64,000 bases of DNA from Schmidtea nova. Taxonomy: Eukaryota. Positions 1 through 64,000 of this stretch are shown in pieces. Positions within the stretch are counted from its first letter, which is position 1. Every line of letters begins with the position of its first letter. The notes beneath the pieces were generated by a model. The model saw only the letters and a list, made by a program, of their open reading frames with translations. It searched no databases and was not told where the DNA came from. The DNA is taken from the NCBI GenBank assembly GCA_044892505.1, contig CM097882.1, forward strand, positions 460,660,001 to 460,724,000. The letters are read 5' to 3'. The translations under genes and the position numbers were made by a program.

Positions 1-693
1 AACCAAAACCCAAATTTTTCCACCTTTAATAAAAAAAAACTCTAAAAATATAAAAAATTTTCAATAATTCCAATATTAATTTAAAATTTAAGAATTCTAA
101 ATTAATCACAAATTTAATTTGTGCTTTCTCATTGATTATGTTCATATAAGATTTATATAGATTTCGATAAGTCCGTTTAACAGCTTCCAGACTCGCCCCA
201 CAATCTCTCACAGCGATCAAGCACCCAATAAATTATTTTAATTATTATTTAATTAATTTTAAAAATATTTTAAGAGAGGGCGCGACCAATTATTATGTCA
301 AAAAAGTAGTTGAAACCCCAAATGTATTAAAATAAAGTGTCTCCATTTCTACCTCAATATATAACGGTTATATCGAGAAATGCCTGAGATGTATGAAAAT
401 ACACATGATAACATTATTACGTATTTCAACAATATCTTCAAAGCATTGTCGAACTAGTAAAAAAGAATTGAAGTGCTAAGCACTGTTGAGGAATTTGAAA
501 AATCGTTTAAGAGTTATATATTTTGCAGTATATTAATTACATAAATTGTATAAAAATAAACTATAATTCAATTAACGTTCATGGAAATCATTTCCTAAAC
601 ATTACACATTTATTAAACCACGATAAAGTAACTTATTAGTTTTAGATTTAAATAATATTTTTAGAACTTAAATGATAACGATTTTTAACTAAC

Positions 694-844
694 CTAGACA
701 CTGCTAAACTTCCATTAATACGGTCACCTATTACTAAACCACCAGCTTGTTCAATGCGGTTCTTTTCTTCGACGTTTTTAGGTTTGTGGTCTACAGTAGA
801 AAAATAGACACTTTTATCTCGGATAAGTATACCTCTGGAATCAC
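694..844 (-). CDS. PP2C-family phosphatase (PPM1A/B-like), coding exon 3 (not in ORF track)
   Basis: Read manually on the minus strand: AG acceptor at 845-846, then (G)[49 protein letters not shown](R), with a GT donor at 692-693. Phase matches exon 2. Remaining exons were not found and presumably lie left of the window. Confidence 0.9.
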
Positions 845-1423
845 CTATCGAAAATATTTATTTTAATGTATTTGATTATTTAGTTCAAAAATGTAGTTAA
901 AAATTGTTGAATATTAAGATATTTAAATAACATAATTAATTAATTAAAAAATTAACGTACACGTGTTAAAATCCTTGAGGAATTACAAAATAATATAAGA
1001 TCAGGCGTCGTTATAAATGCAGATTCTGTAATTAATTTTCTGTAGACCTTTTGACAATATTTCAATAAAAATACTCTTAATGGATATAAAACTCTCACTG
1101 TGCTTTAAAAGTCAAAATGGCATTATTTTTTTATATATCGATGTAACGCTGTCTTTTTTTGTATGTACAAATCTGTGGCAGAATAAGTGTTAATAATATT
1201 AAGAATAATATTAAGTATAGATAGTTTTATATTATGGTAATAAGCTTGACTTTTTCGTTTTCACAATCTTCATCAAGTAATTGATCAGCATCAGCCAAAT
1301 CATCCTTTTCTTCAATAAATGGGCGTGTCAGAAGTCTAACCACTTAACTCCGTTTTTTAAAAAACTTAATTTCGATATTATTATTTATCATCTTTTCTAA
1401 ACTCCTGAAAATTTATTTATTTT

Positions 1424-1872
1424 TCCATGCTTTATATAAGGTTGCTTTCTATATATATGTGTGTGCCACAAAATTACAAATCAATTTTTTAGTGCTTTTC
1501 TCTCAACCGATTCACTTCAAATTTTGCACACTTGCTCACTTCCGGTGACAATACATGGAAATTGATAAATTTGACCAAAAAAAGTTAATTAAGTTAATTA
1601 AATTTTGCGTGTAAATGTAATATAAATTATTGTTCGAATCATCTCAAGTGAAATTTTTTTTTAATTTTTTTAATGCTTTTTTTTGCTTTTTTATTTAATT
1701 AATTTAACTTTTAATATAAAAATAAATGTTTTGAAAAAAAATTTGAAAACAAATTTTTTTTTAAAAATTTTTTTTGAGGACACACGAAAAATGTAATATA
1801 ATTTTCCCTTCTACAAAATATAACAAAAAAAATTTCTCAGCCAAGTGGAGTTCTGCTCGCATAAAGCATGGA
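1424..1872. mobile_element. MITE-like element with 12-bp terminal inverted repeats
   Basis: TCCATGCTTTAT at 1424-1435 and its exact reverse complement at 1861-1872. No coding capacity; superfamily not assignable. Confidence 0.45.
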
Positions 1873-3436
1873 TTTGAAAAAAGAATTTTTTTTTGATTTA
1901 CTAGTTATTATTAAAATTTTATTTACGCGAAAAATGTTAAAATATATGGCTTTCGAAATTTTTAGTAGGTCATTTCAGAAGCAATTCCGATTAACTCCAC
2001 TAGGCGATTTCCATAATTTGTTTAAATTAATCAGTATTTTTTCAAATAACGGTTTATATAACAATAATTATTTTTAAAATTGAATGTGTTGTGCAAATCT
2101 AAATCATTTTTAAAAGGTCACAATTTCGTGTTAGAAAACTAAAAGTATAACCTTATCTGTTTTGTTAAAAAAGTGTGGATATCTTTAAAAACTGATAGTG
2201 ATTCTGCAATCGTTAGTAGTACAAAATATATTTTCGTATATATTTGAATACATCGCCAGACTCGGATAAAGAAAATTATATTTAGTACTAAATTTGAAAC
2301 TATATAATTTATGTATATAAAGTCACATTTATTCTTCTAAATGATGAATCGAACTTTTTTCAACATTTTTAATTTGATTATATAGAAAACTTTAGCAGAT
2401 GATCAAATTTCATTAACAAGATAAAGTTTAATCTTCTTACCTTTATGATAACCTTAGTACAATTAAAGATAAAACTGACAATATTTTTCATCGAGAGCTC
2501 ATATATGTCCCAGCAGAAGTTTAAAAACGGTTAAATTTAAAAGTTTCCATATAATACGATGTCCTAAATCGTCTTCTGAAATCATATCTAACGGTATTTA
2601 GCTTTATGGGCGTCTCTTTAAAATTATTCATGTTTAGTCTTGCAGTTATAATTTGTGAAAAACTTTTGTTTCACCAAAATAAATATAATATTTTTTAAAT
2701 AGAGGTGTTTTATAATACAATTAGTGAAAAACGTAATTATTGGGAGTATTTTATATAAGGTAAGTACAATATTTATTTATATTTTATAAATATTAAAAAG
2801 GTTTATTTGCTGCGGGACATATTTGTCCCACGCGTCCTTTTTGGTGACACATATTTGTCCCAATAGTCTGTAGTGTTTTTAATTTTTAATTTTGTTTTTT
2901 ATATATAGTAATAAAAACTAATGCAAAAGAAATATAAGAACATTTGTTGAACTTATTTGATAGCTCAGCCAGTAATGATCCTTAACATAATACATTTTTA
3001 AAAAATCGTTTAAAACCTAAAGCGAAAGCCGCTGCGAAAGGGTTAAATACAATTCACATATAACAAATCTAACAAATTTGAAACATATGCAGAAATTGTT
3101 GAAAAATATTTTATTATCAATAAATTTCTTTGAAATATGAAAATAAGTTTTTAATTGCGTTGATCCTGAAACATCATATATATTCATAACCCAAGGTTAA
3201 TTGTTAATATATAAATCTAATACGACAAGAATAGATGATTAAAAATTAATTATGAAATTTTGTGTAAGTAAAATACCAAAATACTTTTATTAATATCAGC
3301 ATCAATTTGTTTTCCAGAATCCTAATGTTTCCACTCTTAAATTTAAGAGTTTTTAAGATCAATATTGGATGATTATTTTAACACAATATTTCTGACTTCA
3401 TATATAAATATAAATAAGTGAGTGAAAAATTTCATT

Positions 3437-3860
3437 CTAAAAGTTTGGACACACTAACTTGGACAGGGGGAACTGACGATGAGCCACCACAAGTCGTTTC
3501 AGCTGCCGTTGTGTACGGATGCTCAGAAGTTTAGGGAGACATGAACGTTGCTTGTTGACATGTGTTTGCTCCTGGCGGTACTTCCTCAGGAAGTAGTTAA
3601 TAGTTCCTTTGGGATAGCCAGTCAATGCAGCAGTTTCACTCTGACTTTTTCCACAAAGGTAACTCCCGTAAATAATGCCTTTCTGAAAGTCTGTAAGCTC
3701 TCTCCGAGTAGATATATTCTAAGAAAATGGCAATCCTTCATTAACATGAATCCCTGTTGTGTCTGGTGTGAGTAATCATATTCTGTGTGTGAGTGAGTGT
3801 GTACATGTGTGCATGCAGCATGCAGCATGTTGAAGGTGTTAGTGACCTTTTTTCTCATTG
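3437..3860 (-). pseudogene. Tc1/mariner transposase N-terminal (HTH) remnant
   Basis: PKGTINYFLRKYRQEQTHVNKQRSCLPKLLSIRTQRQLKRLV resembles the Tc1 paired-like HTH region (P.STV..I.KKY......N.PRSGRP..LS.R..R.L.R). Disrupted. Confidence 0.6.
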
Positions 3861-4826
3861 CTGTTCATATTTGCACTGCAGACGCTCATATAAACTGCAA
3901 TATGTAAATAACTGCCTGACTGGAGACTTTTGGTAGGCCAGGGTATGTAATGCTACGGTCTGTCGGTTCGTCTCTACCCACATCATATAAATTCACAAAA
4001 TGCGACTCTCATTTAAAGAACCTTATATGCAGCTAGTTTAGACAATTTTTATATTTGGTTATAAATGGTTATAATTAGTGTTTTTTGTAAAACGCTATTT
4101 TTAATTTTATAGAAGAAATTTGTAAAATTATATAGAAACTGAATTTAATTTATTGAATAATCAAAACTTATTATAAATTTAAATAAATTAAAATTATATT
4201 GAGTAATCATAGTAATTCATTACGAAATTAGAAAATCTCTAAAAAATTAAGTAAAAAATAAAAATTTGATTTTTTCAATTTAATAAAAATTTGATTTTTC
4301 AATTTACATATTTAATTTACGTTTCTTGGATCTACGCTCCAGTATAGAAAAGTAGTGATCGTAATTAATTTATTATTTAATTTTTATAGTTTAATATTGC
4401 TGATAATTTATAATTAGCTAATTTAAGTAATTTATCGTTCCAATTTTTTGAAAATATTATTATTTATTCCAATTATTTTATAAAGGCAAATGGCCTATCC
4501 TTAACAAGGGTTATTTAAAATGTTAATTGGCGGTTGTAATTTGTAGCTAATGAACTCTATAACACACAAAGTTCTGATAAACTGCTTAACCGTCCTATGG
4601 TACTTAATGAATTCTTAATTATGTAAGCTGTTTTGAAATAGAAATAACTATTTCTTTGTTTAAAATTTGCCTTGTTTAGAGTAAATCAGTCAACCGTTCA
4701 AATGTCTCAATCCTTTGCTTCTGTGGACACTTTAAGAATACTGTGAACAAAATTTTAATCTTATTCCTTTTTGGGAAAAACTCTAATAATGATGAAGTAA
4801 ATTCGTTCCATAATTTAATCAAATTA

Positions 4827-5534
4827 CAGTCAAACACGCTTATAACGAACTGATAACAACTTTGATTTTGTTTGAGTTAGTTTATAGATACCTTTTTTTC
4901 GGTTAAAGCGAACAGAAAATCGGTTATAATTCTTTAATTTTTATTATTTAATATTGATTAATTAATTGATTAATTCGCCATTTATATCGTTGTTCGAATA
5001 ATACAAATTATTACATAAAAATAATTATTTAACACGTTAATCGCCACGATAATATCAGACACATATAAGCGTCAGACACATATGACTGACATGGTGATTA
5101 ACGTGTTAAATTTTTATTGAAATTAAATTTTTCTGTTATTCTCGAATAAACCCTTATTGAAATGGAAACAAACAAAAGGAGGATCATCTCAATTCGTGAA
5201 AAGGTTAAAATTATCCGTGAATTGGAAAGAGGGAAAACAAATTCACAGGTTTGTAAGAAATATAATCTTCCAAAGTCAACAGTTTCAACTTTTTGGAAGA
5301 ACAAAAAACTGATTCTATCATCATTAGATAGCAATGCTCCAAAACAACACACCCGAATCTGTTTTTATGACAATCACCGTCATCAGAAGAAATATAAGAG
5401 ACTTTAAGTTGAAGTCTATGAAGCAAAAATCCATTTTAAGTTATTTAAATAAATGAATGATTAAAGATGCGTCGTATTTTTTATTTTTTGAATTTAATTT
5501 TGAATTGCTATAACGAACAAAATATACTTGACTG
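4827..5534 (+). mobile_element. Internally deleted pogo/Tigger-like DNA transposon with a CENP-B/psq-type HTH fragment (5162-5407)
   Basis: TA|CAGTCAA...TTGACTG|TA termini. The fragment METNKRRIISIREKVKIIRELERGKTNSQVCKKYNLPKSTVSTFWKNK matches the Tigger/Jerky N-terminus. Confidence 0.75.
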
Positions 5535-5796
5535 TATTTTTATCGTAGAAATTCCATTTAATATTCATTCCTTTGTTTGTTTTCTCATAGTGGCAACAAT
5601 AAATCGTGTACAAAATCCAATATTGTTTGAGTTAGAGCACAGATACATTATATGATATTAAATTTTGTTGTTGTACAGACAGAACTAATTATAGACAAAT
5701 TTCCTTTAATTACATATATTAAATTTAATTCTATTAAAATTCTATCAAATTCTTTCATAATTTTATTTATAATCGTTTACAAATCAAACAGATATA

Positions 5797-6591
5797 CAGT
5801 GGAACCTCGGTATACGTCTGCTTTGGAATAAGTCAAACTTGGTATACGTCCTGTTTGGACGCGAAACATTTTGCTTGGTATACGAACTTCATTTGGAATA
5901 CGACTTGCGTACGTGTAAGAACTTGTTAGTTAAAATGAGCCACACCACCGCGCGATACTCTTGTTTACTTTTCATGTGTGTCAGTATTGTAGTTAATATC
6001 CTACAGTGAACGACTCGCGCAATAACTGTGAATTTTTACATGATTTTGTAATTTTTCTCGTAAATTTTTATTAATTAATAAAAATTTATTTTAAGTAATA
6101 ATAGGAGCCGAACAAAGAAGAAAATGGTTAGGATCACCACATAGGTGAAAAAAGAGATGGTTCATTTATTTCACCTAAGTTCTTTTTTATTTATGTAGGC
6201 TGTGACAACCCTGTGGCTGTGAGTCTGACATCCTACTGTACAAGGCTATGCTTGTCGCCAGAGCGCGTATGACAGTGAAACGATAAAGACGTCATGTTAT
6301 CTTTATTTCGTTATATGTATTCAATTATGTATTATGTATTATAAATTTAGTTAAACTTTTTGTTTAAATTTATTATTGTTTTAATCTAAATTAAAACTAA
6401 GCAGTGTTTAAATTATTTTATACAACCACGTTAATGTATAATATGCCAATAAAAATATGATTTTTTTTCGTAGGAACAGATTAATCATTTTCCCTTTATT
6501 TCTTATGGAAAAAATACGTTTGGTATACGTCCTATTTGATATAATTCTAATGATTTGGAACGGATTAAGGACGTATACCGAGGTTCCACTA
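5797..6591. mobile_element. pogo/Tigger-type MITE
   Basis: 22-bp TIR CAGTGGAACCTCGGTATACGTC (one terminal mismatch on the right), flanked by TA; non-coding interior. Confidence 0.8.
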
Positions 6592-7404
6592 TATACAGTA
6601 TTTATGTAGTTAAAAAGTTGTGAATTCGACAATAAAATTTTATTATTTTAATAAAATAATTTGTTTTAAACTATATTTTAACAATTTTCAAGTTATATTT
6701 TGAGGAAAATCAATACAGATTCGAAAAACTTAGAAATTGCACGTTCTTTTATTGTGTTGTATATGTTCCAGACGAATAATGATTTTGTGTATGCTAAATG
6801 TAGTCTAGTCTAGCGTTGTAGATGCCATGGTACTCCAACATATTAAATGCTACTGGAAAGTTATAAATAAATAATTGTTACTATTGTATTTTTTAAAAAA
6901 TTATCTAATGCTTTTTAAACAAGCAACTATTGTAAATATTTTGTTGAATACGGCTCTAATGATTTTGATGAAATTTTGTATATTTATAGGCATTTTTAGA
7001 TGCGAAAAAGTGATTTAGCAAGGTCTGTGGCAAATAAAGCAAAATGCCGACTTAACTGAAGTAGACTGTATATTATACATCAACAACAGAAATGCAATAT
7101 TATAAACAATTCTCGGTAATATATGAAAAATATATTTATTTACTTTACAAAATACTAGTTTTACTACTCAGGATTTTACAAAAGATTTTATTTCTAGTTT
7201 ATAATGATTTGAAGATACAAATACATTTTACTGAAAAACGCTGAAAAATATGTAATACTTAAAAAAAAAAAGTTAAAATAATTCAAGCTATGGAAATTAT
7301 TTATCAATCCTGTGACGATATTTTGCAACCACAACAATGTATAAATCACCGTCAAATCATTTCTAGTAATCATGATGACTATCTCACTGACTACCCATAC
7401 ATTG

Positions 7405-7900
7405 CTATATACCAATTGGAATAAATAATATGGTTTTTTCAAAATTACACATCTTGTGGAAATGACTTTGCAAGCTGAAAATAGTTATTTTTGAACCTAA
7501 AAATTCCCGATAAAAAACTGCAAAATTAATGACGTCAAATTCTGCTCCATTATGTGGTCTAGATTGTCTGAATAAACTGGATTGCAAATCTGCCCAAACG
7601 TGTTTAATTGAATTTAGGCCTAAAGAATTGCCTGGCAAATTCTTCTAAATTTTAGGAAACAAGTCCGCAATTTGAGAAATGATGACTTGAGATTTATGAT
7701 CAGGTGATCCCTTTTGTAAGAGTATTATTTCTCATGCTTTACAAACTGATTACGATGGGTTACCGCGAATAATCAACATTTATTGAGGTGTTTACAAAAA
7801 CAACAACAAGGCCAGTTTTCCCATATGCATGATGACCCCATTTTTTCAAAAGAATCTTTAAAATAAAATTTGCTTTTTTGTATTCTTCAAAGAAATTCAA
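7405..7900 (-). pseudogene. Degenerate IS630-Tc1-type transposase DDE-domain remnant
   Basis: PGNSLGLNSIKHVWADLQSSL resembles the Tc1 WP..SPDLNPIE.VW..LK motif. Heavily decayed. Confidence 0.45.
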
Positions 7901-9708
7901 GAACTCAAATCTTGTTTTCAATGTATTTTCTGGTCTTATCTTTGTTTAAGTGATATTTTTAAAGGTCTTGCACTTTTTTGGATATTTTATTTCTCAAACA
8001 TGTTGATTTACTTATTTTCTCAGTTTTTCTGTTAATTTTAAACAACTTTAAAATGTAAGAAATTGTTTTATATTATACTTCATAGAGCCTGAATCACGAG
8101 AGACTTATTTCCCGTTTAGCTCGACATGTACAATGGAACAACTTGTTTTATTGAATATATAATAGTCATTAATGTGCATTGAAAACACATCCAGAAATTG
8201 CATATATGTAAAAAAGACTTATAATTAAATACTATTTATGAATAAGTGATAAATAATTTTTAAATTTAAAAAATAGTCGTAAATTATGATAAACATTTAG
8301 AGATGGAATTTTTTATCTAAATTTAAAATTTTGCAAGTTAAAACCAAGATTTTCATCACTTTTATGTTATAAAACGTTAGCATTTTATATAATTTGAATC
8401 TACTAGCATACTTTATATTGTAATTATTAGCATTTTTCATTTTAGAGTACAATTTTTGCGAGTGCGAAATTTATATATATTATATCTCTGGAGGCCGCTT
8501 GCAACATTTCGAAATGGGGTCCCTCGAGTGAAAGTTATGCAAAGTCAGTTCTTGCTCATACTTTTCATAAAAAATAAAATGGTGTCAAAGGTGATATAGA
8601 TATATTCAGTAAATTAAAATTTCTTGAAATTCATTGTTGATTTATTTAAAATGTCTTTGATTTCTACCACTTGTTTTTTTAGATTAGATAGAATTTCGAA
8701 TTCTTGTCACCTGGTATACCAATTGTATTCACTGCTACCATTAATCTGAAAATTTTGTGGTCTCCTTTTATTCAATAATTGACTTACATTTAACATCGCT
8801 GCTTTTGCATAATTTTTCAGTACATGTTGAATAGCAGAGATATTTTTATTTTTATTTTCTATTTCTTTTTTATTTTGTCTAATTTAATTATTCGATCCTT
8901 CATTTTCAATAGCATTTTGGATTAAAATATCTTCAGATTATCTTTTGTTAAGTTTTGTCGCACGATGATTTTGCTAATTTTTTAATTTTCTATAGAAAAC
9001 CTGTAATCAAATCACTTTCCCTTTGATATGATAAAGCAGCATTAGGATCTGTTGCTAAATTTGATAGTTTTGTAAGAGCATCTTGAATTCTCTTTTTGTA
9101 ATTTATCTTCACATCTATTAGATCGAATTTTCCAGTTGCTTCCATTAACAGAAACACTTTAATAAATATTCCTCGGTGGTCTTCTAAAGTTTAAGTGAGT
9201 CTTAAAAATGTGTCGGTTTCTTCGATAATTTTTTCTACATCATCGCCAATTTCAAATATTTCAGGTGTTCAAATAAATTGAAGCATAGCCATTGAAGCAT
9301 TTTATTTTTTTCATATTAATAATTTAAATAACACGTTGATTATAAAAATTTATATAATTAAAATTCTCCATAGATGTTATGAAGAAATAAAATTGTTTTA
9401 ATAATACTTTTTACGTGTTGCCTAATCACCCTAAACCTTATTTAATTAATAACTCGGTAAAGGAATGATGAATAGACCCGAAAAATTGTGTTGACTTAGA
9501 AATTCCAGCATAAAAATTTTATGATTTCAAAGTTAAGTGATTGTTAATCTCCCTGTTCCAGACAATCAAACAAACAGTAATTTTCTGTTTTAAAGTTAAA
9601 ATATATTTAGATCATATTTAAAATTAAAATATGGTAATAGTAAACTAAGAAATTTAAATATGATGAAAATATCTGTAGTCACCCTAGCAAAATAAATTAA
9701 ATATTTAC

Positions 9709-9925
9709 CACAATTCACGAACACGTAATATCTTGGAGTGATAAAAGCACATGTAGCTGTTGAACCAGACCGGTCAATACCTGAAAATACATCGGGCAAT
9801 GACCTAAGAAATTCATCAAATTGCAAGAATCCTTGTCGAATGCCATTTCTTAGAATATTTATATTCTTAGGATTACCGAGATCATCAAATTTCATTGTTT
9901 GGAATTCAGAAGTTTGAAGAATAAT
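9709..9925 (-). CDS. PP2C-family phosphatase (PPM1A/B-like), coding exon 2
   Basis: AG acceptor at 9926-9927, then IILQTSEFQTMKFDD...NGIRQGFLQFDE...DRSGSTATCAFIT...FVNCG. Phase-1 GT donor at 9707-9708. Continues in frame from exon 1. Confidence 0.88.
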
Positions 9926-10383
9926 CTATGTTAGTATAATTAGATATAAAATATTGAAATCTAGAATGTCTTCAATCAGTGATTAATAACATTTTATATA
10001 GATAAGGCCCATCTAAAAACCATTAAAGATTTTCGGCACTAAATCTTTCATTACTTATAATTTTTTTATAAAATATCTAGCTTTGATCACTTTAATATTA
10101 CAAATAAATTCATTTAAAATATAACATAAATTTATTTATTTATTAAATAAACATAAAAATTAATATTCATTGAGACATGAAAAAAAATTTAAAATAAAGA
10201 ATTTCATTATTTATTTTTCAAATCCTATAATATATTTTGATTTAACATTTTGATTTAACATCCTATAATATATTTTGATTAAAATTTTTAGGTGCAATTA
10301 GCGATGAATTATAAAATATTTTTAATGTAATTTTTTTCACATAATTACTAGTAATATTAAAAAAAAATATTATTATTATTATT

Positions 10384-10386
<3 letters not shown>

Positions 10387-10437
<51 letters not shown>
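10387..10437. repeat. (AAT)n microsatellite flanking the Penelope-like insertion
   Basis: Directly visible AAT tandem run. Confidence 0.95.
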
Positions 10438-10438
<1 letters not shown>

Positions 10439-13283
10439 TCATAATTATCTTTTTTCACCTTTGATCTTTTTTATTATTATTATCAATAATTCTCATAATG
10501 ACTATAGATCAAAATTTTTTTTTATAAACAATAACACAATATTTCGGCACAGCCTTTATCAAGTGTGTATTTCTATCGTTATATTTACTTAATCCTAAAT
10601 AGTAGCCTTAATTATTTTTTTAATATTTTATAATGATTTTATTGGATGAAAAAATTTATTTTATTTTAATTTTTTTGTGCGAATTGAATGTTGATGGACG
10701 GTGGGCCTGACTGTTACCAACAAACTGGAATCAACCTATCCATCTTTACAAGCATTGAAGCTTAAAGAAAAACAGGAAAAAGAATGGCTTAAGCTTAGCA
10801 TTTCAGCTTGTTACAAAAAGCTAAACGAATTTACTAGTTTTCCTTGTGCTCCTCTTACTTGTGAAGATAATACTTGTTGCCAGAATTTCTCCAAAAATCT
10901 CGACATTCGCAAGCATAAAAAATTAGAAAAGCTACTTTCAACAAATTCAAACAACACTAAAGACACTAACTCACACTCAAATTCAATTCTTCCATTTACA
11001 AACAAATCTAATCACATTTTTTCAAAAACACAAGAAAACATCCTCGCTCTAGGACCATCTTTTGTTCCTCCACCTAACCAGAAAGATTTAGAAAAAGCCG
11101 AAATCATCACTAACGCCTCTCTTATAAGCCTAAGAAGACAAATAGGATACCATCTAAAACCAATTTCATCCACCAAATCTTCAAGTTTAGCTGAAAAGCA
11201 CAATCATCTTCTGGATCCAAATCGTAGAACATATCCAAATATGCCTGTCTTTTCGACTGAACTTGAAGAAAAACTCAGCTGTTTAGAAACTAAAGTCAAA
11301 ACTTTAGTCAGAGAACAAATTATCTTTCTTGAAAAACATTGCTCAACACAAAATTCTTTCACTTCAAACATAAAGAAAATTAAGAATTCCAAAGACTTCA
11401 CAATTCTTCCATCAGATAAAACAAATCGACTAATTGCTCTTGACACAGAACAATACAATACTCTATTTGAAGAACATCTCTCGAACTATGAACCGATAAA
11501 CAAAATAATCTTACCTGCATCGACTCAGATTTTATACAATAAGAAACTTTCAACACTTGCAAATAAACAAATTAACCTTCAAATCAAAGATTTACTTTTA
11601 AAATGCAACTGCAGTGAGCCTTTACCTAGTAATATGACTATGTTACCTAAAGATCACAAAAGTCCTTTAAAAGGTAGACCTCTTGTATCTGCAGTTGACA
11701 CTCCTTCCACAACACTTTCTAAAGTTCTTTCAGAAATTCTAAAAACACTTTTGCCTTTGGTTCCTTCTCATCTTAAAAACACAACTGAATTCGTCTCCGA
11801 AATTACAAATACGTCTCTTCCGTTAAACTCAGGACAACAGTACTTCTGGGGATCTCTTGACGTTTCCAATCTTTACGGATCTATTCCTCTTCACGGAGAG
11901 AATAACATTTTCGATATCGCAGCTTCTTTCTTTGAAACTCATAAAGCCAATACTGACCTCGCAGACTTAACTAAACAAGACTTTATAGAACTTCTAAAAT
12001 TAGCAATAAATTCAGATACTGTCATAATTAAAGAAAAACCATTCAAACAAATTCATGGATTAGCCATGGGTAATAACCTTTCTCCCATCTTAGCCATCTT
12101 CTACATGAACTTTATAGAATCTAAGATCATATCTTTTTTTGGGGACAAAATACTTTTCTGGAAACGATACATCGACGACATCTTCATAGTCTCCACAATC
12201 CCTCTCAATCAAATCCTATCACACGCAAATTCTACTAACACCAACATACAATTTACTTTTGAAACACCGAACACAGAAGGTAAAATACCGTTTTTAGATA
12301 CCATGGTAAGTTTCACAAAAGGCCAAGATACACTAAATGCAAACACCGAGCTATATTCTAAAGGTTTACATAGCGGTCATATCCTCCCATGGAAAAGCCA
12401 CGTTCCACTTCAACGCAAAATCGCATTACTAATAGGAGAAAGAAAAAGAGCCATAAGAAACTGTTCAGACGCAAACAAAATACAAGAAACATTAGAAAAC
12501 TTCAAAATACGATTCCTCCAAAATGGATACCCTGAAGACTTTGTAAAGAAACACTTCCTTAACGAACCATACCACAATAAACGCAACAATAGAAAACGCC
12601 AGAAACACAATAACAATAACAAACACACAACATATCTAAGATTACCTTTCCTAAATGACACTACAGCCAACAAAATCACCAACATTTTTAATCAAACAGA
12701 TTTGCCTATCCACATCCGTCCAACGTTCATAACCTCCGCACCGTTAAAATCACAACTCCGAAAGCCACCAATTTCCAACATCTCCAAACATAAATGTCTT
12801 TGTCGTTCCACAACCCGATGCTTTTGCTTTTCCAAAAATATAGTATATAAACTTTCTTGTCAAAAATGTGACGCTACTTACATAGGAGAAACACATAGAA
12901 CTTTTCGCACCCGACTTAATGAACATACTAAAATCAAAACCAGTAATTATTACGAACACTGGGAAAAAGTACATAAAACAACTCCATCTATAGAAGAAAC
13001 AAAATGCCAGATCCTACAAGAGGGATTCAAAAATTCATTACAAAGATTAGCTTCCGAGACTTTTTTCATAAAAAAATACAAACCGTCCATCAACATTCAA
13101 TTCGCACAAAAAAATTAAAATAAAATAAATTTTTTCATCCAATAAAATCATTATAAAATATTAAAAAAATAATTAAGGCTACTATTTAGGATTAAGTAAA
13201 TATAACGATAGAAATACACACTTGATAAAGGCTGTGCCGAAATATTGTGTTATTGTTTATAAAAAAAAATTTTGATCTATAGT
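10437..13283 (+). mobile_element. Penelope-like retroelement, 5-prime truncated, with an inverted copy of its 3-prime end (pLTR) at the 5-prime side; lies in PP2C intron 1, antisense to the gene
   Basis: 10501-10702 is the reverse complement of 13082-13283 (right end runs into the N-gap). RT plus GIY-YIG ORF lies between the arms. Confidence 0.88.
10701..13118 (+). CDS. Penelope-like reverse transcriptase plus GIY-YIG endonuclease (true start probably lost; ORF begins at the inversion junction)
   Basis: RT motifs GRPLVS, SLDVSNLYGSIP, GLAMGNNLSP, RYIDDIF, IPFLD. Endonuclease motif NIVYKLSCQKCDATYIGETHRTFRTRLNEH. Confidence 0.92.
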   Translation: MGLTVTNKLESTYPSLQALKLKEKQEKEWLKLSISACYKKLNEFTSFPCAPLTCEDNTCCQNFSKNLDIRKHKKLEKLLSTNSNNTKDTNSHSNSILPFTNKSNHIFSKTQENILALGPSFVPPPNQKDLEKAEIITNASLISLRRQIGYHLKPISSTKSSSLAEKHNHLLDPNRRTYPNMPVFSTELEEKLSCLETKVKTLVREQIIFLEKHCSTQNSFTSNIKKIKNSKDFTILPSDKTNRLIALDTEQYNTLFEEHLSNYEPINKIILPASTQILYNKKLSTLANKQINLQIKDLLLKCNCSEPLPSNMTMLPKDHKSPLKGRPLVSAVDTPSTTLSKVLSEILKTLLPLVPSHLKNTTEFVSEITNTSLPLNSGQQYFWGSLDVSNLYGSIPLHGENNIFDIAASFFETHKANTDLADLTKQDFIELLKLAINSDTVIIKEKPFKQIHGLAMGNNLSPILAIFYMNFIESKIISFFGDKILFWKRYIDDIFIVSTIPLNQILSHANSTNTNIQFTFETPNTEGKIPFLDTMVSFTKGQDTLNANTELYSKGLHSGHILPWKSHVPLQRKIALLIGERKRAIRNCSDANKIQETLENFKIRFLQNGYPEDFVKKHFLNEPYHNKRNNRKRQKHNNNNKHTTYLRLPFLNDTTANKITNIFNQTDLPIHIRPTFITSAPLKSQLRKPPISNISKHKCLCRSTTRCFCFSKNIVYKLSCQKCDATYIGETHRTFRTRLNEHTKIKTSNYYEHWEKVHKTTPSIEETKCQILQEGFKNSLQRLASETFFIKKYKPSINIQFAQKN

Positions 13284-13613
13284 NNNNNNNNNNNNNNNNN
13301 NNNNNNNNNNNNNNNNNNNNNNNNNNNNNNNNNNNNNNNNNNNNNNNNNNNNNNNNNNNNNNNNNNNNNNNNNNNNNNNNNNNNNNNNNNNNNNNNNNNN
13401 NNNNNNNNNNNNNNNNNNNNNNNNNNNNNNNNNNNNNNNNNNNNNNNNNNNNNNNNNNNNNNNNNNNNNNNNNNNGAAAGTTCTTTTTGCAAATTTAATC
13501 ATTATATTAACAAATAATATAACTAATAAAATCTTTTTGGTCAAATAAGATCGTAATTTATAATAATTAAAATTAATAACGTCCAAAACTTCATAAAAAG
13601 TCATGAGTATTAC

Positions 13614-13844
13614 TTGCAACAAAAATTTACTACAGTTCAATGCTGTATTTCCTCCATTATGTCCATCATATACTCCGAAAAATGACCATTTATGAAAAGG
13701 GTATTCCATGTTCGTAATAGCAGAATGTGAATCCTCCATTTCTACACGCCATCCTTGCATAGAACTTAATCCAATTAGTAAGTTTTCGTTTTTATAGCCT
13801 ATTGTAGATTTTTCAACTTTTGGCTTAGCTAATAAAGCCCCCAT
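13614..13844 (-). CDS. PP2C-family phosphatase (PPM1A/B-like), coding exon 1
   Basis: Translation MGALLAKPK...GLSSMQGWRVEMEDSH...SFFGVYDGHNG matches the PPM1A/B N-terminus. A GT donor (GTAATA on the minus strand) follows ...FLLQ at 13613. The ORF-track extension into the N-gap is intronic. Confidence 0.9.
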
Positions 13845-16759
13845 TTTTTATCTAAATTTTTTACGTTAGATTATAAGTGTATATATATATATATATATAT
13901 ATATAATGATTTTATTAAAAATATTTCAACTAAAATTATCGTATTACAGTATAATACAAGAAATTTAGAAAAATTCAAATTCAAAAGGTATTCCTTATTG
14001 TATTTTAAGTTGTATCAATAACTAAATTATTTACAAATAATGAGTTCGAATCTCAACTAAAATAACTAAAGCAATTACTTATCCTAAGAATAATTTTTTT
14101 TTAAGTACACGAATTCTTGGCTGAAATTTTTCAAGTGTAAATAAACACTTCATAAATGCTGTGTCGAAAATTCATGTACATATAAAAAAATATTACATCT
14201 TGTCAAAAAAAAGATATTAATTTCTGAAAAAGATAAGACTAAAGGTGAAAAACACGAGATATTAATAAAATAATTAGAGTAACTAAATGTCGATACTTTG
14301 CATAATTGCATAAATAATTGCATAATTGCATAAATAATTGCATAATTGAAAATATTAAAAAAATTAAATATTTTTAAAATCTATTTTATCAAAGATTAAC
14401 GCTCAAAAAGTATAATTATTGAAATATCTATTTCGTATAATGTATTAAAAGTATTTGCGAATTTCAGCCTAGTGAATTAAAACACTTTATACATAATTCT
14501 TGAAGTTTAATGACAAATATTAGAATTAATAATTAAATTTTAAAAAATTACTTACTATAATTTAAAATCATTTTTATTGATAATTTTAAACAAACGTCAT
14601 AATTTCTAATTTCATTATTTTTTTAAATTAAATGTTAAACAATTTTTTATGTGTTTTTTTCAATAATTTAATTTTTAATTATTTAACAAATGACAAATGT
14701 ATTATGAATTTTTGCAAGAAATTAGACTTTTTTTTGCAATATTTTAATTTTACATTTGAGACAAGAAAATATTGATATTGGTGGGTTGTTGATCGTCAAT
14801 ATGACCTTGACGTTGCTATGGCTCGTATCAACAACTCAACATACAAAACATTGAAATAACCATATTGTTACCCGTCACTATGTAACGTTGGTACTGTAAC
14901 AAGTGGGTGGGTATTCGCAATCAGTGAGCGTCGTCAATACGAAACTATGATTGACCGAATATCTCCTGGGTCCAAGAGCTACCGATAGAAGGTTTAATGC
15001 ACATTTTGTCCTTCCTATGCATTATTTGACTGCAGATATATATTTTAAATTAACCAAAAATGAAGTAATTTCGTCAATTGAAATTTATTAATTTGTCCCA
15101 ATCAATCATTATGCACGGTATTATCTAAATTCTCGGGAACTTTTGCACATTTACTCTATTCGTAAGCTCGTACTCAAACATATCATCGCCAACTCAATTC
15201 GGGGATCAATTATTCCTTCAGAAAATGCATATATATTTGGGAATATACAAATTTACCCTTATTTAGACCCAAGATTTTATTATTCTTGCGATTTTCTTAA
15301 ATTATTATGTCTTTTATATTTAAAATTCAAGTAAACTTTATTTATATCTTAATCCTATTGTCTATCTTGCTCTAAATTTATGATAGAATATTTATTAAAA
15401 TTTCAACATTTTAATTTTGAAATTTTGCCGAGGCCTTGGTAACGAAATTGATTTAGTAAAACTTCTCTAATTTGGTTTTAAGTCAAAATATTATAAAATT
15501 TCTCCTGAAATATCTTAATTAGTTTATAAAAATTATTGATCTTAAATGCAAAATTTTTAAACTGATTCTATTTATATAAATTCCTAGTATTTAGTCTTTT
15601 TTCTTTTCTCTTTTATTTTGTTTAAAAGAAAACATTAATCAACCTGATTGGTTGATTTCTTATATTATGGAATGACTTCATATAATAAGGATATTGATCG
15701 ATTATTTTCAAAAAAAGAAAAATTTGAATTTCTTTAATTTACATGTTCAAGTAAGAATTTTATTTCATTAATAATTTTCGTGAGTTACCGTTGTATTTTT
15801 AGGAAAAATCTAGCCTTTGGAATCAGTCCTTCTACCAACCTTTACATAACTGGAATTATTTATTTGCCAAACCTTGGAATTTTATATTTGATATTTTCGA
15901 TTGTTTCTTCTCTCTAATGGACTGCCAAATAAATTTTCAGTGTTACATTTTCCTCTTTTATTTTAGTGATTAAAGAATACGTGTCACCGATTCGTTTTTC
16001 AGATTTTAAGGCATTTTCATTATACATTAGGCGTTTCCCTCAATATGGGTTAAATTTTATGAATAATCTAATTAAAAAAAATATCGATTATCCATAATTT
16101 AAGAATCTAACGTGAAATTTGACTCATGAAGGGCTTTACGATATAGGCACCAAAGTGACAAACTGAGTTTTCATGAACAAGGTTTACAGTAATGTAGAAA
16201 ACTAGGAACAATGTGTTGCTAAATTTCTTTTAAAATTTTACTTGACGTTTAAATATTTCGGGTATCTCAGATATCAATTTTTTGCAATTTGTACTGTTAA
16301 AGTTGTCCGGTGATGTAAATTGATGATTGCATGAGATGGTTGGGAGTTATTCAGGACGTTGAGAGTATTGTGTTGAATGAGATGAGTTTGTTGGGCCAGC
16401 CAAATCGAGCAGCATCTGAAAATAATACACAATCAATAAAATAAATTAAATACAGAATAACAACAAAATAAATTACCAACACCAAAGCGTAACAAAATAG
16501 GCGGCAACATCTAAAAGAAATAAAATATTTTTCAAAACAACAAAAATCTTCAAAACTCACTCATGCGAAGCAGATAAAATTGGAATATGACAGCGCGTGG
16601 GCGGATGTCACCGAAGACCTAAAGCAAAATCAAATAAAAATTAAATCATACAAAAAATAAACTTACCGCATGATTAACCAAACAAATCGGCAAGTTAAGT
16701 TAGGCAGCAAAAAGCCGACAACATGAAAAATGAAGCAAACATACACACATACTCGATGC

Positions 16760-16900
16760 TGATTGGCTAACCAACAACACCGGTTGAGTATAAATACTGA
16801 AGTCAAATCAGTATTTGACAATGTTATTTTTACCAAGTGTAACTTGCAGTTGAGCACTGAGAACATTGTAAATCCAACTTGAAGGAGAAATAAAAGGTAA
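16760..16900 (+). promoter_or_regulatory. Candidate LTR promoter (ATTGG box, TATAAATA, Inr-like TCAGTA) followed by AATAAA and a 5-prime splice donor
   Basis: GATTGG at about 16761, TATAAATA at 16789-16796, TCAGTA at 16808-16813, AATAAA at about 16889-16894, AG|GTAATT with GT at 16897. Other TATA-like sites exist at 17836 and about 19629, so U3/R/U5 limits are not established. Confidence 0.4.
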
Positions 16901-17900
16901 TTGTTGTGTGTTAGATTTTTACTTTAAACCCTCATAATTATAATGGTTAACCATATTAAAATCCATAAGGTTTCCGGAGGCCTAACAGCCTGACGGATTC
17001 TCTGGCCTCTCAGCGCAACACAATCTTTCGGTTGTGAGGTGCTGATGCGGCGGGACCATAGGTGTATTAAATATTTGGAAAGCGGAAGGGGTTAAATGCA
17101 CATAGGGTATCGAGTAAGACCTAATGAACATGAACGAAATCAAGGTGGAAATGATCTAATATAAACGTTATGCATCACGATGATAGGGTATCGAGTATAA
17201 ACTGGTAGTCGTAAACGAGCGTAAAGTGAAGCCCGTTTTGTAGGGAGGATATATATCGTGGCGAAGTCTAGGCGAGGGATAGACGTGTAGAAAATAAAAT
17301 TGGTGTAGATGAATTAGATGACGACAAGGGTAGGTATATGTCGACATTAGCGCGTACGAGTTCGGGCATAGTGAACCTAGTATCAAGGGTTAAGTCAGTT
17401 GTGTTTAGTCGCCAGGATAGATGATAAATAAACTACAGGCATTGAGAACCGATAAAATGATGAACCCCAGTGAGTAAGGACCCCAGGAACTTGCAAGAAT
17501 TACCCGACATGGTATGATCATTACTAGTTAAATGAGGAAGTAATCGAAAACGACTGATGAGATTGGATGTGATTAAATAGCATTATCGATAAATAAAAAC
17601 TGTTAAAGTTGAGTGATTGAACCTGATTGTTGAAAATTAAGTATAATAGTGATCTGATTTATAAATGCAACCAATCGTGCGTAGCGGAATCGTCGAAAAT
17701 AAAACGCGTAGCACATTAACTTCAAGCTACCATCTAACACGACCCACGTCAAGTCCACAATGATTCCGGCAACAATCTAGAAGGTACCCCTCGGACCTAC
17801 AGACCTTAAAAATTTAAGACGGGTGGGTTGACTAATATAAATAGGCCCGTTATACCATAGAATCCATAGTTAACAAACAACCATCTTCTTTAGAAATACT

Positions 17901-18536
17901 ATGGTGAAACTAGAGAATCTCCAAAGGAAGTCGATGATCGCGCACCCGATAAAGATAGAGGACACCATCCTTCGTAAGAAACGGCGCACCCGCTCCGTCA
18001 TCCGACCAAATACGAACCCAAACATCAGAGGAGAGAACGAAGCACCTCGAAAGGTTGCAGAAGTATCACGTCGCCACCTACGACGGTGGATGAGGGCGCA
18101 CATGAGCTCGGCAGCTAGTACCCCAGCTTGTGCGTTCGGACTACAGTTGCGGTGGGAAGGAGACACCGATTGGGTACCCTCCTCGGATCATAGCAAGCCG
18201 GAGAATCCCCGATGGTTCTATCAATTCTGCGATGAGTTACAGCAACCCCGCTGGCTGCTAAGCACCGGAATGATGTCCGGAAAAGAGCTACATCAACTCG
18301 GATACACGCTGCTAGACAGGCCTCGGTGTGGCGACACTGGGGAAGTCTTCGTTTATTCAAACGCGCCAGGAAGCGTGTCCTTGGACCAACACCCCGAGCC
18401 CAAAGACCATCGTCTCTGGGAGGTATTCATCTTTCGGGACAAGTTAAGTTGGAGCCCCGCCCCGGAGTTCTATTACGAAAGTGGAATCCGTCGTGATGAG
18501 AACACGGCCGACCAGGAATTGCGACCCTTCATCTAA
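17901..18536 (+). CDS. LTR-encoded ORF-A, 211 aa, unknown function
   Basis: Intact ATG-to-stop ORF, identical in the other LTR. CTTTAG acceptor-like site 7 nt before the ATG and AATAAA at about 18585. Confidence 0.65.
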   Translation: MVKLENLQRKSMIAHPIKIEDTILRKKRRTRSVIRPNTNPNIRGENEAPRKVAEVSRRHLRRWMRAHMSSAASTPACAFGLQLRWEGDTDWVPSSDHSKPENPRWFYQFCDELQQPRWLLSTGMMSGKELHQLGYTLLDRPRCGDTGEVFVYSNAPGSVSLDQHPEPKDHRLWEVFIFRDKLSWSPAPEFYYESGIRRDENTADQELRPFI

Positions 18537-18728
18537 ATCGCAAGGAAATCGATCACTCGAAGGAATATTTGATGTGTATTAAAAATAAATGTATTCATTT
18601 TTTGGGTTTTGTTATGTCTTTGAATGTATGGAGCGATCTGAGAGCGAAACACCTGTTTGATAATAAAGATAGTGACTGGGAGAACAGACAAACCATACAT
18701 AACCCGATTAATTGTACATTTTACAGAT

Positions 18729-19292
18729 ATGAGTGAACACCCAACTAGGAACTACAAACAAGAGGCTAAAGAGCACAAAGTACGATCGCAAGTCCTAGAA
18801 AACCGCTTGCGACAGCTAAACGAAGAGCACCAGCGGATTAAAGACACGTGGTTCAACCCAGAGAGGGTTAAAACCATCCTGCAAGCCAGATACAGGGCGG
18901 AACGAACAATCGACGAGCAAGCTAGGGAGGTAGCAGCACTAAAGATGGAGCTGTCGAATTACTTGAGGGCATCAACCCAGGAATTTATCAACGAGCAATT
19001 ACGCCCAGTGATCAGGGCTAGCACTTTTAACCGATGGGTGAACTCAATATCGATGACAACAAGTACCCAAACGGAAATAGAAACCATCCCAATCACAACT
19101 ACCCCAACATCCCCAATAATTCAGGAAGGCTCGAAACGAACAAAGAGACGGAATCGCTTGGGAGCGAAAAAGCGTAGGGAGAGACGCGCGTATGCAGATC
19201 GCGTAGGAATAGAGGTAGACTTGCTCAGTGGTCTATCTGAGCAAGAACTACTAAATGTAATCCGACCCTCTGTATTATTAAACTATAAATAA
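18729..19292 (+). CDS. LTR-encoded ORF-B, 187 aa from the first ATG; coiled coil plus basic NLS-like C-terminus
   Basis: TTTTACAG acceptor 2 nt before ATG 18729. A diverged homologue at 59490-59630 is 28/46 aa identical over the C-terminus. Confidence 0.75.
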   Translation: MSEHPTRNYKQEAKEHKVRSQVLENRLRQLNEEHQRIKDTWFNPERVKTILQARYRAERTIDEQAREVAALKMELSNYLRASTQEFINEQLRPVIRASTFNRWVNSISMTTSTQTEIETIPITTTPTSPIIQEGSKRTKRRNRLGAKKRRERRAYADRVGIEVDLLSGLSEQELLNVIRPSVLLNYK

Positions 19293-19682
19293 ATGTATAA
19301 AATGAATGACTTGACTCGTCTTGTCTGTGTGTAGAATGTCTGAAAATTGAATGGGACTAAAACCCGGATTCGTTTAAACTGCAGATATCTAAAAAGTAAA
19401 TTACCCTAGGACAATAGAAAGGAGCATAAGTGGGACCGAAAGAAAGCCACAGACACCTTCTAACGGTAGTGGTGGACCCGTGAATAAACAAGGGAATAGT
19501 AGCCGAAAGGTTGCTCACCTGCCTTGTCATTTCACAACGTTGACACAGCACCAACATGATGAGTAGTTAGGGATACATCATGGGTGTCAGCGGGGAAATG
19601 TTTTTATGTTGGCGAGATCACCCTAACATATAAAATCCTAAGGATCTCAGTTGTCAATCCAACCAACACACCAGCATAAATT

Positions 19683-19700
19683 TGGGGGCTCAGCCGGGAT
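19683..19700 (+). promoter_or_regulatory. Primer-binding site complementary to the tRNA-Pro 3-prime end
   Basis: TGGGGGCTCAGCCGGGAT, 6 nt after the LTR end. 16/18 identical to the canonical tRNA-Pro PBS TGGGGGCTCGTCCGGGAT. Confidence 0.88.
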
Positions 19701-20230
19701 TAAATCGATCTTTGTGGGAAAAAGTGAATTCGATATCTGCGGACAGTTTAGAGCGCCTGAACCGGGATGAATTGAATTTAGCGAGGAAAGTAAAGTAAAT
19801 AATAGAGGGTTTGAGGGTCCTGAAGCAAAAATGAATCGGGTTGAAAAATAATAAATAAAAGTATGAGTGTAAAATAATGGGATTGATGAACGTAATGAAA
19901 ATATGCATGAGAATGAAAGTATGAATGATAATGGAATGAAGGTATGAGGATGAATGAAGCATGATGACTAGTATGTGGAGTAACAGTATGAAAAGTGATG
20001 AAAAGTATGCATGACGTAAGGTAAAAGTATGCGGAAAAGTGTGCATGAAAATGGTATGAGTGTGAACAACTAGCAATGATCATGTCGGGGCGACATTCAA
20101 GAACACGGGGGGACATACACGTAGTGACGCGAAACAGAACAACAGAAAGCGAACAGTAGGACTACCATAGAATAAGAATAAGAAATAATAAATAAAAATC
20201 GACAAAAATTAATGAGAATTCATTCAGGGG

Positions 20231-20689
20231 ATGGAGAACAAAATAAAAGAAATGCAAACGTTTTTCGAGACAAATAACGAGACAATGGAGATAACAATGA
20301 GAAAGTTAAGACGACTCGAGGCAGGAGGATATCACAAACCGACAAACAGCACAGAAAAAGCGGAAATGATGATGAGCATAAGTAAGAATAAGATAACAGT
20401 GGATACAGCAACACGATATCAGTGGTATAGAGAAAGATTAAACAACCCTGAGATGAATATCGAGTGCCACAGGCTAGAACAACAAATTGCAACCAGACAC
20501 GATGAGTGGATAAGAATAACAACCGAACATACGAGACAATATCTGACGTGGTACATCTGTGAAATGAATAAGATACAGATAATGTTGTTGCCGTGTGGGC
20601 ATTTCCGATTCTGTAATGAGTGTAAAATAAATGAACGATGTCCTATGTGCAACCTTCCCGTATCCGAGAAAATAACAGTGTACTTGTAA
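20231..20689 (+). CDS. Small protein with a C-terminal IAP-type RING finger (no BIR), upstream of gag
   Basis: WYICEMNKIQIMLLPCGHFRFCNECKINERCPMCNLPVSEKITVYL matches the C-terminal RING pattern C..C......F.PCGH...C..C.....CP.C plus hydrophobic tail. The first Cys is replaced by Trp. Confidence 0.75.
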   Translation: MENKIKEMQTFFETNNETMEITMRKLRRLEAGGYHKPTNSTEKAEMMMSISKNKITVDTATRYQWYRERLNNPEMNIECHRLEQQIATRHDEWIRITTEHTRQYLTWYICEMNKIQIMLLPCGHFRFCNECKINERCPMCNLPVSEKITVYL

Positions 20690-21390
20690 TAGAAATAAAG
20701 TTTTGAACAAGTGCAGTTGTTATTGAAATTATGAGGGTTTAATAAGGATTTGGTAAAAATGACCTAAGTAATAATGAGCTACTCACGAGTAGTCCGATAA
20801 GCACCCATTGGGGGGAACCAACTGATCAACTCACCCGAGATGTGTAGAAAGGGATCCAATCGCGGATATTGGAAAGCTCTTGTGATGTGATTGATCACCA
20901 CATCGTGCATCAGTGAACCAATGCGATCTTTTTATATATTTTGGTTGGGGTGAAAGGTAGGGACAACTCAACGAGGTTTAGGCGCGCGCAGAAAAAACTA
21001 TAAAAATAGGATGTTAAAACTGATCAGTAAGGAGAGAGAGAAAGCAATGAAATGAGTAAGATGAATAGCGAAACGTGGTATATGATGAAAGGCACGTAAT
21101 CAGCTCGCATAAGGTAAAATCAAGTAGAAAGGTTGACGAATCGATAATAGAATAAAGGGGTATAACAGAGGAACCGAGTAAATGGAAAACTCGAGGTTAA
21201 AGGAAATCCTTGAAAGAAAGGAAATGATAAAAGGGGTCCTGGAGAGAAAGGATTTGCCCATAGTTCTTGAAAGATAGAACTTAACGAAACGCGACAATAG
21301 ATTCTCCGAAGAAGCATAAGTGACCACTGGGAGGAACATCCCGAAGCAACACATGCAACCACTGAGAGATGATATTTCGAGTTTTCGTTC

Positions 21391-21932
21391 GTGAGCATAG
21401 GTCTCATAGTGAGCATAGGTCTCGTCATAAACATAACATCATAGTGAGCATAGGTCTCGTCGTAAACATAACACCCTAGTGAGCGTAGGTCTCGTCATAA
21501 AACACAACACCATAGTGAGCATAGTTCTCGTCCGTAAATATAAATCTTGTAGTGAGCAGAGTTCTCATCAATAAACGTAAGTTCTAACAGCGAACATAGT
21601 CCTCATCAGTGAGCGTAGTTCTCATCAATAAACATAGTCATCGTAGTGAGCGTAGTTCTCATCAGGAAGCATAATTCCTGTAGTCACCATCAGTGAGCAT
21701 AGTTCTCATCGGGGAACATAATCCCCGGAGCAAAGAGTTTCCATCAGTAAGCAAAACCCTCATAACAACCATGTTTTGCCAGTGAGCATAGTTCTCGTCA
21801 GTGAGCATAGTTCTCGTCAGTGAGCATAGTTCTCGTCAGTGAGCATAGTTCTCGTCATTGAGCATAGTTCTCGTCATTGAGCATAGTTCTCGTTAGTGAG
21901 CATAGTTCTCAGCGGTGAGCATAGTTCTCGTT
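21391..21932 (+). repeat. Tandem array of a 19-bp unit AGTGAGCATAGTTCTCGTC in the 5-prime leader
   Basis: Eight near-perfect copies at 21781-21932, preceded by many progressively degenerate copies. Confidence 0.9.
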
Positions 21933-22258
21933 CGAAATGGAATATTGAGTAAAAGCCCACGAGAAAGACGACGAAGTGAGGCAGATGAGGACTAAATTAC
22001 GTATAAAACTATCCGGATAGTGAAGATCAATAAGCGATAATGGAGATGAATAAGTGATAATGAGGATAAATGATGAATAGTGAAAATGAATAGCGAATAA
22101 TGAGGAATAAGGGTTGAAAGAAACCGAATTAATAACGAGAGAGTTGAAGGTGCGCACCTGGGTATTGATAAATGCGAGTAAGCTGATTATGTGGCCTAAC
22201 GACGTCAAAGTATGCATACAAGGAGGAGTAGAAAAGTAAAGTGAGTAAGTGAAGGGTG

Positions 22259-22720
22259 CTGACTGGAAAACCCAGCAGACCATGAGATTCGATGGGAATA
22301 AAATGAAACCGGTTTGTTAAGACGGGTAAAGTGGTAAAGACGCTAGCTGGAAAACACAGCAGGTCAATGATAACGATCAGGAAAGATCGAGATAACAAAA
22401 GTGAGTAATAATAAAGTGATAAAATTGAGGACGCTGACTGGAAGACCCAGCAGGTCAAAAGTGATGATCATCGGAGTAAAGAGCAGGTAAAAGTCGACAG
22501 TAAAGAGATAAAGGGTGGATAATAAGAGCGCTGACTGGAAAAACCCAGCAGGCTAATGAAACGACAAGTGAGGTCGAGAATAATGAAGCAGAAGTAAAAG
22601 GTGAGATTAAAAGCGCTGACTGGAAAACCCAGCAGGCTAATGAAATAATGAGTGAAGTTGAGAGAAACAGAGTTCGAGATAAAAGGTGAGATTAAGGGCG
22701 CTGATTGGAAAGCCCAACAG
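22259..22720 (+). repeat. Six spaced copies of a bulged-A hairpin (CTG-A-CTGG-loop-CCAG-CAG)
   Basis: Copies start at 22259, 22343, 22434, 22531, 22616 and 22701 (period about 85-97 bp). Variant copies keep base pairing. Confidence 0.85.
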
Positions 22721-23597
22721 GCCAACGAGAGACGTCAGTTGACTCAAAGGTGAGTAGAGATGAGAATTGAAATGAAGTAGTAAACGCAGTGTGAATAGGA
22801 AATAAAGCGAATAGTTGAGAAACAGAGTAGTCGACAGAAAAGGGGAAATTTGAACTCAGAGCCAGAGAAGCCTGAGAAAAGTAAAGGGGATAATAAGAGC
22901 GCTGAGCGACAAAGTAATTGGAGAACTGGGGAAAAGTAATTGGTGTATTTGATAATGAATAGATAATTGATGCGACTGCATAGATAATTTAAATAGACTT
23001 AAAATCAAGGGAAATGGGAAAAATGGGGATCTTCATGAATTATGACTACACCCGTGAGAGGGACGAGAAACACGATAACGGGGACGTATCGTGTAAGTGA
23101 TTATTTGTTTTAAGGAAACAAATCAATCAAGCAATTCAAAGCAATCTAGCAGTCAGAGCAATCAAAGGAAACAAATCAAAGAAGAAGCAAAGCAAAAGCG
23201 GAGTAGAAAATCAGTTGAGAATATAAGAAGTTGAGGAATAGACAAAATTGAGGGACGAGAAACAAGATCAGGTATAATACCAATCTTAACGGAAGCAGAA
23301 AGAAAAGCAGCAAAAAGGACAAGAACAGGTAATAAGCCTAAGCAACAAAAGAACAAACAAGTAGAGATCAGCGACAATTCGAGTAATAAAGAGAATCAAG
23401 AAGAAACCCCAGAGGATCCAGAAGTACGAAACGAAGTAGAAACGATAGACAGTGAACCAGTCAGTGAAAACATAACGAGAAGCGAATCAAGAGATAACGA
23501 AACAGAGAGTAGTGAAGAAGAAGAGTCGAATTCAGAAACAAGTGGTGAACTAGAAGCAAAGAAAACTAGTACAGTATTCCAAGACAGTGGAATCGGG

Positions 23598-26500
23598 ATG
23601 AGTGAACACAGAGAGGATCTGAGAGAAAAATTCAAGGGCGAACCATTTAATGGAGACGCCAGTAGATTAGACACGTTTCTAAAGGAATTTGGCATATTCG
23701 TGGATATATGCGGATGGAGTGCAGAAACGTTAGCGAATCGAATCCCGCTATACTTGAAAGATAGCGCGTTGGATCTGTATATCGAAAAGAGATCTGGAAG
23801 TAGTCCACCCAGAACGTGGGAAGCAATCAAGGAGTTCTTCCAACAGACGTTTGGGATAAATAAAGTGCTGAATGAAGCATTCGATGAGTTTTCAGCAAGA
23901 AAACAAAGGAGAAACGAGTCAAACGCGGTGTACGCAAGTGAATTAAGAAAGTTGGCGAAACTGGCGTTCAACAGAGGAAGCCCAGTAGACGAAGAATTGA
24001 TGACAGCGTTATTCGTACGAGGTCTCAGGAGACCTGACATCAGAGCACAAGTGGGATGCAAGGGATGTAAAACAGTAGATGAAGCGTTGGAAGCAGCCAA
24101 CCTATTCGAATTGCATATGGCAATGAACGACATGAGAATTACGGCGGTAATGGGAAAAACGACAGAAGATGAAGAACAAGGAAAAAGAAACATGAATCAG
24201 AGTATTCCCCATTCACAGAGATTGTTCAAAGAACCGCCAGCGCGGAAGAATAACGGATATATCACGGTGGACCCGAATGGAGGAAATAGCTACAATGACA
24301 GGCAGAATAGGCAATGTCAGACGTGTGGAAAAAACGGACATTGGCAACAAGAGTGTTTTCAGAATGTAGCCTGTAAACTGTGTGGACAAAAGGGTCACTC
24401 AGAAAATCGATGTTATGGGAAAACGTGTTACACATGTGGAAAAACCGGACACATGTCAAGAGACTGTAATCAACAGAGAAGTTGGTCAAACAGTGGAAAT
24501 AGACCGAATTACGGGAATCGACCAAGCTATGGGAATCAGGGTCAACAACGGAATAACCCAAACAGCAGTGCAAATGAAGCCAGTATGAAAGAAGCCAAGT
24601 TGAGACAGGAGGTATCCAGATTACACGAGATAATCGAAAGCATGGCAAAGGGAAGCCAGCAAGCGGCTCAACCAAAGATAAACATGATCCAGTTAATAGA
24701 AGCTGAGGCTGAAAGAGAAAATAGGGAGAGCCAACAGAAACATAATCAAGAATGGGCTAGAGTACGACGAGAAGAAGAACAAGTCAGGCAACAACGATTA
24801 CAACAGTTAAAAAAGGGAAATCCAAGGATCAACATGATGCGAGCAATGATGGAAGAGAAGCAGCAAGATGAGTCAGACGAGTTAGAAGTTAAAGAGAAAA
24901 GAAACGAAGAGCAGAAACAAGAAGAAGTGAATCAGGAAGTGGAAACTGCGGAACAGAGTAAAAAAGATGAAGAAGCAGAAAAAGAAACGAATCAAGAAGA
25001 AGAAGTGAGAATTAAACAAAGAGGAATGTTAGTGATCATGCCGAATGATCACGTGTGGCGATTCAAATACGATGTAAAAGAAGAAGTGGGAAGATTGTTC
25101 AATAAAGTAAATGAGATGATTCCGGGAGTAACGAAACTACCCAGAGAAGCATTCCTACAAACAGAGGATTTGCCAGAAGTGAAGTTAAAGATGACCGACA
25201 TATGGGAAGATATGGGAGTAACAGAGACGAAAATAAACGTGATGATCATCAGAGAGGTGGAACCGGAGAAAATCCCACCACCAGTGAAACATCAAACGCG
25301 TATCAGTAGAATATTTAAAGGAAAAATAAGACGAAGACGGATGGAAGAAATAGAAGAGTTAGAGAAAAGAATGGGAAAAGCTGAAATAACGGGAACCGAG
25401 AAGGAACTAATACAGGAAGTTAGCAAAAACGAAGCGAGACCAACCGCGCATATTGGGATGCTGAGATACCCAAGACAAGAGTTGTCAGATGAAGAAGACG
25501 ACAGCGAAGTTAGCAGTCTGGCAGGAAACATGCTAAAGGAACCGGAAAACGAGGATAAAAAGATGGAAGTAGTCGAGACGATAGAAACGATGTCAGTAAA
25601 GAAAGAGGAAATTCAGAAGCTGATGGATAACGCGTTGGAAGTAATCCATAACGAGGAGTTTATCGACGGGAAACGATACCGAAAGTTTATACGAGCAGTA
25701 TGGCAGATAAAGTATAAAGAGTGGTTACAAGAAAGAGAAGTGAGGGTAATACAAGAGTTCATAGAGAAGTTATTGAAAGAACCACTCAACGAATACGTAA
25801 TACAAATATGGATAAACGAGTGTTCACCGAGAATCTGGATAAGGAACCCAATGACGGATGGAATTTACAGATGGGTTGAGGACAGATTGGGAAGCTCGTA
25901 CAAAGACAAATTCATATATTCGGAAAACGGATTGGTGAGAAAAGGAACGCATATGATAGACACAGGCATATGGCCAGGAGAAATAACGACGTTATCAATA
26001 TGCAACACCAAAAAGGAAGAGAACTTACAAGGAATCGTCAAAGAAGCGAATACGTGTTACGAGATGAGAATAAAACCTCAGTTGATAGAGGCAAAAGAGA
26101 GAATCTTGGCGGAGAATTTGAATACGATGATAGAACAGATCATCCAACAAATCAAGAAACATCGAAAGGAATTGACGAAAAGCGAGTATGAGAATTTGAA
26201 GCAGTGTATCGAGAACATACGAGATACAAGTCAAACGAGACACTCAAATTTCAAAACGGACAAGCTAATTGCCAAGATGGGAAAAGAAATGTTTAAAAGA
26301 GGAGAGGTATCAGATCTGAAGATTACCGTGAGATTGCCGAACGAGGAGACAAGACAAATTGAAGTAATACCAGATAGTAAAGTGGGAGAAATAGTAGATG
26401 TCATCAATGAGACGATATTACAACGAGAACGGGAAGACGAATTCGAAGATGACATTGCGATAAAATACAAAGAACATATACTGAACGAACGTGACGAAAG

Positions 26501-29500
26501 ACGAGCGTACAAAATCGGCATATGGGATAATTATCAGACAATACATGTCATCAGAATGGATGACGTGCCAAGAGCAACACCAAGAGATGAGGAAAGGAAA
26601 AAGAAACGACAAGAGGACGTTATGCGCAAGTTGAGACAGATAGTGGAAATCTATCGGAACTGGCAGATGAAGCCAGAATGGGAGACAATATTGGGAGAAT
26701 TAGATCTTAACAGACGACGATTGACGCCAGTAGAGAAGCAATGGGATAACAAAGAGAAATGTTGGAAAGTGAAAAGAGGCGTGTATGAAGAAGATCCAGA
26801 AGAAGAAGACAGATATGAACTGAATACGAAACGGATATGTATGGTAACAAGGAGGTTATTACCAACGGACTTAGACGGACCAGAAACTGCAGTAATATGG
26901 GCAGAATTGGAGAAACAGAAAACGAGTGAATTAATCGAGCTGTTAAGAGGAAATACTCGGGGAAAAAGACAAACAATAAAAGGCTTAGCACAATTCATAA
27001 TCACAAATGGAGAAGACATAACGAACTTGAGAAAAGTAGCTAAAGCGATAGCAGAATACAAGAGAGTTAACGAGTGGTGTCCAGAGCAACTAGACGATGT
27101 AATAAAAAAGTGGAGAAACAAAGAGTTTGCGGAGGAAACGCCACAGAAAATACATTTGAGGATAATGTATCCGAATCAGAGAAAAGAAGAGTTTTGGGTG
27201 ATGCTAACAGAGAAAGTGAAAAGTATTAAAGAGAAACTGATGTATGAACTACCATTCCACCTGCAACATCAAGGACGATCGTTGGATAATAGTTTGGAAA
27301 TCTGGCTGACACCAGTACAATTGGATTTAATGAATACGCTAACAGTGGCACAGATAGTGGGTCAACCACTGAAGTTTAAAGAGGAAAAGAAAACGAAAGG
27401 AAGCATGAGTACACCGAGTCCGATGAAGTCAACAATGACCCCAGGAACAAGTTCGGGACAAGCAAGGACAACACCAATAAAAACGAGAGAGAGAACACCG
27501 CCAGAAGCGTATGACGTCGATGAGATACTAACAGATAGTGATGAGGCGATAGAAGAATTAACGAAGTTGACTCAAAAACCAACAGCGAACATTTTCGACA
27601 GAATAATAGAGATGCCAATAACGTCACCAGCAGAAATCGACGATCAAGGAGTGGAACAGGAGGTAGTCATAGAAATGGTAAACGAATCGGAAGACGAGCA
27701 AGAACAACCACAGTTTACTCAAGAAATGGAAAGATGGTTAGAACAGCGAGCGAACGAAGGAAGAGATGTTACGGAAGAAACAGGAAGAGCAACGAGATTT
27801 GTAGAAACCGGAACTGGAATGGAAAAACGACCAAGAGGAAGACCAAAGATAGATCCAACAACAGCAATTCCAAAGACAAGGGAAGAAAGGAGACAAGAGC
27901 AATGGGAGATTTGCTTGAAGAAACTGGATAAAATTGCAGAAATCAGAGGAAAAGAGGAGAATCAAGTTTGTCAAGGAGAAGAATGGCTCACCAAAACGAT
28001 AATGGATGTGTTAGCGATAATTGATCCAGAATTAAAGAATTTGTGGCGAATAAACGAACCTAGTACAAAGGCAAGGATGCTACACAATGCAATAGCACCA
28101 ATTATGCCAGAATTGATAAAGGCAAAAACAAAATCGAATCATCTAGATTGGCAAGGAACCACGATGTTAATAAAAAGGCTACTTAACGGAGCAGAAACGG
28201 ACAGCAAATATCTAGTAGCAATCTCGTATACGATATACAATTTGTTAACGCTAAGCCGAGGAAGTCCGAAGTCAAGTCCGATGGGAAGACATATCAAGAA
28301 CACGGCGATGATTATCGAGAAGGAAATTGAACCATATATCCTCAGAAAAGGAGGATGGGAAAAGTTCATAAAAGAGAACCAGACAAAAGAAGGGTCTAAC
28401 GTGATGAGAAAGAAACTCGAAGGAGTATTGAGGGAAATGGAGAATAGACAAACGATGCAAGGAAACGGAAGATCGACGTTGAATCTAAATTCGATAATCA
28501 TGATGATGTTAGTATGGTTGTTAAGCACGGAAGGTGTAACAACATTTGAAGTATTTGATTGTGATCAAATGAAGTTAGGAGAAAAGTACTCATTGAGAGG
28601 TACGGAGCAATGCAAAGATGCAACTCCAGTAGAGTTGAGAGAGATCAAAAAGGAACAATGGTATAACGTGTATCAAGAAGCAGAACTAATAAAGACAATG
28701 GTGAATGAATGCAAAGTGCAAAAGACGAGATTCGCATTCTATTGTGGGAGAGGACATTACTCAGCAATTGTCATGCCAGGAACGGAAAGAGAACCAATCG
28801 TGTTACAAGGAGAAGATTGTGAAGCATTGTTTAAACATGGAGAAGTAACAACAAGGGATAAAATCAAGATAAAAGGAAAACCAGGAATGATGTTACAGCA
28901 GACGTATTATGTAGCAGGACGAATTACGGGAGGAGAAGGGTATTGTCAAGGAGAAACCTACCCAATATTTGGAGTACCTGCGACCAACTTAGTGGTAATG
29001 GATACGTACATAGTCGAACTGAAAAGTTACGAAGCATTCTTCGAACCAACAACAGGAGAAATGAAAACGTTATCCATGTGTAAAATTGACAGAAGCATGT
29101 GTCAAACGGGAATGTCAACATTGGTGTATAAACCAAAAGTGAACGAATGTCAATTACAACTGCTACAAGGAGCAAAGTTCGACGAAATTCAAGGAAAAAC
29201 ATTCCAAGAAGAAGATGATGATGACAAAGCTAGAGCAAAACATCTCAAAGAGGCTTTAGAGAATAAAAGACAATTGAGACCAGATCATAAAGAAAAACGG
29301 ATAGAGATGAGAACCACACCAACAGTGTTGATAACCACAAATCAGGATGTGGGCATGAGATTCATAAAAGGGAAAGCAACCCTTAAGTGCAGTACAACAG
29401 TATACGAAACAAATTATCCAGGAATATACGTGTCAAAGCAGGAAGTGCCTAATGCGAAACCCAAGATCGACACAATGGATATCAAGCTACACTTGTATGT

Positions 29501-31823
29501 GAATAATAAAATGGATTTCTTATTCCATAGAGGACAAGCCTCATTACAAAAAGTGTACTATGATCTGATAAATAACGATTGTATACTGAATCGGGAAATA
29601 TTAAAGACAAAGTTGGCCGTAGCGATTACGAATCCAGATAGCGCGATGCCGTTATTACCACTGAGAGAAGGACATTTCGGAAGAGTGGTCGGAGAAGCAA
29701 TGTACGTATACATTTGCGAAAAAACACACGCATCGCTAGCAGCAACAACGCAGTTGAAACCTGGACAATGTACAAATGAATTAGAAATCGATTATAAAGG
29801 AAAAGTACGATACGTTCAACCGGTGACGAGAATCACCAATCCACCAGGGTTTGAACCAAATCCATTCAACTGTAGTAATGCGTACGGACCACTTTATCAG
29901 AAGCCAGATGGCAAATGGGTTATGTTCCCAGGAAGAACCGAAGTATTAGCACCAAGAGAATTCGAACTAATGCAGTTGTCAAAGGATAGACAGTTCAGCG
30001 ACGTAGATGTCTCAAACAACGGAATCTATAGTCCAAAGGATTTAGAAGCAGCAAGACAGAATATACTATTCCCGGCAAGAAGAGAAGCATTACTGTCAAA
30101 TATCGTAACGATAACGGGAGGAACGAATTATCGAGAAGGACCAAATTACGAACTGCTGTTGTCACCGGCACATTTCAAGAAAGCCACAGAAAATATGATG
30201 AAGGCAATGTGGGGGAGATTCCTGATATTCGGACAAATGATGGCTGGAATACTGGGTGTTATATTGATAATACAAATCGTCAGAGTGATAATAACGCAAA
30301 TGTTAGCGTGTTTCGATATCTACAAAAGAGAAAAGAAAGTGAATTGGAAGATGGTAGTAGGATTTTTACCATTCCTTGCGAAAACGATGGTGTTACACGG
30401 ACACTCAAAAGACATACATCGAATAAAGAGGTTGTTGAAGATACTTGCAAAAATGAGAGGAACAAACGAAGATGTCGGAAGGAAATTCAAAAAGATAATG
30501 CAAGACGAGCAAGCAAGGCGACAATTAAAGAAAGAAAGGAAAGGATTATGGGAAAGAGTGAGAGGATATCGAACGCAGGATGACTCAAGCAATGATGATG
30601 ATGATGATGACAATCGAGGAGGACAAGCGAATATAAACCAGATTCCACAATACACCGAAAAGAGTGCAGTTGAGAATTGGAGATACAGCGCTCCACCTCA
30701 GTCAATGTATAACGAACCGATATACAAAGCGAAGCCGAATATGATGCAGATGATGCCGATGACAAGTATATACCCGATAATTCCAGAAGGATGCAAAGTA
30801 AAACGATGCAGAAGTGTAGACCCGTTGGAAGACACGCACACGATAGCGGTTATGTCCACAAATATGGGACCGATTTTAACAACAACCGTAGAAATAAACG
30901 GAAGAGAAATTGAAGCTATGATCGATACAGGCGCGAATATTTCGGCGATCGACATCAACTATATACCAGAGAAAAGCCAAGGAGAAATTGAGAAAACGAA
31001 TGTACATGTAATCGCGTGCAGCCAAGAGACAGTAGAAGTAGCCGGAAGATGGTTCGTAAAAATTAAGCATCGAGGTGCAGAAATCAACACGTACATCGCT
31101 GTAATACCATCGCTGAGTGTACCATGTATTATTGGAACTGACCTGATGCCAGACCTGTTCAAGGAAATCGTAATTGATCTAGGAGCAATGAAACTAAAAG
31201 ATAGAACAGGAAAAATCTGCAGGATGAAAGTTAAAGTGGCAAGTGCGGAACAAATAGTAGTACCAGCGAGACACGAAATGATGTGCTATGTCAAGATCGA
31301 TTCAACAATAAAGGGAGATATGATATTCGAACCAAGTAAGAAGTTCGAAGCAAAGAAAGAATTACCAATGGCAAGAGAATTGGTTACGATAAACCAAGAA
31401 GGAGAGATACCAATTAATCTGGTAAACTTCGATGAAGAGGACAAGATAATATACGAGAATGAGAGATTGGGTAAATTGACACCCATGTCCGAAATCGAAA
31501 TACCAGACAAGAACGAGAAAAGCAAAGACGAATTACCATGGAAAATCGACAGTGTGTTGTTAGACGAACGACAAAAAGAACAGTTACAAAAACTGTTGAT
31601 GGAATATAAAGATATATTCGCAGCATCCGATTTAGATCTGGGAACATGTGATGTAACATTACACACGATACCGTTGACGGACGAAACGCCAATCGCATTA
31701 CGACCATACAAACTGGCAGAAGCTCAAAAAGCAGTGGCAGAAGAAGAGGTACAAAAGATGTTAGATGCAGAGGTCATCGAACCTAGTTGCTCACCCTGGC
31801 AATTCCCAGTGGTGATGGTGTAA
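23598..31823 (+). CDS. Polyprotein part 1: Gag (capsid, 3 CCHC knuckles), ubiquitin-like domains, AT-hook, Bcl-2-like domain, class III envelope, aspartic protease, start of RT
   Basis: Capsid-like FNGDASRLDTFLKEF. Knuckles CQTCGKNGHWQQEC, CKLCGQKGHSENRC, CYTCGKTGHMSRDC. AT-hook KRPRGRPK; BH2-like YILRKGGWEKF; protease MIDTGANISAI. Ends at a TAA inside the RT motif PVVMV*KKDG. Confidence 0.92.
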   Translation: MSEHREDLREKFKGEPFNGDASRLDTFLKEFGIFVDICGWSAETLANRIPLYLKDSALDLYIEKRSGSSPPRTWEAIKEFFQQTFGINKVLNEAFDEFSARKQRRNESNAVYASELRKLAKLAFNRGSPVDEELMTALFVRGLRRPDIRAQVGCKGCKTVDEALEAANLFELHMAMNDMRITAVMGKTTEDEEQGKRNMNQSIPHSQRLFKEPPARKNNGYITVDPNGGNSYNDRQNRQCQTCGKNGHWQQECFQNVACKLCGQKGHSENRCYGKTCYTCGKTGHMSRDCNQQRSWSNSGNRPNYGNRPSYGNQGQQRNNPNSSANEASMKEAKLRQEVSRLHEIIESMAKGSQQAAQPKINMIQLIEAEAERENRESQQKHNQEWARVRREEEQVRQQRLQQLKKGNPRINMMRAMMEEKQQDESDELEVKEKRNEEQKQEEVNQEVETAEQSKKDEEAEKETNQEEEVRIKQRGMLVIMPNDHVWRFKYDVKEEVGRLFNKVNEMIPGVTKLPREAFLQTEDLPEVKLKMTDIWEDMGVTETKINVMIIREVEPEKIPPPVKHQTRISRIFKGKIRRRRMEEIEELEKRMGKAEITGTEKELIQEVSKNEARPTAHIGMLRYPRQELSDEEDDSEVSSLAGNMLKEPENEDKKMEVVETIETMSVKKEEIQKLMDNALEVIHNEEFIDGKRYRKFIRAVWQIKYKEWLQEREVRVIQEFIEKLLKEPLNEYVIQIWINECSPRIWIRNPMTDGIYRWVEDRLGSSYKDKFIYSENGLVRKGTHMIDTGIWPGEITTLSICNTKKEENLQGIVKEANTCYEMRIKPQLIEAKERILAENLNTMIEQIIQQIKKHRKELTKSEYENLKQCIENIRDTSQTRHSNFKTDKLIAKMGKEMFKRGEVSDLKITVRLPNEETRQIEVIPDSKVGEIVDVINETILQREREDEFEDDIAIKYKEHILNERDERRAYKIGIWDNYQTIHVIRMDDVPRATPRDEERKKKRQEDVMRKLRQIVEIYRNWQMKPEWETILGELDLNRRRLTPVEKQWDNKEKCWKVKRGVYEEDPEEEDRYELNTKRICMVTRRLLPTDLDGPETAVIWAELEKQKTSELIELLRGNTRGKRQTIKGLAQFIITNGEDITNLRKVAKAIAEYKRVNEWCPEQLDDVIKKWRNKEFAEETPQKIHLRIMYPNQRKEEFWVMLTEKVKSIKEKLMYELPFHLQHQGRSLDNSLEIWLTPVQLDLMNTLTVAQIVGQPLKFKEEKKTKGSMSTPSPMKSTMTPGTSSGQARTTPIKTRERTPPEAYDVDEILTDSDEAIEELTKLTQKPTANIFDRIIEMPITSPAEIDDQGVEQEVVIEMVNESEDEQEQPQFTQEMERWLEQRANEGRDVTEETGRATRFVETGTGMEKRPRGRPKIDPTTAIPKTREERRQEQWEICLKKLDKIAEIRGKEENQVCQGEEWLTKTIMDVLAIIDPELKNLWRINEPSTKARMLHNAIAPIMPELIKAKTKSNHLDWQGTTMLIKRLLNGAETDSKYLVAISYTIYNLLTLSRGSPKSSPMGRHIKNTAMIIEKEIEPYILRKGGWEKFIKENQTKEGSNVMRKKLEGVLREMENRQTMQGNGRSTLNLNSIIMMMLVWLLSTEGVTTFEVFDCDQMKLGEKYSLRGTEQCKDATPVELREIKKEQWYNVYQEAELIKTMVNECKVQKTRFAFYCGRGHYSAIVMPGTEREPIVLQGEDCEALFKHGEVTTRDKIKIKGKPGMMLQQTYYVAGRITGGEGYCQGETYPIFGVPATNLVVMDTYIVELKSYEAFFEPTTGEMKTLSMCKIDRSMCQTGMSTLVYKPKVNECQLQLLQGAKFDEIQGKTFQEEDDDDKARAKHLKEALENKRQLRPDHKEKRIEMRTTPTVLITTNQDVGMRFIKGKATLKCSTTVYETNYPGIYVSKQEVPNAKPKIDTMDIKLHLYVNNKMDFLFHRGQASLQKVYYDLINNDCILNREILKTKLAVAITNPDSAMPLLPLREGHFGRVVGEAMYVYICEKTHASLAATTQLKPGQCTNELEIDYKGKVRYVQPVTRITNPPGFEPNPFNCSNAYGPLYQKPDGKWVMFPGRTEVLAPREFELMQLSKDRQFSDVDVSNNGIYSPKDLEAARQNILFPARREALLSNIVTITGGTNYREGPNYELLLSPAHFKKATENMMKAMWGRFLIFGQMMAGILGVILIIQIVRVIITQMLACFDIYKREKKVNWKMVVGFLPFLAKTMVLHGHSKDIHRIKRLLKILAKMRGTNEDVGRKFKKIMQDEQARRQLKKERKGLWERVRGYRTQDDSSNDDDDDDNRGGQANINQIPQYTEKSAVENWRYSAPPQSMYNEPIYKAKPNMMQMMPMTSIYPIIPEGCKVKRCRSVDPLEDTHTIAVMSTNMGPILTTTVEINGREIEAMIDTGANISAIDINYIPEKSQGEIEKTNVHVIACSQETVEVAGRWFVKIKHRGAEINTYIAVIPSLSVPCIIGTDLMPDLFKEIVIDLGAMKLKDRTGKICRMKVKVASAEQIVVPARHEMMCYVKIDSTIKGDMIFEPSKKFEAKKELPMARELVTINQEGEIPINLVNFDEEDKIIYENERLGKLTPMSEIEIPDKNEKSKDELPWKIDSVLLDERQKEQLQKLLMEYKDIFAASDLDLGTCDVTLHTIPLTDETPIALRPYKLAEAQKAVAEEEVQKMLDAEVIEPSCSPWQFPVVMV
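27960..28380 (+). other. Bcl-2-like domain within the polyprotein
   Basis: BH2-like EIEPYILRKGGWEKFIKE (compare W I xxx GGW xx F). Weaker BH1-like segment IKRLLNGAETDSKYLVAISYTI at the expected spacing. Boundaries approximate. Confidence 0.6.
28488..30320 (+). other. Envelope glycoprotein, chuvirus-G / herpes-gB-like class III fusogen
   Basis: Signal-like SIIMMMLVWLLSTEG, then FEVFDC...EQC and a Cys-rich ectodomain. CILNREILKTKLAVAITNPD...GHFGRVVGEAMYVYIC and GIYSPKDLEAARQNILFPARR resemble chuvirus-type G motifs. TM segment FLIFGQMMAGILGVILIIQIV. Boundaries approximate. Confidence 0.8.
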
Positions 31824-34376
31824 AAGAAGGATGGAACTCAAAGATTCTGTATCGATTACAGACGATTGAATGCAGTTACGAAAAGAGATACGTACCCATT
31901 GCCAGACATAAACGAAATGTTGTTGACGTTACAAGGAGCAGCTTATTTCACGTCACTGGATTTAAAGAGCGGATATTGGCAGATCAAAATGAAAGACGAA
32001 GATAAAGAAAAGACAGCATTTACAATCGGACGAGATCTGTACCAATTCAAGAAAATGCCGTTTGGGTTAACAAACGCGCCAGCATCATTCCAGAGATGCA
32101 TGAATTTCGTAACACATGGCATAAAACAATGCATGGTGTATATCGACGATCTATTGATCTACTCCGCAACATTCGAAGATCACTTGCAAGACATCAGAAA
32201 TGTGTTCGTGAAATTAAGACAATGGAAACTGAAATTAAAGCCGTCAAAGTGCGATTGGGCAAAAGAAAAAGTGACATTCTTAGGTCACATTGTCTCAGCA
32301 AAAGGAAAAGAACCAGATCCAAGGAATATCGAAAAGGTCAAAGAATGTCCACCACCAAAGACAGTGACTCAAATACAAGAATTTTTGGGATTGTGTGGAT
32401 ATTATCGAAAGTTCATCAAGGACTATGCAGGAATATCAAAGCCAATGCAAGAATTAGTAAGACAAGACGTGTCGTTTGTGTGGGGAGCAGAGCAACAAGC
32501 AGCATATGAAATATTGCGAGACAAACTGATTACAGCACCAATATTGGTCCATCCAGATTTTAAGAAGCCATTTTTGTTGGCAACAGATGCAAGTGGATAC
32601 GCAGCAGGAGCAGTACTAGGTCAATTTGACGAAGAAGGCAAGGAAAGAGTAATCGGATATTACAGTCGAACCTTCAGGAAGCATGAAAAGAATTACTCAG
32701 TCACGGAAAGAGAAGCCTATGCGATAATATTGGCAATCAAGCATTTCAAATACCTATTGTGGGGTCATGAGATATATATTACAACGGATCATCAACCATT
32801 GGTATGGTTAGGTCAACATAAAGAATCATCAAGTAGATTGATGCGTTGGGCGATGCAACTACAAGAATACTCGCCATTCATAAAGTTTAAAGCAGGAAAA
32901 GCAAATGCAAACGCGGATTGCATGTCAAGGTTTACATTTCCAGAATTGGTGAACCTGAATGCTCTAAAAATATGTGCATTAATAGCGGAAGATTTGGATT
33001 TCAGCGAATTAAGGAAAGATCAACTCGAAGATGAGGAGTTGGGATTGATCAGCAAGTATTTGAAAGAAAGGGAAATAGAAATATTCGGCAAGAACCAAGT
33101 GTTGCGCGAACATATGCAGAAATACCAACATAGATACGTGATGGAAAAAGGATGGTTATTGATACAAGATGGAGAACGGAGATTAATGTGCTTACCTGCG
33201 AATAGGCGAAAGGAAATCATGACTCAATATCATGACGGAAAATTAGGCGGACATATGTCAGCAAAAAAGACAAGCGGAAGACTGAGACAAAAGTATTTTT
33301 GGCCAACCATGGAAGATGATGTGAAAGAATGGATAAAGAACTGCTTAACCTGTGCGACAAGAAAGAACGTCGGAACGAAGTGGAAAACACCACTAAAACC
33401 AATGCCAATACCTGCAGAACCGATGGCGACGATAGCAATGGACGTAGTTGGGCCATTGCCGGAAAGTTTAAAAGGAAATCAGTACATATTAGTAGTCACG
33501 GACTATCTAACAAAGTTCCCAGAAGCGTTCGCAATACCAGATCAAAAAGCAAAAACAGTCGCGAGAATATTGGTGGAAGAGATATGCTGCAGATACGGAA
33601 CACCAAAGAAAATCCTAACGGATCAAGGAACAAATTTCATGAGTGAAATATTGGACGAAGTTACGAATTACTTCAGAATCGCGAAATTACGAACATCCCC
33701 ATACCATCCACAAACGAACGGTCAAACAGAAAGGTTCAATGGAACATTGATACGCATGTTGTCGAATTACGTCAGTAAACATCAAACTGACTGGGACGAA
33801 TATATCAACTTATGTTTGATGGCATACAGAATGTCAATTCATGCGGCAACAAAGCTAAGTCCATTTCAACTGATGTACGGAAGAGATTGCAACTTACCGA
33901 TCGATTTGGAATACCAACCACCATTATCACAGTACATGGAGGTTGACGATTACGTGACGAAGTTCAAAGAAAGAATGCAAGAAATCTGGAAAACGGCGGA
34001 ACTGAACATCAAGTTCTATCAAGAAAGTTATAAGGATCTCCATGATCAGAAAAAGAATGTGAAAGCACATGATTTAAAAGTTGGAGATTGGGTGATAATT
34101 GAGACACCAGAGATAATACCCGGTACGGTCAAGAAACTCCAACGACCAGGCAAGGGGCCATACGAAATAACAACCGTAAACGAAAACAATGTGCGAGTAC
34201 GATTGGTGAACAATCCATTGGTAAGACCAATATACGTGAATGCATGTCGATGCAGGAAAATACCAAAGACAGCAACTCTATTACCAGAGAAACGGGTAAT
34301 GACAAGATCACAGACGGCGAGAATTAATATGTTGCGAGTACAACAAAAGCCGCAAACAAGTCTAGAAGACAAGTGA
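31824..34376 (+). CDS. Polyprotein part 2: RT, RNase H, integrase (same frame as part 1)
   Basis: RT: RFCIDYRRLN, DLKSGYWQI, MPFGLTNAPASFQR, YIDD. RNase H: TDASG, TDHQPL. IN: H..H/C..C, DVVGP, TDQGTNF, ERFNGTL, GPY. Confidence 0.96.
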   Translation, partial: KKDGTQRFCIDYRRLNAVTKRDTYPLPDINEMLLTLQGAAYFTSLDLKSGYWQIKMKDEDKEKTAFTIGRDLYQFKKMPFGLTNAPASFQRCMNFVTHGIKQCMVYIDDLLIYSATFEDHLQDIRNVFVKLRQWKLKLKPSKCDWAKEKVTFLGHIVSAKGKEPDPRNIEKVKECPPPKTVTQIQEFLGLCGYYRKFIKDYAGISKPMQELVRQDVSFVWGAEQQAAYEILRDKLITAPILVHPDFKKPFLLATDASGYAAGAVLGQFDEEGKERVIGYYSRTFRKHEKNYSVTEREAYAIILAIKHFKYLLWGHEIYITTDHQPLVWLGQHKESSSRLMRWAMQLQEYSPFIKFKAGKANANADCMSRFTFPELVNLNALKICALIAEDLDFSELRKDQLEDEELGLISKYLKEREIEIFGKNQVLREHMQKYQHRYVMEKGWLLIQDGERRLMCLPANRRKEIMTQYHDGKLGGHMSAKKTSGRLRQKYFWPTMEDDVKEWIKNCLTCATRKNVGTKWKTPLKPMPIPAEPMATIAMDVVGPLPESLKGNQYILVVTDYLTKFPEAFAIPDQKAKTVARILVEEICCRYGTPKKILTDQGTNFMSEILDEVTNYFRIAKLRTSPYHPQTNGQTERFNGTLIRMLSNYVSKHQTDWDEYINLCLMAYRMSIHAATKLSPFQLMYGRDCNLPIDLEYQPPLSQYMEVDDYVTKFKERMQEIWKTAELNIKFYQESYKDLHDQKKNVKAHDLKVGDWVIIETPEIIPGTVKKLQRPGKGPYEITTVNENNVRVRLVNNPLVRPIYVNACRCRKIPKTATLLPEKRVMTRSQTARINMLRVQQKPQTSLEDK

Positions 34377-34484
34377 AGGGAGATAATAGACATCAAAGAA
34401 CTGGCAAAGAAAACCAGAGAAATTATACCAGAATGGAAATGGTGGCACGATTTCAATATACTGTCAGAAGTTCGAAAGAATGTA

Positions 34485-37400
34485 ATGGACTATGCGAAGG
34501 ATAGAACAGCACATCCAATAACAAGAACGCTGCTAGAGGAAATCCCTCAAACTTTGAATCTACAAGACAAAGACGGTAATACCGCGTTGCACAATGCAAT
34601 CAAGCACAGTGGAAACGAAAAAGTGAAGGAAATTGTAGAGATGATACTCGAAGGTGGAGGAGAAATTGACAAAGTGAATTGGGAAGGAATCACTCCACTT
34701 ATGATGATGACGATTCACGGAAGAAACGATGAAATAATCAAGCTATTCGGAAACACCAGATCGAATTGGATGGCAAAAGATAAAGAAGGACGAACATTCT
34801 TGAATCATGCAATTGACAGAGCAAATCACCGAATACTGAAGTATATTATGGAAAATGCCACGTGGGAAATCGATGAACTAACCAGAGGATCTATCATGAA
34901 ACAAGCAATCGGGGTAAAGAACAGTAAAACCTGGAGAATATTGCTAAAGTGGAAACGACCAGAAGGAGATTCGTGGGTCATAGATTGCAATGAAGTATTC
35001 ACAAGAGGAGAAAATGCGTTACTGAAACATCTATTAGAAGTAACATACGATCCAAAAACACTTGCAGTGTTGATAGCGAGAGATACGTTACGGGTTAGCG
35101 AAAACCCAAGAGAATACAAGTTGGAAGACAGAAAGAAAGAACTATTCGGATTAATCAAGAAATGGTGTGATAAACAATGGAATCCGGATATGAGCTTCGA
35201 ACATTTCTATGACATCCAAAAGCAGCACAAAGAAATAAGCAAGCGATATAAAGAGCTGATAGAAGCATTGAAATATGGACAGTTCTTCAGACAAGCAGTG
35301 TATCAAGACCAACGAATGAAACAGATGCAAACGCGAATAAGAAGCAAAGCAGTGTTGTTCAATGCAAAAGCTGATTATCAAGAGAGATTAGACGCAATCG
35401 TAGCAAAAGCACAGGAAAAATTATCGGAATTCAAAGAGAATAAAAACTCGTTGGAAATACTAGGAGCGATTACAGAGAAAGTGCACAGATATGCACAAGG
35501 GGATTATAACGAGATCGACATAGAAACGATCAAAAATCAAATGCCAGTGGCATTCCTATTATCAAAGGATGGGAGATTGCCGATACACTGGGCATTACGT
35601 CGAAAGAAAGAAAACGAAGTGCTGGAAATAACGAAAGCGATGGTCAAGTGCGAAGCAGACATGAATACGGTTGACGATAACGGAGATACAATCATGATAA
35701 TCGCAGCAAGAAAGAAGACGAAATGGAAAGTGCTAAATGAATTATACGAAGCAGGAGCAAAAATCGAAGGGAAAAATGGAAAGAATAATTCCATCATAGA
35801 TATCGCAATACAGTGGAACAACTTCGAGATGATCAAGTTCATAAAGTCCATCAAGAGACAAGAGGACATAGAATACCTGGCAAATAACGTAAAGAAGTTC
35901 AGCCTGACAGTAATGATACACGACATAGAGAAAACAAGAGCATTATTAACATGGGTGAATCCGAGCACCAAGGAACAGGCGTTCAAGGTCAATGACCATA
36001 TGGAACAGAATCAGAATTGGTGTATCAGAAGCGCGTTATTAAGACACAAAAAGCCAGAGATAGTAGAAGAATTCTTAAAGAGAAGAGATGTGAAGTTCAC
36101 GAACAATCCAAAGGAACCCGAACGAACGGGAAGATGGAAAGACTTGTTCAGGAAGTATGTGAATGAGTGGGCAAAAGCCAAAGAAACGATCAAGCAAAGT
36201 AGACTAAAAGACATAGAACCATCCAAAGATATGGAAATACGGGAATTCGAGTCTAGCACACTCGCGGTTCAAGCGTATGAAAGATTGATTGAAGAAATTA
36301 ATGTCGAGGACGACATTTTCAAAGGACCAGGGGGTGGTTACAGAGATTTCGACGACAAAAGCAACAACGAAGAGAACAACGAAGACAAGGACAACAAAAG
36401 AACGGAGGATAATGAGAAAGAAAGACAAGAAGAACCGAAGTCAACGAGAAACGACAAGAAAGGAGAAGCAGAAGAACGAGAAAACAGTGGAACAAAAGAC
36501 GAACATGCGAATTATGGAAAACGAACAGGAAGTCTACTTTTGAGACCAGAAATGTTGTGTATTGCGATATTGATAACAATCATCGGACAAGGAGAAGCCA
36601 AGAAACAATACGTCACGCTAGAGATAATCAGAGGAAATGAAGTATACGAAAGAATATGCTGGAAAGAAAACCTGAGGAAAAACGATACGCTGAAGTGTAT
36701 ATTGTCAGATTTGAAGCGAGACGTCATCCAAATCAAAGGATTGGAGAAAGAAAAGTCATACATAATATGCGCAATAAAGCAGAGAGGAGAACCAAAAGCA
36801 CCTCAAGTAACTGCATGCCAATTATACAAAGCAACGGAAGCGCTGAAGATACAGAAATGGATTGAGAAAAGAAGCGAAGAGACAACGAGAAGAACAGAAG
36901 TGGAATCAGAGAAAGGGAAGAATCAATCTGAAGCAGAAGAAGGAATCAGAAACCGAACAGAGAAAGAAAGAATAACCAAAAATCCAGCGGGCAAATTAAC
37001 ATTCCAACCAGAATTGATATGTGTAGCATTAATATTAATCCTCATTAAGAGAATCATGGAGGACATAGATATCAGCGTGATGACGTTAGTAAACATCCAA
37101 GATCAACGAACAACGAATGGAAGATGTTGGGGACGAAACAATGAGGTAATTGGAATCAGCGAAACAAGAGAAATAGTAGAGGCGGAGACAAATGAGGAAA
37201 TAGAGATAACTGAAATGGAGACAGATAGAAAATGTGAACTATGTCTCATGGAAAAGGCAGCAAACGGAAACAGACCAGGAACAAGCGAGTGTAAAGTGTT
37301 CCAAGCAAAGGAGATAATTGAATTCCCAAAAAGAAAGAAACAAGATCAAGAAACGATTGCGAATGAAGTAGTAACCGTGGAGATAAAAAACATTGGTCGG

Positions 37401-38465
37401 AGAACAATTGGGATGTGTTGGAGAAAATACATCGGAGTATCGACCAGTCACGTACTACCGCAATGCAGAACGAGAGAACGAGGAATCCCGTTTCAACTAA
37501 ATGGATTCGAAGTCGGACAAGCCTACGAAATTTGCGTAATTCGAAGAATAAGAGAAATAATACAAAGAAGCCTGGAGTGCAAACTGTACAAGACGCCAGA
37601 GCAAATTAACGGAACAAGAACGATCGAAATGGGAAGAAGTCGACAGAGGAAAAGAAAGTCAAGAAGAACCACGACAGCCAACAGTCAAGGAGTTCAACAG
37701 GTAACAACAGAAAGGATGACAATAGAAAACGAACCGGAATCAACAACGTTGATAATATGGAAGATCCATAAAAAGGTCCTAGAAATCTGTTGGACATTAA
37801 TGCCAAACAGTATGGGAAAGTCTCCACGAAACTGTCAAAAGACATCAAATGACAAAAAGGAAACAATCGAGGTAGAAATGAGGAAGTTGAAAACAAATGC
37901 AGAATATGTAGTGTGTGCAATTGAAGAAGTGGATACACAAGGAAATCCACAAGAAAGGTGCGAAACCTACTACACACCGATAAAGAGGAGAATCAAAAAG
38001 TTAGAATTCCGAGAATTGAGTCAGAAGAGAGAACAAAACGAGAAGGAAGAAACAATACCAAATCAACAAGAAAAATGGGAACCAGAGAAAGTGATCGAAG
38101 AAGTCAGACGGAGACAACAACAATATGAACAATGGGAAGCGGAATGGAAAGGTCAATATGGCGTGATGATAAACCAAAGTGAGACTCCAAGAAGGAGCAT
38201 TGGGAAAACAATAATGGGATTAATCAGCATGGGAGTATTCATAGCGTGTATACCGCTGATAACGATCATGATAGTATGTTGGAGATATGGCATGAGAAAT
38301 AAGACCATAGCAGTAAAATGGCCGGACGTAAAGGTCACGAATTACAACATAAAACTACCAAAAGAAGTACGAGAAGAGCTGAAAAGACGATCAAAACACG
38401 AAGAGATGTGGGTACAGATCGAGGACGAGGAACTGTACGAAGGAAAACCAGTGATAGTTGTATAG
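34485..38465 (+). CDS. Ankyrin-repeat plus FN3-like membrane protein (same frame as pol; only a TGA at 34374 separates them)
   Basis: Ankyrin motifs DKDGNTALHNAI, GITPLMMM, GRTFLNHAI, GRLPIHWAL, NGDTIMIIAA. Two signal/TM-like segments, three repeats of (ICW...I.GL.....Y.ICAI) resembling FN3 strands, and a C-terminal TM segment. Confidence 0.8.
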   Translation: MDYAKDRTAHPITRTLLEEIPQTLNLQDKDGNTALHNAIKHSGNEKVKEIVEMILEGGGEIDKVNWEGITPLMMMTIHGRNDEIIKLFGNTRSNWMAKDKEGRTFLNHAIDRANHRILKYIMENATWEIDELTRGSIMKQAIGVKNSKTWRILLKWKRPEGDSWVIDCNEVFTRGENALLKHLLEVTYDPKTLAVLIARDTLRVSENPREYKLEDRKKELFGLIKKWCDKQWNPDMSFEHFYDIQKQHKEISKRYKELIEALKYGQFFRQAVYQDQRMKQMQTRIRSKAVLFNAKADYQERLDAIVAKAQEKLSEFKENKNSLEILGAITEKVHRYAQGDYNEIDIETIKNQMPVAFLLSKDGRLPIHWALRRKKENEVLEITKAMVKCEADMNTVDDNGDTIMIIAARKKTKWKVLNELYEAGAKIEGKNGKNNSIIDIAIQWNNFEMIKFIKSIKRQEDIEYLANNVKKFSLTVMIHDIEKTRALLTWVNPSTKEQAFKVNDHMEQNQNWCIRSALLRHKKPEIVEEFLKRRDVKFTNNPKEPERTGRWKDLFRKYVNEWAKAKETIKQSRLKDIEPSKDMEIREFESSTLAVQAYERLIEEINVEDDIFKGPGGGYRDFDDKSNNEENNEDKDNKRTEDNEKERQEEPKSTRNDKKGEAEERENSGTKDEHANYGKRTGSLLLRPEMLCIAILITIIGQGEAKKQYVTLEIIRGNEVYERICWKENLRKNDTLKCILSDLKRDVIQIKGLEKEKSYIICAIKQRGEPKAPQVTACQLYKATEALKIQKWIEKRSEETTRRTEVESEKGKNQSEAEEGIRNRTEKERITKNPAGKLTFQPELICVALILILIKRIMEDIDISVMTLVNIQDQRTTNGRCWGRNNEVIGISETREIVEAETNEEIEITEMETDRKCELCLMEKAANGNRPGTSECKVFQAKEIIEFPKRKKQDQETIANEVVTVEIKNIGRRTIGMCWRKYIGVSTSHVLPQCRTRERGIPFQLNGFEVGQAYEICVIRRIREIIQRSLECKLYKTPEQINGTRTIEMGRSRQRKRKSRRTTTANSQGVQQVTTERMTIENEPESTTLIIWKIHKKVLEICWTLMPNSMGKSPRNCQKTSNDKKETIEVEMRKLKTNAEYVVCAIEEVDTQGNPQERCETYYTPIKRRIKKLEFRELSQKREQNEKEETIPNQQEKWEPEKVIEEVRRRQQQYEQWEAEWKGQYGVMINQSETPRRSIGKTIMGLISMGVFIACIPLITIMIVCWRYGMRNKTIAVKWPDVKVTNYNIKLPKEVREELKRRSKHEEMWVQIEDEELYEGKPVIVV

Positions 38466-38588
38466 AGGGTGGAATATGAGTGTAAATAATAGTGTAAAAA
38501 CCAATGCATAACCGTATACGTATGGGTATAAATATTATAAAACATAAAAACAGAAAAAGAGAATGATGTATATAATCTAGAAAAAACG

Positions 38589-38939
38589 ATGAACCAAGAA
38601 AATATCGAGATGTCAATGATGACAAGATGGAAAGTGCAATGTGACCTGCTAGCCAGAACAGTAAATGAATTACAGAGCCAGTTGACGGCCAAAACGCAAT
38701 TATTAACCGAGAGCTACAACTGTAATTTTGAAGCAATGAACAAAATCGAGACCCAACAAATGCAGATAAACGAATTACAGAACGAGAATCGAACATTAAA
38801 TGAAGTAAACAATTGGCAAGCAGAGGAAATTGACAGATTAGCGAGACATGAAGAGGAAGAGATACCAGATAGTTGGACGAGCTGGATTGTAAATGAGATA
38901 GACGTGTATCCAGAGCCAGATTCAACTGAGGATGTATAG
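38589..38939 (+). CDS. Small coiled-coil protein, unknown function
   Basis: Intact 116-aa ORF with heptad-like LARTVNELQSQL...QINELQNENRTL. Acceptor-like CTAG 8 nt before the ATG. Confidence 0.6.
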   Translation: MNQENIEMSMMTRWKVQCDLLARTVNELQSQLTAKTQLLTESYNCNFEAMNKIETQQMQINELQNENRTLNEVNNWQAEEIDRLARHEEEEIPDSWTSWIVNEIDVYPEPDSTEDV

Positions 38940-39031
38940 TGAATAAGCGGAAAACTGTGTAAATACGTGTAAATAAAGAACCAGAAAAAAAATCAAAAAT
39001 ATGGAGAAATTGATGTAAATATTGTTGTAGA

Positions 39032-40444
39032 ATGAGAGCAGAAAGTGAAGCAGACCACCAAGCAATCGAAATTCTAAGAAGAGAAAATCGACAATGGGGA
39101 GTAAATGTGACGTGTGTAAAGTGTAAAAATCTACTGTTAAAACCGAGGCAAACGGAATGTGGATGCAGGATGTGCACCAAGTGTATATTGCAAATAATCA
39201 GTGAAAGTGAGACAAGAAAGTGTCCAGAGTGTGACGATAAACTACTGATCAACGAGACGAAACCAGACAAAGCAATACAAAAGGAGATCTGGAAGATAAA
39301 AACAGAGTGTATAAACCAACCATGTGAATGGAAAGGACCAATAATTGAGTTAAGACAACATCTGGGAAAATGCGAAAACAAGAAAGCGATATGTGAAAAG
39401 TGTCAACAGACGATAACAATCAAGCAGTCGAAAAATCATAAGGATGAGTGCAAAGCAGAGATAATAGAGTGTCAATACTGCGAACAAAGAGAGACAAGAG
39501 AGATAATCGAAACAGAACATCTCAACGTAGCAGAAGAGAAAGTGTGCGGAAAATTCAGAGGAATTTGTCCAAGTAATTGCGGAGCCGGAGAAGAGATGAT
39601 GCTGAAAGAACATTGGGAACAATGCGAGTCAAGACCAAGAAAGTGCGTATGGAGTAAACAAGGATGTGCAGTAAAGAAAACGAGCAAAGAGATGAAAGAA
39701 CATTTAGAAACAGAGACGGTACAACACGCAGAGATGCTAACAGAAAATTTAAGCGGAATGGAGCAAACCATACAGAAACTGGGAAAGGAAATTGAATCTC
39801 AGAGGATAATGACGGAGTTATTACTGGGAACGAGAGAGCAATTCGAGCTCACCAGAGAGAAAATGATGGAGAAAATCAAGGTCATAGAGACGCTAGTAAG
39901 AGAAGTAAATGTACGACATCAAATGTGGGTACGAGATACAGAGGATATCGAGAATTTACCGGTCGCACCATACGTATGGAAAATCAAGAACTTCAACGAA
40001 AAGTTCGCAGCAGCAAAAGCAGGAAGTCAAGTGTCGGTAACAAGTCCACCATTCTATCTGTGGAAAAATGGATACAAAGTTCGAATGAGAATTTATCCAA
40101 ATGGAGATGGATCAGGAAAGGAAACGCATGTGTCATTATTCTTTGCGTTGTGTAAAGGTGGTTACGACGACATATTAGAATGGCCGCTAGAGACAAAGGC
40201 TATAATGAGAGTGAGAAACTCGAAAGAAACAATAGCGAGAGTATTCAAAATTGATGGTAAGCACGAAGCTTACAAAAGACCGACCACAGAATGTTCATTA
40301 GCGACTGGAGAACCAAAATTCATACCACACCAAACAATGTGGGAAATGTTGTACGACGACAACCTATACGTAGAGTTGGAGATCGAAAAGAAAACAAGTA
40401 CAACAGTGATGAACACGAAGTCAACGAAAGGATGGTTAGAGTAG
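39032..40444 (+). CDS. TRAF-family protein (RING, TRAF zinc fingers, coiled coil, MATH), intronless
   Basis: RING CVKC...CGCRMCTKC...CPEC; zinc fingers CINQPCEW...HLGKC. MATH domain YVWKIKNF...SPPFYLWKNGYKVRMRIYPNGDGSGKETHVSLFFALCKGGYDDILEWP. Confidence 0.92.
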   Translation: MRAESEADHQAIEILRRENRQWGVNVTCVKCKNLLLKPRQTECGCRMCTKCILQIISESETRKCPECDDKLLINETKPDKAIQKEIWKIKTECINQPCEWKGPIIELRQHLGKCENKKAICEKCQQTITIKQSKNHKDECKAEIIECQYCEQRETREIIETEHLNVAEEKVCGKFRGICPSNCGAGEEMMLKEHWEQCESRPRKCVWSKQGCAVKKTSKEMKEHLETETVQHAEMLTENLSGMEQTIQKLGKEIESQRIMTELLLGTREQFELTREKMMEKIKVIETLVREVNVRHQMWVRDTEDIENLPVAPYVWKIKNFNEKFAAAKAGSQVSVTSPPFYLWKNGYKVRMRIYPNGDGSGKETHVSLFFALCKGGYDDILEWPLETKAIMRVRNSKETIARVFKIDGKHEAYKRPTTECSLATGEPKFIPHQTMWEMLYDDNLYVELEIEKKTSTTVMNTKSTKGWLE

Positions 40445-40533
40445 TCAGAGTGAACGACCCTGTAAATAAAGTGTAAAAATTGACAACAACAATAAACGTA
40501 TAGTATAACAAGTGTAAATTTGTAAATTACAGA

Positions 40534-41694
40534 ATGGAAAACGCAAATGAACAGGTAATCGAAGATGAAACGAGAAACGAGATGGCGAACGAACGAGAAG
40601 CAATAAAAAGAGAAATCGAAAGAAGATGTAAAGAGAAAGTAGAACAAAGAACCAGGGAATTACACGAAGTGATGACAAACAATTTCTACGAGAAACTGAA
40701 ATGCGAAAGACAAATGGAGTTATATCAGCTAGAACTCGAGGAAGTGAATAAAGAGATAGTACAACTGACAACACAAATAGAGAAGCTAAAAGGAATAAAT
40801 GTACGAAGTCGACAAAAGATAGAAGAGGTCTATCAGTTGATGAGGAAACAAGCAGAACATTATAAAAATATGATGAAAACGCGAAGAGAAGAGAGGGAGA
40901 AACAAGAGGAAAAGATGGAGGTAAAAATACTAGCAATCAAGGCTCAAGCGAGACATTGGAAAATGGAGTCGAAACGAGTGTATAAAGAAGCCAAAGAGAT
41001 AATCAGAAAGACAGCATACAGCGAAGATTGGAAACTGTATCAAGAGATAGACGAGTTGAAAGAAGAATTGGAACAGAGAAAGCGACAAGAACAAGCAAAC
41101 AAAGAATGGAGTCGAAAACGACAGCGATTTATTCGAGAACAGGCAAAGGAACTAAAGAAAACGCAATGGCAAATACAGACGATAAACGGAGAAATGCGAG
41201 GCATTAGACAGAAAGAGGAAGCTGAAAGACAAAAGTTGATCAGGGAAAAAGAAAGTCTGGAAAGAGATGTAAATGGCTACCAAGGAGTAGTGACTCAAAA
41301 GAAAATGGAATTGAAAGCAGTGAAAGAAAGACATGCGGAATCAAACCGAGCGTATGAGGAAAATATAACGAATTTGACGAAAGAAAACGAAGAACTGAAA
41401 CAGCAGATAATAACCCTGAAAGCAGAGAAAGAAACCATAGAAGTAGAAACCGAACCAACAGAAACAGAAGCCCTGAAGAGAAAAGTGGAAGAAATGGAAA
41501 GACAAATCGAAACTCTGAGCGAACAATCAGACTACATGGAGTATCTGTTAGATGAAGAGATACAAATCTCTCGAACGTATCAAGATGAAATTGCAATGTG
41601 GCGAAGCAGAGTGGTGTGGTTACCGTTTATACCACCACCACCAATGGAGCTCCAAGATGAAGGGTTCCATGAACCAGAGGAAACAGATGTGTAA
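40534..41694 (+). CDS. Long coiled-coil protein with a Pro-rich/acidic tail ending ETDV
   Basis: Intact 386-aa E/K/R/Q-rich heptad ORF. TTACAG acceptor-like site 1 nt before the ATG. Confidence 0.7.
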   Translation: MENANEQVIEDETRNEMANEREAIKREIERRCKEKVEQRTRELHEVMTNNFYEKLKCERQMELYQLELEEVNKEIVQLTTQIEKLKGINVRSRQKIEEVYQLMRKQAEHYKNMMKTRREEREKQEEKMEVKILAIKAQARHWKMESKRVYKEAKEIIRKTAYSEDWKLYQEIDELKEELEQRKRQEQANKEWSRKRQRFIREQAKELKKTQWQIQTINGEMRGIRQKEEAERQKLIREKESLERDVNGYQGVVTQKKMELKAVKERHAESNRAYEENITNLTKENEELKQQIITLKAEKETIEVETEPTETEALKRKVEEMERQIETLSEQSDYMEYLLDEEIQISRTYQDEIAMWRSRVVWLPFIPPPPMELQDEGFHEPEETDV

Positions 41695-41767
41695 AAAGAG
41701 GCGAAAAATCCGTGTGTAAAAATGTACAAATCGATGTAACAGGTATTAATCAGTAGAATAATCAGAA

Positions 41768-42292
41768 ATGATCTGGCTCAAAACCCTACCAATCCTAACG
41801 ATTATGTTAACTACAACAATAATGAACTGCTCAACAACCGAAATCCAAAGAACCCTGTCAAATGAGATATCCCAGGAGATCGAAAAACAACTAAACGAAG
41901 TCAGAGGAGACTTGAAACAATTAATACGACAAATGCGAATCAGTCATGATCATCGCAAACCCTTACAAACCCTATTCAATCAAATCGAGAAGATCCGAGA
42001 AATCCATAAAACCTTTCAAGATCACCTAAAGCCAATCAAAGGGCAAACCCAAATCGAATCCGAAATCCGAAACAGATGGATCATCGTGGGAATAGTCACA
42101 ATGACAATACTGACAATCATCCTGATCATCGTGATTACGTATACCCTATATCGAATCAGAAGCCTCAAACAACAACAAACGATAATGTGTAGATGTGCTA
42201 AAAGAGAAGCAAAAACCCAACAAAGGATGAGAAGTCATCTACGACAAATCCAAGCCCGATACGAAATGCAGTCAACCAGTGAAAGGACCTGA
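41768..42292 (+). CDS. Small type-I membrane protein (signal peptide, coiled coil, TM, basic tail)
   Basis: N-terminal MIWLKTLPILTIMLTTTIMNCS; TM WIIVGIVTMTILTIILIIVITYTL followed by a basic tail. Confidence 0.7.
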   Translation: MIWLKTLPILTIMLTTTIMNCSTTEIQRTLSNEISQEIEKQLNEVRGDLKQLIRQMRISHDHRKPLQTLFNQIEKIREIHKTFQDHLKPIKGQTQIESEIRNRWIIVGIVTMTILTIILIIVITYTLYRIRSLKQQQTIMCRCAKREAKTQQRMRSHLRQIQARYEMQSTSERT

Positions 42293-42462
42293 AAATCAAC
42301 CCCTATGAGCCAGAAACATTGAACTGTGTATAAACAATAAAAACATGACAATGACAATGTGTGACTTTGTATAAATGAGTATGAAAGCTACCACCTTATG
42401 TGGTTTTGCATGTAAGTTCTGTCACGAACTTTTTATGTATGTTGATGTAGGTATATGCATGT

Positions 42463-42497
42463 AATTGCGGGACGCAATTTTAGGGGACCCCGAGTGA
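42463..42497 (+). promoter_or_regulatory. Pre-LTR hairpin plus polypurine-tract-like site
   Basis: AATTGCG-GGA-CGCAATT hairpin, then TTAGGGGACCCCGAGTGA directly abutting the 3-prime LTR TG. The purine tract is imperfect. Confidence 0.6.
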
Positions 42498-44009
42498 TGT
42501 TGGGCCAGCCAAATCGAGCAGCATCTGAAAATAATACACAATCAATAAAATAAATTAAATACAGAATAACAACAAAATAAATTACCAACACCAAAGCGTA
42601 ACAAAATAGGCGGCAACATCTAAAAGAAATAAAATATTAATCAAAACAACAAAAATCTTCAAAACTCACTCATGCGAAGCAGATAAAATTGGAATATGAC
42701 AGCGCGTGGGCGGATGTCACCGAAGACCTAAAGCAAAATCAAATAAAAATTAAATCATACAAAAAATAAACTTACCGCATGATTAACCAAACAAATCGGC
42801 AAGTTAAGTTAGGCAGCAAAAAGCCGACAACATGAAAAATGAAGCAAACATACACACATACTCGATGCTGATTGGCTAACCAACAACACCGGTTGAGTAT
42901 AAATACTGAAGTCAAATCAGTATTTGACAATGTTATTTTTACCAAGTGTAACTTGCAGTTGAGCACTGAGAACATTGTAAATCCAACTTGAAGGAGAAAT
43001 AAAAGGTAATTGTTGTGTGTTAGATTTTTACTTTAAACCCTCATAATTATAATGGTTAACCATATTAAAATCCATAAGGTTTCCGGAGGCCTAACAGCCT
43101 GACGGATTCTCTGGCCTCTCAGCGCAACACAATCTTTCGGTTGTGAGGTGCTGATGCGGCGGGACCATAGGTGTATTAAATATTTGGAAAGCGGAAGGGG
43201 TTAAATGCACATAGGGTATCGAGTAAGACCTAATGAACATGAACGAAATCAAGGTGGAAATGATCTAATATAAACGTTATGCATCACGATGATAGGGTAT
43301 CGAGTATAAACTGGTAGTCGTAAACGAGCGTAAAGTGAAGCCCGTTTTGTAGGGAGGATATATATCGTGGCGAAGTCTAGGCGAGGGATAGACGTGTAGA
43401 AAATAAAATTGGTGTAGATGAATTAGATGACGACAAGGGTAGGTATATGTCGACATTAGCGCGTACGAGTTCGGGCATAGTGAACCTAGTATCAAGGGTT
43501 AAGTCAGTTGTGTTTAGTCGCCAGGATAGATGATAAATAAACTACAGGCATTGAGAACCGATAAAATGATGAACCCCAGTGAGTAAGGACCCCAGGAACT
43601 TGCAAGAATTACCCGACATGGTATGATCATTACTAGTTAAATGAGGAAGTAATCGAAAACGACTGATGAGATTGGATGTGATTAAATAGCATTATCGATA
43701 AATAAAAACTGTTAAAGTTGAGTGATTGAACCTGATTGTTGAAAATTAAGTATAATAGTGATCTGATTTATAAATGCAACCAATCGTGCGTAGCGGAATC
43801 GTCGAAAATAAAACGCGTAGCACATTAACTTCAAGCTACCATCTAACACGACCCACGTCAAGTCCACAATGATTCCGGCAACAATCTAGAAGGTACCCCT
43901 CGGACCTACAGACCTTAAAAATTTAAGACGGGTGGGTTGACTAATATAAATAGGCCCGTTATACCATAGAATCCATAGTTAACAAACAACCATCTTCTTT
44001 AGAAATACT

Positions 44010-44645
44010 ATGGTGAAACTAGAGAATCTCCAAAGGAAGTCGATGATCGCGCACCCGATAAAGATAGAGGACACCATCCTTCGTAAGAAACGGCGCACCC
44101 GCTCCGTCATCCGACCAAATACGAACCCAAACATCAGAGGAGAGAACGAAGCACCTCGAAAGGTTGCAGAAGTATCACGTCGCCACCTACGACGGTGGAT
44201 GAGGGCGCACATGAGCTCGGCAGCTAGTACCCCAGCTTGTGCGTTCGGACTACAGTTGCGGTGGGAAGGAGACACCGATTGGGTACCCTCCTCGGATCAT
44301 AGCAAGCCGGAGAATCCCCGATGGTTCTATCAATTCTGCGATGAGTTACAGCAACCCCGCTGGCTGCTAAGCACCGGAATGATGTCCGGAAAAGAGCTAC
44401 ATCAACTCGGATACACGCTGCTAGACAGGCCTCGGTGTGGCGACACTGGGGAAGTCTTCGTTTATTCAAACGCGCCAGGAAGCGTGTCCTTGGACCAACA
44501 CCCCGAGCCCAAAGACCATCGTCTCTGGGAGGTATTCATCTTTCGGGACAAGTTAAGTTGGAGCCCCGCCCCGGAGTTCTATTACGAAAGTGGAATCCGT
44601 CGTGATGAGAACACGGCCGACCAGGAATTGCGACCCTTCATCTAA
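44010..44645 (+). CDS. LTR-encoded ORF-A (3-prime LTR copy)
   Basis: Protein identical to that of 17901-18536. Confidence 0.65.
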   Translation: MVKLENLQRKSMIAHPIKIEDTILRKKRRTRSVIRPNTNPNIRGENEAPRKVAEVSRRHLRRWMRAHMSSAASTPACAFGLQLRWEGDTDWVPSSDHSKPENPRWFYQFCDELQQPRWLLSTGMMSGKELHQLGYTLLDRPRCGDTGEVFVYSNAPGSVSLDQHPEPKDHRLWEVFIFRDKLSWSPAPEFYYESGIRRDENTADQELRPFI

Positions 44646-44837
44646 ATCGCAAGGAAATCGATCACTCGAAGGAATATTTGATGTGTATTAAAAATAAATG
44701 TATTCATTTTTTGGGTTTTGTTATGTCTTTGAATGTATGGAGCGATCTGAGAGCGAAACACCTGTTTGATAATAAAGATAGTGACTGGGAGAACAGACAA
44801 ACCATACATAACCCGATTAATTGTACATTTTACAGAT

Positions 44838-45401
44838 ATGAGTGAACACCCAACTAGGAACTACAAACAAGAGGCTAAAGAGCACAAAGTACGATCGCAA
44901 GTCCTAGAAAACCGCTTGCGACAGCTAAACGAAGAGCACCAGCGGATTAAAGCCACGTGGTTCAACCCAGAGAGGGTTAAAACCATCCTGCAAGCCAGAT
45001 ACAGGGCGGAACGAACAATCGACGAGCAAGCTAGGGAGGTAGCAGCACTAAAGATGGAGCTGTCGAATTACTTGAGGGCATCAACCCAGGAATTTATCAA
45101 CGAGCAATTACGCCCAGTGATCAGGGCTAGCACTTTTAACCGATGGGTGAACTCAATATCGATGACAACAAGTACCCAAACGGAAATAGAAACCATCCCA
45201 ATCACAACTACCCCAACATCCCCAATAATTCAGGAAGGCTCGAAACGAACAAAGAGACGGAATCGCTTGGGAGCGAAAAAGCGTAGGGAGAGACGCGCGT
45301 ATGCAGATCGCGTAGGAATAGAGGTAGACTTGCTCAGTGGTCTATCTGAGCAAGAACTACTAAATGTAATCCGACCCTCTGTATTATTAAACTATAAATA
45401 A
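44838..45401 (+). CDS. LTR-encoded ORF-B (3-prime LTR copy)
   Basis: One amino-acid difference from the 5-prime copy (IKDTW versus IKATW). Confidence 0.75.
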   Translation: MSEHPTRNYKQEAKEHKVRSQVLENRLRQLNEEHQRIKATWFNPERVKTILQARYRAERTIDEQAREVAALKMELSNYLRASTQEFINEQLRPVIRASTFNRWVNSISMTTSTQTEIETIPITTTPTSPIIQEGSKRTKRRNRLGAKKRRERRAYADRVGIEVDLLSGLSEQELLNVIRPSVLLNYK

Positions 45402-46361
45402 ATGTATAAAATGAATGACTTGACTCGTCTTGTCTGTGTGTAGAATGTCTGAAAATTGAATGGGACTAAAACCCGGATTCGTTTAAACTGCAGATATCTA
45501 AAAAGTAAATTACCCTAGGACAATAGAAAGGAGCATAAGTGGGACCGAAAGAAAGCCACAGACACCTTCTAACGGTAGTGGTGGACCCGTGAATAAACAA
45601 GGGAATAGTAGCCGAAAGGTTGCTCACCTGCCTTGTCATTTCACAACGTTGACACAGCACCAACATGATGAGTAGTTAGGGATACATCATGGGTGTCAGC
45701 GGGGAAATGTTTTTATGTTGGCGAGATCACCCTAACATATAAAATCCTAAGGATCTCAGTTGTACATCTAACCAACACACCAGCAAGTTGATGGAAATGT
45801 TATGGGTATCGGAGCTTCAGGAATGATGTAAGGAGTAAGGATAGTAAATCCGTTCGTGGTGTGCATGCGTATGATTGTATGTGATTACATGTAATTGTTT
45901 GTGTCTGTATGTTGACTTGAATGTTGGATGAAAATGAGTGAGATTTCTTTGGATGTATGATGTTAACTAACATGTCTGTGTGGAATTTTTGGTATGGTTT
46001 GCTTGTGTGTATATAATTGTTGTATGCTATTGAATGATACTGTGTATGTGTGTATATTGTATTTTATATGTATGTTGCTTGTGTATTAGTATGGAAGGTG
46101 CTATTGAATGAAATGGATGTAATTTTTTGCAAATAGGGATGCGTTATGATTTTGAGATATCGTGGGGGTAGTTATAGTATACTATATATAAATTATATAA
46201 AATATTTTTAGAATTAAAATAATAATAATAATTTTTATAATATCTTTTATAAATTTTAAATTTATAATTTTATGAAAGTAATATAATAATAAAATTTCTA
46301 ATTTTTATAATATTCATTTTTAAATTCAAATTTTTATATTTTAAGAATATATATATATATA

Positions 46362-46588
46362 TATTATTATTATCAATAATTCTCATAATGACTATAGATC
46401 AAATTTTTTTTATAAACAATAACACAATATTTCGGCACAGCCTTTATCAAGTGTGTATATACACACTTGATAAAGGCTGTGCGGAAATATTGTGTTATTG
46501 TTTATAAAAAAAATTTGATCTATAGTCATTATGAGAATTATTGATAATAATAATAAAAAAAGATCAAAGGTGAAAAAAGATAATTATG

Positions 46589-46593
<5 letters not shown>
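46362..46593. mobile_element. Minimal Penelope-like pLTR insertion forming a near-perfect palindrome
   Basis: Arms of about 97 bp centred at 46458/46459. Sequence nearly identical to the pLTR at 10437-10570; flanked by (TA)n. Confidence 0.85.
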
Positions 46594-46656
<63 letters not shown>

Positions 46657-49600
46657 TCGTAAAAATTTTTCTATAAAATTTCGAAATTTTAGATTTTATG
46701 AAATGATAAAAATTTTTAATATAATAATAATATTCTCGATTTAAAATTTTTATGGGTTTCAATATAAGTTTTGATTTATAAATTCTTTGGGATTTTATAA
46801 AATGATAAAATCTCTTATACAATAACAATATTAGGAAAATTTTTGGTTTACAATTTTTCATTATAAAATTTTTGCAATAAAATAAAAAGTCAATTTTTTA
46901 TTTTTTGATCAAAACGAATTCCACATAATAATAAAAATTTTTATCCATAAATTTCGAAATCCAAATAAGCATTCAACCTAAAAAGTTTTATATACTGAAT
47001 AAAATAAAATAAAATAAGTTATAAATTTTTCAATGAATATTTTTCGACATCGATTAAAGTGAATTTCGGTTTCGTTCGAGCATGAATTTCCCAACCAAAG
47101 TGCGCACGAATTTTTCGGGACACTCTACTTAGGAACTTCAGGCTCCCGAAAACAAGGTTCACCAGAAAATTATTTAGATGATGAATGAGGTTCAATTCAG
47201 ATCGATCAATACTTATCTTAATAATTCATTTCATTTCGTTATCATTATATCAGTTTTGAGCATTATTTCATATGATTCTTTTTTCAACATTAGCTTCCAT
47301 TTACTTGCGTTTTCGGATAAGATGACAGTTGTTGCGAGAGTGAAGGCGAAAGACGAATAAAATATTCTTGCACAAATTATTTTTCATAATGGAAAAGACA
47401 TTACTGGAGAAAATCATCTTTACGTTTACATGTGGTATTGATTTTTAAATGATGAATATGTCAGAAATTATAAATTCAGATAAACTACATTTATTATAAA
47501 TCAAATATCATTAATATAACAACTTGCCTTTGGCCAAGCCACTGTTCCCCAGTTGGGATGAAGTGATCATGGATGTTTAGGCTATTCACCTGGACTCGGA
47601 AATATGGGCTTATCGATTAACGAATCGAACCAGCGATCCGCTCAGGCTACTTCCACCCGATCGGCACAAGGCCAGAAACAGGCTTCAGGGGGTACGGAAG
47701 TAAAAAATTTATTTATTTATTTAATAATTTGTACTTGGATTACTAGAATTTTTTAATTATGAGAATTCGTGATATAAAAAAATAATAAAATAAAAAAAAA
47801 ATTCATTAGATGCAATCATATATTATTAGTATACAAATTATGACATAATAAAAATAAAAAGAATATAACTAAATGAATTAAATAAAAATAAATAAAGACG
47901 GTGTAGACATGGGATGTCCATTGGGCATGACTTTTTGGACCTCCCATGCCAATAACGCATATATAATGAGATAAAAATAAAATGAAAAAAATCCTTACGC
48001 TCAGTGTGGCTCTCCTGGTCTTCTCAAAAATTTTCTAAATTCTTTTAACAAAATTTTATCGCAAAATTCTTGAACAAAACAGAAAAATATTCACAAATTT
48101 TGATAAATTCTATTTTGATGGCGGTATATATATCATCGATTTTGCGTTACCTTCAGTAGTGTAATAAAACAAATTGTTCTAGAATTTTCCTTATAATTTT
48201 TCTAAATTTATTCTAAAGATTTTCCGAAAATTAAATCCATATTTTTGTGTAATAGTTTTTTATAAAACACAAATAATTTATTTTAATTCAAAATATTTAT
48301 TTTTGAATCGAAATTTGTTCGATTTGATTTAATTTACGATATTTCGATCAATATTAGTTCTTTTTGTTGTTAATGTGAAATATTTTGATACAATCACAAT
48401 TTTCGGCTAAAATTTTGTTAATTCTTTTTGCATTGAAGGTTTTATAACACAATTCCGTTTTTTATGGGTATTTTCAATGGGTTTTCCGCCTATTCTAACT
48501 TTTAAACGTTCTTCTTTTGATGGCATTTGATTTTTCTCGAGGTTTCAATGTAAGGGCTTTCAGACTCACAGCTAGCGCGTTCTCTACTGGTTGATGTGTT
48601 TTGAGTTCACTTCACCTTTTGGTGTTCTCCACTGAATCGTTTGTATTTTTAATGGATGTTTGGGTTAAAACTGAATCTTGCGCGCTCTCTACCTATGGGA
48701 TTATTGCTTTATTAAAACAATTTGTGGTTTTTGCCCAACAATATAAAGTTTCTTTTTTTATAGTCTACCATTTGCATTTAATAGTATTAACACTTCATTT
48801 AAATTATTGAATTTTCAATTTATAGTGTTCTTTATTTACTTTCAAATATACTTTATTTATAATTATATTTTTTCGATAAACGGCATTGTTGTGTTCCGTT
48901 CTAGTGTAACCGGGATTGTCCTTTAACCTAATTGAGTTACCAATGGATCTTAATTCTTGTTGTCGCTACTGACCATCACATAAACATTTTATGACTATAT
49001 GTTATCCTTCACGAAGCGACTTTGGTACTGTAACAAATGGGTGGAATTTTCTTAAAGTTAGAGCTATTTTTAAATAAGGGCATTTTATGGAACTAAATTT
49101 TTATAAAATAATAGTTAAATTTGGATTTTAAAATTTTTCGAAATAATTATGCTAAATTTAATCTTATGTAGTAGGAATTCTATAAAGTAATTACTAAATT
49201 TTAATTTATGGTTTTATAATAATGTGAGTTTGTTGAGGTTGAAACTTAGAATTTTAAAAGTAATGTTTGATCTTGGGGTGATTATGAATAGATGAATTCG
49301 CCTTGGGTAAGTAGGACGTTATAAATTGCAAATGGGATAAATTAACGCTGTAGGATGTTGTGAGTTGCAAGCAATATGTGTTATAGGATGTTGTGAACTG
49401 CAAATTAACTAGATATATTTTTATTAACTAAAATAGTGAATTTTTAGAGTGGTGGTTGACTGTAGGTGATGTTGTTAGATGAAATGGGTAGCTTACCGAT
49501 GAATATAAATAAATAGATTTTGTATAGATTCTTTGGATGCAGAACGTTGTGTATGAGATGTTAATGAGTGAAACGATATAATTTAGATCTATTTATAGAT

Positions 49601-51816
49601 GAATAAANNNNNNNNNNNNNNNNNNNNNNNNNNNNNNNNNNNNNNNNNNNNNNNNNNNNNNNNNNNNNNNNNNNNNNNNNNNNNNNNNNNNNNNNNNNNN
49701 NNNNNNNNNNNNNNNNNNNNNNNNNNNNNNNNNNNNNNNNNNNNNNNNNNNNNNNNNNNNNAATGTATTAATCTGCAAATAAAGTTTTATGAGTTATTTT
49801 GTAATTTTAGGAGGGGTATTTTGTAAAACAATATATATGCAAAAAATATGATCGGTAATAGTGAAAGTACAAAAACAATTGACTGCTATATAAAAACCAG
49901 AACTAATAATTAAAAATGATCACCAAATTTGTTATCAGCGTCAAAGATTTAAGGGGTTTATGCGAAAATTTATTTTGTAACAAAGTCTTTGTTGAGCAGT
50001 GTTATTTTAACCATTAAACAAAAAATTTTATTTTTTCTTGTTTAAAATAAGTTGTCAGTATTTTTTCAAGTGTTTATTTCCTGAAATTAAAGAAAACTTT
50101 GAATTATCTTCTAAAAAATAAAAATAGATCAAATTAAACAAAGATCATTTACATCTTTAATTTTGATCTTTTTATGAATTTCAGATATCACCTTAAAAAT
50201 GAAAATTTTCTTTTTTTGAAAAATAAACAAATAAATAGAAATAAAAAAATTAAAATAAAGGATATTGACAAAAAGATTTTTGACATTTAAAATTTAAAAT
50301 TTATGGTTGTTTTAATTGGTTAACTATCTAAATTTAGAAATATTAGAAAATTGAAGTATAAATAGATTAAATTTTAAATTAAAATATTATTAAAATTCTT
50401 GAAATGAGCTGCTCAAGTGAGATATATTTTATTTAATAATTTATATTACAGTCACTATTTCAGAGAAAGATGAAAACAAAATGGAAATAAAAACCTACAA
50501 AATTATTGGTTTACAAAAGTCATTCAGTGGAAACAAAGCAAAAAATGCTACAGTTGATTTGAAAATTGAATGCTCGTAAAATTATTTTATTTGTTAAAAT
50601 TATATTTTTTTAAATTTAAATTTAGAAAATATTATTTGACCGTGACCCTGTCCGATCAGACCGAGGTATCAACAACTTACGAATTTGAAACCGGATTCCA
50701 TCTGACTAAATGCTTCTTCAAAGTTCGCAGTGGGGCAATTGATGTTTACTATTATTAAATGTCAATAAAATATCTTTATTCTTAAATATATCTATTTTCT
50801 CATAGCATTTTTTTTAAATTTCTTATAATAATCTATGACACATTCTTTATTTTTTAAATATTTTATCCAAATATTTTTTTTAATTTAAAAAATTTTATGC
50901 AATAAAATTTATACTTAAAAAGATAAATAAAAAAAATATTTTTAATTTTATTATAATTTAAAATTTATAAAATTTATTGAAATTCATATTGAAATTTGTG
51001 AAATAATAAAATTGGATTTGTTGACTAAAACATTCTCGTCATAACTTAATTAATTTTTTTGCAAATTTCACACTGATTTTGTTATTCTTGTTTAGTGAAC
51101 AAAATTTGGATTTATTTGTGTGAAACAATTGAGAAATCAATTTCTATTTGTTTTTACATAATCGTGAAAAGCTAACAATTATTTATGTCAATAATAATCT
51201 ATGTTCCAACAATTTTTTTTATTTGTTCTCATTTATTAAATATGTAGCAATAAAATTTCACTACATCTACAACGTTGTCTGTAAATGTGCTAATTAATAT
51301 AACTTAATCTGACATCTCTTTTATAGCTTCCTTCAGTCTTCTTGGATTGTTAAATGCCATTCAGATAGTTTATTCAGAATTAAATTTCAAACAATTAAAC
51401 GGAAAACTTTCATTTGCAAAACATGTAAAAATTGACTTTACAAAACTAAATTATTTCTGAATTTATAATGCGCGATATATTAGTTTTATATAGAAGCAAA
51501 TAAATTTTGATTGGATCTGCATTTCAAGAAGAGCCATTATAATTAGATAAAAACGATATTTGATATTTGAATTATAAAATCAATAAAGATTAGTAATCTA
51601 CAATTTACAGTTAGAGCTCGGTTTTCCATTGCCAAGGCAAGTTTTATAGGCGGATTATTGGGTCGGACATTATCATACTCTTTTCTAATGTCATGGCGAA
51701 TATTATAAGCCATCTTTTCGGTAAAGAACAGAGACAGAATTGATTTATGAGTCACTTTTAGAATAATTAGCAATGGTAAGAAAGGGGTGACAGTGACGCT
51801 TGGCATGCGTCTAATG

Positions 51817-52737
51817 CAGTGGTTCTTAACCTTTTGATAGTGAAGGAGCACTTTGATATCTCAAAAATTTTGTCGGAACTACTGGGGCCCTTTTAACTGG
51901 GTACAGTTATAATTTCCTTTAAATAAACACAAAGAGAGATGTTTCTCTAAGTGTTTATTTAAAGTAAATGATACTTTATTTTATAAAAATATTACTAAAA
52001 GAATATTACCCATGAATATAATTACCCATGAAATTATTAAAATTAAATAGGATTTTTAAATCTGGTGTATTCAACATAGAGATTACAATATAAATTATTT
52101 TAAAGGGATTGAAACAGTGTAATGTATAGAGAAATTTTATTTATTTTACAAAAATAACCACACCCAAACAATCTAACGCTGCTGTAGTATCATACTTTTA
52201 TGTACTGAAAGGCATTTTTGTCATATAATATTAGCAATATGTAGTGTTCTTTAAATTTTATTATTTATATTTTATTTTGGAGTGTTGTTACAACACTGTT
52301 GTAGTACAACGTTATTTGCAATGTAATTAATNNNNNNNNNNNNNNNNNNNNNNNNNNNNNNNNNNNNNNNNNNNNNNNNNNNNNNNNNNNNNNNNNNNNN
52401 NNNNNNNNNNNNNNNNNNNNNNNNNNNNNNNNNNNNNNNNNNNNNNNNNNNNNNNNNNNNNNNNNNNNNNNNNNNNNNNNNNNNNNNNNNNNNNNNNNNN
52501 NNNNNNNNNNNNNNNNNNNNNNNNNNNNNNNNNNNNNNNNNNNNNNNNNNNNNNNNNNNNNNNNNNNNNNNNNNNNNNNNNNNNNNNNNNNNNNNNNNNN
52601 NNNNNNNNNNNNNNNNNNNNNNNNNNNNNNNNNNNNNNNNNNNNNNNNNNNNNNNNNNNNNNNNNNNNNNNNNNNGAATTTCTAAGTTTGGCGGAACACT
52701 TCACCTAATTTCACGGGACACCGTTTAAGAACCACTG
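51817..52737. mobile_element. hAT-superfamily non-autonomous element (spans an N-gap)
   Basis: TIRs CAGTGGTTCTTAA / TTAAGAACCACTG and an exact 8-bp TSD GTCTAATG at 51809-51816 and 52738-52745. Confidence 0.88.
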
Positions 52738-53541
52738 GTCTAATGAGTCCCGGACAGCGAGGTACAAGGGACGTCGGAAAACCCCTCGTATGTCAAATGG
52801 TGAGCCACATTTTTCACAGATTTTGTCGGAGGAAAACTGAAGTTATACTACAACTCAATTTGACAATATTTAAAACAAATAAAACAATAAACTCGTAATT
52901 ATTAATTTTAATTCTGATTTTTCTGAAATTTTTGAATGAATTTTGGAATGAACTTTTAGTTGTCATTTCTTGATAAATCAGCTTTGTTTCTTTCTTTCAG
53001 AGATTTTATTTTAGTTAAAATTGACTTTTCAAAAATTTTACCATTAAAGCAATAAATATTTAGTTTAAGGTTTATTACTTAATTTTAATTTAGTAGGCAG
53101 TTGTAGGATTATTTTATTTAAACACTAGATAGGTGCAACCTCTGACTCCTCGTGTCCTTTTATCTATCAAAATCAATACCCCACACAGAATAATTTTATT
53201 TTGACTGTCACAATAAATTACAATTTGTCTTAACTTTCAATTTATTGAATCGATACAATTTACAATTTTACAATAATTTGCACTTTCTTTCGTTTATTAA
53301 TCTGACTCAACGTTAAGGCAGATGACTCAAGGGGCAATCGCCTTTTCTGGTACGTTTAATTGAGTAAAGTTTTATTATAATCGCTTCTTTCTTCCCTCTA
53401 TTAACTTTCCTAAAGTTTTTCACATAGAATTTTGACGAAAATATTTTCGACAATCTGGTGTTTTATCTTTATTCGGGTCTCTCTTTTTATACTCGTTTGA
53501 GAGGGCATTTATCTAATTTTTTGTAAATATTATCTAAAATA

Positions 53542-54840
53542 CAGTAAACCCTCCAACTGCGTGGTAGATACGTTCCACAAAAACAACGCGCAAACCGAAA
53601 CCGCGCACTGTGAACCCGATTTTATATGTAATTATGGGGTTAGGTTCCAGATATTACAAAAATATTAAAAAATATAATAAAAAGTCTTTATTCAACCACT
53701 AATATACATATTTACATTTATATAAACATAAAAACTAATAAAAACAGTCTCAATTCATTGCTTTTACATAATTAATATTACTATTATAAAAATTAATAAA
53801 AATTTAACATAAATAAAAATTATAAAAAACAATACAAGAACTAAAAAACAGTTTCAATTCAACGACTAAACATAAATAAAAATTAACATAAGTAACGTTA
53901 TATTAATCACTGCTACATGCTGATGAGCTTGATTATATTGGCTGTGATTGTATATTTTTTGGAAAAAAGCTTGTTAACACTGATTGCTTACCAGCTTTTT
54001 GTTTTTCTTTATAAATTTCAGCATATGGTGTTAAAGCTGTTGTCAGATTTCTCCGAAATTTTAAGGCACGCTCCATATCAGGGTCCATATTAAGAGCTTG
54101 CTGTTCAAGTTGACTACCAAGTTTTAAAAAACTTGATAGTTTTTCGGTAGTAAACTTTTTCTCTTCTGTAATCTGTACATCTTCTTCACTTTCATCATTT
54201 TCATCATTATTACCGCCGAACTGTGTCAAAATATCGTCAACAGTATTATTTTCTTCATTTGACACAAGGACTTCCGTGATATCTTCTGATTCTAAATTTT
54301 GAAAACCGTCCCACCAATTGTTCTACCTAAAGTCACAATTTCCACAATTTCTGGCATTTCAACAACAAATTTTATTTATACTTACTTTATAACACTCTTT
54401 AATTGATGTAATAATTTTTTATTACGGTTATATCTAATGCACACGAATAAGATTTTTTTGAATTTAATATGTACTAATATATTTTTAATTAAATAAACAC
54501 TTGTATAAATATCTATTAATTAAAACTATGTAATTTTACATCCTAATCCTAACCACACCACTAGAAAAATGAAACTGCCTTTATTATTTTTATATAAAAA
54601 ATACAGTGCATCGAAATACGATGAATCACTATTTTCACTACCATATGTATTCGTAGTTTTACGGGATTCACCATAAAAAATTAAATTGACATGATTTTTT
54701 TTGTTGAAATAGACAAAAACAAAAAAGAACCGCGCAGCTACGAAATTTTTAGCGCGCAGATCGAAATTTTGGTATTAAAGGTTTGGCCGCGCAATTGCGA
54801 AACCGCGCAATGAAAAACTGCGCAGTTGGAGGGTTTACTG
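53542..54840 (-). mobile_element. Tigger/pogo-like element with a transposase C-terminal fragment (53933-54265)
   Basis: Perfect 20-bp TIR CAGTAAACCCTCCAACTGCG with TA flanks. The fragment ending DPDMERALKFRR...YKEKQKAGKQSVLTSFF is typical of Tigger C-termini. Confidence 0.85.
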
Positions 54841-56320
54841 TATATTGGGTTAATGATGATAATAACAGATTAATTTGTTTATCCGTCCGGGTGGGCTCAT
54901 CTAACTTTGCCGTGATAATTACCAGCCTTTGATCTCTCAGGTCTTCTTGCGCTCCGGGCTTTCCTCATCGCTAAGGCTTCGCATTGTCTCAGGCTTCACA
55001 TTGAGCAATTAATTAATTTTTAATTAATTTGTTTTTTTCTCAATAACTTTTTCTAGGAACCTTTACTAAGTTTTTATAACTATTTTTGAGTTTGTCTTAT
55101 GATTTGGCGTTCAACCATACCCATTTCCGCAATCAATGTTAATTTTTAACTTTTGAAAAATTTTAATTAATTTTTGCACTTTTAATTATTTTGATATTTA
55201 CTTTGATTTTATCCATATTTATCGTGCTTGGATTTTTATTTTATGGTTTTAACTCTTTTCGATCTTTATCTTTTACTAATCACTATAAAACAATATGAAA
55301 AAGGTCTTTTTTCGCCAAAATGTATTTTTTTTAAATTGAGTTGCGAGAGATTTTAAAATATCTGTGCTGGAGCCGGCTCAGTCAAGCTCACGCAGGCCGT
55401 TTGATGGCAATAAAGATTGGTGTGTCGGTTGGTAAATTACCATATTACGAAGTAATAATTCAAAAATTAACCAAATTTAGAAATAGGCTATGCATTTTTG
55501 AATTTTTCTACACATAGTTATGCATAAATTTATATTGATGTGACAATTTTCATAATAATAGAATATTATGCAGTCATGGGAGGAATTTTCATTATATTTA
55601 AATATTATGTAGTTTTTCGTTTTGAATTATGTTTTTACCTACCCTGGTTATATGTGAGTCTAATTTTACCGACTGGTTATATGTGAGTCAAATTTTACCG
55701 ACTTACCAGCACATCCCTGGAAACTGATATGAGGGGATGGCAAATAGTGAGACGAATACGAAAATAATAATAAAAAAATAAATGGGGATGCCCAGAAAAA
55801 GATTTTTAAAAAATATAAAATAATTAAAAGTAACATAAACTTAATTGGCTAATGGAAACCCCGAGCAGAAAATGAAATAAATAATTAATTATTTCCTAAG
55901 ACCAGACAATAGCTGGACGAGATGTCGATTAACTAATTGTTTTCATATTGCGAGATGTCGCCAGGCTGGTCAATATTTTGTTTTTGCTTTTGAATAATTT
56001 ATTACTATTATTAATTTATTGAGAAAGAGAGAGAGATCTATATAGGGTATTCTAATATTTGTCATTTTGCCAGTTGGTTGAAATACATGTGAAAGAATCG
56101 ATTATATGAAAGAGGAGTCAGAGAAAAAAATGAAGTTTAAGCAAAAAGGTGATTTTCCGTTGGAAATACCTACCTTGTCGCTTTTAAATAAAAAGTACAG
56201 ATAAAAGTAAAAGTGTTCATGACAATATAATAAATTGTATGGTGAGGTAAATGATGTTAGCCAGACCTTCTATAGTCGAAGCATGGTGAGTCAAAAACCT
56301 TCAAAAGGTTGAAATATTTC

Positions 56321-56324
<4 letters not shown>

Positions 56325-56406
<82 letters not shown>
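56325..56406. repeat. (TA)n microsatellite
   Basis: Directly visible. Similar runs occur at about 13883-13903 and 46592-46653. Confidence 0.95.
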
Positions 56407-56408
<2 letters not shown>

Positions 56409-56727
56409 GAAGGTAAGTCCATCAATACATTTATACTTTCAAAGGACTTAAAAACAGGGCTCAATAGATACAGACTAAATTCATATGCAGTAGCTCAATC
56501 TAAGAATCCCATCTGTACAATCAACCCAAAATATATTAAATGACATCAATCAAGACTACTCATCAAACTCAGTCAAACCAAATCTCAACAACCAAAGATC
56601 CCCAACAATACCTAAACGCAGAATCAATCACACCATTATCGAACACTAACAATTATATTATCAATCTGTTTAATCACCCCTTTCTTTTATTGAAACTTAT
56701 TTTACTTTTGAATGTAGTTATATGTAA

Positions 56728-57395
56728 GGGGCCGTTCATAAAGTATGTACGCACTTAGGGGGTAGGGGGGTGTCAGGCCAAAAGCGTATTGGTATGTATG
56801 GGGGTAAAACACGGTAAATAAATACAAAACTAGTAAAAAAAAACTAGTAAAAATTAAAATGAAATATTATTAAAATGACTTTCCCGAAACGTCATATTAT
56901 TAATTTAAAGAAAAATGTTTTAGTGCGTGGATATTGTAAGAACCTACAGGTGTGCATGGTAAATTTAAAGTTGGCGTTGTAGCATGGCAAATTTTCTTTA
57001 TATTCCGTTTCACTTCTCTCATCGTGCAATAGGTTGTTTAAAACAGTCGCATTGATAATTGTAGTTTATAGTTTTATATTTTGCTATTCTATTTCGGTAT
57101 TATTTGGAAATTCATTTGAATATAATGTTAAATGCGGCCGAATTCCTGGGATTAAGTAAGTTCGCTGGCGATAATAAGAAGATTCTTATCGTTAGGACAT
57201 GGTTTTAAAAAACTGAAACAAACGACCCATGACATTCATAGAAGTCCATCTTTGTCTAAAGATTAATCATTCTTTTCCGGGGTGTAAAGTGTATGTACCG
57301 GGGGGGTAGGGGCCGAAAAAGTACACACTGCAACATGGGGAGGGAGGGGGGTAGCATTTACGATTTTTTGGCATACGTACTTTATGGACGATCCC
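56728..57395. mobile_element. PIF/Harbinger-like MITE
   Basis: Imperfect 25-bp TIRs (GGGGCCGTTCATAAAGTATGTACGC versus reverse complement GGGATCGTCCATAAAGTACGTATGC) with TAA on both flanks. Confidence 0.7.
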
Positions 57396-58014
57396 TAATA
57401 AGTAATTGTTATATTTAATAATATTAANNNNNNNNNNNNNNNNNNNNNNNNNNNNNNNNNNNNNNNNNNNNNNNNNNNNNNNNNNNNNNNNNNNNNNNNN
57501 NNNNNNNNNNNNNNNNNNNNNNNNNNNNNNNNNNNNNNNNNNNNNNNNNNNNNNNNNCTAGCATAAGCCGATTATCCCTAAACTGTATATGTTATTAATT
57601 ATTATTAATGTTATTAATCAATTATTACGTAGTCAGGGCGTAAACCTTTAAGTGTTACGCAACAAAACGCAATAATGACATAATTCTCTATATGTTTCGT
57701 AATAATACTGTAATAATGACATACCACTTTATAAATTATGTAATTCAACATTTACTATATAATTCTTACATAATACTTTAAAAAATTAAATGATAGCAAA
57801 TCCATTACGTAACTAATTATGCAATACTGAAATTTATTAATTTTTATTTATTTTTTCATCAATTTTACAAAAAATATAAAATTAATTAATTTTTTCAACA
57901 TTTTTTCCAAAATTTCCAAAGATGCTCAGAATCAAATAATTATTATACCAATCTGCTAAAAATTGAATGGTGAAAAAAAGGGTCAAAAGTAAAAAAAATT
58001 GTAAAAAAAGTAAA

Positions 58015-58520
58015 AATTAAACTCATCCGATCAAATTTACGCGTAAAAAAGGTCAACTCGGGGAAATTCCAAAAATTAAAAAGGCTCAGATTTCAATAAT
58101 TTTTATTTCAATTTACTGAGAATAAAACGGGAACAAAAAATAGTAAAAATGAAAGCATGAAAAATTGGTCTCATCCGACCAAATTTTACACATAAAAAGG
58201 GTCGACTCGGAAAATATCCAAAAATAAAAACTTCCTCAGAAATCAATCATTTTTATACCTATCTACTGAGAATTGAATGATATACAAAAAAGGGGTCATG
58301 AAAAAACATGAAAAATTAAACTCATCCGGTAAAATTTTACACGTAAAAAGGGTCGACTCGGAGAATTTCCAGAAATCAATAATTTGTATACCAATCTATT
58401 GAGAATTGAAAGGCAAATAATAATGATCAAAAAGTAAAAAACATGACAAAACTGACTAATCCGACCAAATTTTACACATAAAAAGAGTTGACTCTCACAA
58501 TTTCCCAAAATTTTAAAAAT
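58015..58520. repeat. Four degenerate tandem units of about 140-150 bp
   Basis: Core TCATCCGA.CAAATTTTAC.C.TAAAAAGGGTC.ACTCGG recurs near 58022, 58170, 58321 and 58457. Confidence 0.75.
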
Positions 58521-59389
58521 TGTCAGAACTCAATAATTTATATACCAAAATACTGACAATTTAACAACCAACAATGAAAAATTCATAAAAATAAAAAAGC
58601 TATAAAAACAACAAAAGTATTTTAAAAATAAATCTTGATTCAAGAAAATCTTCGACAATTACGTTGTATTGTAATGGTCATTATAGTATGCCTTTCGCAT
58701 TTCGGTAACCAAAATATATACTGATTGTTGCCATTTAAAGTCATGGCAGTAAGCCCATTCATTAGTACATGAAACTCGCATTGGTACTTTATATGTAATG
58801 CAATTTTCGACACACTTGACGTTAGCCCCAAAAACCATATCATAATGCATTTCGAGAAACTTCTCGATGTTGATCCCCGTGTTTTGGTATATTTTAGGTA
58901 CCAAAGAGATTATAATCGAGATTAATTTTAATCTTCGGGTAAAGATCTTGAATCTTCTTAAAAATTACTTCGAAAAAAAAACTAAAAGAATAAATTATAA
59001 TAAAAATTACTTCGAGCATATAAACTAAAAGAATAAATTAATATAAAAGTTTAAAGAAAAATACTCTTACTTTTAGACATTTTCAAATTTTCACAATCAA
59101 GGACTAACAATTAATACCAACGAAATTTATTTAATTAATTATTGTATTTATTTCATTATTAATATTTTCCACATAATTTTTATAATACAAAGTTTAAATT
59201 ACAAGCATAACACATTTGCCGCTTGAAATATTTGGATACACGCGGGAATAAATTTTTGTCGATGTAATGCTGGTAATATTTTTGGATTAAACTGTCAAAC
59301 TAATAGCTCTAAATCAGTTAACCAATAAATCAAGTAACAAGTTCTTCACATTAATCTGCTACAATCAACTATCGATTTACTAAATACAC

Positions 59390-59979
59390 ATAAACTTACC
59401 TTCAAAAACTAACAAATAGATTTACACAATCCCTAACCTTCAACCATCTATGAAGTGCCTGTAACAACGCGACACTTGGGAAGACAGAGAAGAGAAATAG
59501 ATTAGGCCCAAAGAGACGCCGAGAAAGAAGGGCCTTCGCCGAACGAATAAATATCGAAGTCGATGTTCTAAGCGGCCTATTCAAAAGGCAACTAATAAAC
59601 GTAATTAATACGAAGGTGTTCTTAGGTTGAATAAATGTATTGGTGTATTAATGAGTTTGTTCTTTTTGAATGTTGAGAATATATGTAAAATTTGATGAAT
59701 ATCAAAACATAAGGAAAGTAAAATATAAGGTGACATAGAAAAATTGCTTAGACCTTCTATCTGTCCGAATGAACCCATAGGGATAATAGGAACATAGTTA
59801 TCACGAGATAGCTCACCTGCCATATTAACCTTCACGGGCTAGTACACTACCAACGTTAGAAGCAATTAGAAGCAAATAACGGGTACTCGCTCTGGGTATA
59901 CGTTTTTATGTCAGCGGAATTACTCTAATTGTATATCAAGTAAATCCTCTGTTGACGAACACCAGACAGCACACCAACA
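59390..59979 (+). mobile_element. Diverged relic of a related LTR (3-prime part, including the ORF-B C-terminus)
   Basis: 59490-59630 translates KRNRLGPKRRRERRAFAERINIEVDVLSGLFKRQLINVINTKVFLG*. Shares AATAAATGTAT after the stop, GCTCACCTGCC, GTTTTTATGT and an ending CACACCAACA (compare CACACCAGCA). Left boundary uncertain. Confidence 0.75.
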
Positions 59980-61652
59980 CATACACACATTTATATATAT
60001 ACTGAATTTGCATTTTATTTAAATAATAAATATATAGAGACTCCGCGATATAATATCCAATCGGGAACCACTTATTTTTGTTTATTGTTAGAAGTAAACA
60101 AAAATATGGCTACCATGATAACAATCAAAAGCAAAATAAGAATTAACATACAACAGATTAAACCAAATCACGAAAACAAACCATTCCTATATCACCAAAA
60201 TCAAAATCTCCCGAGTAATTTTACACACAACGAAACCCAAACAAAGAGAAATTACATCACATTCAACACCATAAACATGGTCAAAGAATTCGACAAAATT
60301 GCAATTATCACCATATAAAAAAACAATACAAAGACTGTTTCAAATGAAACAACACAATAAGACATTTAATAGAAAACATCAAGTACAAACAATTAAATGT
60401 TGTACATTTTTATATATTTATTGTGATCTGTAAAACACAACACATAAATCAAACATACTTAACACAACCAAAAAAAATAAAGAGAAATATCTAAATACAA
60501 ATTGTTTTTTATAACAATTGTAACTTCCGTTTTTAAAATGGGGAAGTTATGTTAGGGCTGCATTCTTATTCTTATTCTTGTTATTATAAAATGGTGATTT
60601 CTTTTAAGTAGCATTAAGTATTAAATAAATACATAAATAAGTAACAAAATAACTCTTTGCTGCAATAACAATTTTCTCACTTATTAAAAAGGTTATTGCA
60701 GCAAAGGCTTATTTTCTTATTTATTTATTAATTTATTATTCTTATTCTTATTTTTATTATTACAGTAATTTAAAAAAAGACTGATTTGTCATTGCGCTTG
60801 TTGTTAAAGTGGGCGTCCTGTCAGACACAGGGTTTCCCCCTTTAATTGTATGATTTCTTATTTATATTGTTTTGATAATCAAGAAATAATAATAATAAAA
60901 GTATTAAAAAAACTCGAAAAATAATTCGATGGAAAATGACAAATTATTACTATAGAAAAATTATTTAGAGAAAAAAGCCAATAAATAAAAATTTGAAAAT
61001 TAACTAAAGAAGCGATAACAAACAGAAAATAGAAAATAACAAGAGAAATAGAAAATGCTAAAGCCGCTTTGGTTATCTGGGTTGGAAATAAAAAACGGAA
61101 AAAAGTAAATTTAACAATAAATGGCAGATGCCCGAAGTGAAAAGAAAAGCTCTAGATAACGCGAAAAACTTTGAATTGTATGAAACAAAATATTTTTGAA
61201 AAAAACATTATTATTCCAAAATTTACTTGAGTACGCATTTCATTTTTTAGTGTTTCAATAAATAGATGTTGTTAAAATTTGTTCTTTAATTTATTTAATA
61301 CTGTAATAATATACGCACCCACACATACACACAAGGCCATAATCAACTCAACATTCAACCCAGTTGTCCTGATATTTTATGAAGGAGACTCTGCTGGGCT
61401 CAACAGTTCTACTTACGTAGATTACAAATACATTACATGTATGGTTGAACGCCAAATCAAAAAACAAATCCAGTAATAATAATAATAATTAAGTAAGAGT
61501 CCCTGATAGAAAGTTATCGCGATCAATGGGTCACCCGTGCCATTGGAAAACCCGAGATAATGCGAAACCCAAGCCATGACGAAATCTCGGAGTGCAAGAA
61601 GACCTGAGAATTGAAAAGCGGGTGATTACGCGAACTAATAAGTGATAAAATC

Positions 61653-62038
61653 CACCTGGAAGAAGAACAACTTAATTTGTTTTTGAGCCAGTTATGCCAG
61701 AGACTTTCAGTAAAATTGATCGAGATTTAGATAACTATCTTCACAATAAGAGTATTGAAAGAGAACGGAAAGGAAACGAACCACTAGTTGGTCGAAAATG
61801 AAAATCTTAAAATACTACATAAAGTGGTCGAAAACTATTAAAAGAAAAAGAAATTATTAAAAGGCAGAGCCACGAAGAAGAAAAAAGGAAGTGAGAAAAT
61901 ATTTTAATAAATCTTGTTCAAATAGAAAGTGCAGAAAAAGCTGTTATCTCTTAGATTATACTCTTTTACGTAAATCAAATCTAGAAAAAAACGAGAAAAA
62001 GTGCAAATTATTGCAAATTGTACTGAGTAAACAAGTTT
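61653..62038. repeat. Left arm of a long inverted repeat (at least 386 bp)
   Basis: Reverse complement of 63615-64000 with only a few mismatches. The true outer limit lies beyond the window edge. Confidence 0.92.
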
Positions 62039-63474
62039 GCCCAATTTGCTATGATTCAATGTCAGATCATAATTATGTTGTGTTGGCCGACTGCCATCAC
62101 CGGACTTGTAAAAGGTGTGCCAAAGAAATCATGTTCAAATCGTCTTCTAAATGCCAACTTGACAATGAGGAAATAGAAACGATCATCAATTGCTCTAGCA
62201 ATCCTCATCAAGGTGATGAAGTGACATTTGAAAGTCAAACTGTTAAAGAATATCGGGATAATATATTATCTAAGGAGCCGCGATCAATTATGGAGGACAT
62301 CGAGAATACTTGGATGGAAAGAACATTACATATCATATGCATTTTAGATAAAACTGAGGAAATGTTGAATACTTTAGGAGATAAATTTACAAAATGGTAC
62401 AATATAGACGAGTCTATTGAAAAGGAAGAACTTTTAGATTTCATCGACATTTTCTATGGCACAATTGAAGAAATTGATTTATTGCAAGAAGCAGAAATTC
62501 TTTTTCTTTCTGACAAGGAAAGATTTTATCAAACTTATATTGATAGTTTATCAGATGAAAAGAATCTATCTTTAGATTTGATGAATATTTCGAATTTGGA
62601 GTTCTTCCAAAGGTTTTTTGACTTAAAATTTCCATTTTTTTATTGTCTAATAGATCCAATGATCGACCAGAAAAAGTATCTTTGCAAATTAATTAAAATA
62701 GTTGATCAACAATTGAACGATTTGAAATTTTTTTCTAAAATTCAAATTTGTTTCATTTTATCGTTTTTAAGGAATAATAAAGAAATATATGAAAAGTTGC
62801 AGATAAATGTCGATAAAATGAATTTTGATAATTGTTTGATTTGTGCTGATAAAATCGATTTTCATCGATACGCCAAACTATGGAATTGCTCACACAAAAT
62901 ATGCCAATCATGCATATATCGATTCATGATTACCCATGCTTGTTGTCCGTTTGATGATGGGGAAGAAATAAATGATTTGATTATGATTATCGGTGATGAT
63001 TTCGGTGACAATGTTGAAGAAAACAAAGAAAATGAAAACGTTATGAATTACTTAGAAAACAATGTTGAAAATATTTACAATGCAATTATTGATGAAATCA
63101 AAAAATTTATTAAAACATTTTCAGATATTTTCAATAACAAAACAGAGGAATATTCAATCTTCATGAAAAAAGTCAGTTCCTTGCTTGACATATTTACCTC
63201 TAAATCAGTCAAACCTAAGATCAAAATAAAATTCATCAAAGAACTCAGACAAGAATATGCTAAACTTGTCAATGATGGGCTCATAATATTCCCGCCTTCA
63301 GCTGGAAAGATAATTTGTATGGAAAACTCTTTCAATCTGAAGCTAAGCGAATTTTTGAATGTCGAAAACGTTTTAAATTCGATATTTTTCGACGCTATCA
63401 GATATCTTAAATTTTTTCATTACAATATCTTTATGATAATATCGAGTTGTCAGATAAACTGCAAGACGTGTTAG
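61891..63474 (+). CDS. Intronless protein with two RING-like fingers, each followed by a helical region (start uncertain; first about 49 codons lie in the repeat arm)
   Basis: CPICYDS...LADCHHRTCKRC...KCQLD and CLICADK...LWNCSHKICQSC...CCPFDD. Long open frame in very AT-rich DNA. Confidence 0.7.
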   Translation: MRKYFNKSCSNRKCRKSCYLLDYTLLRKSNLEKNEKKCKLLQIVLSKQVCPICYDSMSDHNYVVLADCHHRTCKRCAKEIMFKSSSKCQLDNEEIETIINCSSNPHQGDEVTFESQTVKEYRDNILSKEPRSIMEDIENTWMERTLHIICILDKTEEMLNTLGDKFTKWYNIDESIEKEELLDFIDIFYGTIEEIDLLQEAEILFLSDKERFYQTYIDSLSDEKNLSLDLMNISNLEFFQRFFDLKFPFFYCLIDPMIDQKKYLCKLIKIVDQQLNDLKFFSKIQICFILSFLRNNKEIYEKLQINVDKMNFDNCLICADKIDFHRYAKLWNCSHKICQSCIYRFMITHACCPFDDGEEINDLIMIIGDDFGDNVEENKENENVMNYLENNVENIYNAIIDEIKKFIKTFSDIFNNKTEEYSIFMKKVSSLLDIFTSKSVKPKIKIKFIKELRQEYAKLVNDGLIIFPPSAGKIICMENSFNLKLSEFLNVENVLNSIFFDAIRYLKFFHYNIFMIISSCQINCKTC

Positions 63475-63614
63475 AAGTGTTGGGTTATTTAAATTTGTTT
63501 TAAAATCGGTTCAAATATCTAACTCCTTGTGTCCTTTTAATAATCAAAAACCAATAAACCCAACACAGAATAATTTATTTGATTGTCACTATAAATACAA
63601 CTTGTCTTTGATAT

Positions 63615-64000
63615 AAACTTGTTTACTCAATACAATTTACAATAATTTGCACTTTTTCTCGTTTTTTTCTAGATTTGATTTACGTAAAAGAGTATAATCT
63701 AAGAGATAACAGCTTTTTCTGCACTTTCTATTTGAACAAGTTTTATTAAAATATTTTCTCACTTCCTTTTTTCTTCTTCGTGGCTCTGCCCTTTAATAAT
63801 TTCTTTTTCTTTTAATAGTTTTCGACCACTTTATGTAGTATTTTAAGATTTTCATTTTCGACCAACTAGTGGTTCGTTTCCTTTCCGTTCTCTTTCAATA
63901 CTCTTATTGTGAAGATAGTTATCTAAATCTCGATCAATTTTACTGAAAGTCTCTGGCCTAACTGGCTCAAAAACAAATTAAGTTGTTCTTCTTCCAGGTG
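63615..64000. repeat. Right arm of the long inverted repeat (runs off the window)
   Basis: Pairs with 61653-62038 (coordinate sum 125653 at both ends). Confidence 0.92.

Follow-up and report, generated by a model that had tools for sequence, protein, structure and literature searches.

The 64,000-nucleotide stretch of Schmidtea nova DNA analysed here (hereafter the window) carries, at positions 39032–40444 of the forward strand, an open reading frame that runs uninterrupted from ATG to stop and encodes a full-length TRAF protein of 470 residues. The gene lies within a giant LTR retroelement of the Burro type, where it is a selected cargo under purifying selection, and I infer that it was captured once, long ago, before five families of these elements split. 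I consider it somewhat probable that this accessory cargo, together with the Bcl-2-like and IAP-type genes of the same elements, serves as a retargeted ubiquitin adaptor that would keep element-expressing host cells alive.

A whole TRAF gene in a Burro-type element

Window positions 16389–45785 form a Ty3/gypsy LTR element of 29,397 bp, bounded by two 3288-bp LTRs (16389–19676 and 42498–45785) with 6 mismatches between them, and flanked on both sides by the 4-bp target-site duplication AGTT. The TRAF frame lies between these LTRs, as expected from the earlier proposal that it is carried inside a retrotransposon. The features of the element are as follows:

16389..19676, + strand: 5' LTR, 3288 bp, TG...CA, with the AGTT target-site duplication directly before it
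17901..19292, + strand: two ORFs within the LTR (211 and 187 aa), occurring a second time at 44010–45401
19683..19699, + strand: primer-binding site, identical in families B–F
20231..20689, + strand: 152-aa ORF with an IAP-type RING at its end (Pfam and solved-structure matches)
23598..31823, + strand: polyprotein part 1, with Gag and its CCHC knuckles, a Bcl-2-like domain, a mononegavirus-type fusion glycoprotein (env) and a protease (by Pfam; Bcl-2 by fold)
27858..28427, + strand: Bcl-2-like domain in the polyprotein (fold comparison)
31917..34376, + strand: polyprotein part 2, with RT, RNase H and integrase
34485..38465, + strand: polyprotein part 3, with ankyrin repeats, hydrophobic segments and a short C-terminal tail
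38466–38588, 38940–39031, 40445–40533 and 41695–41767: accessory-ORF spacers with TGTAAATA-like words; the same spacers are found in families B, C, D and F
38589..38939, + strand: 116-aa ORF (omega 0.08), in each of the five families the immediate 5' neighbour of the TRAF
39032..40444, + strand: TRAF accessory gene
39113..39232, + strand: TRAF RING (residues 28–67); none of its eight Cys varies among 39 copies
39308..39727, + strand: TRAF zinc-finger region (residues 93–232)
39716..39952, + strand: TRAF-N coiled-coil helix (residues 229–307; AlphaFold2 model and heptads)
39971..40384, + strand: MATH/TRAF-C domain (residues 314–451)
40534..41694, + strand: 386-aa ORF, charged, probably coiled-coil, 3' of the TRAF in all five families (omega 0.19)
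41768..42292, + strand: 174-aa ORF with hydrophobic segments (ORF list)
42498..45785, + strand: 3' LTR, with AGTT directly after it

The primer-binding site is presumably of the tRNA-Pro type. Part 1 of the polyprotein terminates at an in-frame stop that is missing from five of the eight other copies fetched for this stretch (in two of the remaining three the stretch was not returned, and in one the frame is broken elsewhere), and part 2 terminates at a second in-frame stop, at a junction where the frame is open in 31 of the 33 other copies spanning it. The two stops of the window copy interrupt what most of its relatives keep as a single polyprotein frame. For the Bcl-2-like stretch all 44 listed Foldseek rows belong to the Bcl-2 family, with weak E-values (best 0.014); Pfam and phmmer gave no match, and ESM Atlas no usable lead. 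The RING of the 152-aa ORF is closest, among solved structures, to those of cIAP2 and XIAP (E about 1e-4), and a BIR domain is absent from this ORF. Repeats in part 3 resemble fibronectin type III, as judged by eye. Pfam matched no family for the LTR-internal ORFs or for the 386-aa ORF, and for the latter ESM Atlas likewise gave no usable lead.

Four accessory ORFs follow the ankyrin part, the TRAF being the second. Words of the form TGTA.ATA occur 6 times in 381 intergenic bases and 0 times in 17,442 coding bases, and in all five families an AG precedes most of the accessory start codons at a distance of no more than about 8 bases. Both features may reflect spliced or trans-spliced sub-genomic RNAs, with the spacers as possible splice or trans-splice acceptors; the TGTA.ATA word also fits Pumilio or Forkhead sites. 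The leader ahead of gag (window 21500–22730) contains a 19-bp tandem array and spaced 47–49-bp repeats, and the end of the 386-aa ORF (41650–41694) carries C-terminal DEGFxE and E-T/S-x-V/I motifs that are kept in families A–D and similar in F; these are reminiscent of an acidic degron of the beta-TrCP type and of a PDZ-binding C-terminus.

Planarian genomes carry giant Ty3/gypsy LTR elements called Burro or GYPSM1 (Jurka 2007 and Grohme 2018, summarised in PMC6431247). The window element matches that description in its layout: Burro elements are about 30 kb long with multi-kb LTRs, hold env in frame between gag and the protease, keep the order RT–RNase H–integrase, encode a single polyprotein with BCL2-like and ankyrin domains (the former recognised here by fold only, with weak E-values), and carry TRAF MATH and IAP-type cargo (PMC6431247). 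Burro1 differs in having only a MATH domain inside its polyprotein, as does family E here, whereas part 1 of the window polyprotein has no MATH by Pfam and the window element carries the whole RING–finger–coil–MATH gene as a separate ORF 3' of pol. MATH_TRAF_C is described in Burro1 and, in a Dugesia tigrina element, on an upstream accessory ORF for which the text gives no full architecture (PMC6431247), in contrast to the downstream position found here, the comparison being with the published text.

That Burro elements can carry the MATH domain of a TRAF has thus been published before (PMC6431247), and megalocytiviruses are known to encode a viral TRAF built of RING, coiled coil and MATH (PMC3352826), both of which lessen the surprise that the first-pass annotation had attached to a viral-type whole TRAF. 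The megalocytivirus protein, ISKNV ORF111L, is likewise a RING–coiled-coil–MATH protein of host lineage encoded by a mobile genome, but it has 296 residues, no zinc-finger array is described for it, its bearer is a fish DNA virus, and it is pro-apoptotic through TRADD and caspase 8 (PMC3352826). The literature searched holds no description of a whole TRAF in such elements, of its selection or of its single origin; Grohme 2018, Jurka 2007, Lee 2026 or their supplements may cover these. What had been annotated as a domain in a known kind of giant element thus becomes a testable gene, whole, selected and apparently older than the five-family split.

The architecture of the protein is that of the TRAF family, with an N-terminal RING, zinc fingers, a TRAF-N coiled coil before the MATH, and a C-terminal MATH/TRAF-C domain. 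Pfam recognises MATH at residues 314–451 (E 6.5e-27, above the curated cut-off), zf-TRAF at residues 170–224 (E 2e-5, below the cut-off) and a TRAF-type RING, TRAF3_RING, at residues 28–67 (E 1e-4, also below the cut-off). An AlphaFold2 model from a 47-row alignment (mean pLDDT 89) shows RING and finger elements, a single 79-residue helix at 229–307 and a MATH sandwich; in its best heptad register the helix is 65% hydrophobic at a/d positions, against 35% overall. Top Foldseek matches of the model are TRAF1/2/3/5 (E about 1e-17), and by sequence the N-terminal part matches solved structures of TRAF2/5/6 (the TRAF6 and TRAF2 RINGs included) and the C-terminal part those of TRAF1–6. These results agree with the complete TRAF gene first recognised from the letters. 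Its A-rich composition had also been noticed: A at third codon positions stands at 0.46 in the TRAF, 0.44–0.52 in the other element ORFs and 0.30–0.35 in six host TRAFs, so that in base composition the gene follows its element and differs from the host TRAFs.

Intact copies and purifying selection

A genome search with the MATH part gave 2434 candidates, of which 150 were scored. Identity is at least 90% for 132 of these, 110 of which lie in a stop-free frame of 455–485 aa (one has a stop inside the match, and two are partial matches), and none of the 18 matches under 90% has a whole frame. Taking every third match of the top 120, I obtained 40 family-A copies, in which the TRAF is full in 38 and intact in 36 of these, pol is full in 31 and intact in 25, and the ankyrin part is full in 33 and intact in 19. 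Locating copies through protein similarity biases the sample towards intact ones, and the bias is strongest for families B, D and F, where the top-ranked matches were taken; the part of the TRAF outside the MATH domain still shows a shared pN/pS of 0.11.

TRAF variants common to at least three family-A copies comprise 52 nonsynonymous and 133 synonymous changes, or a pN/pS of 0.09 (0.02 for pol), and for single-copy variants the ratio is 0.26 for the TRAF and 0.18 for pol. A codon model gives omega values of 0.14 for the TRAF, 0.05 for pol and 0.17 for the ankyrin part, with TRAF values of 0.12, 0.18 and 0.09 in families B, D and F. All four domains (RING, fingers, coil and MATH) are constrained, with a shared pN/pS of 0.08–0.12, and only the 15-residue tail is without constraint. 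Disruption or neutral drift in most copies, either of which would have told against the claim of a maintained gene, is ruled out by these figures.

Older copies present another picture, with none of nine intact and a pN/pS of 0.60 for private and 0.10 for shared variants: older insertions decay near-neutrally. Sampled copies being mostly intact and old ones decayed, selection acts on the replicating lineages, and insertions decay afterwards. This bears on a host-benefit mutualism, in which inserted copies would supply TRAF to stem cells and selection would act through host fitness. Such an arrangement has a precedent in the Burro1 IAP, as relayed by PMC13465017, and would fit the low pN/pS of even single-copy variants and the intact TRAF retained by copies that have lost RT and integrase (families C, F and some D). 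I nevertheless regard it as quite improbable, given the decay of old insertions, the lack of whole frames among the more divergent matches and the fact that no fixed domesticated locus was seen; a low single-copy pN/pS is moreover expected from unsampled lineages, as the value for pol illustrates. Five loci (L157, L169, L201, L203 and L204) have internal deletions that remove RT, RNase H and integrase and leave the cargo in place.

Five families, a probable single capture and the host TRAFs

Whole TRAFs are found in five element families (A, B, C, D and F, the window copy belonging to A), with 35–51% identity between them. Relative to A, the TRAF is 50% identical in family B (22 of 24 loci intact), 46% in C, 46% in D (9 of 10 intact) and 35% in F (18 of 19 intact), where all 150 scored matches are mutually 98–100% identical. 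Between A and B, pol is 85% identical and the TRAF 50%. The order 116-aa ORF, TRAF, 386-aa-like ORF is kept in all five.

In the TRAF tree the five families and four unnamed database proteins of similar make-up form a single clade (98/97), the sister of which consists of two unnamed proteins, P0002 and P0095 (90/91), all within a planarian-type TRAF clade (97/98). The TRAF branching D,(A,(B,C)), with F as the outer family, is repeated in a protease tree, a quick tree of 7 rows in which E and F are outside. One TRAF clade, with branching that matches the protease tree, argues for the single ancient capture proposed above. The nesting of element TRAFs among host TRAFs is not forced: host monophyly excluding the elements is not rejected (p-AU 0.325), and the element rows combine long branches with an unusual composition. 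A RING motif with Cys in place of His (CGC, against the CGH of most non-flatworm TRAFs) is found in all five element families, in 6 of 6 host loci and in none of the 8 outgroup rows in which the motif was found. The view that the gene is host-derived and long resident in the element is upheld by the clade, the shared CGC RING and the spread over five families.

The closest host TRAF is only 32% identical to the element TRAF, in a host survey that is incomplete because element copies fill the search rankings. A capture from the host locus L081 was also considered, and that grouping is rejected (p-AU 5e-6). A neutral passenger or a recent one-off capture has practically no probability left in view of this distance, of the rejected grouping and of omega values of 0.09–0.18 in four families; capture of a near-identical host gene, which the first-pass annotation had listed against its own claim, is thereby excluded.

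The same annotation had called the gene a retrocopy and expected introns in its host paralogues. Six full-length host TRAF loci (L081, L086, L108, L177, L170 and L185) all have unbroken coding frames, and missing introns therefore carry no information on the mode of capture. The hallmarks of a processed retrocopy are absent: there is no intron loss relative to these six host TRAFs, and no parent could be identified at that best identity in the incomplete survey. Of the phrase "retrocopied host gene", the host-derived part stands on the tree and the CGC RING, and the retrocopy part, argued from intronlessness, was rejected; capture via RNA is nonetheless plausible for a retroelement. The named proteins closest to the host TRAFs come from Dugesia and Dendrocoelum, which would by itself point to a triclad host. 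With planarian host TRAF2/3-like proteins (D. japonica TRAF2A, D. lacteum TRAF-4, and L081, L086, L108 and L177) the element TRAF shares architecture, length, CGC RING, uninterrupted frame and clade, but it is only about 30% identical to them, has A-rich codons and a changed MATH groove, and exists as hundreds of mobile copies, against a few loci.

Two shorter host TRAFs, L205 (G000:C2 near 443.28 Mb) and L220, have the RING and MATH in separate exons, group elsewhere in the tree, and belong to a tandem array of short two-exon genes. Ten dispersed matches (L082–L085 and L087–L092, one of which may be a duplicate contig) match host TRAF L081 in its N-terminal half alone, at 78–95% identity and with common flanking DNA, which points to another mobile capture, independent of the first and limited to part of a TRAF. 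An expansion of planarian TRAFs has been reported (PMC6109357), and several hundred element-borne copies in one genome bear on how that expansion is counted and on the risk of off-target effects in TRAF RNAi.

Family E is Burro1-like and has MATH alone, within a frame of roughly 5000 aa. This MATH groups with the element TRAFs (98/97), which suggests that it may be a relocated remnant of a whole TRAF; the grouping includes two unnamed proteins, a grouping of elements only has a p-AU of 0.25, and long branches may attract. Separate captures of the Burro1-type MATH and the whole TRAF are accordingly not favoured. In three family-D copies the ankyrin part is 77–82% identical to that of family A, against 38% in a full D copy, a mosaic that suggests recombination between families.

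The MATH groove and possible functions

The peptide groove of the MATH domain combines conserved and replaced positions (TRAF2 numbering was carried over by hand through a TRAF2-like protein, P0121). Equivalents of TRAF2 R393, Y395, F410 and F447 are retained, and those of R393 and Y395, which make up hot spot 3 (here R353 and Y355), are invariant in 39 of 39 copies. At hot spot 2 the serine triad, which grips the Px(Q/E)E motifs of receptors in TRAF1/2/3/5 (PMC6125299, from which the hot spots are taken), is replaced by H411-E412-A413, again invariant in 39 of 39 copies, and the equivalent of TRAF2 C469 is E427. Host TRAFs have S-A-C (L086) and S-T-C (L081) at the triad positions, and the triad is replaced in element families A–D and F. 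The simplest reading would be a changed specificity, and the invariance of the replaced residues suggests that the groove has gained another partner and not simply lost its function.

Classic dominant-negative TRAFs have no RING. The RING and finger ligands of the element TRAF are invariant or nearly so among 39 copies and as constrained as the MATH, which weakens the dominant-negative half of the earlier proposal of a mimic or dominant-negative regulator of innate signalling. A decoy or antagonist that joins host TRAF trimers, or sequesters E2s or kinases, and thereby dampens responses through TAK1/p38/JNK or TBK1 is kept as a rival: the triad for receptor motifs is gone, planarian TRAFs are TBK1-induced and active in infection (PMC4993586, PMC13563047), and an env-bearing element would presumably profit from blocked immunity. 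With the ligands intact and a new partner suggested by the groove, I consider it unlikely, if still a serious contender. NF-kB, which had been named as the target, is doubtful, as according to PMC13563047 no clear homologue of NF-kB was identified in S. mediterranea; a genome search for Rel homology domains gave no match here but carries no weight, since its control matched nowhere either.

The TRAF might alternatively be an adaptor internal to the element, binding its ankyrin/membrane protein or the products of neighbouring ORFs for signalling or particle assembly. The constant order of the small ORF, the TRAF and the 386-aa ORF, and a groove that is altered yet conserved, would suit this, but gene order alone is weak evidence, and a PxExx-acidic motif seen by eye in the membrane protein tail of family A is absent from B and C, making such a role improbable as well.

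The preferred reading, in which the TRAF promotes cell survival, is suggested by its companions: the Bcl-2-like and IAP-type cargo of the same elements, namely the Bcl-2 fold and IAP-type RING ORF of the window element and, in family F, an IAP with BIR and RING after the TRAF. The element would have acquired, in a single ancient event, a planarian TRAF that was already intronless; the gene would be expressed from a spliced or trans-spliced sub-genomic RNA, and its product would form a trimer, recruit an E2 or an IAP ligase, and have a pro-survival output. RNAi of a planarian TRAF increases cleaved caspase-3 (PMC7586133), and the Burro1 IAP shields stem cells from apoptosis, as relayed by PMC13465017. 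That gene, B-IAP (Lee et al. 2026, via PMC13465017), is also an apoptosis regulator captured by this element group, comparable to the BIR and RING protein beside the family-F TRAF; it is, however, another gene, the function of which was tested there. The TRAF accompanies IAP and Bcl-2 cargo in an animal that is amenable to RNAi and in which stem-cell protection has been reported for one Burro cargo gene.

Several observations count against the survival reading. The IAP of the window family is a RING remnant without BIR, so that a complex like that of TRAF2 and cIAP cannot be built from the window element alone, and the E-values of the Bcl-2 match are weak. Apoptosis is induced, not blocked, by ISKNV ORF111L, the one viral TRAF that has been characterised (PMC3352826). 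In planarians traf2-1 has an inhibitory role in the pathology of infection (PMC4993586), and an immune role thus fits equally well.

A broader version of the survival reading, which I hold to be rather unlikely as a whole, would have the Burro lineage take up a complete survival module, once and early. The TRAF and its re-cut groove would work together with an IAP ligase, a Bcl-2 protein and the element's membrane protein as a self-contained pathway on spliced sub-genomic RNAs; the Burro1 MATH would be a relocated remnant of this TRAF, and element TRAFs would account for part of the reported planarian TRAF/MATH expansion.

The family-F IAP (L247:8566-9732) has 389 residues with BIR and RING and directly follows the TRAF; the family is very young and numbers at least 150 copies. 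It was identified through Pfam and PDB, with cIAP1 as best match, and a homologue search found none at E 1e-8 among 834 candidates. Two family-F copies examined across this stretch are without RT, integrase and env.

Two further features lie outside the Burro-type element. Window positions 10501–13283 hold an RT-encoding ORF (11241–13118) between 202-bp inverted repeats, matched by Pfam RVT_1 only; I take its C-terminus to be GIY-YIG-like and the ORF to be Penelope-like. At 61653–64000, 386-bp inverted repeats surround a 471-aa ORF with RING motifs (62059–63474); this may be a DNA transposon with a RING gene as cargo.
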